Shown: positions 1 through 64,000 of the stretch, in pieces
How positions within the stretch are numbered: the stretch's first letter is position 1
How the letters are laid out: each line of letters begins with the position of its first letter
Translations under genes and position numbers: made by a program
Assembly: GCF_000002075.1 (NCBI RefSeq)
Contig: NW_004797607.1
Coordinates: 274,289-338,288 of the forward strand
Direction of reading: 5' to 3'
DNA from: Aplysia californica
Taxonomy: Eukaryota
Length of the DNA: 64,000 nt
Notes under the pieces: generated by a model
What the model was told of the DNA's origin: nothing
The model's database searches: none
Seen by the model: only the letters and a program-made list of their open reading frames with translations

Positions 1-3000
1 TTTGGCAGATTTCCAAAAGTATGAAATAAATGCATGCCAACTTGACAGTTGAAGTCATTTTTGTCACAGTTTTACAAAATTGATGATTGTAATTTGGGTA
101 TCAGATTACAGGCATGTCTTTTTTGGCCTTTCAAGCTGGCAAGAAAAATTTGACCGAATTTTCTACCGGTTTGGGTTCCAAAGTTGTAGTACATTGGAGA
201 AAAGGGAGTGGGGGTGTCTAAAAAGAAGAATGTGGAGAAAATCTAGGCTAATGTTTGGAAAGAGAAAGCAACTGAACTCCCTAGTGACCAGTGGCCTATA
301 TACATGTTTGCCATTCTTGGGCCTGTTGATGTGTCAGAACTGATGAGAGATTTTTATAGTTTAAAATCTCTTCAGTTTTTATCCTATTTCTAAAAACAGC
401 TGAATCCCCCCCCCCCCCCCCCCTCACCCCGTCATCTCGAACACCCCTGGCATACTGATGTGGTTTCTGCTAACTCTGACAAAGCTTTTAGTGCTACCAT
501 TTCCATTAAATGTGCTGTACTCGTTTCCAAAAGATTAAAATACCTCTCAATTTTTTAATATAATGAAAAGAATCAAGTCTTGCTCATATTGTTAAAGTCA
601 TAGAGAAGCTTTTGTTTTATTTTTTCTTCTTTTTTCTTTCGTCTTTCCCTCTTTTGCTTTTCTTGTTAGTTTTAGGTACTCTTCCCTTATAATTAAGGAC
701 TATCCTGCATAATTTAGACAATTTCACTGGTGTAAATGTTTAGTTTGTTATGTCTCTAGGGTCAACATTTTTGTGTTGCTGAGTGTCCTTTTGATCCTAG
801 AAACCTTTGCCCAGTTAGATGTTACTTCTCTACTAATATGGTGGGTGTTAAAAATTCAGGTGTCGTCCTGCTTTCACCGAATTTGATACTTGTTTGAAGG
901 GATAACAGTAAGACTTTAAATTTCTCAACAGCTGACATGTTGTCACAAAATACGAATCGCTAAATCTGCTTTTCTTTTTCCTTGTGTAATCAATGTACAG
1001 GTTGCTTCCCATTCTTATTGTGTATAAATCTTACGTCTCTTCAGTTTGCGCTTTGCATAGTCATGTATATAGGCCTACTATAGAAAGCATTTTTGTAAAC
1101 TCTATTTATCCAGGGTTGTACATATTCATATCTCTCCTTTGGATTTGTCTTGTCTTGGGTAGTTTTTTTCTATTTTTTTCAACTAAGCTGCTGTCCAAAG
1201 AATCTTTTAGAACAAAAGACAATAGTTCTTACATCATTTCAGAGACTGAAGTAATGAAATTGGGGGAATTGATAAATTTTGTAGAAGCCAGAGGGAAGCT
1301 CTAAATCACTAAGATCCATACGCCAAACCCCCATCCCTCCCCTGATGGAGTACTTTTTGATAATTTGGTGTTTTGTGTGAAATACTTTAGTACGGGGGGG
1401 GGTTTACTGCACATATTGTATTTGTGTTTTTATGTTATGTGATTATTGGTTGGGGTTTTTTGTGTTGTTTGTGTGTGTGTGGAGGGGGTGGAGGACTGAA
1501 AACAAATTACGTTCTATCTCCCTTCCTATGATGGTCTTTTTAATTTGCTGAAAACTTTGTTACCCAGCTGGAAGCTAAAGACGGTTGATTTTAATTCTAA
1601 GACAGCAAATAAAGTAATGAAACTTTCGAGTACAATCGATACCTCTTTGTTCTGTCAAGAAGGCTACCTGACCCAAAAGTAGAATAAAACTGGGGGGTTT
1701 TTTTTATATCAGTACATTTGTTTTGTTATGCGCTTTTTTTCTAGGACATGCAGCGATGTATGGGCCTGTCTTGCCATCATAGATGACTTGAATGAATTTA
1801 CTACTTTGTTTCTGACCGCTTTTATTATTTTTGTTCAGCTGTGCTCATCTGCTTCTAGAATTCTAGGCATAATATCCTGTTTCTACATCTTCTGTATCAT
1901 TCACCGGTCAGTCTCGCAACTGGTTCTTGGATACAAGCATAACTCTGTATATTTCTCGCAGTTGTTGTACTGAATGGAATTTTGCGTTTTGTTTGTTTCA
2001 TTCACTGTATTTAACCATTCTTAATCTGTTTCATTTCACATTTATCCTCATATTTTTTACCTCGGGTTGCTGATAACCTCGAGATTTTGTTTCAGAGAAT
2101 ATAGTTTTTTAGACTGGTGTATGTTTCCACTTCGGTGGAATTTACCAAATTCTGTATAAATTTGTATATATGAGAATAGTTTATGTCCCACTTTTTGAAG
2201 GATCAGCGTTTCTTTTTGCTCGCTCTTCAGAAAGTTTGAAGTATCCTGCCTCGTCCACAGAGTAAACCTAATGTGATTAGATACAATATGGCTTGTTGTT
2301 AAAAAAATGTTACCAAATATCTCCATCTTTTAACTGGGATGTTGTATCCTTTTGAGCCCAGGGTAGAAGCTGCCCACTGTCTGAATGGTCTGAGTTGTTT
2401 CTATGGGGTTAAGAGAAAATTTGCTGCCCATTATTTTGTGGATGATATGTCTCTTGATAAAAGGTTGAAAACCCAAAACGTTTTGAGTAAAATTTTAGGT
2501 AATAGATTGAACTGTTTCTGTTTGCATCCAAGGAATATTTTAGGATCCTATTGGGATTTTTACAATTTTACTGCAAGGCTGGACTGTTCTAGAGAAGAGT
2601 TGATGTATTGTGCTCTGCTTAGCATTGAATTCTGTTATAATATTTGATAACGGTGTTTCTTCTTTCTTATGTGACATTTTTACAGTGCATGTTATACCAC
2701 ACTAGTACATTCTGATTTGATATAATGTTGTCTTTCATCTTCATAGCTGAAGAATTTCAAATAACTTGCACAAAAAAGTGGGATGGTGGGGGGGTTGGTG
2801 TAGAATTAAATTTTAACCAGATTATTTGTGTTGAAAATCCAATCATGTATTATCTTAAAGAATTTTGTGTATTTCCATTGGAAATTTTTTCTGTTAAAAA
2901 AGTATTAAACACATTTACAAACTATTCTCTTGCCAAAAATATTGAAAATTTTGTGCTTTGATGGAGCAGAACCAGTGTTGGATTGAGGGGAGAAATACAT

Positions 3001-3482
3001 TGTATGTTGTTTTGTAACAAATGCAGTAGACATCAATCTGGAAAGAACTGAGAAGTAGAAGTAATGGGGGGGGGGGGAGGTTAATGAAGGAAAACATTTT
3101 ACAAATTGTTTTCCACTTTTAGCATACTTTCACTTTGCCTTTTTAGGTTGGCTAATTAGCATGCTTTTTTTTCTCCTTTGCTTTAAGGAAGAAAGAGCAA
3201 GCAGTGCGTCATGTATATGTTGCTGCTTAGTGACTGTTTTCAGAGGTTGACTCATTGCCTTTTGACAGGAGACATGGGTGTTTCATTTCTTCCTTGAGTT
3301 TCCTCTCTCCTTGACAGGGGTAAGAAATAAGGTCATTGAGTCGTTTGATAATAACTTGATTATGTTTGTATGAGTCTTTAACTTTGGTTGTTTTTTTCCC
3401 CCTCTTCTTCCCCTGTGCTGCCCTCTTATCCAACCACCTCCTGACCCCTCCAACATGAACACACATACTCTCACTCACAAAT

Positions 3483-3638
3483 NNNNNNNNNNNNNNNNNN
3501 NNNNNNNNNNNNNNNNNNNNNNNNNNNNNNNNNNNNNNNNNNNNNNNNNNNNNNNNNNNNNNNNNNNNNNNNNNNNNNNNNNNNNNNNNNNNNNNNNNNN
3601 NNNNNNNNNNNNNNNNNNNNNNNNNNNNNNNNNNNNNN
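3483..3638. other. Assembly gap (others: 57752-57851, 60970-61122, 61689-61788)
   Basis: Runs of N. Confidence 0.99.
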
Positions 3639-3677
3639 TCTCACATACACACTCTTTCACAAACTGGGCCTGTGCAG

Positions 3678-3919
3678 ACCTATCAGAGACCCAGCAACAG
3701 CTCCTGGACATCAACCAGCGCTACGAGATCCTGGGAGAGCGGCTGGCGGAGAGACAACAAGAGCTCCAGGCCGTCCTGGCCTCCATACGCAGCTTCAGTC
3801 AGGACATGCAGGAGGTTATCTCGTGGCTAGAGGTCAAGGACAGACAAATGACGGATGCTGGCTCCTCAGGAATCCCGGCCAGTGAGAAGTCTGCCAAGAA
3901 AATGCTGAAGAAGCATGAG
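3678..3919 (+). CDS. MACF1: Spectraplakin exon 1 in window (spectrin repeat)
   Basis: tgtgcag|AC..GAG|gtggga; [19 protein letters not shown]...MLKKHE; phase 1-0. Confidence 0.88.
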
Positions 3920-4157
3920 GTGGGATTTCTGTTTCTGTACTGTGTTCCCAAGGAGAGGGGGTTTATGTTACTGGTGAGGAGGATTGTGCTGCTTTAAAGA
4001 AAAAGACACAAACTTCCCTCTCAAGTAAATTTGCAGTGCAGATCTTTTTCCCTTTGCTCGGGTTCATTTATTTTTTTCCTTTTTTTTTTTTTTTTGTTCT
4101 ACTGTTTGTATCGAAGACAAATCATAAGGTGTCAAGACTTTTTTCTCATTCCATGAA

Positions 4158-4208
<51 letters not shown>

Positions 4209-6866
4209 TTTGGGGAGGGGGGGGGGGGGGGAGGGATTGAGTTGCTGAGTGACAGCTTGTTGTATGCTCTAACAATTTATTTCAAAGTTTCGATTTTTGT
4301 TTCCTTTTCTTACTGATTCAGAACAGTACTTACCGTAGCTAAAATAAAGACTATGGCTTTACTTAACTCATGTGTCATTAACATAGCAAGTGCCACAGAA
4401 GAAATTGGTTAGGAAAAAAGTTTGGCTTCATGGCCTCCGTACAAATGTCAAGTAAAAGAATCGATGACATTGGGTTTTTTTTGTGCCTTTCAGGAGTTCC
4501 ACCGCGAGCTGCTCAGCAAAGAGGGTCTGGTGGAGGACATCAGGAAGAAGGCCCAGGAGGTGATCAAATCCCGGCCGGGCGTGGCAGGACTTGACAGTCT
4601 ACAGTCTCAGCTTGGTGACCTCGGTACATTGACCTTTTCTTGCTCTAATGAGGGAATGGGAGAGAGATGGTTGGGAGTGGGCTGGGAGCTCAGAGAATGA
4701 CAAAACAACAGGGTGTGCAGATTTCTTGGTATACAGAGAACATGCGCTAATGGCCACCTGTCCCAGACAATGGCCTGTACAAGGAACCACTTCCCATTGC
4801 CCCATAGCGTTTTTAAAAAATATATTATAATGACACTGTCCATGACATCCACCTATCTAAGTTAACCACTTTTTTCCTTGACAGTTTATGGCTGTGTTGA
4901 ACAATTTTACTGTAGTTTCATTAGAGCTGGGGATGTGGGCTCGGGTTTTGTGTATGTGTTGGGGGAGAGGTGATTATGACATTTTTCTGTGACTTGTCAT
5001 TTAGTTGTGACAAGACAAATAGATGTTGATGACAAATGCATGTTCTGATTTTAAAATAAATACAAGCACTAAAATGTATATATATTTACAATCTGCCCTA
5101 GGAAAATATAATCTTTGTACTTTCATTGAAAAAAAATGGTTTTTTGACACTTTCACACACTTGAGCAATGTTGTCCTGAACCATATCTCCCAATTGTTTG
5201 ACATCACAGATGACAAATGGCATGGCCTCCGGGCAGTGTCTGAGGAGCGACGTAAGGGCCTGGAGGACGCGGTCAGCGACTTGCGGGACTTCCGCGAGCA
5301 CGAGGACCAGCTGAGTCGCTGGTTCGGCCAAAAAGAGAAGTTGATGGATGTACTAGGTCCCGTGGCGATGGAGCCCTCACTGCTCAAGTCACAGATGGAG
5401 CAAGTCAAGGTGAGTTCTTTTCCTTGAGGTCTACACCCTCAGCCATATATTATTATACACACCCCTCCCCACATAATCACTGTGAACCTTTCATGCCCTC
5501 TTTGACACATTTGTACTTGGTTTGACCAAGCCTTTCCAGAACGAATTTGGTTTCACATCCCAGACAAAAGACTGAGACACTTTATTAAATACTTTTTACC
5601 CCCACTGGAGTCACACTCACATATCTGCATGCAATAATTAAGTTCTTAATGATTGTGTCACAGATGCTGAAACGAAAATGTTAAGTTTCAGTTGAGTGTT
5701 GTTGGAGCTATGATGGAAAACAATTTTGCGACTTTTCTGTATAGTTTTCATTTGTCTTGCAAGCTCCTTTTTAAAATTGTGGGTACTGCTTTGTTTTCAG
5801 GTGTTGAAGGAAGAATTCAAGACCCAAGAAGCAACGTTTGACCAATTCATAAACTGTGGTCAAAATATCATGGACTGGTGCGACCCCCACTCTCCGGAGG
5901 GCTCTGGCATCAGCAAACGCATGGACAACGTCAGCAAAACCTGGAACAAGCTGCAAGGTAATGCAAGAACAAACTAATGATATAATTTTAAGTTTCGTCT
6001 GTTCTGATAAAGAGAAATATGATTACTTTGTTTCAGCACTGTCACTGTGGGGCCTGATGATGACTTAGATGGTATCATGCAAGACTATGAAGTGAATGAT
6101 CCTGGCTCAAATCTTCAAGGGGTTGTTCATGAACACAGTTTGTTTCGAAAGTTACCAATCAATTTGATTCAGTCCTTTCAAAGATATACCATTATCTACA
6201 GTTATGGTGTAATACTCTCGTGAATACAACTGCATTTTGTGTTTAAAAAAAGGGGGGGGAGGGAGGGAAAGTGTGGATCGTGTGCAAGCCAAAATGAAAA
6301 AAAATTCCCTACAAAAAAAATCAATCAGTTCCACTGTTTGTTGATGACTCAACATGTGTTGGTGTATTCATCTCATCAGGGCGGCTGAAAGAGAGAGAAA
6401 AGAACATCGACTCAGTCCAGGGGGTCAGCGGAGAGTTCTCCAAGGTCACGCGAGACCTGGCCGATTGGCTGGGAGACTTCAGTGACCGAATGGACAGACT
6501 GCCCAAGGTCAGCTCACAACCGGATAAACAAACAGCTCAGAAGCAAGAGATGCAGGTCAGTGGTGGACTTTCGGGCAGTTGGAGTTTTTGTCCTTAAGAT
6601 TCTACTAGACTTACCACTTTTTCTCCAAACCTTGGAACTTTACAGAATATGAACTGTTCTTTTTTTTTAGGGGGTGGGGGGCGGGAGAGAATAACATGGT
6701 TAGTTACCTGATTTTGTCAGATTTCTTTGAAAATAATGATAATAATATGTAACATTTATATAGCGCATTTCCAAAAAAGTAGCTCAATGTGCTTTATATT
6801 GGAATACCCATTTTCAAAAAACTTTCTTACTACTTCCTTTCTTCTCATGCAATATATATTTATGCA

Positions 6867-6922
<56 letters not shown>

Positions 6923-9900
6923 CTATTTTCATTCAGACGTAGTCACAGAACAACCATAATGAAAAATTATGCTAAAAGCTTATGAAGGATAGGCCTGTAG
7001 GAACAGAAAATGCTTAAGATATTTTTTTACATGTACAAATGACCACTACTGATTTAGCCCTTTGTGTTTTTTCTTGATTATAATGACACTATCCAAGACA
7101 ACCATTTTTTCTCCTCTCAATGGCCATCTTGGACAATTTCCACTGTATTCCCCCACTTCCAAATGATGAGGGTGCACTCATCATTGCATGAGCAGTAAGA
7201 ATACAATGGGAACTCCTATGTAAGAGGCCTCAAAAATGTTTTTAATCTGTGTTTGTTTGGTCTGTAGGATCTTGAGCAAGAGATGCAAGAGCATCTTCCA
7301 GCCGTGGGCCGAGCCAAGGAACTGTGTAAACAGCTGTGTGACTCAGCCAAGGACCCTGCCACCAAGTCAGACTTACGATCAAAGATGGCTGCCTTGGACA
7401 AAGATCTCAACGACACACTGAAGAAATTGGGTGAATTATTTTTTCTTTAATTCTTGTCTTTTATGGTGAAAATATAGTCTGCAATCTCCCTGTTCCATTC
7501 AGTTGTTCTCTTTTTTGAGTCTGATATTATAATGGTTCTGTGCTAAGACACTTTGTTGCTATTGTCTCAGCTACATCAATGTCTTTTCTATTTGCTATTC
7601 TCATAATCTTCTTATTGTGGAAAGTAAATTGTCTCAAGATAGGACTACTAAGGTTATACTTAGTTATAAATTTGTGTATGTGGGTTTAGGCTTGTATACT
7701 ATCGACAAATTACTATTAGAGGAAAGGTGCTATCTGATCCAAACTTTTAAAACTATTCGATTTGTGCACGTAAATTACAGGATAATAATATTCAATGGTA
7801 AATTTTCTTTCTGTTGCATACATATTTCCTTGGAGAAAATCATAAAGGAAGATCTACTGCAAATTCTTATAATATTCTTGTTCCGAAAATAATATGAAGT
7901 TTCAAGTTGTTTTACTGTCAAGAACAGTGTGTTAATTAATGTGTGATTTGGAATATTCTAGAATCCCGCGCAGAAGCCCTGGAAGCTGCCACACAGGCAG
8001 GCAAAGAGTTCAACGCCGATTGTCAGCAGATGTTGAACTGGATCCAGACCACGTCAGCCATTGTGATGGATGCCCCGGCACTGACCAGCGACGCAGACTT
8101 GATCCAGAGACAAGCTACGGAGAACAAGGTGAGCAGTGGACTTTCAGTGTAGAGAACAAGCCACACACACTTGGAGTTCTGCAGTTTAGTTTATAGTTTT
8201 GTCTGATAGTCAACCCGTTAGAACCAATGAGCTCTGTAAACTTGGTATGGTATGTACAGAGAAAAGATTATGTCATTTAGTGAGAGGAATTATTTCCTTC
8301 ATTTGGCACCCCAGTCTTGATATAATTACTAACTCTCAAGGGATAGCAATAAAGATGATGATAAGTAAATCTCTGCATATGTTCTTTATGACTATATTCT
8401 TCACTCCTCTCTTTCTCTCTGATGAGGCAAGCATGATTAAAAAGCTTGTGACCGTAGTCTTCAAAACTTTTTTTCAATCCCACATAAAGTGTTTTCTGAA
8501 CATTGCATAGTTTGAAGATTATTTGTCCTTCTTTGTCCTGTTTTTTTTTCTCTGTGTTCAATTCAATTTAAGAATCCCATATTTATTACTCGGGAAAGAA
8601 GTGAGCCTATATTCTGTGTCCTCCCTTATGAATGTCTTTTTGCTTGTTGAGTAGGGCTATATCTCCGTCTCAAACTCTTTTTCTTCAGAATTTAAAGCAA
8701 GATCTCAAGTCTCGAGAGCCTGACATCCATGTGCTCCTGGACAAAGGTCACAAGTTCCTTCAGGATGCTTCCCCCACGGAAGAGACACGCGCTCTAAGGG
8801 AAACGCTGGAGAGACTTGGGGCTGAGTGGGGAGAACTCAAGGAAACTGTGAGTGCCCAGGGGATTTTTTGTGTGTGTTATTTATTTGTTGAAGGGGTGGG
8901 GTGGGGAGTAAGCATAAGCATATACTAGCATATCTGTGTTCCTCAGTGGGGGTGAGTGAGCATATGTTTGCGTATCTTGGTTTGTCAGTATTACAAGATG
9001 TACTTCACAAATGTGAGAGAAGTGTGTGTTCATACCTTTGTAAATGTTGATGACATTTTTTAATTCAAATTTTTGTGTGATGAATGTTTCTACCCCTTAA
9101 ACATCCACTATTTTGCAAGGAAGTAAATACCACTTTGTGTGAAAAAAATGCCCTGGAGAATATATTCACTTTATAGAAAGAGATCCTGCCATATTTAAGA
9201 TTTTGCCTGTCATGTAAATGAAGACTTGATTGTCTGAAAAGAGTCAAAGACTTAGGACAGCCTCCAACTCTCCCACACTGTCCACAGGTGGAGGAGAGAG
9301 ACACAAAGATCAGCTCAGCCGCAGCCAATGCCCAAGCATTCCAACAGAGCCTGGACAAGATGCTTTGGTGGTTGGGCAATGCTGAGGACAAAATGAAGCG
9401 ACTCACACCAGACACATTCGATAAGGCCACTGTCTCAGGGAAAATGAAGGAGTTACAGGTAAGATTTTGTTGTTCAAGTTTTTTTTTTTTTATGTAGGTG
9501 TTTTTATGCCACCATCAACACAATTTAGATCATTTTGAAGGCGAGCTTCGACCCTGCCTGTCAGGGCCATCATGGGCTGAAAAGGATATAACATCCCAAC
9601 TGAAAGACCAAGATACTCGAAAATTACTCTGGAATCAAACTCAGGTCTCCTGCATGTGACAGCAAAGTGCTTAATGACTACACCACAGAAGCCTATCATT
9701 ATGCTGTGTGTGTAGTTGAAGTTAACAAGATGGTAAATCAATCACACATCTCAGTCAAAAGGATAATGATTAGGGTCTTTACAGTTTGAGCTAAGGGTCG
9801 GAGTTCCATGCAAATGCCTGTGTCTTTGTAGAGACATGGATTGGGTTGGCTCAAACAGGCAGGGCCAAAATCTAGACTGGGTCAGTGGGGGATAAGAATG

Positions 9901-12900
9901 TTTTATTGCATCTATGTATATTTAATTGACCCTGTAGAACAAAATATTTATATTCTCACGAAACAGGCTGGAGGATTTAAATAGTTTGCTGTCCCTCCAG
10001 CAGAGAAAGCAACGCCTCCTCGGATAGGATGCTGCGCACAATCTACATCCTATTTGGCATATAGGTGGCATCTTTTTGCTTTCCTGACAGTGCCTTCTGC
10101 CCCACTCTCTTTGACACCAGTCTGTCGAATTATGGCTGCTGCTAAACCACAAAAACGCCTTTGCTTGGATTCTGCCTTCAAAAGGACCTATTTATGTTTA
10201 CTAGGGTGTTAAACTCTTGTGCAAAAAAGAAAAAAAATCAAATTGTTTACCCAACATGACCTTTGATCTACCCAGGCTCTTCAGAATGAGGTGTTGAGGA
10301 AGTCACATGATCATGACAATCTGAACCGTGAAGCAGACAACTTGCTGGAGGCTGTGGAAGACCCGCACGGAGAACTGCGTCACCAAGTGGAGGAGATCAA
10401 TCGCAGATGGGACAACATCAGCTCAGGTCAGGCTTAGTGGGATGGGTTGTGTCTATAATGTCTATACCTATGTTTTAGGCTCTACAGGACTATTGTTATT
10501 CTTTCATGTTTATATTTTACTTTGTTCAAACGTTTTGGCTTGGCATTCTTTATAACTTTTGCCTGACAAGACACCATGAGGGCATTTTCAGCAGAATATA
10601 AAGATAAAAATTTGGGAACTTGCACTCACAGCTTGTACTAGTATGTGATAGAGTGCAATATAAATGCTATCTATTATTATTGTTATTTTGAAAGAGTTCG
10701 GTGGAAAATTATCTGCAAATTGTCAGTATGTTTACATACACTAAAGTAACCAACCGTGCCAGGTTTAAATTGCTCAAAATCAAATATTTTGCATGTGCTA
10801 AAATTAGGAACCAAAGTCTAATGATAAAAAATTCCCTACATAAGGGTACCAGCGGCTCAACAGACAATTTACTTCAGCTGAAAGCTGTCACATTATTAAC
10901 CCTTGGTGCTTCCATTTTTATTTCATGGTACATTCACATTATAAATTCTGGATGTATTTATCTGCTGCTGATTTATTTTTTTCAATGAAAAAAGACAAAA
11001 ATTTACCTTTATTTATTGTAAGTGAAGAGAGATTTGCTTTGATTTGGTCTGTATTTTTTAACCATATTATTATGCTATGAATTGTCTTACGTCTGATGGA
11101 TATTGTTTTGAACATGAGCACTTGATTGTCTATTGCACAATCTGGCCTTTTCCTCATCTGAGGTTATCACATCTTGTTGGAATTCAAGAACTTTTGACTC
11201 AGTTCATCTGTTTGTTTTGCCTTGAATTAACGCTGGTTAGGTTTTCTACTTTTGTTACTCCAGGTCTGGGCGAAAAATCCCAAAGCTTGGAGGATCTTCA
11301 AGGCCGTTTAGCAGAAATTGAGGACAACATGTCGGACGCCAAACACAACTTGACGCGCTGGGAGGACAAACTGGCAGCTCATATGGACATGGGCACTGCG
11401 GCCAGGGACCCCAAGCATATTGACAAAATCAAAGTAAGAGACATGACATGATTTACTTATCTCGCTGCTTTTCAATGTTTTATGGTCGTTAGAAATCCCC
11501 GTAAACACCTGATCTGAGTTATTCTTCCACTGTGGTCTCAAAAGGAGGATGTAATTACCTGCTGGTTGGTGGTACTCCAGTAACCCTTATGCCTGTATCT
11601 TTCCAATAATGCCACAGTGTAGAGGGTTCAAATCTCTGCCACTGAGTTCAATTCCCATATGGGGAAGATATTTGATCCTATATCTCCATCTTTCTGCTGG
11701 GATATATTCCATGAACTTTTGAATGACATGCTACCTGTCGGTAATTGGCAGGTGTTCTGATATGGCTTGCTCCTCTCTTCCTATTAAACATCCATCATCG
11801 TTATCTCTTCTCCTTTTTTGTGTTTGTTACTCTGTAGTAATAAAACCTTTAACATTCGACACTAATATGATCTATTTGTGTCGCAAGTCCTGTAAAACTC
11901 TTAAAGAAAACTAAAACAAAAGTCTCCGACACTGAGTTCAGTTCCCATATAGGGAAAATATTTTATCCTATATTTCCGTATTTCTGCAAGTATATATCCC
12001 ATAGGCTACCAAAATGATCTGCATTGTGTTGATACGAGAGTAACACATTAACGGTTATTTATTGTCTGTCTTTGTCTGACCCAGGCTTTACAAGACGATG
12101 TCTCAGGCCTCACCTCCCAGTTGGACTATCTCGACGCCCTGGTGGAAGGAGTTGACCTTAACGACAACGCCGACCCCACTGAACTTCAGAACCAGGCCAA
12201 GGTTGTCCGAGACCGACACAGCCAGCTGGAGAATGAGGTGGGAGAGCTGCTGACCAACATGGAGACTGGCTCCTCCATCGTGTCTCAGTTCCAGGTATGG
12301 GAATTTTGAAGTGATAGTTTATTGTCTGATACAACAAAAAGTTTGCTGAATAAGCTGCATCCCATTGCTTTAGGTGGTTGGTAGGCTATCTGGTGAATCT
12401 TGCTTCTTTTTTAATCTTCTGTATGATTATTTTTCCTAGCCCTTTCCTGCCATGGCACAAGCGGGGTGGATGTGGTAACAATTAAATTTCTTACCCCTGG
12501 GTTACTGTTAAAACCTGGATCTTTTCTTGCCAACTCATTTTACATCACACTGCTACAAGTTGGCAAAATATCAAGTGTGGCTATGTGGGTTCTACAACTA
12601 TTATATGAAGTTATTGGAGTCATCTTTTCGTTTTTATTCTTTGTTTTGAATTTAAGTAAAGCGGCACCTACATATAGATAGCTGGCACCTCTATAAAATG
12701 ATAAACTAATTAGTTCTTATGTTTCTTTTTAATGCCCTTTGCATGGACAAACGGGATATAATTGAATTACATTATTTTATATCGATGAAATGTACATGTT
12801 TCATTTCCTCCCCAGGACATGCTGAAAAATGTGTCAGGCCAAATGACAGAGCTGGACTCGGAGTTGTCCCAGATGACACCTGTGTCCAGGGATGAAGACG

Positions 12901-15900
12901 AACTCGATTCACAACTGATGGAGATCAAGGTGAGGGCTTGTAGGGGTAATCTGCTGTCTGTCTGTCATCTTGCAAGTTGATGGTGTTATGTATTCATTGC
13001 TGTATCTGTATATCTGTCTGTCCAAACATATGTCTTTCTGCCATTCTATCTATCTGTCTGTTTGGTTTTCTTTCCGGCTGTCTGGCAGTTTGTTTGTCTT
13101 TCTGGCCATCTTTCAGTCTGTCTATGTGATACTTTTTGCTTTTGTCTTTCGACATTTGATCTAGATTAAACTTTACCCAGATTTGCTTACTGCTCAATAG
13201 CACATTGAATGATTCAGTAAGTCACATTTTTTTTTTTTTCAAATATCTTCTTCACTTATGAAATTGGACCCTTTCACTCTACAGTTTCTGTGACAGCTTT
13301 TCCACACCCTTGCACCGCTGTCAAGTGGGAGAACATTGTCTCTGCGACGTTTTGTTCATGCTAAACCAGTTTTCTTTTTATCCTTTTTGTCTCCAGAACT
13401 TCAAGCAGCAGTTAACAGATAAATCAGAGCCTCTCTCAGACCTAAAGGAGCAGGCACAAGACCTCCAGCTTGCCGGCTTCGTCTCTCATCCTGAAGCTCT
13501 CAACTCACAGGTTAGTCACGTACATATTGTAGACACTCTTAAAATTCTTTATGTTTAATGGCCACTGCTCTTTGACTTTATGTGGTGTTTAAGCTGTTGG
13601 GCTTGCAACTGAAAAGTCATAGGTCCGAACCCCTTTAGGGGCTCAACGTTGTGTTCTTGAGAAAGGCACTTTACAGGAATTTTTCTCATTTGACCCAAGT
13701 AGGCTTGTATACCTGGCCAAGTGCTTGATCATTGCACAGTATGCTTCCCAGGAAGCCAAGAATGTTTCTGAGTGTTGTAGGGTCTGCTAGAATAATAATA
13801 TAGATTGTTAGCGCATAGAGATTACTATTTATGGGGACATGTCCTGTGCAACTGCTATTCATTTTCATTTTTTTTATTTCTGCAAGAACTCAGCTCCAGG
13901 TCAAAGTCCAATGGCTTAGTAGCTGCACAATGGCTTTCAACAGAGGCCACATCTTAGTAGGATTATTGTGTGTTTTAGTCAATACAGAAACACATTTGAC
14001 ACTACCTCAAGCAGTCTTTTGAATGTACATACCTTTCTGCAAAGAAGGACATGTCGAACTTTCTTTTTATCTATAATATGAAGCACATACATATTTGCGT
14101 ATTTATGTCTATGTATTTGTACATGCATTTGTGTTTGTGTGTGTAAAATGTTACTGAGTGACTCTTGCATTTGCATGTAGTACAAGCCCTGTTCTTCCCA
14201 TTGTCCTGTAGGTCGGAGCTCTGCTGTCCCAGAACATACGCTTGGCAGAGAAAGCGGATCAGCGAGAGGGAGAGATAGAGACCACAGCTCAGAAGGTCCG
14301 CGATGTGAACAACACCCTGAAAGAACTGAGAAGCAAGATTGACAAAGCAGTGTCTTCAGTGGATGCCCTCAAACCAGTTGGCAGCAATGTCAATGTCATC
14401 AAAGAACAGCAGGAGGAATTGAAGGTGAAGTTTGTGTTGCTTTTACACCACCCTCCTTGACACTTTTTGAGTTATAACTGCTTTCATGCTTTAGAATTTA
14501 CAAATGGTAGCAGTCCTGTAGTAACATTTAAGATAAGAAGAGAAATAAAATTAGATTAGTTTAGCCACAGCTTTTTTTTTTAGGGGGGGAGAAGGGGTGC
14601 TGCTTTCTGAAAGCCAAATAGTCATATTTTACTCCTTTTAATGTTGTTTTAGGCTTTATAAAATATTGCATTTTTTCCATTTTTTCTTAGAAATGTATTC
14701 TTTGTTGGATTTCTTTTATGTTCAAATACATTTTACTGTTAGGCCTACTTCTATCTTTCCTCTCAAACATACATGGGCTGTGATGTGGTCTGCATTTTCT
14801 TCTGTTCTTGATCCAACCCTGACAAATTGGGTTTGCCTCATGATTGTTGTTTCCTCTCAAACAACTCAATATCTCCAACCAACATGTAAATCACTGTTGT
14901 GCTTGGATTTAAATAGTTTCTCTCTCTGATCTTCCAGAAGTTCAACAAGGACCGTGTGGACCCTCTGCAGAAGCAGCTTGATAATGTCAACACCGACCTG
15001 CAAGGCCTGATCCAGTCGGCGCCCTCTGGTGTGAACACAGGCGGCATCGATGCTGACCTCGAAGCTCTACAAGAACAGTGGTCTGAGCTTAGTGAGAAGG
15101 TAATGGTCCACTATAGGGATTTTTTTATAGGGTTTATTTCTCAAGGAAAAACTTTCATCTTTCAACAGAAGTAAATTGCTTTGACAGTAGAGTTTGAAAA
15201 TATTTTAATGCTATTGCACACTTTGTCAACTAGCTGGGTAGGCAAAGTCAGGGCTGAGGAGTGGGTGGAGTCTTGAGATCAGGTGGGCAAGGGCATTCTT
15301 ATGTACCCAAGTACACTTTAGTAGACTTTTGTCTGCACTTGACATGGTACTCGCAGTTTTCTGTCTATGATGATTAGCTGTCTTTTCTATTAAGTTTGCA
15401 ACACGAACAGGTGAAAACTTAAATGATAGCCTGTTCACATGTTCTTCTTCATGAGGTATGGTATCTTTTGGGTTTCACATGCCTACATACCCAAGGTATA
15501 TTGTAACATGATCAGCTTGGATTTGACTATAACTCTTGGTACTGTTCCGTCTGCCTTACAGGTGTCGGAGAGGGAGAGGAACCTGGACAATGCTCTGCTA
15601 CAGTCTGGCAAGTTCAAGGATGCTCTAGATTCACTCCTGGCCTGGCTCACCGAGACCGAAGACACAATGGCCAGCCAGAAACCGGCCTCACCTGAGGTGC
15701 GAGTGGTCAAAGCTCAGCTTCAGGAGCAAAAGGTGAGACTTTAGATTCGTAGTATGACCACCCGCAGTCATAGACTGGGGAGGAAAAACTATTTGAAATT
15801 CAAATGGTACACTGGAAAATGTAGTAATGAGTTGGTATCAAAGAAAAGGATATAGCCCACTATGTTCTACAAATAAAAGTCTTTCAGAAATACTGAACAT

Positions 15901-18900
15901 TATGCTTGGTTCAATCATTTCTAGTCTGGTTTCTTTAAATTGAAAAAGGAGTGGTACAAAGAGCAAAACTTCTAAAATTTTATTTGAACTTTGAATGAGT
16001 GATCATACTCTGTGGACATGGCTGGGAAATTGCTTGATGAAAAATAATATTAAAGGTTTAATACCAATTGAATTTGAATTGTTACTTAAAAGTATGTTTC
16101 CTGTGGAACAAGGTATTTCATGTTTGATATGGGCTTTTAGGCAGATGTCATGTATCATAGGTTCATGGAAATAAACTGTTTACTGGTCATGATTATGCAT
16201 GCTTGTATTTAGATCGTTCTGAGGTATAGAATAATCATGCCCTACTGTGAATCGGCTCCCCAGCTTCTGCAAAAGATGATTGATGACAGGGCTCCCAGTG
16301 TGGCCTCGGTCCAGGACTCTGGCAAACAGCTTCTGTCCGGACTGGATGGTGCGGAGCGCAAAAAGATGGAGGCAGAGATGAAGTCCCTGGACAAGCGATG
16401 GTCAGCGGTAGCAGGAAATGCCGGAGACAGAATGAAGACCCTGGAAGAAATGGCCGAATTGGCCCGTCAGTTCCAGGAGATTCACGAGCCCCTGGCAGTT
16501 TGGCTTGACCTCAGTGACAAAAAGTTCACGTCTCTCGAGCCCAGGTCAGCGGATGCGGAAGGCATTGAGAAACTCATCGGTGAACTTAAGGTCAGTTCAA
16601 TTTCTGAAGTTTGTTTCCAATTCCTTTAAGATGTTGTCTCTTTTATGCTCTGAGTGTGATACATTCTGCAAAAGATACTCATGTACTTCGCCTGATGCCT
16701 TGTGTTTTTTATTGTAAATTTTGTCAAGAACATTTAATAGTTACTTCAGTCTAAATTTTACCTGTCTTTTGTCATCTTTGTTCTGAGAAATGTTTTTTTT
16801 TTTCAATAGAAGAGAGTTACCATCAGCTTAGTAGGTCTTTAAAGAGTGCCCTTCTCAAATGCAAACGGCTGAAGTGTTTTTTGCATGATGTAGACTTTTT
16901 TGCTTCATTATGAGTATGTAGCAGAACTCTAATGATTTATCTTTAATGTAACTTTGCTTCTGTAGCATCTACAAGATGAGATTTCCAAACGCGAGGGACC
17001 AGCTCGAGAATTGGCCTCTCTCGGCAAACAGCTGCAAGACCATTGCAAAGGTAAAAGCCTTCTGTTATATCCGTATGGAAATTGGGTGAATTGTGTTGAA
17101 ATGGCTGTTGGCATTAACTGTTTTTTATACCAAAAAAATTTTGGAATAGTTGGTAAAGTGAATAATAGTATCAATTTCATGTAATTCTATGTGGTGTCTT
17201 TTGCTGATTATCTATTGTCTTACACTTTGACAAAACTGATAAGTAATATCCTTATTTTCCTAATTTGGTGGTTCAGAATTTTTTGTTGTCAAATATAATG
17301 TGTTTTCATTCATCAATGAAAGTACCACTGATGATTCTGATATCTTTTTAGTGATTTGAAGTGGCTTTTGTTCTTTCTTTAAATAATGTTTGGTAATTCT
17401 GATATCCTTTTACTATTATAGATTGTTCTATCTTTTTTTAAAGTACCTTCTTTACTTTCTACGTTTTCGCTTCAGGTGAAGACATTGTCATTGTACAAGT
17501 GAAGATTGATGAGGTGCAGAAACAACTGAGTGACCTGAAGAACAAAGTGGACGACTCTCTGGAGCAGATGGAGGAAGCACTGCCCCTGGCTCTACGCTTT
17601 GAGGATGCCCACGAGAACCTTATGGAATGGGTGGCCCGCATGGAGCCAGCACTGAGGAGCAAGGAGGGCACAGGGTCCGAGGCTGAGGAGGAAGTTCAGG
17701 TAACTATTGAAGCTGTGTGAACTGTTGGGAATGGGTAGAACGTTGTTGTCTCAATAGATGCCCATTTCTTTGTAAATCATAGGAACGTTATATTCTATAG
17801 ATGAAGTCTTTCTTTTTTTATTTCTGTCTCTCTCTTTCTCTCTCTCTCTGTCTCTCTGTCTGTCTGTCTCTGACTCTCTCTAATTCTGTCTCTCCCTCTT
17901 TCTGTCTTTGACTCTCTTTATTTCTGTCTCTCTGTCCCTCTCTCTGTGTCTCTTTCGTTCTCTCTCTCTCTCTCTCACTGTTTGTCTCTGTCTCTCTGTC
18001 TGTCTGTTTGTCTCGACTCTCTCTAATTCTGTCTCTCCCTCTTTCTGTCTTTGACTCTCTTTATTTCTGTCTCTCTGTCCCTCTCTCGGTGTCTCTTTTG
18101 CTCTCTCTCTCTCTCACACTGTTTGTCTCTGTCTCTCTCTCACACAGACACACATATACACACACACACACTTTTCTCCCTTAAAAGAGCAGTTTATTTA
18201 TTTATAACCAGTTGTGTATGTTCCTTTAGTCATAGTTTTGTGTTTTGGTTCTTATAATTTCCTTCTTATCATACCTACAGAACTTCCTTGAGCAACTGGA
18301 TGCTGTGCAACCATTCCTAGAAGTTCTTAACAATGAGGGAGCAGAGCTGGCCGATGTTGCCCCCGGCGATGCTGGCTTACGTGTGGAGGAAGTCGTCTGC
18401 AAGGACAACAAACGGTACGACGCAATCAAGCAGCAAGTCGAGAAGCGGGCGGAGAAAGTGAGGATGTCAAGGCAGAGGTCATCAGAGGTGAGTGGTGCTG
18501 TGGGTGGCTCATCTGTGTGCCAGGATGATCTGGACGATGAAGATTTATTTCATCTTATCAGAATATAGTTTCATAGTGGTTTGGAACTTAATTCTCACAG
18601 CATTTTCTCTTACCACATTTCTTCGTTTAAAAGATGGGGGGGAATCTGCTTTGAAATTGGTCATTATTTTGTTTTATAAATATTTTTTGGCAGTTGGTTT
18701 AGACAGCACCACTGGTAGGTCCTTTTTCTTTTCTATCCCTTTTTTTTTGGTTTCTGTTCATCCGTCTTCCTATTTCCCTGTATTAAATTATCCTTATTGG
18801 GTCAAGGTGCCTCTTTTTACTCAAAACAAAACAAAACAAAACAAAACAAAACAAAGACTCTATGACATTTCCTCCACTCTCTGTATGCTCTGCCCCACAG

Positions 18901-21900
18901 TGTGTCAACGAACTCGGTGACCTCATGGAGTGGTTTGAGAAAGGTGATGACAAACTAAGGGCCATGTCGCCTGTCAGTGACGAACCAGCCAAGCTGCAGG
19001 CTCAATTGGCAGAAATTAAAGTGAGTGTGACCATTGCTGGTAGTTTTGATGCTGTTGCTGCTGATGTAGTTGTGGTGGTTGTTCATTTTTGTCATTGTTT
19101 GATAGTGTTTCTGCTACAGCTGGGTTTGTGTACTTCGGCACAAGAGCTGATTGGGAAGGATAAGGGTTTTAATGATCTGGAATACACATCCTTCAGTGGG
19201 TTTAGTTGTTTTGTATGGCTTTAGTTTTTTATGCTGAGGGATAGACGTCTAGTAAATAAATATTGGTGTAAAGTGTGTGTTTGGTGGTCTCTGAGGAAGA
19301 AAGCAAAATATTTTGAGTTGTTCCGGATATTTATCAGGACAAGAGAATCTGGAGAAAAAAAGAGATGCAGAGAGTTTCGGGAGAAAGTTATTAGAAAAAA
19401 AAGAAAGACAAAATGTGATGGAAAGAAAGAGAGAGGGTTGAGATAAAGAAAGAGTGAGGAAGAAAAAAGAGAAAGAAATAAGGGAGAGAAAGAGGGGGAT
19501 AAGGAACAAGCAAGAGAGAAGAGGAGAGCTATTCTCGTGAACTGTTCTTTGTTGTCTTGCCAGATCAATGCAGAGTTCTGGGGGTGACATTACTAAAACT
19601 TATCATATTCATCTTGTCCAGATTGTTTATTATTGTATTGAACAATGAACTGGCGTACAGAATGCTTTCTCCTATCAAAGAGCATTAACATTTGCAGGAA
19701 AGGGTTTTTATTTCAATACTCTTCAAACATGTCACATTTACCCTTGTTTTTCTTTCATAGGCCTTCAATGAAGAGGTTGGCAACCAGCGCTCCAACATGC
19801 GAGACGCAGTGACGGCTGGCAAGAAGCTGATACGTGAGGCAAGTGTTGAGGACGAGGATGCCATCAGAGAGAAGATGGAGCAGCTCAAGGATAAGTCCGA
19901 AGCTGTTGCCGGGGCAACGGGAGAGAGACTCAGTCAACTTGAGCAGGCTTTGCCTCTGGCCAAGTGAGTAACAGTGTAGTTTAGTGAGAAAAACTGAATT
20001 TGAATTTATTTCTTTTACCTTGTCCCACTTTGTGTGTGAAATGTCAGCATTTCTGTATACTTGCTCTCTTTTGTAGTATGTTTTATGGGCAGTAAGAAGA
20101 GAAGTAACTCTTTGCTTTTGAGTGCTTTGTCTCCTTCTTTTTAAAGTTTGTGCTGTGTTTGTCTATTCCTAGAAAACTGTGACTATTGGGCTGAGTAAAT
20201 TTGACAGCTGTCTTTTCTGTGTATAGCATTCAAATCGACAATAAGGGCAATGTGTGGTCCAGGTGTTGAGATCTAAAGTTTATTCCTGAAGTAATCAAAA
20301 CTGAATAATTGTGTGAAAAGTGTGACTCTGATGAGGTATGCTACTTCTGTTTCTTTTTATTTCTTTTTTGGTCCTCATCCGTTACAGGAAAGATAGGTTT
20401 GTCGATAGAGGGCACCACTGGTAGGTCCAACTTCTTTTTCTCTCCTGTTGTTGCTTCTGTCTGTTTATCTTGCTATTCTCCAACAGTAAATGGCCACCAT
20501 AGAGTCGACGTACATCTGTCGGCTCAATTTAAACTAGACAACTAAAAGTAGGTTTGCAATCTCTGTGAGCTACAACTGTTTTCTTGGTGTTTGGCAGATG
20601 CTCTGGTATGGTTTGCTCCTTCTTTCAAACATTTATTGTTCTTATCTCTCCGCCTTCTTTTCTGTGTTTGTTACTTTCTTGTGAAGCCTCAGATCTTCAG
20701 CACTAATGACCTTATTGTGTTGCAAGTGCTGTAAAACTCTTACTGAAACTAAAATTTAACAAAACAATTGTTGTTCCTTGCAGGTCTTTCAAGGAGACTC
20801 ACGAGGAGCTAGTGGACTGGCTGGCAGAAGTGGAGCCTGCCCTGGCTGAGCTGAGTGTCATGTCAGTCGACGCCGACCAGGTCAAGAAGCAACAAGAGAG
20901 CGTCAAGGTGAGGGTCTCTAGGATTTTGTTTTTCTTTAAATGTTGGTGTTTTAACCCGCCATGGATGCAAATTAGATAAATTTGAAAGTGGGCTTTATTC
21001 TTGTCTCTGGGGGCCAATCCGAACTGAGAGGGATTCAACATTACAGTAAAAAATATGGAGATAATCGATAAAAATTCTCCTCACTTGGGAATCAAACTTG
21101 GGTCTTCTGTGTGCAATGGCTGTTTCCTACTATTTGACTTGTTGGTGTATAATTATGAATTGCGCTTGTCTCCGTCAACCACAGGCCTTGAAGCAGGATG
21201 TTGCGGACCATAAGCCCACAGTGGACAGACTCAACAAGACGGGAACAGTCCTGGCCCAGCTGGTCAGCCCCGAGGCGGCCAACGTAGTGCACGACAAACT
21301 GGACAGTGACAACAGCCGCATGGAGGATGTGAGGACGGCCGTCAGGGAGCGGTCAAACTCCATTGATATTGCCATGCAGCAGTCTGCCGAGGTGAGTGTC
21401 TCAGGCAACCTCTGAGATGATTGACTGATTGTCATTTGGAACTGTTTTGTGTCCACAAGCAGACACAATCTAGATAATTTTGTATTTGGTTTGCTTCAGT
21501 CTGTTTTAGTTTGCCAGCTAGTGTTAGCCCAGGCTGTGTGAGGTACTATGAGCCAGCAGAAAGATGGAGGTTGTTATTTAAATATTTAAAACCAATAATT
21601 TTGCATAGAACGCAAAAAGCCTGACCATTTTGCCCTAGACACCAGTACATCTGAGTAGAACACTAGAAAGAGAACAATTTATCCTTAGACAAAATGTGAA
21701 ATAATGTGAACTATCAGGAACAACTGAGATTGATCCATTTTTTAGGGAGTGAACAGCAACATGCCCAACAAATGATTCTATAATTCTTATTACACATGTT
21801 GTTTAATTAATATATGCTTGCATAAGTCAAAATGTAATGTTTTGCGGTTGGGCTGGGTTTTTTTTACAGTTTACGGATAAACTGGAAGACATGTTGGAGA

Positions 21901-24900
21901 ATCTGACCACGACGGCAGAAACGTTACAGAATGCCGAGCCCATCTCCGCTCACCCAGACAAGATTCGTGAACAGATTGAAGAGAACAAGGTGAGGTTTTT
22001 AATACTCTTTGGGCAGCTGGTGCACTTTTGTTTTAGAAAGAAGGTATTTTGTTGCCTTTATTTTCACATGAGATTGTGTTACTTACTGTTCAATTTATGT
22101 TTTTGTTATTTCTTTCATTTGCATATTGGGTTTAACTCTTTTTGAGTTTGGCCTTGTAAGTAGAAAAGTTCTGTATAAAACAAATGTAAAATGATTTGTT
22201 CATATGCTGTTAGATTGTGCATGATGGTCTCAATGAATGTTCATGATGTTGAAGTTGACTTTTTTAGCTATTTATCTCATTCTTTCGCTTTGACACACCT
22301 TCCTTTTTGTTTGCCTCACTCTTACAGGCTATTGATGAGGATATGCAAATGAGGTCAAACGCCCTGTCATCCGTGAAGGAAGCTGCGGATGAGCTGCTCA
22401 AGCAGGCTGGAGACATCTCAGACCCCGCTGTCAGAGGTTGGTTTGGACCTCCAGAGGCTTTTGCATAATACTTAATAATAACAAAATGTACATAAAACAT
22501 TGTAGCATAATCTGCACAATACCAAATATTGTAATTTCCATTGTGGAAATAAGTATTAATAACCTAATGTGTACAGTGTACATTAGCAGAATCAATAATA
22601 ATGTAATTTACACAGCACATATTGGTGTAATTTGTTTAATATGTGAATGTTAATTTACATCATATGGAACATAATTTACAAAATACCTGACAGTGACTTT
22701 TTTATAAAACATAATAGCAAAATTTGCAAAAGAGTACAGTGAACTTTGTTGAAGATGATAACAAGGGGCCACAAACAAAATTTTGTTTCCAATTACCATC
22801 TTTTGTGACAAAATGTTACGGGGCCACAAAAAAAAGGAAGTATTATTTTAGCTTAACTAATTTTTATTAGGATTCAATTATTTAAGGCATGTCCTTCTTT
22901 TTAATGTTAATGAAGATTTAGATAGAAAAAAAGAATTGAAAAGTATTTTTAAAAGATGATTTAGGAAATGAGTGGAAAAATCAATATTTAAAGGAAGACA
23001 CATAGTAAGGTGTTTCAGAAAGAAGAGTGGGTAAAGACGCAAGTTCTCCATTTGTTCATAAAAGACGTAATGCTCATTCAGTGTCTTGTTTCTGTTTCAC
23101 CTGTCTGTTCGTAATAAAACAAAGATTGAATAGCATTTCTTACAACACAGTGTTTCTGAATTTGTTTCTTTTTCCATCTTTCTTAATGGAGTTTAGCTGT
23201 GGTTCAGTCTTTGCTAAAAAGATGCACATTTTTAGTTGAAACGGTCATCATTCACCCAAAGGCTGAATCTCCGCTCAAACCAGTTACTATTTTGTCTGAG
23301 AAACTTTCACCCTGCTTCCCACCACCTAACAGCCGGTTCTAAATTTTTCCTCTGTCCAGACGTTCAGCAAAAGCTGGAGGAGCTCACACGCCTCTACAAC
23401 GACATTCAGAACAACATCCACGAGCGAAACACGGCCCTGGAGGACACGCTAGGAGTTGGGGAGAAGTTCTGGGAGGACCTCCACTCGCTCGCCGGCTCCA
23501 TCAAGGAGCTCCAGGAAGGCCTGACCAGCCAAGAGAAGCCGGCTCTGGAGCCTGAGGCCATCCGGGAACAGCAGGAGGAGTTGGAGGTCAGTGCAGTTTT
23601 GTATATCTAAGGTTATGTTTATGTGGTGTGTTGGAGTTTGTTTCTGAAGTAATGAGGGATTGTGTTGATGGGGGCATAAAAAACACCAACATTAAAAAGG
23701 AAAAAAAAGTTTGAGGGAGTGGGTGGGAGAGGAGAAAATAGAGGAAACGAAAGGTTGGGTGTGAAAAAAGAGGGAGAGAAAGAGTATAAGAGAAAGTATA
23801 TGTGTGTGTGATATTTCTATCTGACCATTTTTGTGCTAATGTGCTTTTCACCAGCCACTCTCAAAGAAAAGTCTCTTTAACCATCGTCTTACTTTAGTCC
23901 ATACACTTCTGGCAGATAGGTACTTTGTTGTGGTTTGCTTAATTTTCTTTTTTTCAGTGTTGCCTTGATCGTAATATGCTTTTACAAAATGTGGCGTCTA
24001 TTGTGCAAACACATCATGAATTAATTACTCAACTATACTTAAATAGATTATGATCATCCAGCATGAATGTGATTTTTTTTTTTTTTTAATCAACTGGAAT
24101 GCACATTCCTCAGTGTGTCACTATCTGTTTCTGGTTCTTTCTAGGCCTTTAAAGAGGACCTTGTGGCGTCCCAAGCTGACCTAGAAGACCTGCAACAGAC
24201 GGGTGACCAGCTCATGGGACTGGTCGGCGAACCTGAGAGGCCGGAAGTGAAGAAAAATATGGATGACACCGAGACCACTCTCAACGAGATCTCAGACAAG
24301 GTTTGTCGTAAAAATATGTTCACTTAATGGGTTTGCTCCTTTTACTTTTCATTGCTACTATCATAATCGGTTCCTTGTGGATGGTAGGCGGGTGCTCTCG
24401 TGTGGTTTGTCCCTTCTATCCTATTAAACACATATCGCCCCTATCACCCCTCCTTCTTTTTTTTGTGGTTATTACTCTCTCGTAACGCCTCTAATCTTCA
24501 GCTCTTGTATGACCTTATTGTTGTGCAAGTACCGTAAAACACTTACTAAAACCAAAATAAAATAAACATAATCTGTTCCTTGTAGAGTGACTGTAAAAAA
24601 TTAATTGTGCTAGCTGTCTGTAAACATCTCATCAACGTTTTATATTTGTCAAAGTAAACTGACTTTGCTGTTGCTGTCTTGTCAAAGCAAACTGCCTTTG
24701 CTGTTGCTGTCTTGTCAAAGCAAACTGCCTTTGCTGTTGCTGTCTTGTCAAAGCAAACTGCCTTTGCTGTTGCTGTCTTGTCAAAGCAAACTGCCTTTGC
24801 TGTTGCTGTCTTGTCAAAGCAAACTGACTTTGCTGTTGCTGTCTTGTCAAAGCAAACTGCCTTTGCTGTTGCTGTCTTGCTGTCTTGTCAAAGCAAACTG

Positions 24901-27900
24901 CCTTTGCTGTTGCTGTCTTGCTGTCTTGTCAAAGCAAACTGACTTTGCTGTTGCTGTCTTGTCAGGTGGAGAAAAGGTCCAAAGACCTGGACACAGCCCT
25001 GGCCAAGGCCATCACTTTCCAGGAGGAGATGCAGAAGATGATGGTCTGGCTGCAGACACAAGAGGAAACCTTCAAGGACATGGAACCCATTGCCACCGAG
25101 TTTGAAGCCATCAAGTCACAGTGGAATGACATTAAGGTGGGTGCAGGGGAAGAATTTCAAGGCTGAAGGATGCAAGGTTTTTTTTGTTGTTGTTTTGTAT
25201 GAGGTTTGGTGTGTGTTTGTTGAAAATTGAACACGTTCATGAGAATGGTCAGCCAGGACTGTGAAGCAGTAGTTGAAGGAGGATATCAGGAGTGATCATT
25301 GAGAAAGTGCAATGATAACCAAAGCCTCCGCACTATTTTGTGTTGAACACCTGAATTATTGTTCAGGTCTGCTGGTGCCTCTATAAATAAATTATTGATG
25401 ATGGTCAGGTCTTCTGCTCGATAAATTGTTAAGTACACTTTTAATGCTGGGTTAACATTGGAAACTGTAATAAAAATTATTTTTGAAGGATACAACATCC
25501 TTTTTTAAATGTACTGTATGCCTCCTAGGAAGTTTCTGAGTGTTCTAGGGTCTGCTGCGGTTATAATATTGATTGTAAAGTGCATAGAGCTTGCTGTTGA
25601 GTGGGGATATGCATTATATAGATGCTTTTTTATTTTAGAGTAGTTGTCATAGTAGTAGTAGTGTTATCTTTATTTTATTTTTAAAAATTATTATTATTAT
25701 TAAACTACCAACCTTTTATTGCAAATCCAAGTACTCACCAAAATATTTTACTTCCTCTCAGGTGTTCAAGGGCATTGTTGACCCCAAGCATGTGGCCGTG
25801 GAAGCTCTGAACCAACAGGCGGAGGAGCTGGCCCGGGACTGCACTGTGGAGCAAGCCGCTGTGGTCAGGGAACCGGTGGCCGAAGTCAACCAGAGGTGGG
25901 ATGGACTGCAGGCCAACATTGGAGAGAGACAGGTATGCCTTCAAGGAGTTTTAAAAGGACCTGGACACTTTTGCTACTCTATCAGCCCGTACAAGCTGTC
26001 ATGTTACTTTTTAATGTCTGTCTTTTTTTTTAAAGTGGTGTGTTTTATGTATGTAACTGTCATTATGTGTAAGTAAATGTGAAAAGAACAAAAGATTTAA
26101 GAAGAGAGGACTTCTGTCTCCTTCTAAATAGACATAAACAGACACCTAGAATGAAAACACACCTAGTAGGCAGTGTAGGCATCTGCTTTTACTGTGCTTA
26201 CCACTCTGTCTCTTACCCCCTGGGGAAATGCTATTGACTGAAGTGTCTTTAGGCCATACCCAAAGAGGGGACATTAACATGTTCTTGTGCACAGTAGAAT
26301 TGTAAATGGGCTGATTCATTAATGTCATGCTCATAACTGTGCCAGAACTGCAACAGGGAACTGCTGCTTTTTCTTTCCTAATCCTTATTATAGTAATTTT
26401 TCCTCTGCTTCTTTTGTGTGTTTGTCACACTCTTGTGACCCGCTATTTCCAGGGTGCCTTGATAGTCGAAGCAGTTTTTGTGCTGTTGAAGCTAGAGAGG
26501 TGAGCAGAGTAAGCCTGATTTCCTGTAAGGACTTCTCAAATGATATCCACCCCTTGGCGCTCATATGGCCTTTTGCAGTTGCGAGCCACGTAAAATCTCT
26601 GCTAAAACTAAAACTAAAACTCTTGTCTCTGTGATCCCCTTCCAGCGAGACCTCCAGATGGCCCTGTTGAACCTGGGCCACTTTGACCAAGCATTCAGAG
26701 ACTTCCGGACCTGGCTTGACTCTATGGACAGCACACTGGAAGAACTGGAGCCAGTGTACGGCGATCCCAAGATCGTGGAGATTGAGCTGGCCAAACTTAG
26801 GGTAAGTCAAAGATAGTACAAGACAAGATGGGCCACTCAGCCAAAGATAGTACAAGACAAGATGGGCCACTCAGCCAAAGATAGTACAAGACAAGATGGG
26901 CCACTCAGCCAAAGATAGTACAAGACAAGATGGGCCACTCAGCCTAAAAAGTGTCCGCAGGAAGTATGCTCTTTGCTTCAGATGGCGCTGCAGTCTGTTT
27001 TGAAGCTCTCTTTCGTTTTTCCAGAAGAAGAATAGGAATAGCACCTCCTTGCGTGCGCAGATCGACTTGCTGTTCATCAGCAGTTCGGGTACGTTCAGTG
27101 CGGAGTTTTAGGTTTTTTGTTATTTTTATGACCTCTCGCCCTTCATTCTAAAGTCAAATTAAACGAAGAAAACCATCTCCATTTCCTCCAGAAGAGGTTT
27201 TTTGTCAGCGTAACCATTTTTAAAAAGCGTTCTTCCGAAATTTATCCCAAAACTTGCTAGTTTCACTTTGATTTTTTAAAACTCAAGTAGGATAACTCTG
27301 TTCGCAAAGAGTGCGCTTTTGCGAAGAGGGCGCCACCAAATTTTGAGGACACTTTTTTAATTGGCTCAAAGAGAGAAGTGGCCCATCTTGTCTTGTACTA
27401 TCTTTGGGTAAGTCTAACGCTCTTCTGAGGGAACCAGTGTCTTTGTTGGTTTATATACTGTGTCCATATCAAAACACTTTAACGAAGACTGTAAAGTTAT
27501 TAATTCTACTCATTAGTGATTATTTTACGTTATTATTCTACTCATTAGTGATTATATTACGTTATATCCTTGACATCCATGTTGGAAGAGCAGTATTCAA
27601 AAGCTTTCAGTGTTGGCTTTTCTCCTCCTTGAGGGTACAATGGGGTTTCAATATTTACTTATGATCCTATCATATTGCCTTTAAGGTCAATTGCCTTTAA
27701 GGTCAATTCCTCTTCTGATTTTTTAATGCAGTCTGTTAAGAGACGCAATGACTTGTTCCAGTTGCTTATAGAGCTAGCGCTAATCAGAGACACTGGTCTT
27801 CACAAAACGAGTGAGGGTTCCCAACTAAAATTGTGTATGCAGTTGAAATTGTCTAAGATGGCCACCCAGTGTCAAGGAGAAAAGTGGTTGTTCATGACAG

Positions 27901-30900
27901 GAGGAAGTCTTACAGTGTCATTATAATGTTAAAAAAAAAAAATTTCACACAAGGGAGGAAATAGGAAGTGGCAGTTTGTACAGGTGATTATCTTGTACAA
28001 ATGGCTAAATTCAGGTTCACACTGTACATTGTCTGTTCATCATCATTATCATCTGTACATTGTCTTATCCTCAGATTGTTCATAACGACATCGCTGCCCA
28101 TGAAGAAAACCTGGACTCCTTGACAGAGGAGGCGAGCCGACTGATGGCTCAAGAGAAAGGTGCCGAGGCGGGCAAGTACAAGCGTAAAATGGATGACCTG
28201 AGCAAACACTGGGAGAAAGTGAAGGATAAAGCCGCCCTCCGCCAACAGCAACTGGAGGATGCTCGAAGAGAGGTGAAGAGAGTAAAATGTTACCATTTTT
28301 TTTCCTTTTCTGTGTCAATGAATTACAATAAAGTTTTTGTGTGTTAAATTTGGTTTAGTCTTTATTTTTATTACTTTTATATTCGTAATCCTTTGCTGTT
28401 GCTTTACATCCTGGATCAGCCATATTAGTAGTTTGTACGGGGAACTTACACTTTACGCTGATCAATTTTGAAGTCGAGAAAAGGGCCTTTGTCCTTTCAT
28501 TTCTTGTCAAATAAACCATGTGACGGAATATATTTTGTCATAAGTATGAATGGTACTGATCAGATAATGAAAGGTTTTAGCCCCAGTCTCTATATGTGCC
28601 TTGACTTTTGCTTCCTTTCCATAGGCCCGAGGTTTCACTGAGGAACTGCAGGAAATAATGATGAAGATCCGTGACCTTGACAGTCAGATGATCACGTCGC
28701 AGCCTGTCGGAGGACTACCCGAGACAGCCAAGGAGCAGCTGGACAAGTTTATGGTAACTTTTTTCTTTTCCTTTTTCTCCTCCTTTTTCAGCATTCAAAA
28801 GCTTTCAGTTTTGGCTTTTCTCCTCCTTGAGGGTACAATGGGTTTCAATATTTACTTATGATCATATTATGCTCCGAGAAAGGTTCGTTTATCAAGTGTC
28901 GTTGTAAATAAGATACAGATAGGGTTACATGTATTTTTTGTCAGAAAGTAAGCCAATTGCTTTCAATTTGAAGTGGTTCACCATCTTTGTCTCCTTTCTT
29001 CCCTCAACATCACCAAAAGACCAGCTATGATAGGCTCTATAATCATCAAATTATGAGACTCTAAAGAATTTTCTTTGATATTAGAGCGCAAAAGGAGAAG
29101 TACAGTAGCTCAACAGGAAAGGTATTTATTTGTCAGCACAGGGGTCCGGGATTCGATCCCCGCCCGCATCAGGTTTTTTTTACTTGTGTTTTCTTCACCC
29201 CTTGATCCCAGGGTAGGCAAGATACCACCTTGTCTTCTTGGATAACGATGAAAAATATTGGAGTTGCGGTGTGGAAGTTTTGCCTATGGAAAATCCGTGG
29301 CAGTTCTAAATTTGGAAAGAGTAGGCCCTTCTGGCTGCAGTCTGGGCGAAATTTAAAATCAATTCCTTCCCCAAAAATACTTTAGTCTGTATAAATATTA
29401 AGAGTTCCTTCAGAGAAGACAGGTGCATGCCTGTCAGCAAGAGATGTTTCTATTTTGTATGGAGATAAAACGTCCATGTAGGTAAAATCAACTGCACTGT
29501 GAGATAAAAATCTTACAGTTAGTGGCTCCCACAGCTCAAAGTCCAATGTTATAAGGTGTCCTGATTGTTTGTCCTCAGGAGGTGTATGCCGACATGGAGA
29601 AGCTTGAACCAGCCGTGCAGAGCCTACAACTCATGGCCGACAAACTGGCAGCCAAAAGCCACGGGGCCCCAGCGGCCAGTATTCGCCACAACATGAGCAA
29701 TCTGCAGCAAAAATGGAACCATCTCCGGTCCCGAGCCCAGGACAGAAAGGTCAGAGGTTACACTTTGTGCTATTATTGTGGAAATTTATGTACTTTTGGG
29801 GGAAGGGGGTGGCCTCCTTAGGCTGTTGACATTGAGGGATACTTCATCTCTATTTTTGTCAGACTACTAGTTTCTCATCCTAAATAACTGTCACTGTGGG
29901 TCTACTTCCCTTTTACTCAAATTTGTCCTCTCTCCTTCTGCAAAGTGTGAATATTGTCTTTCTGAGGATTTTACTTGTTGAACTTCAGTTTTGGCTTTTC
30001 TCCTCCTACTCACCCATCTTGTATTCATCTCATTTGACTTCTTTACTAAGCCTCTGTTTCTGTGTCTGTTCCCAAATCTCCAAATGGCTATTATGATGTT
30101 GATGTGCCTCTCTCCAGTTCAAGTACACAGCAGTCCACATATTGTTGTAGTTGTTTAAATGAACCTATTTTCCATTTCATACAATTCTAAGAACTCAGGT
30201 GCTGATTTCTGAACTACTTTATAACAATGATGTTGACCTAACATTACAGAAAAAGCTGGAAGATGCTGTAGGACTTGCTGGCAACTTCCATGTAGAGCTG
30301 AACAAATTCATTGGCTGGTTGACGGATACTGAGAAGACACTGAATAATCTACAGCCAGTCAGTCGACTGGTCGACAGGGTTACCAAACAAATTGAGGATC
30401 ACAGAGTAAGTAAACAAATCTCCATGTTGAAGAAAAGAAATCTGTGAAGTCTGGATCAATTAACTCCAAGCTTTATTAATTGACTGAAGTCATACTGTAA
30501 CATGTGAACAATGTGTGGATGTGGTTGTGGGGGTGTATTTCAGTTATGTGTTTGAATGTGTGTGGCTGCCATCGTGTGGTTTCTTGACATTAGATAACAT
30601 GTCAATGTGTACCGTATTAGATCTAAATTGGTTGGTGTGTGTGTGTGGGCGGGGGGGGGGGGCTTCATGAATTTAAGTATGTTGGCATGCAGTCAGACTG
30701 TAAAATAATCGTTGTGTGACAGAGGCAGAAATTTGGAATGAACAGACAGGCAACTCAAATTCCTATGAAAATTATGTGTGCTTTCTTTCAGAGAGAATAC
30801 AAAACTATAAGCTTTATTTAAGCCAACTTGAATCCTGCACACTTATTTGATCTTATGTTGTTGCAAGCTCCATTAAACTCTCCCCAAACTAAACTATAAC

Positions 30901-33900
30901 TAACAAACCCAACTCTTTCCAAACAGGGATTACAAAAGGATGTCAGTGGCCACAGAGAGGCCATGTTTGCCCTGGACAAGATGGGCACTCACCTCAAGTA
31001 CTTCAGCCAGAAGCAGGACGTGATCCTCATCAAGAACCTGTTGACCAGTGTCCAGCATCGATGGGAGAAAATTGTGTCCCGCAGTGCAGAGAGGACGCGA
31101 CATCTCGAGAGGGGCTACAAAGAGGCAAAGCAGGTGTGTGTCTTTTTACTTCACTTTGAGCTTGTTTCCTTCTTTTTAACGAATGATGGTGAAGAAGATT
31201 ATGATAATCAATTACGACCAAACTGCTTTGCAGTTGAAAGTGCAAATATCTAAAAGCTCCTAAAGAAGCTGGACCAGCAAAATATTTAGTGCCTTTGTTT
31301 CAAAACTTTTTGTTATTATTGTTATACAACTTGTGTTTTTGTCTTCATGTAAACTATGGCGGCAGGAAAAGTTAAAGTATAATGTGATAAATCTGAAAAT
31401 GAAAAGAGAAGATCATGACAGTGAAGGCATTTGTGCCGCACCTGGATAGGCACTAGATAACATTACAGAGTACAGAACATCAACCATTTTTTAAGTGTTT
31501 TTTTGCTTCTTGATAACAATATTGTCTCCATTTCTACTTTCCAGTTCTATGACTCATTGAGAGACTTGATCCAGTGGCTGACGGAGGCTGAAGGAGCTCT
31601 TAACTCCGAAACCAGCATCAGTAACGAACCAGAGAAAATCAAAGCCCAGATTGCCAAACATAAAGTGAGTGCAGCCTTGGGAGATATTGTTATTATTTGG
31701 GGGATGCGGGTTGTTCATTTTAGGTAAAAGTTTATGGCTTTTTTTGTCATGAGCAGATATGCAACATGTACTATGTCAGGAGGTCTCTAACTTCATCTCA
31801 CGTGGTATAAAGAAGGTACTCTTTTCCAGAATTTCTGGAATCCTTCAAATCTCATCATGTTCTCCAACTGATTTGTAGCTTTGTAGATGTGACTGAGAAA
31901 TTTCTTTCTGGATAAAAGTGTGTGGGGGTGAAGGGCCCTCGGATATAGGCTGCTTCTTCCAATTCTTTTCTGTAGTTATTTTACAAACCATTTCCTTTTG
32001 AAATGGGGCAGTTATCGTACTGGGTCAGTGTGTTCCACAGAAAGAATTAATATATCTTGGTTACTGGAGAGCTATTTTGATAACATGTACGTTTCCAGGA
32101 CTTTTGACATCAACATTTCGCTCTTTGTCTCACTTGCAAAGGACATGTTTAATTCTTGCATGGGGAAGATATTTTAACAAATGCCCCATAATTTTTGCTA
32201 AGATGTAGTAATACAGACAACCCAAGTTTACCCTGACAGGCAAGGTCAAAGCTGCCCACCTTCTAAGTTGTCCATATTGTGCTGAAAAGGAGGTGTAAAA
32301 CTTTGACAGTCATTTTGAGGTTTGTTGGGGGGTTTATTAAATCACTTGTGTTTTACCACTCAAGGAGTTCCAGCGACGTCTTGGAGCTAAACAGCCAGTG
32401 TATGATGGCATCAACCGTGCTGGTAGCACATTGCAGAGCCGCTGCCCGACGGAGGACAAACCTGCCATCCAGGCCCTGCTGAACGACCTGAAGAACAGAT
32501 GGAACGCTGTGTGTGGGAAATCTGTGGACAGGTAGGCACCAGCTCTTGTACTGATGTGTTTTTTCTTGTTTTGTTTTTTAGGAGGAATGGGGGTAAGCTT
32601 AAGTGTCAATGATTATATTCACCTCCTTCACACATACTCACACACATGCCTGTACATGCAACAGATGCTTTCTTGCACTCACACTCATTACTAGCTCATA
32701 CATATATACACATTCATACATTCATGCACAAACACGCAACATGCACATGACACATGAGAAAGAAAAAAAAATGCACCTGGTAAGAAATATCAAAATTAGG
32801 ATAGATAACCATAACTTCATCATTTCACGTAAGGACTCAAAATACAGTTGAAATTGTCTTGACAGTCACCCATTGTTGGGTAGAGAAATGGCCATCTTGG
32901 ACGTATGGATGTCTTACACAGCGTCATTGTAATGTGTTTTAAGAAATAAGTGCAAGGAGGCTAATGGGAACGGGCAATTTGTACAGGTGATTGTCTTGTT
33001 CAGGTGGCCGTTACAGCTAGTTTGACTGTACTCTCTGTCAGTTTCAGCCTCGTATCCATGGCTCACTGAAGACCCTTAAAATAGAAGGTTTGAAACTCAC
33101 ACCTATGCAAATGAGAATAGTATCTTTGCATATGAAGTCATTTTTTCTTTTCTTCCTCCTGCAATGAAATGCTTTCTAATGTCCTCAGGCAACGAAAGCT
33201 AGAGGAGGGCCTTCTTTTCACTGGTCAGTTCAACGAGGCACTTCAAGCTTTGCTGGACTGGCTGGTCAAGATGGAACCAGCCCTGGCTGAGGACACTCCT
33301 GTCCATGGTGACCTCAACACTGTCAACGGATTCCTAGACACTCATAAGGTGAGGATTTTTTAGTTGATTTTTCTTGAGCTTCTATGTACCTGGGACAGCA
33401 GGCCTTTAGTTATGTTTTTCCCTACTTGTGCTCGTGGGAAACTCTCATCCCCAATGGACCTATCTGAAACTTGGATACTTTTTCTGCCCTCCCCCCCCCC
33501 CTTCCCCTTCCCTGATCACTGTCGCCTTTTTCCATCAACCTTTTGTTCAGTGATCTTACTTTTTCCCACAAGACTACATTTTTTGTTGTGTATATGTGAT
33601 TCTGTTTTACTCAAAGAAACAGACGTACAGTTTTCAGTTTGTTCTTGTTACTGATACTTTTGTTTTATTCTCTTCCCCCCCCCCCTGTGTATTTTGATAA
33701 CCAGGGATTCCAACAAGAGCTGGGTGCTCGAGCCACCACGGTACAGTTTGTGCGCAAGTCAGCCAAGGACTTGATCGAGAAGTCCACTGAGGACATGTCC
33801 CATGTCCAGTCCCAGCTCATCGAACTCTCTGCCCTATGGGACCGGACGTGCAAGCTGAGCGTCAGCAAACAGGAGAGGCTAGAGCAGGCCCATAGACTGG

Positions 33901-36900
33901 TGAGTGGATGCTTGACCTTAAGCCTTGAAATGTTATGGTGTTATCTGGCCATAGTCGAAGATAAGAGTAGGATAAAGAAATACAGTACTGAGGTTAAAAT
34001 TGTTAAACAAATTTTGAAAAACATGCAACAAAAAGTGGACTTTCACTTTTTCGATCAAGACAAAAAGTGGACAGAGATCTTTCTTTTTTTTTTTCAGAAT
34101 ATTTTCTTCCATCAAATGTGAACTTCATCCTTTTCAAGAAAGAAGATGATCAGCATGTGAAAATAACAGCCTAAATCAGACTTTTGCCAAATCAAAAAGA
34201 CTCCTTTTAATGTTCTTGGCACAATGACTTACCATCTTGTCATATAAAGTATAAATGTGTCAAGACACGGTAGGGTCAGGTACTTGTCAACTTTTGAACA
34301 TGTAGAGTTATTAATATCATCTTAAAGCTTGTTCATTTGTCTTGCAAAATCATGCCTTCGAAACACCATGGGTTAGGATTTTGCTTCCAGCTTTGTACTC
34401 TTGGTAAATGTAGACTCAGGCCCCATGAGTTGTGAATGGGAGGCGAATTGTTAAAAGAGTTTTCCCAAGATGTCTAGAACAGTATAGTCAACGCTTTTCA
34501 CTTATGTCTGGTAATAAGTTGGTGCAAGATGTATCGTAGTTTAATTTTTCTGTAGTTGCTATAATAGAGTTTGCTCATATGCTCGGTGCCCGCTTGCAGG
34601 CTGAAGAATTCCACAAGAAGGCCCATGGGTTGCTTGATTGGCTGGCAGATGCAGAGAGACAACTCCGCTTCAAGGGAATCATTCCTGACGAGGAGTCAGC
34701 CATCTTACAGCAGATTGATGACCACAAGGTTTGTGTTTGCAAAACTCCACTTTCTGTTTTTATATTTGAACTTGTAAAATGAGGGGGGGGGGGGGGTAAA
34801 AAAATTTTTTTGAGAAACGGCAATAGATTTCAGAGTAAGGATTGATGACTGTATGACCATTCAGAGAATTTTGTTCTAGTTACTGTATAGAAGTTTGATA
34901 TTTAGAAGGCAGTACTCAAACCTCTTCTCATTTCTGATACAGTTGGTTGATTTGTGTTCTTGTGGGGTCTGCTCTTTCTCCTTGGTTTTCTTTAACTGTT
35001 ATCCTTATCAGTTCTTAGTAAAACAGGGCTCTTGTTGTGCTAAGTCAGCCTGAACTGCAACATAGGAGAACAATAGCTTTCGTTTGACTTCCTTAAACTG
35101 ACATTTAATGTGACTGCTTCTGTCCACCTCAAGCCCATCACAAATCAGATCCATGATAACCATATTTCCAACAGCACTCTTGTTATTACCCTTGTTACTG
35201 AGTAGTTTTAAGGAGAGGGGGAGGGGGGTTCTGCTTGATATCAGTACTAGAATGGGTGGATTGAGGGTGTCACTAGTAGGTCCTACTTCTTTTCTTTCCC
35301 TTTGTTGTTTCTGTCTCTCTGTCTTGCTTTTTTCCTGCATTAAATGACCATTATTGTGTGGATTTTCTTCTTTTTACTGAAAAAAACCCAACTAATATCA
35401 GCACTGGTATTGTTTTAACCGCAAAAAAGTATTTTTATGTTATTTTTTTCATCTCTTTTGCTGTTACTGTGCAGAAATTCGAGGAGTCCATGCTGAGACA
35501 GGAGTCGGCTCTGAGGGAAACGCTCAACATTGGTCAGGACATTATGAAGAGGTGCCATCCAGATGCAGTGTCCACCATGAAACACTGGCTGGGTGTTCTA
35601 CGCACCAGATGGGAAGAGGTAGGATTTTCCTTTGTCTATTGATGGGAGAGTTCTGACATATGACTGCTCTAGACTGCGGTGTGTGTGCACTAATGCAAAA
35701 TGGATATGTGTTATGGGTGAATGAAAGGAATGACATGGAGTAGAGAGTAAAAATCGTTCAATGTGAGATGTTATGGGTGAATGAACAAAATGACATGGGA
35801 GTAGACAGTAAAAATCTTTTAAATGTGAGAGTAGGTGTTTGTACAGCATACGCCTACTATAAAATGACCACTTTTTTCACTGTCCTTTCGTGTATAGTTA
35901 ATGTATGGTTGTGAAAGTTTTTCTTTATGTGGTTGAACTGGTTTTTCTTGTTTTTGTTCATATTTTTTCTTGTGTGAATGATTATGTGATTGGTGTAAAG
36001 CGCTCAGAGCTTATATTAGTATGGGATAGAACGCTATATAAATGAAATCTATTTATATTATTATTATTATTATTATAATAATATTATTATTGTTACTTTA
36101 TATGAAGTATTACATCTGAACAAAAAGAAATGATAAATGCTTTGTGTTGTTTGACAGCTGATGGGCCTGAGTCGACAGAGACAGCGTCGCTTGACAGAAG
36201 CTATGACCAATGCAAGGAGAAACAACACTTTGTTAGATGAACTTTTGGCGTGGCTCAACGGGGCAGAGGTCAAACTCACTGACCTTGACCGTGAACCCAT
36301 ACCAAGGGATCTTCAAATTATTCAGGACCTGATCTCCCAACACCAGGTGAGTGGAAAAGAAATTGTTAAGTGGGGTGATTGGGGGGGGGGGGGGGGAGTA
36401 CTGAAGGCTCCTCCACCTCCCTCTAGAATTCAGAGAACTCAAGGCTTTTTCTGCCCAGGTATTTAACAGTTTTTTCGTACTTGCTCGGGGTGAAAAGAAT
36501 CAATATCAATATTATACGAAGATATCTCCAACCTTATCTTGTAATTTTTGCGCTATTGCTGCTGTTTTGGGAATTTTAACATCGTCATATTCTGTGCATC
36601 CACAAAATTAGATAAAACACTTTTTGCGCTGAAAAAATGCAATTTCTTTATCTTCCAAACTTGATTCTTTTTTTTTAAATTATTATTATATTAACTCCTA
36701 TGGTAATTTTGGTTTCAATAGCATAATTTGAGACCAAAAAAAACAAAACATGATTGACCAGGTTTGGCCACTACAGGGTTACCGTCAAACTCCGACAATA
36801 AATAGTTTAGTTATTCAGGTTTGAATGAATTATATTGCACTGCTAACTGTTTGACAGTTATTTTGACAATACTGTTTGACAGTTATTTTGACAATACTGT

Positions 36901-39900
36901 TTTCTTCACTTCAACTCTGATCAAATTTTTTTTTTGAGGTAGTTGTTGTACCTGATTTTTTTCAAAACGTGTGGGACAGCAGAGATATTTTTGTCATGTT
37001 TTCTAGGGCTTCCAAAATGAGATGTCCTCCAAACAGCCAGATGTGGACAGACTAACCAAGGCAGACAAGAGGAGAGCAGGGTCTGTGACAGATTCTTCCC
37101 ACATTCCAGTGTTCCGTGGTTCCGGTCGGTCCACTCCGAGGTCGAGAATTCCTACCATCCGGTAAGTGAATTTTAGTGAAATAATATTGTTGTTGGCTCC
37201 GAACTTCCATTTATATCACTGATAACAAGGGCAATAAAAAAAATTTTGATGTCTGAATTAAATATCATTTACAGTATCTAGCCTCTTGTGTGACTTGAGA
37301 CCTATGTGCCCTTTGTCAAGATTATACATAAATATGTTTCCTTTCAGAGCAGAAACAATTTATCTGGTGTTTGGTTTTAATCTCATTTACCAGTTTCCCT
37401 TGCTCTTTTTTGTTGCTGTTTTCTTTGTGACCTTTGAATGAAAAAGGAAAATACTTGTTTCCCCATCCTCCAGAGTTGACCGAGCTGACAGTTCCGGCCG
37501 AAGGACACCTGACCACCATGGACGTAGGACACCAGAACACTTCTCCGGCCGCCGTACACCAGACATGAGTGGTCGCAGAACGCCTGATGTTTCAGGGCGG
37601 GTAACTCCTGACCACCACTCAGGTCGCAGAACGCCAGACCACCACACCGGTCGGCGAACGCCTGAGCCCGCCTTCAACAACCCACGCGTGGGAGGCCTCT
37701 TTAACAAGTGGCGTCAAGTCTGGCTTATGGCCATGGAGAGACAGCGCAAACTACAAGATGCTCTCGACTACTTGAATGAGGTAAGTTTTCTACAACACAG
37801 CTGTGGGAAATTCATTTTGCTACACAATTTTGTGGGAAATTCATTTTGCTACACAATTTTCCAGTAGACAGTTCAGTACTCACCAGATGTTTTCTTAGCT
37901 GTACTTGTTTAGTTGAAAGGGTTTTTTATAGGTGTCATCAGTTACTATTTGTTCTGCTATGTTTCTTTGGAAATACGATGTTTAATTTTTCATGCTTGCA
38001 ATAATAAAATCCGGGATTATTCATAAAAGTATTGTAGAAATGCCATTACGTTTTAAACTGAAGCATCCTTGAGCACTTGTCTTTTGTCCTACATGTCCTT
38101 ATATCTATCAATACTTCAAGTTTCCATGATGAATAGCGAAAGTTCTCTGAGAATTTTTAGATACTGTCATAACTTGCACTTTGCTTTTTTCTTTTTGTAT
38201 ATCATTGGCATAAACGTCTCCTTTTTCACAGATAGAGCAACGTAAAGCTAAGGTTTGTCATGAGTTGGTTGCCACACAATTTTTTCCGCACAGTCATTTC
38301 ATCTATTTGACCAGTGTTATTTCTGTGTTCATGTTTGACTGGATGGGTTTTTTCAGGACTTTGGATTCTTTGATGATAACTCCAAACTATTGCTCCTACT
38401 CACAATGAAAATTTGTAAAGTTTCGCTTCGTGTGGATAAGTGTTATCTTCCCATCCTCCTACTGGTGTTTCAGATCAAAGAAAGATTTTTTTTTCTGTTT
38501 AAATTGGTAATGGGATTTGTTAAAATGATATTACCCTATACCGCGCTTCAGTGAACAGGATATTTAAGTACTCTGAATTATGCTTTAGTAGATCGTAATG
38601 ATGAACAAATTGACCTCACATTTACGTTCATTATGATGCATCGTCTGTCACAGATATCTGACATTTCCAACTTACAAAAATTTCTTTCTTTTCTATTTTT
38701 TTCACAATATTTCTATTATCATTTAATAAACTTACATTTTATTTCATCATAACTCTTGAGGCCCTATGAAACTGACAAACTTTGTTGTTTATTGATTGAG
38801 GGCTTAAGTTCTGTTTCTTATACATCTGTGACATCTGTGAAAGCAATTTTGTGTGTGTGTGTTCAACTGACTATATTTAAACAAAAGTGTGTGTCACCAG
38901 CGAAAGCTTTTCATCAATATAGCTATTGAGTGAATATATTCGTACACATTGATGTTTGCAGTTTTGGAGCACTGTCAAATAAACATGTCTGAATTTTGTC
39001 AAGATTCTTTCTATCATGGCTTTTCCAAGAAAATGATTTGTTCTCTCAAAAAAAGCTCTTTTTTTTAGTTTACCGGGTTGAATACAAACTGTTTTAACAC
39101 TTTCTACTAACTTAAACTTTTTTTTTTTTTTTTTTGAAATGGCACAAGTATTAGACATTGTGTTCAACTAAATTGACGCTGTGACTTGAAAGGTGACATG
39201 GTGGTAGCAGACTTATTAGTTGTAATGAAAATTGGGAAATACATTACTGTTATTCAAGATTTCATTTTGGACGCTTACTCATCTCACTGTGTGGACACTT
39301 ACTTTTTAAAGACTGTCGAAAAGGAGAAACTTTTTGTAGTCATGAATGAAATCGATACTAAAATAGTTTTCGACAAAGTCATTCATTATTTGAATTGCAA
39401 AAACAGATTCAACGTAAATGACAGAATCCTGCTCCAATTTTTTATGCTTAAGTGACATACATGCAGTTATTTTGTCTTTTGAACCCATTATTGTTCCTCT
39501 TGTCAAATAGAAGTATTCCCTTTTTTTAATTAGAGTTGAAAAAAAGTTCTAATAGTTTGAGGATGGCAGTGGATAGTCAGGTTATTCCTGTTTTTTTTGT
39601 AGATGATTAGGTCATGGATTCTGATTCTTCCAAACACTTTCTCTGTGTTTTGTTGGGTTTTTTTATCCATTCTTGTTTTAAAATTTTTTTGCTCAGAATT
39701 ATGTTTTCATTTTTCATCCACTTATTAATTTAAAGCAAGACATTAAAGTGCATTCTCTATAAATCTGTTGACCAAGTACGGGAATTATGTGTTGGATGTT
39801 GCTCTTGGCAACTGGTTGCACTGTCTTTCTCATGATATTCATTTCATTTGTTGATTTCACAATTATGATTCTGTCAGTTTCACATCAGAAACATTTTGTT

Positions 39901-41977
39901 CAAGCATTCCTATTTTTAAGGAGATTTTAGATATTGAAATTTGTTACAGAAATAGAACCATATAGTTTTTGTTTGTCTCGAAAGAAAGGGGTTAAGAGGC
40001 ACAAATATTTCCGAACAACCCAATCCACAGATACTAGTAAGTGAAATATTTTTTTGTCACTCGTACTGTCTCCAAGTGTAGAAAATTAGGGTCATAGTAA
40101 GCTGGAAAACATTTTGGTCAACCAAATCATTTACAAATACTTTTAGAGGCTCACATGCGCTTTCATTCATTCTCACGTTTGCAGTTTGAGACAATCTAAT
40201 TGGGAGAAAGCCCCTAGCAGTGTTCTTAAAATGTTACTTTTTTCCCAAGGTTTGATTGTTGACGTTTTCGTCTTTTCCCTCCTGTACAGTTGGAGAGGTT
40301 GAAAAACTTTGAATTTGACGACTGGCGCAAGCGTTACCTCAGGTGGATGCACCACAACAAGGCTCGCATCATGGACTTCTTCCGTCGCCAGGATCGGGAC
40401 CGAGATGGACGTGTCACACGCCAGGAGTTCATTGACGGAATCCTCATGTCCAGTAAGTCACATAAATCCCAAGTATCATTTCACTGAATCTGGCACATTT
40501 TATGTGAAAGGTATGAGTGTCTTGCAGCCTGTTAAAATTCGCCAGATCACTTCATTTTAATGATTACCACAAAAGCACCCAAAGAGTAAAAGGCAGGGGG
40601 TTAGATGGCACTGCTGTTTGGGCTTTGTTCTTATGTCTGCTTCTCTTCCTTTTTCCTTTCACTAAATGACCGTTATTGTGTTGATATACATTTCTTTACT
40701 TAAACAAAGAAAAAACAAGAATAAAATCATACTGCACATTGAGGCTTCATCACTTTTTTTTTACCATTTCCATCTTGTAGACTGGGCTATTTCCCCCTTT
40801 CAAAGTATTTTTGCCATTCCAGAATTAATATCTACAGTGAAAATTAAATTTTATATAGGCCTACTTACTTTTTCCTTTCATATTTGCCTTTTTCATTGTG
40901 TTTAGAGAGACGCATTTAATTTTTGTAATTTGATTTTTTTTTTCAGCTGTAGGGCTTGTGTAGTATGTTTGAAGAAGTGTTTTGGGCTACAAGTGCATCC
41001 AACAGTTCATTTTAGTGAGACAAAACATATGACTGACGGTTTAGACTGTTTGTCTCTGAACACATTTAGGCAGGATCCATGCCTGTCTGTAGCAATCTGG
41101 GTGTCACTCTACCTCAAAATATTTCCATAAGGTTTCTGAGGTTAATGGATATGTGCTGAATTTTTATACTGCTTTCTTCCCTGCAAGTGAAATGTATTTT
41201 GTAATCTTGATTACCCAACAGGTCTACTGTACATTTTTCAGTTTGAGAGTTTTGTGAACTCACATTTTAAACTTTTTTTCGAGCAGAATTCCCTACGTCT
41301 AGGCCAGAGATGGAGGCTGTTGCTGACATCTTTGACAAAGATGGTGACGGTTTCATCAACTACAAGGAATTTGTGTCAGCTCTTAGGCCTGACAGAGATG
41401 TAAGTACTGGGACATTTGATCTTTAACTTTTTTTTTCTTCAGGTTTATGGATAGGCCTATCACAGATTATTTTGCTTTGGTAACTTAAAAATTGTAATTG
41501 AATTAACTCTGTTAATGGTGTTCTTGAATGAAGAGAGGTCCTATCTTCTATTGAAACAGGATATTGTCATTTAAAAAATAAAAGTTCTGATATTTACATT
41601 CTACCAAGTTAGTTAGCTCTGATTGTTTGATGCTTGATTTGTTGTGGGCATCAGGTTTTATTATTCCAATTCTAAACTTACTTTTTAGTTTTAAGATTAT
41701 CTGCACTCTGTCTTATTGGAGACAAAGATTTATTTTCTGATCTGACTCGTGGTATGCTTTATGTTGAAAAGAGGGTACATCTCAAATTTTGTTAACTTTC
41801 TAACATGGACTTGTGTTTTTGCTCTCAGGTGAAACCAGAGACAGAGTCGGAGAAAATCATGGATGAGGTCAAACGCCAGGTGTCCAAGTGCACATGTGTG
41901 AAACAATTCAAGATACACAAGATTGGAGAGGGAAAATACAGAGTGAGTCTCTTTTTTTTGTCCTTATTGTGTGAGTC

Positions 41978-42009
<32 letters not shown>

Positions 42010-45000
42010 CGGGGGGGTTGTGTTTGGAGAGAGCAAATTTTTTTAGAGTCTCAAGATGTGTTAATGCATGTTTGTGAGTGTGTATTTATGTGTATTAAAG
42101 TGAAAGGGCACGAAAGAGAGAGAGAGATGGGGTCTTTGGTTGGTAGAGAGAGAAGGAACAGGCATCACAATATTAGAGGGCAAAGGTAGAGTAAATCTCT
42201 CTGGACTAATGAGTTTGTGTTTTGTTCTCATAGTCCGTGCTTATGTAACCTCAGTACTTTAGTAACTATGTTTTGTCTGTTTCGAATCTTTTCAAAATGA
42301 GGAGAGAGGGGGAGTGCTTATAGATGAAATATTCTGTCAATTTCCCTGTAAATATCATCTTCTTCTGTTTCCCTTCAGTTCGGTGATTCTCAGAAACTTC
42401 GCCTGGTCCGCATCCTTCGTAGCACAGTGATGGTGCGTGTCGGAGGTGGCTGGATCGCTTTGGACGAGTTCCTGGTCAAGAATGATCCGTGCAGAGGTAA
42501 ATGTTTTTTCTTTTCATTCTAGCTTTTGAAAGAAGCATACAGTATTTTCATAGCTTTTGGTTATGTATTTAAAAAATGTTTTTATGTGACTTTGTTAATG
42601 TTTGTTCCTGTGTTTCCCTTGTATTGATAAATAATTCCATATCTGAATGTGTTTTCAAACATATGAGGTAGGGTGTATTCTGGAAGCTCTTTTAAGAGCG
42701 TGTAGGTTCCAGTTTTCACAGCTACTGTGTAGAAATGTCGGTGCAGTTCCAAGCAATTGATTGTTTGGTATGAATATATAAGGCTTTAGGTACTACCATA
42801 CTAATTAGTACGAGGCAGTCTAACATTCTGTGCTTTGATATCTGCAGTATCATTGTAGAACTAGTAATAGTTTTTTCCAAAAACTTTTTTCGTCTTTTAA
42901 AAAAAAATATTATTCCAAAAAATGTGTCGAGTAGAAATTGATAATTTTAGCCCACTTTAAAGCTTTACAATAACAGTTTGAGAGGCGCTGACTTAAGCAG
43001 TTGGGTCTCTAGATAAAAAGCCTAATTTTAAAAGTCTAGTTTTTTTTTACTTCTTTTATCCCTTACAACTTCATCTCTGTGAAAAATATGCATGCTCAGC
43101 TATACGTTACCCATCCATGGCAGATGCAACTCATTTTCACTGCCGCGTATATATATGAATAGATTATTCCTTTTTCCTCTTGCCCTGATGTTATGACTTA
43201 CATTATGCTGTATACTGATGTATTTTCATCCTTCTTTTCCCCGTGAACACGAACAATCTCTGTGGCCTCTCAGAGTTTGTTGAGATTGCTGGTAAAATTG
43301 AATTTTCTTATATATCCCATGAAAGGCAGCGGGACATTTTAATTCTTTTTCACAGAACACTGACCTTCATAACACACACACACACTGGTGCGCAGACACA
43401 CACACTTACAAACACACAAACAGACACACGTATGCACGCACATGTGCGTGCTCACATCATGCCCACTCGCACTTACCCACACAGATGCACTAAACTGCTT
43501 GCTTTGTGTTATGGTATCGCAGAGGTTCATGATTTTGTTTATCAGATGATATCAGATGATATCAACTCACGGTCTCAGACAATCCTCCCTACATCAATTG
43601 TGTTTGATTTGCCCTTTTATTTTCATTTTACATTTTCGCCCCTAGCTGTAGTTTTTAGTTGTTTTTTTGTGTGGTTTTTTTCTTTTACAAGCCTATTACC
43701 AAAGACTGTGAACTACAAGACTGTTGTTTCGGTTGTTTTTATTGATTTGTGCAACTTCATATAGGCTAATATTGGCCTAGTTGTGAAATACTTTTTCTTT
43801 CACCAGCATTTATCTTTATGCCGGAAAATTGTGTTCCACAGAAAGAGAACCTTTTGAAAATGTGCGTACTAAGCTGATATAACAGTTTGTTCAGAAATAG
43901 CGAAAAATTGGAGGATGAAAGTAAATACGTGTAATTATGAGCTTTCAGAAAAGCAGAATGCTTGCATATTACTGTAAGCGATTTCTGTGTTATTTGCTGA
44001 AATAACATGAAAGAGCTATGTGTGCCTCCATTTGTTGTGGTAGGCAAGGTAGTCAGGTCACGCAGCACAGTTCAGTCATTTGTCTTATAGTTCACAGTCT
44101 TGAATAAGATTTAGCTGCCTTTGTTAATCCATGATCATTTTGTTTTAGTACACAGGGAAAAGAATAGATTGAATGTCTATGAGGACATTAACATGCTAGG
44201 AATGGCCCTTATGACATGCTTCAAGTTTAGTGAACATTTATTCAAGTATTGTGGGGTATTGATGTGGATGCAAGAGGCAAGATCTATCTGTTGACCCATG
44301 TCATCAACAGAACCTGTGAAGTCAGAATAGCTAAAAGTTTGGGGTCTTTTTTTCTTTCATTAACATGGTTCAAGAACTAGATTGTATTTGGGTTTTTCGT
44401 CTTGTTTTCTTTTGTTTTTGTTTGGGTTTTTTAGGGTGGAGGGAGGGAGGGAGGGTTCATTTGTGATGATTTGATGTATTTCAACAGGATATTCATTGGG
44501 AATTTTGAAGCCATAATGAAATATTTTTCTTTAGGAATTGCAGGTGCTCAGTGCTAAAAAAAAAATGATGCTGTTTGATTATGGGGAAAGCAGCTTTGTT
44601 TTAATTTTTACTTCTATCATTTATTTACCTTTTGCATTTGAAACCATTCAGAATTTCGAAAACTGTCACCCTACCGTAAGTATAGAACAGCATAATCAAA
44701 TTTATGAAACGTGTATTGAGTTGTCTCCGTGTACGCAAACACACACACACACAACTTGGCGGATAGGGTGCGCGGTAGCCCATGTACTGGCCTTTCCCCC
44801 TATCATTACCCTCCAGCCCTCATCATATATAGTAATGTCACTCAACCGTTATATACATCAACCCCTCTGCCCTTCCCCCCCACTTGATCTCATTTTTCTT
44901 TAGCGGAAAACGTGACCAAAGCAATCTTGTGTGTTGGCAAGGTTTCCTCCTCTAACACTGAGCCGTATTTGTGATACTTTAAAAAAAATTATTCATTCAT

Positions 45001-47253
45001 TGCTTCAGCAGTGACAAATTTATTGTATAGGGAATGTTGGAAGAAACGTTGCTCATGCACTTGCACTTGGGGGGGGGGGGGGGGGGGGGTTCTTGTAATT
45101 GTCTTTGTTAATGAATAGAAATGTTTTTCGTGGGTAGTGTTAATTGTTTGTAGGATTTTTTCTTTCTTTTCTGACCAATGTATTGAAGACAGTATTTTCA
45201 TAACTTACTCAACCCGTCAATTGGTGGGGGTGGGGAGGTTTCATCTTATGTAGCGGCGGAAAGAGTAAGACAACGGTCAGAAAAATTAGTGATGTAATGA
45301 TATAATGATTTCGCATGTACGTGAACAAGGTCACCATCAGACAACTTAAACCTCCAATTTTAATTATTTACATTGAAAGATTCAAAGCAACAGTGCCTAA
45401 TATCACGGTAGAGTTTAAAGTGACAGCCAAGTGTTCATATTTCCTGACCCTCTCCCATGCTAGTTTTTCATACACACTCACCATCCCTGACCCCCACTCA
45501 CCACCAAAACCCATATACTTATCATCCCCTCCCCTGGCACTTACCATATTCAGTTCAAATTATGTCCAGTAACGTAGTTCATATTTCTTTGTAGTTTTAG
45601 ATACCCTTAATCTTGTTCTTGTTCCCCACAAACATAGGCCTATTGTTTTTATTGCTACAACTTTTTTCTGCCTTTTTATCTTTTCTTCGCTCTGTGAGCA
45701 TCTGGACAAACTTGTATAAGAAAGCTTGTGTTTTTCTTGCATCTTTGGGGGTTTCAAATCAATCAGACCCAAAATATTGTTTGCGGAGTATCAAAACTGC
45801 ACCTTTAACTCATTTAAGATCATGCCAGACTGTGATGTGTTGAGCTGATTGTGAAGATAAAGCTTTCATGACTCTTCACTCTGAGCAACTCCTGTTGGAA
45901 ATCTACTTTTTTATTCAAATAAGAGGTCATGGCTCTCAGACTATAATCATAGAGTGTTGAAAGGGGCGTTTGGACAAAGAAATGTGTTGTTGATTCAAAG
46001 TAGAGATTACTTGTAAAAGATTTTACCAATTGAGCTGGGATTAGAGATTTGAATTTATATTATCTTAAAAGTAGATAGCTTGGCAGAGTTGTAACTTGTT
46101 GATCATGGTCAATAAAAACCATGAATATTATGTTGCAGCAATAACATCCTGCTTTTTGGGGGGGGGCTATCCTGTAATATTACTATAACAATGACTGAAA
46201 GGGAAGTTATTGTAGGTTTACAGGTTAAATTCAGGTAGATGCAAAACTAAATGAGTTTGGTCCCTGGTCAGTTGCTGCTGAGGTGTGAAGCCTCTTCAAC
46301 TTGAAGTCCAGCAAATTAATGTTGCAGGTTGTGGTCTTCAGAGTAAATATGCTGTGTTTACACCCCCCCTCCCCCCCACCTTGTTTTTTTATATAATAAT
46401 ACATTATTGTTCATTCATGGAGTATTAATCAATGGTTATATATTTTGTCATTTTTTTCTGTGTATTTTACTGCGGGCACTAACATCCAGGGGGGACAGTC
46501 ACTACGGGAAACAACCTCCGCTAAGATCCCCCCCCATACCTACATGACACTGACTGCTGTAATAATCATCCCTTGCTTTGTGCCACTGGAAGTTTTAGGG
46601 TTACCGGCTAACGTTTTATTTATCATTTGGTAACACACCCACAGGCTAGGAGAGCTTAAGCGTAACCGTCGAACACAGATACGCCTCTCTGTGTTCATGT
46701 CCACTCGTTGCTTTTCGCTGCCAAAATGCAAGTCTTACTGCTTTTGTCAATCATACACACTGCTATAGGCTAGAATAATGATGTACATTTTAGTTTGGTT
46801 GGTTTTGCTTTGGATTTGGATTGGGGGTTTTTTTGTAATGTAAATTTTGATCTGTACATGACCAAGGCTGTCTCATGGATTAATTGTAATTAATGGCATT
46901 GTGGAGATGTAAAGGATGCTCTTGTGCCTTCACAACACTTTCTTCAACATCAGATAGGGGACAGGAGGTGTGGGTGAACTTTTTAAAAATTAATTTAATC
47001 AAGCCAACATTGGACACACCTGGTTTGTTTGGGGGTTTTTTAAAATGAAATTCAGCGACTTTTTGGGAAATCCAAGTGTATCAGTTGACATCTGACCTAA
47101 GACTTTTGATTTTTCCTGCAGTAATAAGTCTTCATCCTGCGAAAATCCAATTTTGCTGTCTCTCTCTTTGTCTCTCTAACTCTTCTGTCTTTTTGTCTTT
47201 CTGTCTGCCTGTCTGTCTTTGTCTCTTTCTCTCTCTCTCTCTCTGTGTCTCTC

Positions 47254-47297
<44 letters not shown>

Positions 47298-50200
47298 CCC
47301 CCCGCCCCCTTCTGTTTAGTGTATTATGCACTTTTACCCAGCCTGTGTGTTCTTCTCTCCTCTACATCGCCATACCTGTTGTTAGTATGTAGAAATAACA
47401 CCTTTTTTTTTACTAAGTGAGACTGACATAATATCATGATCATGGTCACATAATTTCACATATTGTTCTCTCTCTCTCTTTCTCTGATAATAATATCGTA
47501 GTGTGTTTCTGTATTTTGTGTGCACATTACAACTTCGTCGAGGAATGTAAAACCTCTAATTACTCCTGGCACTGCCAGAAGAGCTAACTTTAGCTTTAGC
47601 TGATGACTTTACTTATTATCTATGTCTGTCAATGCTCAGGTAGAAAAATTGAGCTACCGTATCATCACAATACTATATTAGTGGCTGAAAATAGAATCGT
47701 TTTATTTTTTTGGTTGTTTGTTTAAAGTTAAAGTCATCCAGTGTACATTTCTGTGGTTCTATTAATTTCTTGGACCCATTACACTGAAGTACTTTACCGA
47801 AGAAATCTGTATTCAGTGTATCTGGAGTCGACAAATTTTCACGTTTTTTTTAAAGCAAAGAATGTTCGTTTTTATTTTGATTTATGTAATGATGGACTCT
47901 TGGGTATATTATAAACAATTATAAAGATTTTTTTGCTTCTTTAGTTATTGATCCTGTAGTGGGGGGAGGGAGGGGGGGGGGTATATGCAGTGTTAACCTG
48001 AGTCATTTGTCCACTCTGGATGTTGTTTTTGTCTTGAGTGTGATACTCTTTGTTGAAATATTTATTCATGAAGGTCTTTCAGTTTTACTTCTACAGGTAT
48101 ATGACACATTGTGTTACTGGCTGATATTACGGATAACTTTTGCCATTCAGTATTTGACTTTGTTCAAGTCTCAATCTCTCCACAGTTTCTTGCAGGTCAC
48201 TCAGTGCATCAACTTGAGTTGGTTGAAGTTCAGATCCCCATCTCTTTTGTGATCAGTATTTTCCATTACTGATGTCGGAGATTTTCTCAAAATGTTATGG
48301 CTTACAATCGTGTGTAAATGTTAGTTTCTCATTTGTGTACTTGTTTTCTCTCTGAAAAGTTGGCCTTTGGAGGAGGAAGCAGTTCCGTTTGAAACGGCGC
48401 TATCTTCACCATCAAAATCCTGATGAATGTAGGTTGACCTTCACCTTCAGCATGTCGTGTGCTGAAGACGTTGCTGTTTCTTGTGCCTGGCTCCTCCTGC
48501 TCCCCTTTCCATTCAGTTTTTGTCATGGCTTTTGACCTTTTTTTATTCCTTCGTGGAAAAATTCCTGGTTTTTAACTGGCCTGAGTTTGTCTTGTAATGT
48601 TTTTGTGTCTCTTAATGTTGCCCGATTTATTTTCATGTGCATGTTGTCAAGATGTGTGAGTAGGCCTGAGTCCAAAGGTTCCTTCAGCAGCAGTTTGCAT
48701 TGTAAAAGAAACCTTTTTCCGCGGGGCCAGCAATGTGAAATGGACTTACGCTTTTTAATTAATTTTTTTTTTTTTTTTTTCTCTGATGAAGTGATAATTT
48801 GAAAATGAAAGTTTTGTCGCTTTATGGTTCAAGTTTATCTTTAAAACATTTTCCTGTCGATGTTGTACTGAAGCTTTATGTAAATTCTAACTTGTCGGGA
48901 ATGTTTCTTTTGCTGCATTATTTTTCTCAGATCTTTTAATACTATCTAAATGCCAACTGTGTCTCTTTGAATTGAGAAATGTCTGACTTTCTCTCCAAAG
49001 ATATTTGTGTGCATTTTGTGTGCTAATTATTTTTTTCGAGATCTTTGCTTGGACCATTTTGTTATATATGTGTTGTGGGATAGGCCGGAGTTTGATGTTC
49101 CCATAGAAGTGGTACCTGTGCTTGATGTGACCCTTTTGGTTTCATTCCAGATGTGAATTTTGTCTACTGTTTTGTTTATTTCATGAGTATTTTAGTGGAT
49201 GTCCCAATTGAGCTGTTATAAATTGGGGAAACTGAATCATCTAATAAAGTGTGAATAGTATTAGTATGAACGCTGAGACTGAAATGATAGCTATGAGACT
49301 CAGCTACTGTGAATGCACACACTGTGAGCCATGTAGCCCTGTTGTTCCACACTGATAGCATTACCTCATGAAGTAGGCCAGAGAATGTAGGAATTTGGCC
49401 CTCTTATTTGTTTTGTCACTAACCATGAAAATATTCCTGTCGTCCAACACCGCTGGTATAAAAGCCAAATATACAGAAAAGGTACTGTAATTATAAGACC
49501 TTTCAAAATAAAGATGAAGCTGATTACAATGAAGCCGTTCACAAAAACAGAACTAAAAAGTTGGTGAAGAAAAGAAAAAAACAGAACTAAAAAGTTTGTG
49601 AAGAAAAGAATAAAGTTAAAAAGCTGTAGAGAAGTAAAGAAGAGGAGGCTGTCATGTTGTCTCTTTGTTGATGTGGCTAACTTATCGTTGCCACAATCTA
49701 TTTTGTTCCTCAATATTTAAAACAGAATAAAATGTTTGCCTTGATAGGAGTGCCAACAATAAATTCTTTAATTTGTCAAGTTTAGAGAATCACAAATACT
49801 ACCTTATGCAGTTGCAAGCGCCGTAAAACCTCTACTAAAACTAAAATCACAAATTTCTTTGTGCCCTTGATAGAGGATGCAAAGTTAAAGCTTTGCATGA
49901 TGACATAGTAAACAGAAATGGAGTAGTTACTAACAATGAACCGAAAATAGGACTGTTGGTAAACTAAATTATGAAAATGGGATATCTGCATAGAAAGGAA
50001 CTTTCTTGTACTGATATTGTCTTATGAAATTAAAGTATAAAGAGAGGTTGAGACCATTTGAAAAAAAAAATATATTTATTATAGCATAATAATATGATAT
50101 TTATTTCCTGGGATATGATAACCTTTCGCCTTCTCAGCTATAGTTGAATATGGGGGGGGAGGGGGGGATTTTTTTAATTTTCCCTGTCCTCTACCCTTTT

Positions 50201-53200
50201 CTTTGCATTTTGCATTTGTATTTTTTATTAATTCTGGAATGTGTCACCATGTCCATGTGTGAAAGTATATAAGTAAGTACGTGTAATTTTGACTCACAGT
50301 CTCCCCACAACTCCTTTCCTTTTCACCTCTACTGAAATTACCCATGGTTCTGTTTGTATTTTTGCCACTTCATAATGAAGGTAAAAATTATCTTTCTATA
50401 AAACTCTTGGTTAAAAGAGAAATGTAAATCCCTGAATATTTTGGGATGAAAATGTCTGTTCATCTGACAGTGCATTACATGTACTATGATTTGCTTATCA
50501 TGGCTTTCAATTTTAATACCAAAATGTTGGTTTCTTTTCTTTATTTTTTTGTGCTTCACGCTGTTTTCAGGTTTTTATTATGTTCCCTTGTCTTGTATTT
50601 TCTTAGATGTTTTATTACGTGTACACTTATTTTTATTGTCCCAGCAAAAGACCTGTGATATATCATTGTTTCAAAAGATGTCCGATTTGTCACTAACCGG
50701 CATGGAACCTTGCGGATTTCATCACTCACAACTTTATGTCTTGATGTTGTCCCTGGACTTACAGATGCTTTATTTGTTCTCTTGAGCTTTCCCAGTTATG
50801 AACATTGCTGTTCACCGTATATTTGTTGTTCTTTGGAAAAGGGTTTTAGGAATTGTTAAAAGTTTTGTCACAGGTTGCCACATCACAATTTTTTTTCTTC
50901 GTATAACGTGTAGGTTCATGTTAAGCAATCTAAAAAATTCGCTCCGTTCATTATTTTGTATGAATAATAGTGCAGAGGTTTATTCGTAATTTATTTGATT
51001 TTTCAGGGTTTCTTTCTTATGTTGGGTTGAGATTTTACTCTCTCTTTTTTGAAGGGATCAGTTTTGTTATGTTGAGAAAGCAGTATGAATGGAAGGAGAA
51101 GGTTGAGAGTGTAAGAAAAAATATTCTCATGTTTCTGAAATGTTCTGCTTTGCTTTGTAATCATAATAGATCTCTAGTGAATTACTTTTTTTTTTTCAAA
51201 ATCTAATTTAGTAGATCTTGTGGTTTTGAAATGGTTCAACATTCTGACCTTCTCTTCTCTCCCAACAGCCAAAGGTCGGACAAATGTGGAGCTTCGTGAG
51301 AACTTTGTTCTGGCACAGGGTGTGAGTCAGTCCATGGCAGGTTTTGTGTCCAAGTCTCCTGCTGGCAGTTCCAGTGGCTCGTCCTACTCAGGCCGGTCAA
51401 ACAGCACAGCTAGCGGACCTGTATCTAAGGTTAGACTGATCCTACTGGCTACTCATCACCTCAGTTGAATAATATTCTGTTTCAGCTTTTCACAAAACTT
51501 GACCTGCTGCTATATACTGTGCTTCTGGAATAACATTTTCTCGATATTCCCTACTTTTCAAGTTTGAAAGTCAACTATGACAAATTCCTTGAACTGATTA
51601 ATCTTATTGTTCTGTATCCTCTCAAAGTGCGACCAGTATATCAAATTTTAATTAAAAAGTTGGAATTATTTTGGGAAAAGAACACTTTTGTACAGGAGGG
51701 ATGAATTGTAAATAATTTTGAAAAAGATAAACAAAAAGGGTTGAGGATTGGACTTTCATGTTCTTAAAAATTTTCTTTTTTCATCTTACAAATTCAAAAT
51801 GTAGGCCTACTTATGAATAGTAAGTGGCTCTGTTTCCATTGTCCTTTCAAGATAGTGTGCATCATGATCTTATACTTATAGTGCTGGGATGTCAAACAAA
51901 AGTATGGCATGCTGCAGAAAAATAGTTAGTTGTCCCATATTTCAAGACCATAAGGAATGATAATGCCCCAAGTCCCATCCCTAATCATTTGAATCTTTCA
52001 GAATTGTATCCATGTTCTGTGTCTTAGTTTGTTTTGGACAATTTATACTCTTTTTTGTCATGATATGGCTCATAGGTGAGAGAAAAGAGCATCGGCCAGT
52101 CACCATGGAAACAGCGGACAAAGACGTCAGTTGACGGGGAGGTGCATCAGATCATGTCTCACACAGAACCAGATGGAACCAGACTCATGAGGCACAAGGT
52201 CACTCGAGATCTTCATAGTCCTCGCAGCCTGCAAAGCCCAGGTCAGTCGTACAAAAGATCTTTGACCACCTTGATACAATCACATTTGTATACCCTTTAC
52301 ACAAGGCTTAAGCTGCGGGTGGTTGGCAGGTGCTCTAGTGTGGTTTGCTCCTTTTTTCCTATCAAACATCTGTTATCCTGATCTCTCCTCCTTCTGTTTT
52401 TGTGTTGTAACACCTCTAATCTTGGGCTTTTATATGACCTTATTGTGTTGCAAGTGCTGTAAAACTTTCTAAAACTAAATCTAAAAACAATGCTAACCCA
52501 CATGTATATTTTCCTGAGTCCCTGTTCGCCAGGCCTATTCAGTTCTCTCACAAGGCACCAGCCACCTCAACCCAGTCATGTATTTTTACTGTAATCTAGC
52601 CAATTGTCTCTGAAAAATATTTTAGGGACCCAATATTTTAACGTGTTGTCTGGGGCTCTGGTGATCTAGAGTTTAAGGTGTATGCCTCTCATTCAATAGG
52701 TCCTGGGTTCAAATCCGGATAAGGACTGAAAAATGTTCTGCTCTAAAATGTTCTCCTTTCACATCCTTTCCTGCTCTCTGACAATGTCTTTTCATCTGCC
52801 TCCGTCTCCACTTTTTGCCCCTACCCCCTCCTCTGGGCACCTGACTCTTTTTACAGCCTTTCTACTGCTACTCCTTGGCTCCTTCTTACTACTGTCTTTC
52901 AGCCACACCCCTGATCTCATGGTAGGTAAGATCTACACCTAGCCTTCTCGGATAAGGGCAAAAAATCTCACGGGTCCCGTATGCAAGTTGCGCACTTTAA
53001 AGATCCTTTGGTGGTCTAAAATCGATAAGAGTAGACTTCAGCCACCAGGCGGGCAAAATCCAAAATTTCCTACCAACTAAAAGTGTTCACTTTGTCCCAC
53101 ACGCTCATATGTACTTTTGCAGTTGCGAGCGCCGTAAAACACTTGCCAACAAAATGTTGTCTTCTAAAACTTCAGTGTAGAGCTGTATAGAATTATTTTG

Positions 53201-54163
53201 TTTTATGTCTGAAAAAAGTTACAGACCCAATAAGTGTCTCCAGTCTTACCTGGGCCAATGGGAAATGGGGGCTGAAAAAATAGTCTGGTGTTGTTAGTTA
53301 TAGGTACACTGCAACCCCAAAGAGCACACTACTCTTTACAACATGATTGGAATCTGAATTATGGTACCAAAAATTTATTTTTTTCCAGGTTGGGGGGACG
53401 AGATAGAATTCTATATTTTAGAGGAGAATCCTTTTTGTTTTTGAGTATAATTCTCTTTAGTCCTTTATCTATCCAGTCCAAGAAGGCAGTAATAAGTACA
53501 ACTGTCTGAATGTAATCAGTAAGATGTGAAGTCAACACAGAGAATTCTTGGTTTGTTTTTCTCACTAGAGCTTCCAGCTTGCTTTATTATAGGCCTCCTT
53601 GACTGACATAAATCAGATAAAAATTGAGAAGGTGGTGTGAGAGCTATTTCTGTCTATAGTGTATGGTGAACTGCAAGCAAATTGTCTTTTTCATTTAAAG
53701 ATATGAGGAATCAAGCTGTGATTTTGAGCTTTTTCATTCTGTTCTTATTCCAAATCTAGCAAGTCAGATGTTGAAAAAGCTGAGCAATGGACCTGTCATT
53801 TTAACCCATTCTTTTCTGCCGCGTTCCCATATGTTTTAATTCACCGGTATGAAGGAATCAATCAATAATTTCAGCCCACTTTTTGTTCTCTCCCCTTTCC
53901 CCACCCCAGTGAGTCGCAGCTCAAGTAGAGCCAGCACAACGGGCAATGGTAGCCGTCCGCAGAGCAGAGCAGGCAGTGAGGCGTCCGATGACCCTGAGGT
54001 CTTCACCACCATGCAGACCGAGCGGAGAAGCGTCGGCGGTCGCAACGACACGACAGTCACGTACCAGACGCATCGCCTACAGACCAAGAACGTAACTTTA
54101 CCCACGGTGACCACCACCAAGATCTCCAGGATTCCCAAGATTTCTCCTACAAAGAAGAAGTAG
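3678..54163 (+). CDS. MACF1: Spectraplakin (MACF1/dystonin/Shot family), 5'-partial multi-exon gene: spectrin-repeat rod, 2 EF hands, GAR domain, Ser/Arg-rich tail
   Basis: 53 GT-AG exons chain in consistent phase to TAG at 54161-54163. Diagnostic motifs: [109 protein letters not shown]. The symbol denotes the family; an invertebrate gene would be co-orthologous to MACF1/DST (shot). Confidence 0.95.
4160..4206. repeat. (GA)n microsatellite
   Basis: Direct reading. Confidence 0.95.
4494..4623 (+). CDS. MACF1: Spectraplakin exon 2
   Basis: tttcag|GAG..CTCG|gtacat; [19 protein letters not shown]. Confidence 0.9.
5210..5409 (+). CDS. MACF1: Spectraplakin exon 3
   Basis: cacag|AT..AAG|gtgagt; [20 protein letters not shown]. 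Confidence 0.9.
5801..5957 (+). CDS. MACF1: Spectraplakin exon 4
   Basis: tttcag|GTG..CAAG|gtaatg; [16 protein letters not shown]...KTWNKLQ. Confidence 0.9.
6380..6555 (+). CDS. MACF1: Spectraplakin exon 5
   Basis: catcag|GG..CAG|gtcagt; [30 protein letters not shown]. Confidence 0.9.
6869..6919. repeat. (CA)n microsatellite
   Basis: Direct reading. Confidence 0.95.
7268..7430 (+). CDS. MACF1: Spectraplakin exon 6
   Basis: ctgtag|GAT..TTGG|gtgaat; [23 protein letters not shown]. Confidence 0.9.
7962..8128 (+). CDS. MACF1: Spectraplakin exon 7
   Basis: ttctag|AA..AAG|gtgagc; [27 protein letters not shown]. Confidence 0.9.
8689..8847 (+). CDS. MACF1: Spectraplakin exon 8
   Basis: cttcag|AAT..ACT|gtgagt; [20 protein letters not shown]. 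Confidence 0.9.
9288..9458 (+). CDS. MACF1: Spectraplakin exon 9
   Basis: ccacag|GTG..CAG|gtaaga; [10 protein letters not shown]...[12 protein letters not shown]. Confidence 0.9.
9540..9690 (-). mobile_element. Old tRNA-derived SINE fragment
   Basis: Minus strand TGTGGTGTAGTCATTAAGCAC...GAGTTTGATTCC; CTTCGACCCTGCCTGTCA shared with 60462-60480 and, inverted, about 32235-32255. Confidence 0.55.
10276..10426 (+). CDS. MACF1: Spectraplakin exon 10
   Basis: cccag|GCT..TCAG|gtcagg; [19 protein letters not shown]...INRRWDNIS. Confidence 0.9.
11264..11433 (+). CDS. MACF1: Spectraplakin exon 11
   Basis: ctccag|GT..AAA|gtaaga; [15 protein letters not shown]. Confidence 0.9.
11745..11920 (+). mobile_element. 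Retroposon family A copy (diverged)
   Basis: TTGGCAGGTGTTCTGATATGGCTTGCTCC...GCAAGTCCTGTAAAACTC...CTAAAAC. Confidence 0.65.
12085..12294 (+). CDS. MACF1: Spectraplakin exon 12
   Basis: cccag|GCT..CAG|gtatgg; [17 protein letters not shown]. Confidence 0.9.
12816..12929 (+). CDS. MACF1: Spectraplakin exon 13
   Basis: ccccag|GAC..AAG|gtgagg; [26 protein letters not shown] (missed by ORF track). Confidence 0.9.
13397..13510 (+). CDS. MACF1: Spectraplakin exon 14
   Basis: ctccag|AAC..CAG|gttagt; [13 protein letters not shown]. Confidence 0.9.
13583..13875 (+). mobile_element. CORE-like tRNA SINE with L2/CR1-type tail
   Basis: Degenerate tRNA head, TTGTGTTCTTGAGAAAGGCACTT core, tail AGCGCATAGAG...; related tails at 25520-25700, 35990-36095 and 10620-10690. 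Confidence 0.55.
14212..14424 (+). CDS. MACF1: Spectraplakin exon 15
   Basis: ctgtag|GTC..AAG|gtgaag; [19 protein letters not shown]...KEQQEELK. Confidence 0.9.
14938..15099 (+). CDS. MACF1: Spectraplakin exon 16
   Basis: ttccag|AAG..AAG|gtaatg (NAGNAG acceptor); [18 protein letters not shown]. Confidence 0.9.
15562..15732 (+). CDS. MACF1: Spectraplakin exon 17
   Basis: ttacag|GTG..AAG|gtgaga; [29 protein letters not shown]...[10 protein letters not shown]. Confidence 0.92.
16264..16590 (+). CDS. MACF1: Spectraplakin exon 18 (327 nt, one repeat period)
   Basis: ccccag|CTT..AAG|gtcagt; [13 protein letters not shown]. Confidence 0.92.
16966..17050 (+). CDS. MACF1: Spectraplakin exon 19
   Basis: ctgtag|CAT..AAAG|gtaaaa; [23 protein letters not shown]. 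Confidence 0.88.
17476..17699 (+). CDS. MACF1: Spectraplakin exon 20
   Basis: cttcag|GT..CAG|gtaact; [17 protein letters not shown]...[11 protein letters not shown]. Confidence 0.9.
17820..18170. repeat. CT-rich compound microsatellite with internal duplication
   Basis: (CT)n/(CTGT)n; block GACTCTCTCTAATTCTGTCTCTCCCTCTTTCTGTCTTTGACTCTC occurs twice. Confidence 0.85.
18281..18487 (+). CDS. MACF1: Spectraplakin exon 21
   Basis: ctacag|AAC..GAG|gtgagt; [20 protein letters not shown]. Confidence 0.9.
18901..19020 (+). CDS. MACF1: Spectraplakin exon 22
   Basis: ccacag|TGT..AAA|gtgagt; [15 protein letters not shown]. Confidence 0.9.
19761..19963 (+). CDS. MACF1: Spectraplakin exon 23
   Basis: tcatag|GCC..CAA|gtgagt; [17 protein letters not shown]...LEQALPLA. 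Confidence 0.9.
20586..20765 (+). mobile_element. Retroposon family A copy ending next to the exon 24 acceptor
   Basis: Same head and tail as 52318-52490. Confidence 0.75.
20784..20907 (+). CDS. MACF1: Spectraplakin exon 24
   Basis: ttgcag|G..AAG|gtgagg; [17 protein letters not shown]. Confidence 0.9.
21185..21391 (+). CDS. MACF1: Spectraplakin exon 25
   Basis: ccacag|GCC..GAG|gtgagt; [20 protein letters not shown]. Confidence 0.92.
21870..21989 (+). CDS. MACF1: Spectraplakin exon 26
   Basis: ttacag|TTT..AAG|gtgagg; [12 protein letters not shown]...[17 protein letters not shown]. Confidence 0.92.
22328..22436 (+). CDS. MACF1: Spectraplakin exon 27
   Basis: ttacag|GCT..AGAG|gttggt; [24 protein letters not shown]. 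Confidence 0.88.
23360..23586 (+). CDS. MACF1: Spectraplakin exon 28
   Basis: gtccag|AC..GAG|gtcagt; [15 protein letters not shown]...EKFWEDL. Confidence 0.92.
24145..24300 (+). CDS. MACF1: Spectraplakin exon 29
   Basis: ttctag|GCC..AAG|gtttgt; [16 protein letters not shown]...[13 protein letters not shown]. Confidence 0.9.
24380..24568 (+). mobile_element. Retroposon family A copy
   Basis: Same head and tail as 52318-52490. Confidence 0.75.
24646..24965. repeat. 33-bp minisatellite, 9 copies, ending in the exon 30 acceptor
   Basis: TTGTCAAAGCAAACTG(C/A)CTTTGCTGTTGCTGTC; copies 7 and 8 carry an extra TTGCTGTC; array ends TTGTCAG. Confidence 0.95.
24966..25136 (+). CDS. MACF1: Spectraplakin exon 30
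   Basis: tgtcag|GTG..AAG|gtgggt; [29 protein letters not shown]. Confidence 0.9.
25762..25932 (+). CDS. MACF1: Spectraplakin exon 31
   Basis: tctcag|GTG..CAG|gtatgc; [23 protein letters not shown]. Confidence 0.92.
26235..26621 (+). mobile_element. Retroposon family B (non-tRNA head, shared hairpin tail)
   Basis: GACTGAAGTGTCTTTAGGCCAT...GATAGTCGAAGCAG...GGCGCTCATATG...(CTAAAA)n; colinear with 57205-57585 and 58686-59043. Confidence 0.85.
26646..26801 (+). CDS. MACF1: Spectraplakin exon 32
   Basis: ttccag|CGA..AGG|gtaagt; [13 protein letters not shown]...[14 protein letters not shown]. Confidence 0.92.
26808..26943. repeat. 4 exact tandem copies of a 34-bp unit (left TIR)
   Basis: CAAAGATAGTACAAGACAAGATGGGCCACTCAGC at 26808, 26842, 26876, 26910. 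Confidence 0.95.
26808..27406. mobile_element. Non-autonomous TIR DNA transposon (P-element-like MITE) with 4x amplified left end
   Basis: 30-bp TIR CAAAGATAGTACAAGACAAGATGGGCCACT / AGTGGCCCATCTTGTCTTGTACTATCTTTG; flanking direct repeat GGTAAGT (7 bp; 9 bp GGGTAAGTC if the terminal C/G are counted as target). Confidence 0.85.
27840..28024. mobile_element. Old Tc1/mariner(pogo)-type MITE copy
   Basis: CAGTTGAAATTGTCT...TTTGTACAGGTGATTATCTTGT...CACTG|TA; colinear with 32845-33028. Confidence 0.6.
28075..28272 (+). CDS. MACF1: Spectraplakin exon 33
   Basis: cctcag|ATT..GAG|gtgaag; [16 protein letters not shown]. Confidence 0.9.
28625..28753 (+). CDS. MACF1: Spectraplakin exon 34
   Basis: ccatag|GCC..ATG|gtaact; [15 protein letters not shown]. 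Confidence 0.92.
29092..29372 (+). mobile_element. Degenerate tRNA-derived SINE (related central domain)
   Basis: GTAGCTCAAC...GGGATTCGATCCCC head; AAGAGTAGGCCC...GGGCGAAATTTAAAAT body. Confidence 0.55.
29579..29749 (+). CDS. MACF1: Spectraplakin exon 35
   Basis: cctcag|GAG..AAG|gtcaga; [16 protein letters not shown]. Confidence 0.9.
30250..30405 (+). CDS. MACF1: Spectraplakin exon 36
   Basis: ttacag|AAA..AGA|gtaagt; [24 protein letters not shown]. Confidence 0.92.
30927..31133 (+). CDS. MACF1: Spectraplakin exon 37
   Basis: aaacag|GGA..CAG|gtgtgt; [24 protein letters not shown]. Confidence 0.93.
31545..31664 (+). CDS. MACF1: Spectraplakin exon 38
   Basis: ttccag|TTC..AAA|gtgagt; [12 protein letters not shown]...[11 protein letters not shown]. 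Confidence 0.92.
32365..32531 (+). CDS. MACF1: Spectraplakin exon 39
   Basis: ctcaag|GAG..GACAG|gtaggc (AAG acceptor); [14 protein letters not shown]...[11 protein letters not shown]. Confidence 0.88.
32845..33028. mobile_element. Old Tc1/mariner(pogo)-type MITE
   Basis: TA|CAGTTGAA...TTTGACTG|TA; related copies at 27840-28024, inverted at about 4733-4912, fragment near 7085-7147. Confidence 0.6.
33189..33348 (+). CDS. MACF1: Spectraplakin exon 40
   Basis: cctcag|G..AAG|gtgagg; [25 protein letters not shown]...PVHGDL. Confidence 0.93.
33705..33899 (+). CDS. MACF1: Spectraplakin exon 41
   Basis: aaccag|GGA..CTG|gtgagt; [16 protein letters not shown]...[12 protein letters not shown]. Confidence 0.92.
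34600..34728 (+). CDS. MACF1: Spectraplakin exon 42
   Basis: ttgcag|GCT..AAG|gtttgt; [24 protein letters not shown]. Confidence 0.92.
35475..35618 (+). CDS. MACF1: Spectraplakin exon 43
   Basis: gtgcag|AAA..GAG|gtagga; [22 protein letters not shown]. Confidence 0.92.
36158..36346 (+). CDS. MACF1: Spectraplakin exon 44
   Basis: tgacag|CTG..CAG|gtgagt; [25 protein letters not shown]. Confidence 0.92.
37007..37161 (+). CDS. MACF1: Spectraplakin exon 45 (last repeat, loop with SxIP motifs)
   Basis: ttctag|GGC..CCG|gtaagt; [51 protein letters not shown] (missed by ORF track). Confidence 0.9.
37474..37780 (+). CDS. MACF1: Spectraplakin exon 46 (GRRTP array + end of last repeat)
   Basis: ctccag|A..GAG|gtaagt; phase 2-0; ...[34 protein letters not shown]. 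Confidence 0.9.
38232..38252 (+). CDS. Candidate 21-nt alternative microexon (IEQRKAK)
   Basis: ctcctttttcacag|ATAGAGCAACGTAAAGCTAAG|gtttgt; phase 0-0 matches flanking exons; no stop. Confidence 0.55.
40290..40452 (+). CDS. MACF1: Spectraplakin exon 47 (EF hand 1)
   Basis: gtacag|TTG..TCCA|gtaagt; EF loop [12 protein letters not shown]. Confidence 0.95.
41287..41399 (+). CDS. MACF1: Spectraplakin exon 48 (EF hand 2)
   Basis: gagcag|AA..GAT|gtaagt; [34 protein letters not shown]. Confidence 0.95.
41829..41942 (+). CDS. MACF1: Spectraplakin exon 49 (GAR domain N-half)
   Basis: tctcag|GTG..AGA|gtgagt; [31 protein letters not shown]. Confidence 0.95.
42379..42496 (+). CDS. MACF1: Spectraplakin exon 50 (GAR domain C-half)
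   Basis: cttcag|TTC..AGAG|gtaaat; [39 protein letters not shown]. Confidence 0.96.
43274..43291 (+). CDS. Candidate 18-nt alternative microexon (EFVEIA)
   Basis: ctctcag|AGTTTGTTGAGATTGCTG|gtaaaa; phase 1-1. Confidence 0.45.
44652..44675 (+). CDS. Candidate 24-nt alternative microexon (EFRKLSPY)
   Basis: ttttgcatttgaaaccattcag|AATTTCGAAAACTGTCACCCTACC|gtaagt; phase 1-1; consensus donor. Confidence 0.6.
45554..45568 (+). CDS. Candidate 15-nt alternative microexon (xQIMS)
   Basis: catattcag|TTCAAATTATGTCCA|gtaacg; phase 1-1; weaker sites. Confidence 0.3.
48360..48428 (+). CDS. Candidate 69-nt basic cassette exon ([23 protein letters not shown])
   Basis: ttgttttctctctgaaaag|TT..GAAT|gtaggt; phase 1-1; open; GC-richer than flanks. 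Confidence 0.55.
49798..49844 (+). mobile_element. Tail-only (5'-truncated) retroposon insertion with 10-bp TSD
   Basis: ACCTTATGCAGTTGCAAGCGCCGTAAAACCTCTACTAAAACTAA flanked by AATCACAAAT (49788-49797, 49845-49854). Confidence 0.85.
51269..51429 (+). CDS. MACF1: Spectraplakin exon 51
   Basis: caacag|CC..AAG|gttaga; [26 protein letters not shown]. Confidence 0.93.
52076..52241 (+). CDS. MACF1: Spectraplakin exon 52 (tail)
   Basis: tcatag|GTG..CCAG|gtcagt; [11 protein letters not shown]...SPRSLQSP; phase 0-1. Confidence 0.85.
52318..52490 (+). mobile_element. Retroposon family A copy
   Basis: GGTGGTTGGCAGGTGCTCTAGTGTGGTTTGCTCC...TATGACCTTATTGTGTTGCAAGTGCTGTAAAAC. Confidence 0.8.
52652..53170 (+). 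mobile_element. Same tRNA-derived SINE family, diverged full-length copy
   Basis: GGGGCTCTGGTGATCTAGAG...GGTTCAAATCC head; colinear with the reverse complement of 61123-61620; tail GCAGTTGCGAGCGCCGTAAAAC. Confidence 0.85.
53910..54163 (+). CDS. MACF1: Spectraplakin terminal coding exon (SR-rich tail, SxIP, stop)
   Basis: ccccag|TG; SRSSSRAS...[13 protein letters not shown]...[16 protein letters not shown]. Confidence 0.9.
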
Positions 54164-57125
54164 TTTGAGTACATCACTGGGATCCGTGAAGTTTTGAAAT
54201 AAGTTTGTTTTTTCGCTCGAATTTTCATTGCTTCTCCAAAGTCTTTCATTGGTTGGCACGTGGGTAATTGTTTTGTGAATTTGATCATCAGTTGTAAATA
54301 TTGCATTTTATAAAGTTAAGCTAATCAGCTGTTTCATTTGACCAGAAGTAATGTGTATTTTCTTGACCCAACTGAGGGCAACTTGTCTTCAGCCGATGAA
54401 TATGACACAAAATACAGTAAAACATCAGTAGTACCTGCCCCTAAAGCTGAGGACACTTGGCTACAGTTGCCTGTGTCCCATGCCTCATAATCACTTCCTT
54501 TGAATACCTCTGCTAAGGTGTACCATGATTGCGACATATTTTCTGGTCCAAAGAGGTTATGCTGTTCTGAGGCAAAGGGGGGTACGTTTATTGATAATAA
54601 GAAGGTATGTTATACTGAGGTTTTACTGTGCTTGAGCTTGGAGATGTTCCAAGTTACAAAGGACCAACAGCTTTGCCTATTTGATATGCTTTTTGTAGAG
54701 CTTTTATTAACAGCTGGTCTCTGTCTCGTCTGTTCCTTTGCTCTTTCGCTTGTTAGTTTGTAGCCACAAGAAGAGATGTAGTTGCTGTCTTGATTATGAT
54801 GAATTTTTGGAAGCTGTTCTAATGCCTACTCCTTTCTGTTCTGTTTGAATTTGATGTTTTTGTTATTTTGTTAAGATTCTGTTAGATTGTGAATAATACC
54901 ATACACGGTTATGTGATCACAGGGCTTTAGGAGATGAGTGGTAGCATGAATGGTCTGTGAGGCTATAAAAGGGTTGGCATATGCCTTCTTGGCTGGCAAC
55001 ATATCAAGGTGTGCAAATGTCTTGACGTCGAGTTTGTACTGATAGAATTGTGAATTTTCCTTACCCAAATTTTAGATCACTTTACTTTTATAAAAACACG
55101 TATTGCAATCAAGATTCCTTTGTGTAGCATGTATTCGTCTTTTCCTCATTTGTCAATAAACACAACTGGTTATTTATCAACTGTTATTGTATTGTTCGAG
55201 TTAGATCAGAACTTCTTGAATTATATGTTTTTTCAGATTACTATTTGATGGCGTTGTTTGAATTTTCTTTCCTTTTTTTTCCCAGTATCTAATCTTTTGC
55301 ATTTTTCAAGTTCTGTGTTACCTTTCATTTTGTCTGAACTTATACACTGATTCCCTTCCATGATTGAAATATCTATCTATGTATGCTTCAGAGGTTTCCA
55401 GATCAGGCGGAAGCCGTTTTTCTGGATTGAATAAGAAAAAAATATTCCAAATTTTCTATTTTCATGTGTCTTCCCTGGCTTCATTATCGTTCCATGTGAA
55501 AGTGTAACTTGAGGACGGTCACTTTGGTTTGTTCCTCCTTTTCAATTATGCACGGTTCCAAATACTGGGATTATTTAATTTTTTTCTTTTTGGCATGTTA
55601 CTGTGCAAGAAGAGATTTAGTCTATGGCGTTATTAGAAAAGGTTTTTTGTCAAAAGATGTCATTTCTCTTTTGGGGGAAAGAGAACTTTGTCTTTTCCAT
55701 GAGACCTTTCTGTTAATGATGTAACTAAAGGAATGTTAAGATGTTTTTCCACAAGAATGGGTTCAGATATGAATGAGATTCCTCTCGATTTTCGTTTTAT
55801 TCCTCCCATTTCTCCATATAAAATACGAAGCTGGTGTGCGCATGCGTCTGTGTTGCTAAGATTCTACAACACTTTTCGTAGAGTTGTTTTTTAAATTTAG
55901 TGTTATGGTGCTCTTCTCGTGGTGTAGGGTTTAGTGTGTTGTCTTGTGGTGCGTGTTGTTTGAGCCCGGGACAGGTCCTGTCTCTGTGACTCTAGCGTGA
56001 ACTCTTTTTGTCTCCTTGTCTCCAGACCGCTCTATGCCAACTGAATGTCTCACTATCTGCCTCACTTGTACATATACAGAAAGACCAACAGAATTGTTTT
56101 ATTCCCTCTTCTTGTTTTCCTTGTCATTTGTTTTATTTTTCACTTTGAGGAGAATTTTTCCACATACTTTAGTAGGGAGTGGGGGGGCTGACAACACAGC
56201 ACAGAGGATGTGTGCTTCTAGGCTGGCTCCACTATGTTTGTTTTTCCTGCCTTGCCCAGAGGCATATGCTGAGGTATTTGAGAGTGTGTCCGAAGCTGCT
56301 CGTTCCAGGGCCCTTGGGACTGTTGTAAGTAACTTATGAAGAGTATTTGGCACCCATGTTTACTTTCTTCCTAAAGTACAAATTAGTTCAGTCCTGTTAT
56401 AAAATAAGTATGGTTCTAAATTTTGATTATAATTATGCACCCTGTCTAGGATTGTATTTGAAACTGCAGAGTGTGTGCATATATCTATGCACTGCAAAAA
56501 AAGCACATTGTAGGATGCTTTTCTTGATGAATATAATATTATATATATATATTTATATCTGTATTTTCATTAGGTCAACAATTTCCAATATTTAGTTTCT
56601 TGTTAAAAGAATCAGGTGGAATGCTTGATACTATCACTAAAATCATACTTCTTTGATGGCTGATGTGCTGTTCAAGGAGATAAATATTCTAACGAATTAT
56701 TGATGGTTTTAGATCAAATAGTTGCATAAATAGACTGTCTTCTGTTACTCTTTGGCATCCTCTCTAGACCAAGCCAATTTGTTTGACTTTATTTGGGCAA
56801 ACTACAAACTGACTTTTCTCTTCTGACCCTCAGACATTTAATCTTGCCTCAATATAATGAAGCATAATATACCGGGGGCTCTTTATTGCTATTCTCAGAT
56901 TTGTAGCTTTAATTAGAGAGGCAAGTGATGTCCTGAAATGTAGTGGAAAATGTTTTCGGTTTTTTGTATACCTTCTGAAGTATATAAAAATAATGTAATA
57001 AATGCTATGACATTTTTCTGTTGGTTCATTTATCAGTAGCAATTTAAAGCAATTTTTATATTACTTTGAGCTATCAGCAAAGCTACCTTAGGTGGTCGGA
57101 TGTAAACATTTGTACGTCAATAAAC
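54164..57125 (+). other. Probable long 3' UTR of the spectraplakin gene
   Basis: U-rich stretch after the stop without the SINE/MITE families seen elsewhere; AATAAA at 55155-55160, 56997-57002 and 57119-57124; repeats resume at about 57205. The true end is not determinable from sequence. Confidence 0.5.
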
Positions 57126-57204
57126 ATAACTACATGAATCTCATGCTACAAGTGTTGGGTGACTCTGTTCAATGTCTTATGTACTCTCTGTCTGAATGTA
57201 CAGC

Positions 57205-57585
57205 GACTGAAGTGTCTTTAGGCCATTCCCAAAGGGGGGGACATTTCTCATTCAAGCATAGTAGAACTGTAAATGGGCTGACTCATGTCACGCTCATAAC
57301 TGTGCCTGATCTACAACAGGGAACGGCTGCATTTTCTTTCCTGATCCTTACTATTGTCATTTTCCTCTACTTCTTTTGTATGTTTGTCACTCTCTTGAGA
57401 CCTGCTATTTTGGGGTGCCTTGATAGTCGAAGCAGACCTTGTGCTGTTGAAGCTAGAGAGGTGACCAGTCTAACTTAAGTCTGATTCCCTGTAAAGACTT
57501 CTCTGTTGACACCCACCCCTTGGCGCTCATATGACCTTATGCAGTTGCGAGCGCCGTAAAACCCTCTACTATAAAAAAAAAAAAA
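57205..57585 (+). mobile_element. Retroposon family B copy with TSD
   Basis: Direct repeat TGTACAGCGA at 57197-57206 and 57587-57596; A-rich end. Confidence 0.88.
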
Positions 57586-57675
57586 GTGTACAGCGAGATT
57601 ATATTTTGTCGGGTTTGTAAGGTAAAAGTTTCACCGTGATAACGCATAGGCCAAAAGACAGTCAAAACCAAGTCA

Positions 57676-58140
57676 GTGGGTGGTTGGCGGGTGCTCTGGT
57701 GTGGTTTGCTCCTTCTTTCCTATGAAACATCTATCGTCCTCATCTCCCCTTNNNNNNNNNNNNNNNNNNNNNNNNNNNNNNNNNNNNNNNNNNNNNNNNN
57801 NNNNNNNNNNNNNNNNNNNNNNNNNNNNNNNNNNNNNNNNNNNNNNNNNNNTTCTTTTTTATGTTTGTTACTCTCTTGTAACACCTCTAATCTTCTGGCG
57901 CTCATATGACCTTATGCAGTTGCGAGCACCCTAAAACCTCTACTAAAACTAATACTAAAGTCAAGTCAATGTATTGCAAGGTTGGTTGGCGGGTGTTCTG
58001 GTGTGGTTCACTCCTTCTTTCCTATACTATGAAACATCTATCATCTTTATCTCTCCTCCTTCATCTCTTTGCATGTTACTGTCAAATAACACCTCCAAAC
58101 GTTGGCACTTATAAGGCCTAATTATGTTGCAAGTGTCGTT
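57676..58140 (+). mobile_element. Two adjacent retroposon family A copies (first spans a gap)
   Basis: GGTGGTTGGCGGGTGCTCTGGTGTGGTTTGCTCC head; shared tail; CAAGTCA direct repeat around the first copy. Confidence 0.8.
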
Positions 58141-58685
58141 TCTTTTACCAAGTGAGAACTCATAATGTGCTCCTAAGTATAGCATCGAGGGACATTCTCA
58201 ACTGGACATTTCTACCAAAATTGCAGAGTTTTGGTATATCCAAGTAGGGGAAAGTGACAGCAGAAAGTTGTTTGTTTTGTTTGTTTGTTTTTTGTTTTTA
58301 GGAGGGGTTGTGTTTGTTTTGTTGGGGTTTCTTTTTCATTAGTTTATTGCCAAACTAGACATGAAAATGTCATTTCAAAAACAGGCGCAGCTGTTATATT
58401 ATATATATATATATATATGGGATTTGGGGAGTATTTTATTTTACTCTTCATTGACGAATTATCCTGAACTGAAATTAAGACAGCTGGAAAAGTAAGATAC
58501 ACAGTTAATACCTGGGTGCTGGTCCACTTAATGATCTACCACATATGATGTTTCTGTTGTCATGATGATTAACCACCTCACCAGTCTGACAACTGTTCCA
58601 ATTGACGGTCTTCCAGTCAATTACAATCCCATATACTAAACATTTTCCCTCTGCTTTCATGCCCCCCCCCCCCCTAGGCTGTGCT

Positions 58686-59043
58686 ACTGATTGAGGTTGT
58701 CTTTATGCCATTCACAAAGGGGGGATATAAAAAGTAACATGTTCTTTCGCGCAGCGGAATTATAAGGGGTCTGATTTATCAACGCCATGCTCATACTGTG
58801 CCGCAACAACATAGGGGAAACTGGTGCTTTTTCTTTCCTCATCCTTACTACCCTCATTTTTAATCTTCTCTAATACTTTTGCATGTTTGTCACTCTCTTG
58901 TGAACTGCTATTCCGGGGTACCGTGATAGTCGAAGCAGACTTTATGCTGTTGAGGCTAGAGAGGTGAGCGTAGTAAGCCTGATTCCCCGTTCGGAATTCT
59001 CTGTTGACATCCATCCCTTGGCGCTCATATGACCTTATGCAGT
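58686..59043 (+). mobile_element. Retroposon family B copy, 3'-clipped
   Basis: Colinear with 57205-57545. Confidence 0.8.
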
Positions 59044-59325
59044 TAGGCTGTCATTGGTCGCAATTAAAAAAAAGTGGTGGCTGTGGGGTTTTTTTGTTGC
59101 TGTTGTTTTTTTTGTTTTTTTTGGGGGGGGGGGTTGGGGGGGGTATATGTTAAGTTGCCCCCCCCCCCTACCTTCCTCTCTTTGCTTTGGTAAATCATTG
59201 ATTTTGAAAAGCAGCCTTACGTTCCAATTAATTATTCCTGTGGTGCATCTCCGTCAAACTCCTCCCCCTCCCCCTCCCCCAGAAAAATAATAACAAACAT
59301 AACAATTTTATATTATTAACAATAC

Positions 59326-59342
59326 CAATAATAACAATAATG

Positions 59343-59396
<54 letters not shown>
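59326..59396. repeat. (AAT)n microsatellite
   Basis: Direct reading. Confidence 0.95.
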
Positions 59397-61122
59397 GGTC
59401 TAATATAAAAAAGGCATAACATGTAGGCATTATAATATATACTATAGGCCTATATATTGGGGAGATCGGGGAAGCCTCGGACACGGGGATATAATACTTC
59501 AGGCGCGTCATTTCTCGCTAAACTAAACTATTGAAAGTACGCATTTTTGTCACTAGATCACACAGTCTGTCGTTTGAAGTTTTGCTTGCTGTGCCTTTGC
59601 CACCTCACTCGGTGAAATCTTGCATCTACTGTGAATGAAATTGTGTTTTTGAAAAGGGTGCATCTTAGTTTTCACGCCTTAGTTTATAAGGTTTACACGT
59701 CACAATAGTGCACCGATCCTTTCCAAAAACCATGTGCTTTAGAGTGTGTCTGTTTCACGTCAAATTCATAAAATTAAACCTAGCTTTCATGAATTCTGTT
59801 TCATGAACATGTTTCCTACACTACGCCCATGTACGGTCGAGACTTCGCACAGAGGGTAGGGTGACTTCGTACACTGAAAGAAATCCTCTGACAACTAATG
59901 GAAGAGTAGTTGGAATCAGAGTTTCTACGAAAATTGAATCTTTAAAACGTATACGTGTTGTGTTCCCCAGACTGAATCATGTCAAGGAAATATAAAGCCC
60001 CAAAGAGAAAATCGATTTTTAGTTCACGAAAAACTCGCCATGCATGCACTTTGTCATCAGTGCGTTTTAGAGACACGACTATACTCGTTTGCGATAGCCC
60101 CATTTTTAAATGATCCTCTGGGGGAAAAAATACCCCTCGGAGTATTTGAAACTATGGGTATTTTGTTTTCTTAACCGAGGCATGAAAAATGAACGAGCTT
60201 ATTTAAGATTATATTAAACAATTCTGAAGGTGTATACGTCCAACAATATTTTGATAAGAGCTGGAACTGAAAACATCGAGTTGTGACACTGTTTTTGTTT
60301 TGTTTTTTTTGTTGCTGTTGTTGTTTTGTTGTTGTTGGGTGTTTGTTGTTTTGTTGGGGGGGGGGGGTTGGGGGGGTTGTTGTTGTTGTTTTGGTTTTTA
60401 TACACATGAAGATGTTTCCACACCTCATCGACACAATTATTTTGATCATTTAGGATGCAGACTTCGACCCTGCCTGTCACAGCCAATTTAACCCGGTCTG
60501 AGAGGTATATCATAAAGTCCCAGCAGAGAGGCCGAGAACAATCGATAGTAGTAATAATGTCCATTTGTGCTACGACGAAGCGGCTGTCAGTGGTCAGACT
60601 GCTACTCCAAACACGCCGATATGTTTATAAAGAGCGATACGATAGACGTTTTAAAATGGAGGGGGAAAAAAAGATGATGAAGTCGAAGAGACAGCGCTAG
60701 GGGCCTTACAGGTTTTCCTGTTACTATTTAAAGTAGGTATCCGACCCCGAACACGAAGTAACCCCTCTGCCAAGCTCTCCGTCTCTTCGAGGAGCGTCTT
60801 TTATTTATATAAACTATGCTCGTGGGCTAAAAATCCCAGTTCTATTTCTAGATCATGGTGATATCCATTAATGTGTTTACTTTGATAACATGCAAAGCAG
60901 CGATAAATTATGTGCATGGCACGTACCTAAGCCTAATTGTTAGATCTAAGATTTTAAAAAGGCCTGACCNNNNNNNNNNNNNNNNNNNNNNNNNNNNNNN
61001 NNNNNNNNNNNNNNNNNNNNNNNNNNNNNNNNNNNNNNNNNNNNNNNNNNNNNNNNNNNNNNNNNNNNNNNNNNNNNNNNNNNNNNNNNNNNNNNNNNNN
61101 NNNNNNNNNNNNNNNNNNNNNN

Positions 61123-61620
61123 GGCGCTCGCAACTGCATAAGGTCATATGAGCGCGCGGGACACACCTAATACTTTTAGTTGGTAGGAAATTTTGAATTT
61201 TGCCCGGGTTGCGGCCGAAGCCTACTCTTATCCTTTTTAGACCACCAAGGGATCTTTAACGTGCGCAACTTGCACACGGGCCCTCCGAGATTTTTCGCCT
61301 TTGTCCGAGAAGGCTAGGTGTAGATCTTTCCTACCAGAAGATCAGGGGTGTGGCAGAAAGACAGCTGTAAGAAGGAGTCAAGGAGTAGCAGTAGAAAGGC
61401 TGCAGAAAGAGTCAGGAGCCCAGAGGAGGGGGCAAAGGAGGTGAGGGGGTGGGGGCAGAAAGAGGAGACGAAAGCAGACTACAGAATATTGCTAGAGAGC
61501 AGGAAAGGAGGTGAAAGGAGACAATTTTAGAGAAAAAAAAATTTCGGTCGCTACCCGGATTCGAACCCGGGACCTTTGAATGAGAGGCCAACACCTTAAC
61601 CTCTAGGCCACGACAGCCCC
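61123..61620 (-). mobile_element. tRNA-derived SINE with Deu/Nin-like central domain and shared hairpin tail (young copy)
   Basis: Minus strand begins GGGGCTGTCGTGGCCTAGAGGTTAAGG (A box) ... GGTTCGAATCC (B box); body has GCACGTTAAAGATCCC...AAGAGTAGG; ends GCTCATATGACCTTATGCAGTTGCGAGCGCC at the gap. Confidence 0.85.
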
Positions 61621-61954
61621 CTATATATATATATATATATATATTAATATATATATATAGATAGATATATATATATAATATATATATANNNNNNNNNNNN
61701 NNNNNNNNNNNNNNNNNNNNNNNNNNNNNNNNNNNNNNNNNNNNNNNNNNNNNNNNNNNNNNNNNNNNNNNNNNNNNNNNNNNNNNNNTATATATAATTA
61801 TAGTAGCGCGTCAACCGGTGAAATAGTTTCTTATCAGCGTGATCCGGGTCGTGCAGATCATTGGTTGCTGACATAATACTGTTATTGTATTATTGTATCA
61901 TAATACAACCGTTGGTGTGGTGACACATGAGAGTCTTCATAACTTCATGTCAAC

Positions 61955-62575
61955 AAATTGAAGTTCAATTTATTGAGAGAAAGTTGCCATCGATCATTGC
62001 AAAAAAAAGGAGAAAAATCAATACAACGAAGGAAGAATGAAGGACCACAATACATAAGGAAGGACAAGAAAAAAAGTAAACATGAATAAATCAATAGAAA
62101 GTAAAGTAAAAAGAAAATTAAAGTTCAATTTACTTAGATCAATTTACATTGATCATTGCAAAATAAGAAGGAAAATCAATGCAACGAAGGAAGGATGAAG
62201 TAACATAATTCTGTAAAAGGATGGAAACAAGTGGGCATGAACAAAATCAGTAGAAAGTACATTTAATAATAAACTTCAATTTATTGAGAACAACTTGCCT
62301 TCCATCATTGCAAGAAAAGAAAAAATGCAATGCAATATAAAGGAAAAACGAAGGACCACATTAAGGCAGGAAAGGGGGAAAGTAAACATGAACAAAATCA
62401 ATAGAGAGTAAAGTAAATAACAAACTAAAGTTCAATTTATTTGAGAAAAAGTTTCCATCAATCATTGTAAAACAAAAAGCAAAGTCGAAGCAACGAAGGG
62501 ACGATGAAGGACCACAATAATGAGAGGAAGGAAACCAGCTGCATGAACAAAATCAATAGAAAATAAAAGCATAAC
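61955..62575. repeat. Diverged tandem repeat, about 155-bp period, about 4 copies
   Basis: AAGTTCAATTTA...GATCATTGCAAAA...CAACGAAGGAAG...CATGAACAAAATCAATAGA recurs near 61961, 62121, 62272, 62428. Confidence 0.85.
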
Positions 62576-63839
62576 AATATAGTAGATCTGAAGTGATATT
62601 TTCTAATTAAAAATAAACCGATAAACACGAGTAGGGTATGTAGCCTACTAACAGTGCAGATCACTTCTTAAGTGCTTAGATAGAAGGCAAAAAAACATAT
62701 ATACTTACATATAGTTTCAACGATTTGAACACTTTAAAATAGTCTGATGTGTAGGCTTATCTACGCCACAGTTAGTAAAGTTAAATACCTTTCTCAACTG
62801 AATGACAAAATCAAAAGCATAATGTGTCACTATGGACACGTAAAAATAATTCACAGCATCAACAAAAGAGTTGACGAAAATGAAGACCGTGAAAGGAAAA
62901 TGCAGTGCATTAAGGCGGCAAAGAAAAGATTCAACTTGTTCACAGGCATGCGTAAAACGTTGATCAATTAGGCAGGTTCCAATAAAATGTTTGATTATTC
63001 ACTACATGTTTTTACTAGGGTTTACAAACATAGTAGTCATAATTTTAAGAAATTGTGTAAAGACAGGTTTGATTCGTGGAGAGATTAATAAATTCAGCTA
63101 CCATAGAAGTAGATTCCAGTAATGTTAGAGCGATGGAACTAGCATGTAGGCTTTTTTTGTGAAGACAGTATAGGGTGTACATGTATTATTGTTGCTGCCA
63201 CCATGATAATGACAGTGCGCATGCTCCAGATGTCCAAAGGGCATCTTGCATCAACAATGAACAACAACAACAATAATAATAAAACAGCGGTATACGTTCA
63301 ATTTCGGTTTTAAAAATAACCACACAGAAAAACAAATTGGAACAGCTATCTAAATCACTAACTCGAAATGTTTGAATAACTGCCTCCATGCAGCTGACCT
63401 CCATATTATTAAAAGCCACGCCCACCTATCCACCAGCCAGGGTCGGACTGGGTTAGGCATGTGGACTCATATTAAATTCTTTTAGTAGGCCTACCTAGTA
63501 CCTTGTTATAGTAGGTCCATGTGCTAGGGACAGAAAAATACCAGTTTTGTAACTGTGTAAAAAAAAATTATTGTCTTTTGAGTCTACGCTTTTCCTTTCA
63601 CGTGAGTACTACGTTTACTATAAAAAGTAGGTTATGTTATATAAAGAGCGTTTTGGGGCTTAAATTAGTGTTCCCAACACCAACGTAAAAAGAAACCCTG
63701 AAAATTGGCGTTTTTTCCCCGACCACGTGGACAATTTTATTCTCTTCCTTTTTTTAAAAAATGACGCTTAAGTTTGCTTCGCCTCCACCCCCCCCCCCCC
63801 CCCCCCCCCCACACACACACACAACCACCACCGCCCCGC

Positions 63840-64000
63840 CACCTCCTCTTGGCTCCTGGTTCTTTTTGCCGCCTTTATTATACTGCTACTCATTGGCTCT
63901 TCCTAATGCTGTCTTTCAGCTACACCCCTGATCTTAGGGTAGGTAGGCTAAGATCAAACACCTAGCCTTCTAGGATAAGGGCAAAAAAATCTTGGAGTTC
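63840..64000 (+). mobile_element. Partial copy of the same SINE (cut by window end)
   Basis: CTGTCTTTCAGCTACACCCCTGATCT...CACCTAGCCTTCTAGGATAAGGGCAAAAAAATC matches 52890-52970. Confidence 0.75.

What the first reader, a model, noticed from the sequence alone, without database searches (positions are those of the whole stretch)
37493..37666. Seven-copy (S/T)GRRTP(D/E) peptide array inside the last spectrin repeat
Seen: [59 protein letters not shown], plus SGRSTP in exon 45. Codons differ between copies while the amino acids are kept, which points to selection on the protein rather than recent DNA slippage. Known: TP is a proline-directed kinase site, S/T-x-x-x-pT is the primed GSK3 consensus (6 of 7 copies fit), and GSK3 regulates MACF1 microtubule binding through its tail. 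Inference: an expanded multisite phospho-switch loop that I do not recognise from vertebrate MACF1/DST, with His pairs possibly adding pH or metal sensitivity.
Basis: partly seen in the sequence, partly recalled or inferred. Interest (0 to 1): 0.7.

Follow-up and report, generated by a model that had tools for sequence, protein, structure and literature searches.

The report
Snail-wide kinase-site repeat in spectraplakin loop
A giant cytoskeletal linker protein of snails carries five to nine copies of a short G-R-x-T-P motif in a likely floppy loop, right behind an SxIP motif that vertebrate dystonin has at the same place, so the repeat likely acts as a phosphorylation switch that would release this possibly overlooked second grip on microtubule-tip (EB) proteins.

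Summary
The array is real: seven G-R-x-T-P-(D/E) units at 37493-37666, in exon 37474-37780 of a gastropod spectraplakin (Shot/MACF1/dystonin type), spliced in from the upstream acceptor. It lies in a predicted disordered loop between helices B and C of the last spectrin repeat. It is not peculiar to this species: 8 of 8 gastropod orthologues carry 5-9 copies, bivalves 2, vertebrates none. The conserved core is G-R-x-T-P-(D/E); that fits the DYRK consensus (72 of 77 units), not CDK (5 of 77) or ERK (0 of 77). The GSK3 position is kept in 47 of 77 units and lost in Haliotis; His pairs occur only here. Best reading: a CLASP2-like SxIP-plus-multisite-phosphorylation module. Neither phosphorylation nor EB binding is shown. 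A new variant of a known kind.

The parts
37493..37666 (+). Seven G-R-x-T-P-(D/E) units, period 8-9 residues; units 3-5 form an unbroken S/T-x-x-x-S/T chain of six residues
37474..37780 (+). Exon with the array and helix C of the last spectrin repeat; acceptor and donor both seen used in RNA-derived sequence
37007..37161 (+). Exon with the end of helix B and the first half of the loop
37097..37108 (+). SxIP motif 1 (SHIP), at the position conserved in molluscs, one hagfish gene and vertebrate dystonin
37121..37138 (+). Eighth proline-directed site (SGRSTP) between the two SxIP motifs; bivalves have a GRxTP at this place
37142..37153 (+). SxIP motif 2 (SRIP), present in 4 of 8 gastropod orthologues examined besides this one
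36158..36346 (+). Exon with helix A and the start of helix B of the last spectrin repeat (Pfam Spectrin positions 7-44 of 105)
40290..41399 (+). Two exons of the EF-hand pair (40290-40452, 41287-41399)
41829..42496 (+). Two exons of the GAR microtubule-binding domain (41829-41942, 42379-42496)
53909..54163 (+). Last exon: short Ser/Arg (GSK3-type) cluster, the canonical tail SxIP (SRIP, 54125-54136) and stop codon; start of the exon approximate

Best explanation
The array is a snail-wide expansion of one ancestral G-R-x-T-P site in the predicted disordered B-C loop of the last spectrin repeat, and it likely works as a multisite phosphorylation switch on the neighbouring SxIP motifs, which would bind EB proteins at microtubule tips. 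Shown: the loop (100 residues here) holds two SxIP motifs and eight S/T-P sites, is spliced in, and both elements are conserved. Inferred: unphosphorylated, the loop is basic (net +11) and would support EB binding and contact with acidic tubulin tails next to the EF-hand/GAR module; an Arg-directed proline kinase (DYRK type) would phosphorylate the threonines, GSK3 would add the -4 serines where present and relay along 8-residue units; charge would fall to -5 (eight sites) or lower, and this grip would let go, as in CLASP2. Copy number would set the threshold.
For: Array in 8 of 8 gastropod orthologues with a whole loop, 5-9 strict copies, across Neomphalina, Vetigastropoda, Caenogastropoda and Heterobranchia (clade names recalled); unit order is shared between caenogastropods and heterobranchs, so it is old. 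Over 77 units of 12 arrays: G-3 75, R-2 73, position -1 free (R 43, K 12, Q 8, seven other residues), matching the DYRK2 consensus Rx(x)S/TP with Arg at -2 (PMC7658070 passages); T, P and D/E counts are built into the unit definition. GSK3 chains of 5-11 residues in 6 of 12 arrays. SxIP at the same place in 8 of 8 gastropods, 2 of 2 bivalves, 1 of 2 hagfish genes, 21 of 22 dystonins, against 17 in 129,433 residues elsewhere in these proteins. The next S/T-P lies 4-27 residues behind the first SxIP in all 11 mollusc loops. Loop pLDDT under 50 in the Candidula model. Net charge +8 to +14 turns to -4 to -7 in 9 of 9 gastropod loops if every S/T-P is phosphorylated. Precedent: GSK3 multisite phosphorylation around the two SxIP motifs of CLASP2 removes plus-end tracking (PMC2699158, PMC6373834, PMC4365484 passages).
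Against: No phosphorylation and no EB binding were observed. In one loop alone an SxIP is unremarkable (3-17% of composition shuffles), and the orthologues share ancestry, so the counts are not independent. SxIP motif 1 has an acidic residue two places before it here, and dystonin's has D/E three places behind it, which is thought to weaken EB binding (recalled; the source papers were not held). The GSK3 step is absent in Haliotis (0 of 6) and weak in five caenogastropod-like arrays (chains of 2-3). The protein keeps its ordinary tail SxIP, so the loop site may be redundant. MACF1, arthropod, nematode and flatworm spectraplakins (0 of 58 loops) and the second mollusc paralogue do without it. 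Lineage-specific homogenised units (Haliotis 7-residue, Gigantopelta, Candidula) show ongoing repeat turnover. Kinase assignment by motif alone is weak.
Confidence: 0.42

Rival explanations
1. The loop is a basic microtubule-lattice or intramolecular contact beside the EF-hand/GAR module, switched off by phosphorylation of the array, without EB proteins; it would copy the role of the GSR tail.
For: Net charge +8 to +14 in 9 of 9 gastropod loops; insect and crustacean loops are also long (up to 135 residues), basic and rich in S/T-P yet have no SxIP (0 of 34); GSK3 phosphorylation of the GSR tail uncouples MACF1 from microtubules (PMC8012552 passages).
Against: It does not explain why S/T-x-I-P is kept at one place from molluscs to dystonin.
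Confidence: 0.22
2. The array is tolerated slippage in a loop that accepts any length; only the last unit (GRRTPEP, at the start of helix C) matters.
For: Loop length runs from 4-5 to 135 residues across animals; copy number varies 5-9 and units are homogenised by lineage; a 27-bp DNA period is still visible over the last three units; bivalves manage with two sites.
Against: No gastropod orthologue has fewer than 5 copies (8 of 8); G-3 and R-2 are nearly fixed while -1 and the linkers drift; T-P is kept in 9 of 9 units between Candidula and Bradybaena and 5 of 5 units in 6 of 6 cluster members listed with P0006 that have the exon; synonymous sites between copies are near saturation.
Confidence: 0.16
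3. The array is a docking scaffold read by phospho-Thr-Pro binders (Pin1/WW type), as the Spt5 C-terminal repeat is.
For: The array passes Pfam's cut-off for PF12815 (Spt5 C-terminal repeat), 25.7 against 25.4 bits; Spt5 CTR1 is G-S-R/Q-T-P repeats phosphorylated on Thr (PMC13557439 passages).
Against: The match is marginal and on low-complexity sequence; Spt5 has S at -2 where this array fixes R; no reader is known here; it leaves the SxIP unexplained.
Confidence: 0.12
4. The conserved I-P-V/L with the basic cluster at the end of helix B is a MAP-kinase docking motif rather than an EB site, and the T-P-D/E units are JNK/p38 sites.
For: A K/R cluster 7-9 residues before I-P-V/L is seen in molluscs and dystonin; D/E at +2 in 76 of 77 units (partly by definition); JNK sites with acidic +2 are recalled, not tested.
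Against: A docking motif does not need the S/T two places before the Ile, yet it is kept in 32 of 34 mollusc, hagfish and dystonin loops; fixed Arg at -2 is not a MAPK feature (recalled).
Confidence: 0.08

Closest known systems
Spectraplakins (Drosophila Shot, vertebrate dystonin/BPAG1 and MACF1)
   Same: Spectrin-repeat rod, EF-hand pair, GAR domain, Ser/Arg tail with SxIP; a loop at the same B-C position of the last repeat; dystonin shares the loop SxIP and mostly one basic-preceded S/T-P.
   Different: Gastropods expand one site to 5-9 tandem copies; published EB and GSK3 sites of spectraplakins are all in the tail behind the GAR domain.
CLASP2 S/R-rich plus-end-tracking region (two SxIP plus GSK3 chains)
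   Same: Disordered basic region, two SxIP motifs, adjoining multisite S/T-x-x-x-S/T chains ending in a proline-directed site.
   Different: No homology; CLASP2 priming sites match (S/T)PX(K/R), the array matches R-x-T-P; this module is looped out of a folded spectrin repeat; function here is untested.
Spt5 C-terminal repeat CTR1 (G-S-R/Q-T-P; Pfam PF12815)
   Same: Tandem Gly-x-x-Thr-Pro units at 8-9 residue spacing; marginal Pfam pass.
   Different: Convergent: cytoskeletal host gene, Arg fixed at -2 and acid at +2, no Spt5 domains.
DYRK-primed GSK3 substrates (CRMP4, eIF2B-epsilon, tau)
   Same: S-x-R-x-S/T-P arrangement: Arg-directed priming site four residues behind a GSK3 site.
   Different: Here repeated up to nine times; the GSK3 residue is missing from 30 of 77 units.

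Membership tests
Spectraplakin | Spectrin-repeat rod followed by EF-hand pair and GAR domain | tested here: met
   Exons in order by tblastn with P0003/P0005; Pfam Spectrin, EF-hand, GAS2 on the orthologue P0002; matches to MACF1 structures 5VE9, 5X57
Spectraplakin | N-terminal actin-binding and plakin domains | not tested
   They lie before the window; orthologues P0012 and P0014 carry CH and plakin-type Pfam families
Spectraplakin | Tail with Ser/Arg repeats and SxIP | tested here: met
   Last exon up to 54163
SxIP microtubule-tip localisation signal | S/T-x-I/L-P in a disordered, basic, Ser-rich context | tested here: met
   37097 and 37142; pLDDT under 50 in the orthologue; loop net +11; one acidic neighbour at motif 1
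SxIP microtubule-tip localisation signal | Conserved across species | tested here: met
   10 of 10 molluscs, 21 of 22 dystonins; lost in MACF1 and arthropods
SxIP microtubule-tip localisation signal | Binds the EB homology domain and tracks plus ends | not testable with these tools
   Needs binding or imaging
Primed GSK3 substrate | S/T-x-x-x-S/T(P), conserved | tested here: inconclusive
   6 of 7 here, 47 of 77 overall, 0 of 6 in Haliotis
DYRK substrate motif | Rx(x)S/TP | tested here: met
   8 of 8 sites in this loop, 72 of 77 units; consensus from PMC7658070; phosphorylation itself untested
CDK1/2/5 substrate motif | (S/T)PX(K/R) | tested here: not met
   0 of 8 here, 5 of 77 units; consensus from PMC2699158
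ERK optimal motif | P-x-S/T-P (recalled) | tested here: not met
   0 of 77 units; ERK can use a bare S/T-P
Spt5 C-terminal repeat | G-S-R/Q-T-P repeats at the end of an NGN/KOW protein | tested here: not met
   Marginal PF12815 pass, but the host is a spectraplakin and -2 is Arg in 73 of 77
His-based pH or metal sensor | Conserved His clusters | tested here: not met
   HH in 1 of 12 arrays; single His at +3 in 24 of 77 units

The most novel reading that the evidence does not exclude
Spectraplakins have a second, overlooked EB-binding site, looped out of the last spectrin repeat upstream of the EF-hands: ancestral to bilaterians, kept in dystonin and molluscs, lost in MACF1 and arthropods. It would make dystonin bivalent for EB dimers and explain a difference from MACF1, and snails have amplified its phospho-switch into a DYRK/GSK3 counter of 5-9 sites.
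Probability: 0.3. Interest if true: 0.68.

Novelty: new variant of a known kind. Interest (0 to 1): 0.42.

Why it matters
Spectraplakins guide microtubules in axons, and dystonin is a human neuropathy gene. The passages read place their EB and GSK3 control in the tail alone. The snail array points to a second regulatory loop inside the rod, with a motif that dystonin has and MACF1 lacks; one IP-to-NN mutation in a dystonin fragment would test it. If the loop SxIP does not bind EB, what remains is a conserved, lineage-specific phospho-repeat of modest interest.

Tried and rejected
Complex prediction of the window's SxIP peptide (32 residues) with two copies of an EB homology fragment from the same genome (49 residues, lacking the end of the domain, no alignments): no verdict, score 0.25 under the mark of 0.34, no controls folded; not used as evidence. 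Two scans of metagenome contigs for DNA of other snails found nothing (596 and 144 pattern hits, none confirmed), so no cross-species dN/dS was computed. The indexed run search listed no holder on record as RNA; only the lay is used, and it covered 36990-37810 only, at low raw-read depth, so rare splice forms are not excluded. Alternative acceptor or exon skipping: rejected. His-pair sensor: rejected. CDK5/ERK priming: motif not met. Derivation from Spt5: rejected as convergence; a search of the own genome with the exon found only itself and one paralogous exon without array (best candidates only). The idea that the array makes up for a short tail cluster was dropped: the bivalve Potamilus has a similar tail without the array. 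No solved structure among 16 matches covers the loop. Earlier scan findings: none. Papers not held: Kapur 2012 and 2014, Buey 2012, Kumar 2012.

Full report
Observation. Shuffling the first 66 residues 50,000 times never gave more than 2 GRxTP. The exon is 37474-37780. Laid on 36990-37810, one contig of run X4 (depth 293) and 2 raw polyA reads of X24 (one start) join 37161 to 37474 over a GT..AG intron, and the contig runs on into the exon at 40290; X22 and X23 gave 4 and 1 reads and no joint. The three differences in that contig are all synonymous and outside the array. The only in-frame AG behind the array would remove most of helix C, and skipping 307 nt shifts the frame.

Host gene. tblastn with two orthologues lays spectrin-repeat, EF-hand, GAR and tail exons in order up to a stop at 54163. 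The nearest named proteins for this exon are from Candidula and Bulinus (67-77%), so the organism is most likely a heterobranch gastropod (inference). An AlphaFold2 model of the Candidula orthologue P0002 on a 40-row alignment shows helices ending at 510 and resuming at 633 with pLDDT under 50 over 514-625. A profile of earlier repeats matches positions 9-65 before the loop and 84-108 after it, and a homologue with a 28-residue loop gives one Pfam Spectrin stretch across it. The array thus sits in the B-C loop of the last repeat. Packing of helix C on A and B was not inspected.

Distribution. Loops were cut from the proteins (120 of 152 hits listed, 150 of 4,158). For counts I hand-grouped 97 rows, of which 96 had a whole loop; most unnamed rows and some redundant vertebrate rows were left out. 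Loop length runs from 4-5 to 135 residues. Strict GRxTP copies: 9, 7, 5, 5, 6, 5, 6, 5 in 8 of 8 gastropod orthologues; 2 in each of 2 bivalves; 0 in 2 hagfish, 22 dystonin and 13 MACF1 loops; one copy in 1 of 34 arthropod loops. The last unit, RTPEP before helix C, is also seen in bivalves and in unnamed P0283, so the array grew from one older site. Unit order is shared between caenogastropods and heterobranchs, while Haliotis (7-residue units), Gigantopelta and Candidula show homogenised runs: old origin with continued turnover. A second, divergent mollusc spectraplakin (Littorina P0118, Octopus P0153, and an exon at L004 in this genome) has a short loop with neither array nor SxIP.

What is conserved. 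Over 77 units from 12 arrays (this one, 7 named, 4 unnamed placed by likeness): G at -3 in 75, R at -2 in 73, -1 free (R 43, K 12, Q 8, others), S/T at -4 in 47, His at +3 in 24; units were defined by T/I-P-(D/E/N/G) with R or K at -1 or -2, so those columns are partly built in. The pattern fits the DYRK2 consensus Rx(x)S/TP (72 of 77; PMC7658070, passages, which also names DYRK2 as GSK3 primer for CRMP4, eIF2B-epsilon and tau). It does not fit (S/T)PX(K/R) (5 of 77; consensus from PMC2699158, passages) or P-x-S/T-P (0 of 77; recalled). Eight-residue units with S at -4 make unbroken GSK3 chains: 6 residues here, 5-11 in 6 of 12 arrays, but 2-3 in five caenogastropod-like arrays and none in Haliotis. 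His pairs occur in 1 of 12 arrays. Within this array pS is 0.75 and pN 0.10 over 21 pairs, a partly circular figure; a 27-bp period remains over the last three units. The array passes PF12815 (Spt5 repeat) by 0.3 bit; Spt5 CTR1 is G-S-R/Q-T-P (PMC13557439, passages). I read this as convergence.

The first half of the loop holds SHIP (37097) and SRIP (37142). An S/T-x-I-P stands at the place of the first in 8 of 8 gastropods, 2 of 2 bivalves, 1 of 2 hagfish genes and 21 of 22 dystonins, and in 0 of 13 MACF1, 0 of 34 arthropod, 0 of 4 nematode/nematomorph, 0 of 7 flatworm and 0 of 4 other loops; elsewhere in these proteins it occurs 17 times in 129,433 residues. Against this: a single loop yields one in 3-17% of shuffles, and the rows share ancestry. 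In the passages read, EB-binding SxIP and GSK3 sites of spectraplakins are placed in the tail: PMC4171495 (one SxIP in the C-tail, defined as behind the GAR domain, and only tail constructs tested), 10.1101/122010, 10.1101/2024.09.08.611864, PMC8012552, PMC4834103, PMC9145010 (no mention). Searches (listings and abstract starts) and a search for the peptides themselves (one irrelevant hit) found no account of the array or of the loop SxIP. Kapur 2012 and 2014, Buey 2012 and Kumar 2012 were not held; Jiang 2012 and all supplements were not seen and may list dystonin's motif.

Mechanism. Shown: a spliced-in, conserved loop with SxIP and eight S/T-P sites next to the EF-hand/GAR module. Computed: net charge +11, falling to -5 with all eight phosphorylated; +8 to +14 falling to -4 to -7 in 9 of 9 gastropod loops, against +6 to 0 in 2 bivalves (this follows largely from the unit's own make-up). 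Known: phosphorylation near SxIP lowers EB binding, and GSK3 chains around the two SxIP of CLASP2 remove tip tracking (PMC4365484, PMC6373834, PMC2699158, passages). Inferred: the loop is a second EB grip switched off by DYRK-type and GSK3 phosphorylation (0.42). Rivals: direct electrostatic lattice contact (0.22), tolerated slippage (0.16), phospho-Thr-Pro docking scaffold (0.12), MAPK docking site (0.08).

Verdict. A real and conserved feature in a known protein family: a new variant of a known kind. The most useful lead is the loop SxIP shared with dystonin. Interest 0.42.

Noticed in passing
L004:1498-1638 (-), G000:C243: Exon of a second, divergent spectraplakin-like gene of this genome, close to Octopus P0153 and Littorina P0118; these have a short loop with no array and no SxIP, and P0118's tail has no SxIP either.
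   Followed up: partly
P0024, P0035, P0066, P0079, P0089, P0105, P0136, P0147, P0161 (same loop): 9 of 16 chelicerate/myriapod-type loops examined hold S-T-P-x-K/R, a CDK site with a Polo-box-type S at -1 (motifs recalled): perhaps a mitotic switch at the same place. The window's SGRSTP also has S-T-P.
   Followed up: partly
P0056, P0080, P0081, P0085, P0087, P0092 (same loop): Insects and crustaceans have lengthened the same loop on their own (80-135 residues) with basic S/T-P-rich sequence but no SxIP.
   Followed up: partly
window 48359-48427: Small basic exon behind the GAR domain (Arg/Lys-rich, about 23 codons), present in Candidula, Bulinus, Gigantopelta and Haliotis models but absent from the Nucella model: likely an alternative exon.
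   Followed up: no
P0002 and P0005: Candidula holds two copies of the gene, with 9 and 5 strict units; both keep two loop SxIP motifs.
   Followed up: partly
window 24646-24964, 26808-26944, 61952-62567: Tandem repeats in introns or downstream: 33-bp x 9, 34-bp x 4 (100% identical), 156-bp x 4.
   Followed up: no
L002:1471-1617: Exon of an EB-family gene (Pfam PF03271, 61 bits), the only match scored in this genome.
   Followed up: partly

Follow-up and report, generated by a model that had tools for sequence, protein, structure and literature searches.

We begin with the interval 42497-51268 of a spectraplakin gene (MACF1/dystonin/Shot type) of the sea hare Aplysia, which separates the final GAR exon from the tail exon; all positions are those of the window, the whole stretch of 64,000 nucleotides that was analysed. 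The original prediction saw in this interval a single long intron with a bank of at least four frame-preserving cassette exons or microexons. Our reading, to which we assign a probability of roughly 0.8, is that the interval contains two genuine and conserved frame-preserving cassettes, of 18 nt (43274-43291) and 69 nt (48360-48428), that give at least three proteins, and that the two other candidates (44652-44675 and 45554-45568) are chance segments. Between them, the first two have conservation, Arion isoforms and RNA on their side, and to that extent the proposed cassettes hold, though not as a bank; for the other two we find no support. An optional exon at this junction is already known in vertebrates; what is added here are two conserved mollusc/gastropod exons, of 23 and 6 amino acids. 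The features are as follows.

42379..42496, + strand: exon 50, the last GAR exon, ending in LVKNDPCR plus one base of a codon that exon 51 completes (read from the sequence)
42497..43273, + strand: intron from exon 50 to the 18-nt microexon (GT at 42497, AG at 43272-43273)
43274..43291, + strand: candidate 1, 18-nt microexon, EFVEIA, phase 1-1, judged real (Bulinus conservation, Arion isoform)
43292..43319, + strand: conserved intron block, GTAAAAT...TATCCCA (Bulinus alignment)
44652..44675, + strand: candidate 2, EFRKLSPY, probable chance AG..GT segment (no supporting evidence)
45554..45568, + strand: candidate 3, VQIMS, probable chance AG..GT segment (no supporting evidence)
48360..48428, + strand: candidate 4, 69-nt cassette exon of 23 residues (RNA contig, homologs, genomic conservation)
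48429..51268, + strand: intron from the 69-nt exon to exon 51, 2840 nt (the X7 RNA contig runs from 48428 into exon 51)
51269..51429, + strand: exon 51, start of the C-terminal tail, (A/S)...GPVSK (read from the sequence)

The gene and the junction behind its GAR domain

Axons grow, cells migrate and tissues hold together with the help of spectraplakins, which link actin to microtubules; their GAR domain and tail form the microtubule-binding end. The window is covered exon by exon, at 60-98% identity, by the Arion vulgaris dystonin isoform P0351 (tblastn). The orthologs contain the Pfam spectrin, EF-hand and GAS2 (PF02187) domains, and the C-terminal module of spectraplakins is present, in which an EF-hand pair stands between spectrin repeats and the GAR domain. 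The open frame of the last exon encodes a Ser/Arg/Gly-rich tail that aligns with the Arion tail (...KISRIPKVSPTKKK) and reaches its stop codon after a terminal SxIP, a putative EB1-binding motif such as a spectraplakin tail would carry.

Exon 50 matches the MACF1 GAR chains 5ve9_C and 5x57_A in the PDB (E about 1e-20), and these chains terminate 2 and 4 residues past DPCR. Zinc in the GAR domain is presumably bound by the Asp and Cys of DPC. With a slash at the splice site, the exon ends as GAT CCG TGC AGA G/gtaaat and exon 51 begins as cag/CC AAA GGT CGG, so that the DPCR/AKGRTN junction between GAR domain and tail is found as proposed, in phase 1. When the two exons are joined directly, the frame is kept and the split codon is the universal Ala codon. 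The exons were searched singly; joined readings are natural database proteins, or were scripted just to complete the split codon. Most matches of exon 50 among representative proteins are genomic ORF fragments of exon size that extend into the intron. These demonstrate a conserved boundary and carry no information on splicing; the word search with exon 51 returned mostly the same kind of fragment. The boundaries of exon 50 are identical across many animal genomes, and those of exon 51, which has 70% identity to Arion P0351 over 57 residues (tblastn), are matched by exon-sized fragments in other invertebrate genomes.

The interval is indeed unusually long. The gaps between the tblastn matches of the Arion ortholog are typically 0.27-1.24 kb, with two of 1.7 and 2.5 kb, as compared with 5.86 + 2.84 kb here. 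It is not a single intron, however, because RNA uses 48360-48428 as an exon; this leaves introns of 5863 and 2840 nt, hence at least two introns, or three with the 18-nt exon. The piece 42497..43273, with which the 5863-nt intron opens if the microexon is skipped, gives no alignment with the Bulinus intron, and 48429..51268 gives no additional conserved block against the Bulinus locus with blastn or tblastx. In line with the claimed scarcity of retroposons, the sampled parts of the interval are single-copy, and the sole clear dispersed repeat is at 47156-47294. An Rfam scan of the interval returns zero matches. For annotation, the supposed long intron would thus be a place where simple models miss two small exons.

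The 69-nt exon

The next question is whether any of the candidates is spliced in Aplysia. In an RNA contig of run X7, whose depth of 428 compares with 3-9 in intronic contigs, position 42496 is joined to 48360 across a GT..AG intron, and past 48428 the contig continues with CCAAAGGTCGGACAAATGTGGAGCTTCGTG, which equals 51269-51298, the first 30 nt of exon 51. The 69-nt segment is therefore spliced between exons 50 and 51. The 42496-48360 joint also appears in one raw polyA read of run X21. Since the contig is unbranched at the junction, skipping must be rare or absent in that sample. Inclusion alone is seen in Aplysia RNA, where the mapped stretch of 6 kb leaves exon 51 and the skipping joint 42496-51269 outside; in Arion, mRNAs with and without the cassette are both known. 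The raw polyA runs X21-X23 have a depth of about 0.1 over exon 50. Within the interval their coverage falls mostly on (AC)n (43396-43429 and 44753) and on a CT-rich repeat (47150-47490), and they do not serve to quantify inclusion versus skipping.

The encoded peptide is basic (net charge +5) and aromatic, and its inclusion changes the junction codon from Ala (G/CC) to Ser (T/CC). The Arion protein P0151 and the Bulinus protein P0152 contain it in the form DPCR-VGLWR(R/H)...(N/S)TEE-(P/S)KGRTN. Genomic homologs occur in Bulinus and in four further assemblies (L003, L004, L005 and L006), each flanked by AG and GT and a multiple of 3 in length; those of the four assemblies are 57-84 nt long, and L006 has the bivalve Dreissena as its closest match. 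Of 17 codons compared between Aplysia and Bulinus, 7 have changed, 6 of them synonymously. The exon is maintained by selection at the protein level in Bulinus, Arion and four further invertebrate assemblies. The proposed splicing switchboard was said to be lineage-specific, which does not agree with the occurrence of this exon in other gastropods, the Dreissena-like bivalve assembly and further invertebrate assemblies. No cassette is found in L009 and L010 (short contigs), nor at the compact-genome loci L011 (intron about 110 nt) and L012 of Priapulus (312 nt). The region 48360..48428 is single-copy in the Aplysia genome.

Can the insert be given a structure? An amphipathic helix is rejected, as the basic insert has no higher hydrophobic moment than its shuffled versions. 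The AlphaFold2 model of Arion P0350, built with 36 aligned sequences, has pLDDT below 50 over the insert and much of the GAR domain, which makes the helix predicted at the insert meaningless.

The Arion transcript-derived proteins show a choice at this junction. They read DPCR/AKGRTN, DPCR/VGLW..TEE/PKGRTN and DPCR/EFVEIA/VGLW..TEE/PKGRTN, and in the 90%-identity cluster these correspond to P0349 (no insert), P0350 and P0151 (basic insert) and P0351 (EFVEIA and basic insert). The basic insert is the sole difference between P0349 and P0350, and EFVEIA, between DPCR and VGLW, is the sole difference between P0151 and P0351. At its acceptor, the 69-nt exon has A at -3 (AAG) in five of six species, as against none of the 31 ordinary acceptors of the gene; weak acceptors of this sort usually mark regulated exons.

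It is unlikely, in our estimate, that the 69-nt exon is constitutive in Aplysia, with the long intron being two ordinary introns and the microexon at most optional. Such a reading would account for every Aplysia RNA observation (the unbranched X7 contig and the X21 read both include the exon) and for the inclusion of the exon in the Bulinus gene model and the long Arion proteins. It is at odds, however, with P0349, which is equal to P0350 but for the exon, with an acceptor unlike those elsewhere in the gene, with the in-frame joining of exons 50 and 51 through the Ala codon, and with the direct DPCR/AKGRTN reading of the Dreissena model P0154 and of 76 of the 119 further proteins among the matches listed.

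The 18-nt microexon and the probable chance segments

All four proposed segments have the claimed properties, that is, they are flanked by AG..GT, 3n long, stop-free and in phase 1-1. How often do these properties arise by chance? Within 9-300 nt, 514 segments of the interval follow the rule, where Markov shuffles give 449 +/- 54 and the reverse complement of the interval gives 391. The bare rule of frame and AG..GT is at chance level and is rejected as evidence for an exon: here it yields about 500 chance candidates and, in our reading, two real exons, and would not be sufficient to identify microexons.

Splice-site scores help little. The matrices were trained on this gene, with 31 acceptors and 32 donors, and every in-frame segment falls below the 10th percentile of real sites on at least one side. 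The scores are weak for all four segments and discriminate poorly, with the two exons taken as genuine only in 8th and 18th place among 551. Colinear blocks with E <0.001 against the Bulinus locus are confined to exons 50 and 51 and to candidates 1 and 4.

For candidate 1, a 27-nt string (AG, the exon and GTAAAAT) occurs once, in colinear position, in the intron of Bulinus, where it differs by a single synonymous change (GAG>GAA). The surrounding block 43272-43319 aligns with Bulinus 19237-19283 at 85% identity (E 1.7e-8, blastn). Together with the Arion isoform that reads EFVEIA, this leads us to judge 43274-43291 a real optional microexon, whose inclusion in Aplysia is inferred from Bulinus and Arion. 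None of the Aplysia reads and contigs (X7 and X21-X23, with an exon 50 depth of about 0.1 in the raw runs) contains the microexon. It is not found in L003-L006. In Candidula, neither the microexon nor the 69-nt exon lies within the initial 10 kb of the intron, and a search limited to that length is uninformative for both.

Conservation continues past the microexon through 43292..43319, a possible splicing control element as judged from this alignment. It has no Rfam family, and a search for an RNA pairing partner gave no standout and none common to Aplysia and Bulinus. Could 43272-43319 be in Aplysia nothing but an intronic control element, for example an enhancer or silencer for the downstream exon? 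The lack of an Aplysia read with 43274-43291 spliced would fit, as would conservation extending 28 nt beyond a donor, GTAAAAT, that scores only 2.2. We consider this quite improbable, because AG, 18 nt and GT are all retained in Bulinus with a single, synonymous change, and because the mRNA-derived Arion protein P0351 has exactly EFVEIA at exactly this junction.

Candidates 2 and 3 are rejected as exons. The segment 44652-44675, with site scores of 3.8 and 3.2 (both under the 10th percentile of real sites), has no colinear Bulinus block in blastn or tblastx, no Arion isoform and no RNA joint. The segment 45554-45568, with scores of 1.0 and 0.5 (rank 46 of 551), likewise shows no Bulinus conservation in blastn or tblastx, no Arion isoform and no RNA joint. 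That all four segments, and perhaps more, form a combinatorial bank is hardly credible: all four do satisfy frame and AG/GT, and the weak scores of the real exons mean that weak scores do not exclude the other candidates, but some 500 segments of the interval meet the rule by chance and candidates 2 and 3 have neither Bulinus conservation (DNA or translated) nor Arion counterparts nor joints.

The GAR-tail linker in molluscs and other animals

Returning to the two-cassette reading, both exons are 3n long, in phase 1-1 and directly behind ...DPCR, the junction at which vertebrate proteins also have inserts. Their peptides would be inserted at the end of the GAR fold, before the (A)KGRTN of the microtubule/EB1-binding tail, and alternative splicing would give at least three proteins, with neither exon, with the 69-nt exon alone, or with both. 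In some cells of Aplysia the 69-nt exon may also be skipped and the microexon included. The basic 23-residue insert, beside the lattice-binding GAR domain, may change the contact of GAR domain and tail with the acidic microtubule surface or with a partner, and the acidic-hydrophobic 6-residue insert could modify this effect; any such influence on microtubule binding is our inference. A mollusc basic exon with a weak splice site, together with a gastropod microexon, suggests that the GAR-tail linker is a regulated element. The large identified neurons and the growth cones of Aplysia would make it a convenient animal in which to study the function of the inserts.

We turn our attention to vertebrates. 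Mouse Dst (BPAG1a/b) and Macf1 have an alternatively spliced exon alpha, described together with an exon beta (Poliakova et al. 2014, PLoS One 9:e107535, PMC4171495). In the published assay on the mouse C-tail exons, every C-tail isoform bundled microtubules when transfected into cells. Vertebrate proteins, like those of molluscs, have their insert exactly at DPCR/../A(K/R)GRTN, beginning with Val, and isoforms with and without it coexist; it reads VHHPG.K..R.DSSSSIS in MACF1 and has 24 letters in DST. We identify this insert with exon alpha. The alternative splicing claimed for this region in vertebrates is thus found at the post-GAR junction itself, which is a further reason not to regard the optional exon as specific to one lineage. 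We know of no role for the optional exon at the junction in mouse Dst/Macf1.

Are the mollusc and vertebrate exons related? The initial Val is expected from the same phase-1 intron, in which the split codon forces it, and by eye Lys and Arg stand at matching distances. The vertebrate insert is rich in His and Ser, whereas the mollusc insert is rich in Arg and Lys with Trp and Phe, and there is no significant sequence likeness; the comparison is one by eye, the peptides being too short for alignment statistics, and does not establish homology to exon alpha. Gastropods, moreover, have the extra 18-nt microexon upstream of the 69-nt exon, unlike vertebrate exon alpha, and vertebrate exon beta lies farther downstream than the junction. 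With a likeness so limited, we class the mollusc exon by kind and position with exon alpha and do not call it an ortholog; the data decide neither for nor against common descent. It is tempting, though we think it rather unlikely, to see in the post-GAR junction an ancient bilaterian splicing switch, where the mollusc VG[LV]W + Arg/Lys exon and vertebrate exon alpha would descend from one ancestral cassette controlling the engagement of GAR domain and tail with microtubules, and the gastropod microexon would be a second setting.

The 18-nt exon resembles animal microexons (27 nt or shorter) in being 3n long, highly conserved with flanking intron, and part of a cytoskeletal protein in which it inserts a few residues beside a folded domain. 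Microexons of the SRRM4 type have a UGC-rich upstream signal. Here, in contrast with the upstream flank of neural-programme microexons, the conserved flank is downstream; the 100 nt upstream are not conserved and contain TGC twice in Aplysia and not at all in Bulinus, so the upstream UGC/polypyrimidine enhancer of neural-type microexons is not seen.

Arthropods differ again. The spectraplakins P0164 and P0175, from a mite and other arthropod-like sources, diverge right after DPCR, which points to the junction as a splicing choice point in arthropods too; there the AKGRTN exon appears to be replaced, while in molluscs it is preceded by a cassette.

The interval between exons 50 and 51

We begin by considering the junction of the GAR domain and the tail in the 3' part of the spectraplakin gene, which lies on the + strand within the window. 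The two exons at this junction and the four predicted cassette exons between them are as follows.

Exons and candidate exons at the junction
42379-42496, + strand: exon 50, ending with one base of a split codon, then gtaaat
43274-43291, + strand: candidate 1, 18-nt microexon (EFVEIA)
44652-44675, + strand: candidate 2
45554-45568, + strand: candidate 3
48360-48428, + strand: candidate 4, 69-nt basic exon
51269-51429, + strand: exon 51, preceded by ...cccaacag and starting with the (A) that completes the split codon

The MACF1 GAR structures (5ve9_C and 5x57_A) match exon 50 with E of about 1e-20, and since their chains stop two to four residues past DPCR, the exon 50/51 junction is at the extreme end of the fold. 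With exon 50 as the query, the matches include hundreds of genomic fragments of exon size that read Q-FGDSQ...DPCR-G, which argues that the phase-1 intron position after DPCR is old. The size of this intron varies widely among genomes: it is 6.8-8.8 kb in the cassette-bearing snails, 312 nt in Priapulus (L012:35885-36196), about 110 nt in a compact-genome invertebrate (L011:10001-10500), and apparently absent in the genomic fragment P0133, where exon 50 runs straight into AKGRTN.

The interval was described as unusually long, and it is, the usual exon gaps of the gene being 0.27-1.24 kb. Its sequence is mostly unique, with one clear dispersed repeat (47156-47294), and the regions of the four candidates are each single-copy in the genome (assembly of 927 Mb in 4332 contigs). 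The second largest gap between matched exons (37795-40287, 2.5 kb) holds a proposed 21-nt microexon (38232-38252), and the alignment of the Arion vulgaris protein P0351 spans this gap without missing residues. Just before it, inside the last spectrin-repeat region, is an array of the repeated peptide SGRRTP(D/E) (37463-37795), which is also found in Candidula (P0131, near residue 1700) and in the Arion orthologs and is therefore conserved among gastropods.

The four AG..GT segments are present as originally described. The next question is how much such a segment means. In the interval there are 514 segments that satisfy the same rule (9-300 nt, a multiple of three, stop-free, phase 1-1), where Markov shuffles give 449 +/- 54 and the opposite strand has 391, so that frame and AG..GT together have no discriminating power. 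Splice-site matrices trained on 31 acceptors and 32 donors, all from this gene, place every in-frame segment below the 10th percentile of real sites at one end or both. The acceptor/donor scores of candidates 1 to 4 are 5.1/2.2, 3.8/3.2, 1.0/0.5 and 1.0/3.8, and the leave-one-out medians of the real sites are 8.3 (acceptor) and 10.2 (donor).

Two optional exons in protein isoforms and related genomes

Protein searches were run exon by exon. The partial protein P0131 of the land snail Candidula, an exon 50 match, was reused as a query and led to P0151 (Arion vulgaris dystonin) and P0152 (a Bulinus truncatus model), both of which read DPCR-VGLWR(R/H)...(N/S)TEE-(P/S)KGRTN. The Arion isoforms were then taken from the 90% cluster to which P0151 belongs.

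Arion isoforms at the junction
P0349: DPCR-AKGRTN, neither exon
P0350 and P0151: DPCR-VGLW...TEE-PKGRTN, basic insert
P0351: DPCR-EFVEIA-VGLW...TEE-PKGRTN, both inserts

The sole difference between P0151 and P0351 is EFVEIA, the exact peptide of candidate 1, while P0349 and P0350 differ solely by a 22-residue insert and the junction residue. This cluster settles the main question, with both exons optional in Arion. The isoforms are already in public protein sets, unannotated: those of Arion in UniProt and the Bulinus model in GenBank.

When the Aplysia interval is compared with that of Bulinus (L001), only exons 50 and 51 and candidates 1 and 4 form colinear blocks with E < 0.001, for both DNA and translated sequence. 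In Bulinus, 3.8 kb of intron lie between exon 50 and the basic exon and 2.9 kb between the basic exon and exon 51. Seven of the 17 alignable codons of the basic exon are changed relative to Aplysia, six of the seven synonymously. Four further invertebrate assemblies have homologous exons, flanked by AG and GT, in this intron; the nearest relative of L006 is the bivalve Dreissena, and for L004 and L005 Dreissena and Arion are about equally near.

Homologues of the basic exon
L003: 84 nt, VGLWKEDRLRQRSRPRYK...
L004: 57 nt, VGVWRRNRFRFKRRHCPHR
L005: 57 nt, VGLRRRIRFKVAVANPEDL
L006: 57 nt, VGVWRRNRFRFKYRTALAQ

There is no cassette in the 312-nt intron of Priapulus or in the intron of about 110 nt of the compact-genome invertebrate, and neither exon is found in the 10 kb of Candidula intron examined. 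The acceptor of the basic exon (48352-48359; L001, L003-L006) has A at -3 (AAG) in five of the six species, compared with none of the 31 other acceptors of the gene, all of which have C or T. Judged by these bases, it is a conserved weak site, the kind expected of a regulated exon.

The microexon with its splice sites (AG + 18 nt + GTAAAAT, 27 nt) occurs once in Bulinus with a single, synonymous mismatch (GAG>GAA). No site with seven or fewer mismatches is found in any other fetched locus, nor one with six or fewer elsewhere in the window; among the loci examined, the microexon is absent outside Aplysia, Bulinus and Arion. The first 28 nt or so of the intron that follows its donor are conserved as well (43292-43319; L001:19257-19283; GTAAAAT..AATTT..TTA.TATCCCA) and the rest of the intron around them does not align. 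This block may be a splicing control element.

Candidates 2 and 3 have no conservation, no isoform and no RNA joint, and since about 500 segments of the interval fit the rule by chance, both are put down to chance as well; that either is a species-specific exon is very improbable. The original observation is therefore partly confirmed, with two of the four candidates real, and its interpretation partly supported. Combinatorial use holds for the two real exons (neither, basic or both in Arion), but their conservation in other species contradicts the proposal that they are lineage-specific, and the suggested alignment to related species recovers candidates 1 and 4 in Bulinus but not 2 and 3.

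RNA evidence in Aplysia

RNA was mapped over 42440-48439, a stretch that runs from the last part of exon 50 across the four candidates and stops short of exon 51. In the Aplysia run X7, a contig of depth 428 splices 42496 to 48360 via GT..AG, against depths of 3-9 for the intronic contigs of that run. The 30 letters that follow 48428 in this contig match 51269-51298 exactly, which gives the order exon 50 - candidate 4 - exon 51. The same joint is seen in one raw polyA read of X21. RNA mapping, the check first proposed, thus shows the 69-nt exon spliced in, but finds no joint at candidates 1, 2 and 3 within the mapped stretch; because the exon 50 depth in the raw runs (X21-X23) is only about 0.1 and exon 51 is beyond that stretch, the missing joints count as weak evidence.

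The remaining peaks of RNA depth are (AC)n and CT-rich repeats. The (AC)n microsatellites at 43396-43429 and about 44753 take most of the apparent depth of the interval and are misleading in coverage tracks. At least 90 further copies of the CT-rich dispersed repeat (47156-47294, and 47150-47490) were scored in the rest of the genome; polyA reads stack on the repeat here, largely in one orientation and with many 'goes back' joints, which indicates that related copies are transcribed somewhere.

Possible role and comparison with other junctions

We turn our attention to what the inserts might do. The two exons encode 6 and 23 residues, which fall immediately behind the final residue of the GAR fold and ahead of a tail that bears a Ser/Arg-rich stretch and an SxIP motif. 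Seven residues of the basic insert are Arg or Lys and two are acidic, and it also has one Trp, one Phe and one Tyr; its first 14-17 residues are conserved and its end is variable in length and sequence. Its inclusion also swaps the junction codon from Ala (G/CC) to Ser (T/CC). Since the GAR domain uses complementary charge in binding the microtubule lattice (PMC12084551), the insert would most likely change the geometry of the GAR-tail unit or its affinity for microtubules, or else provide a new docking site; we give this role about one chance in three. Caution is needed because the hydrophobic moment of the basic insert is no higher than in shuffles, the structure model is unreliable in this region, and every C-tail isoform in a mouse study still bundles microtubules (PMC4171495).

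The vertebrate proteins among our search matches, both DST and MACF1, carry an insert exactly between DPCR and A(K/R)GRTN (VHHPG.K..R.DSSSSIS in MACF1). We take this insert to be exon alpha, the optional mouse Dst/Macf1 exon of Poliakova et al. The sea hare probably makes a splicing choice at the same junction, with exons of unrelated sequence and an added microexon, as a further case of this known kind of choice. Our literature search turned up no paper on the mollusc exons. In the arthropod-like proteins P0164 (Panonychus citri isoform X2) and P0175, the AKGRTN exon is missing and the sequence departs right behind DPCR, which suggests that an alternative tail-start exon is used at this junction.
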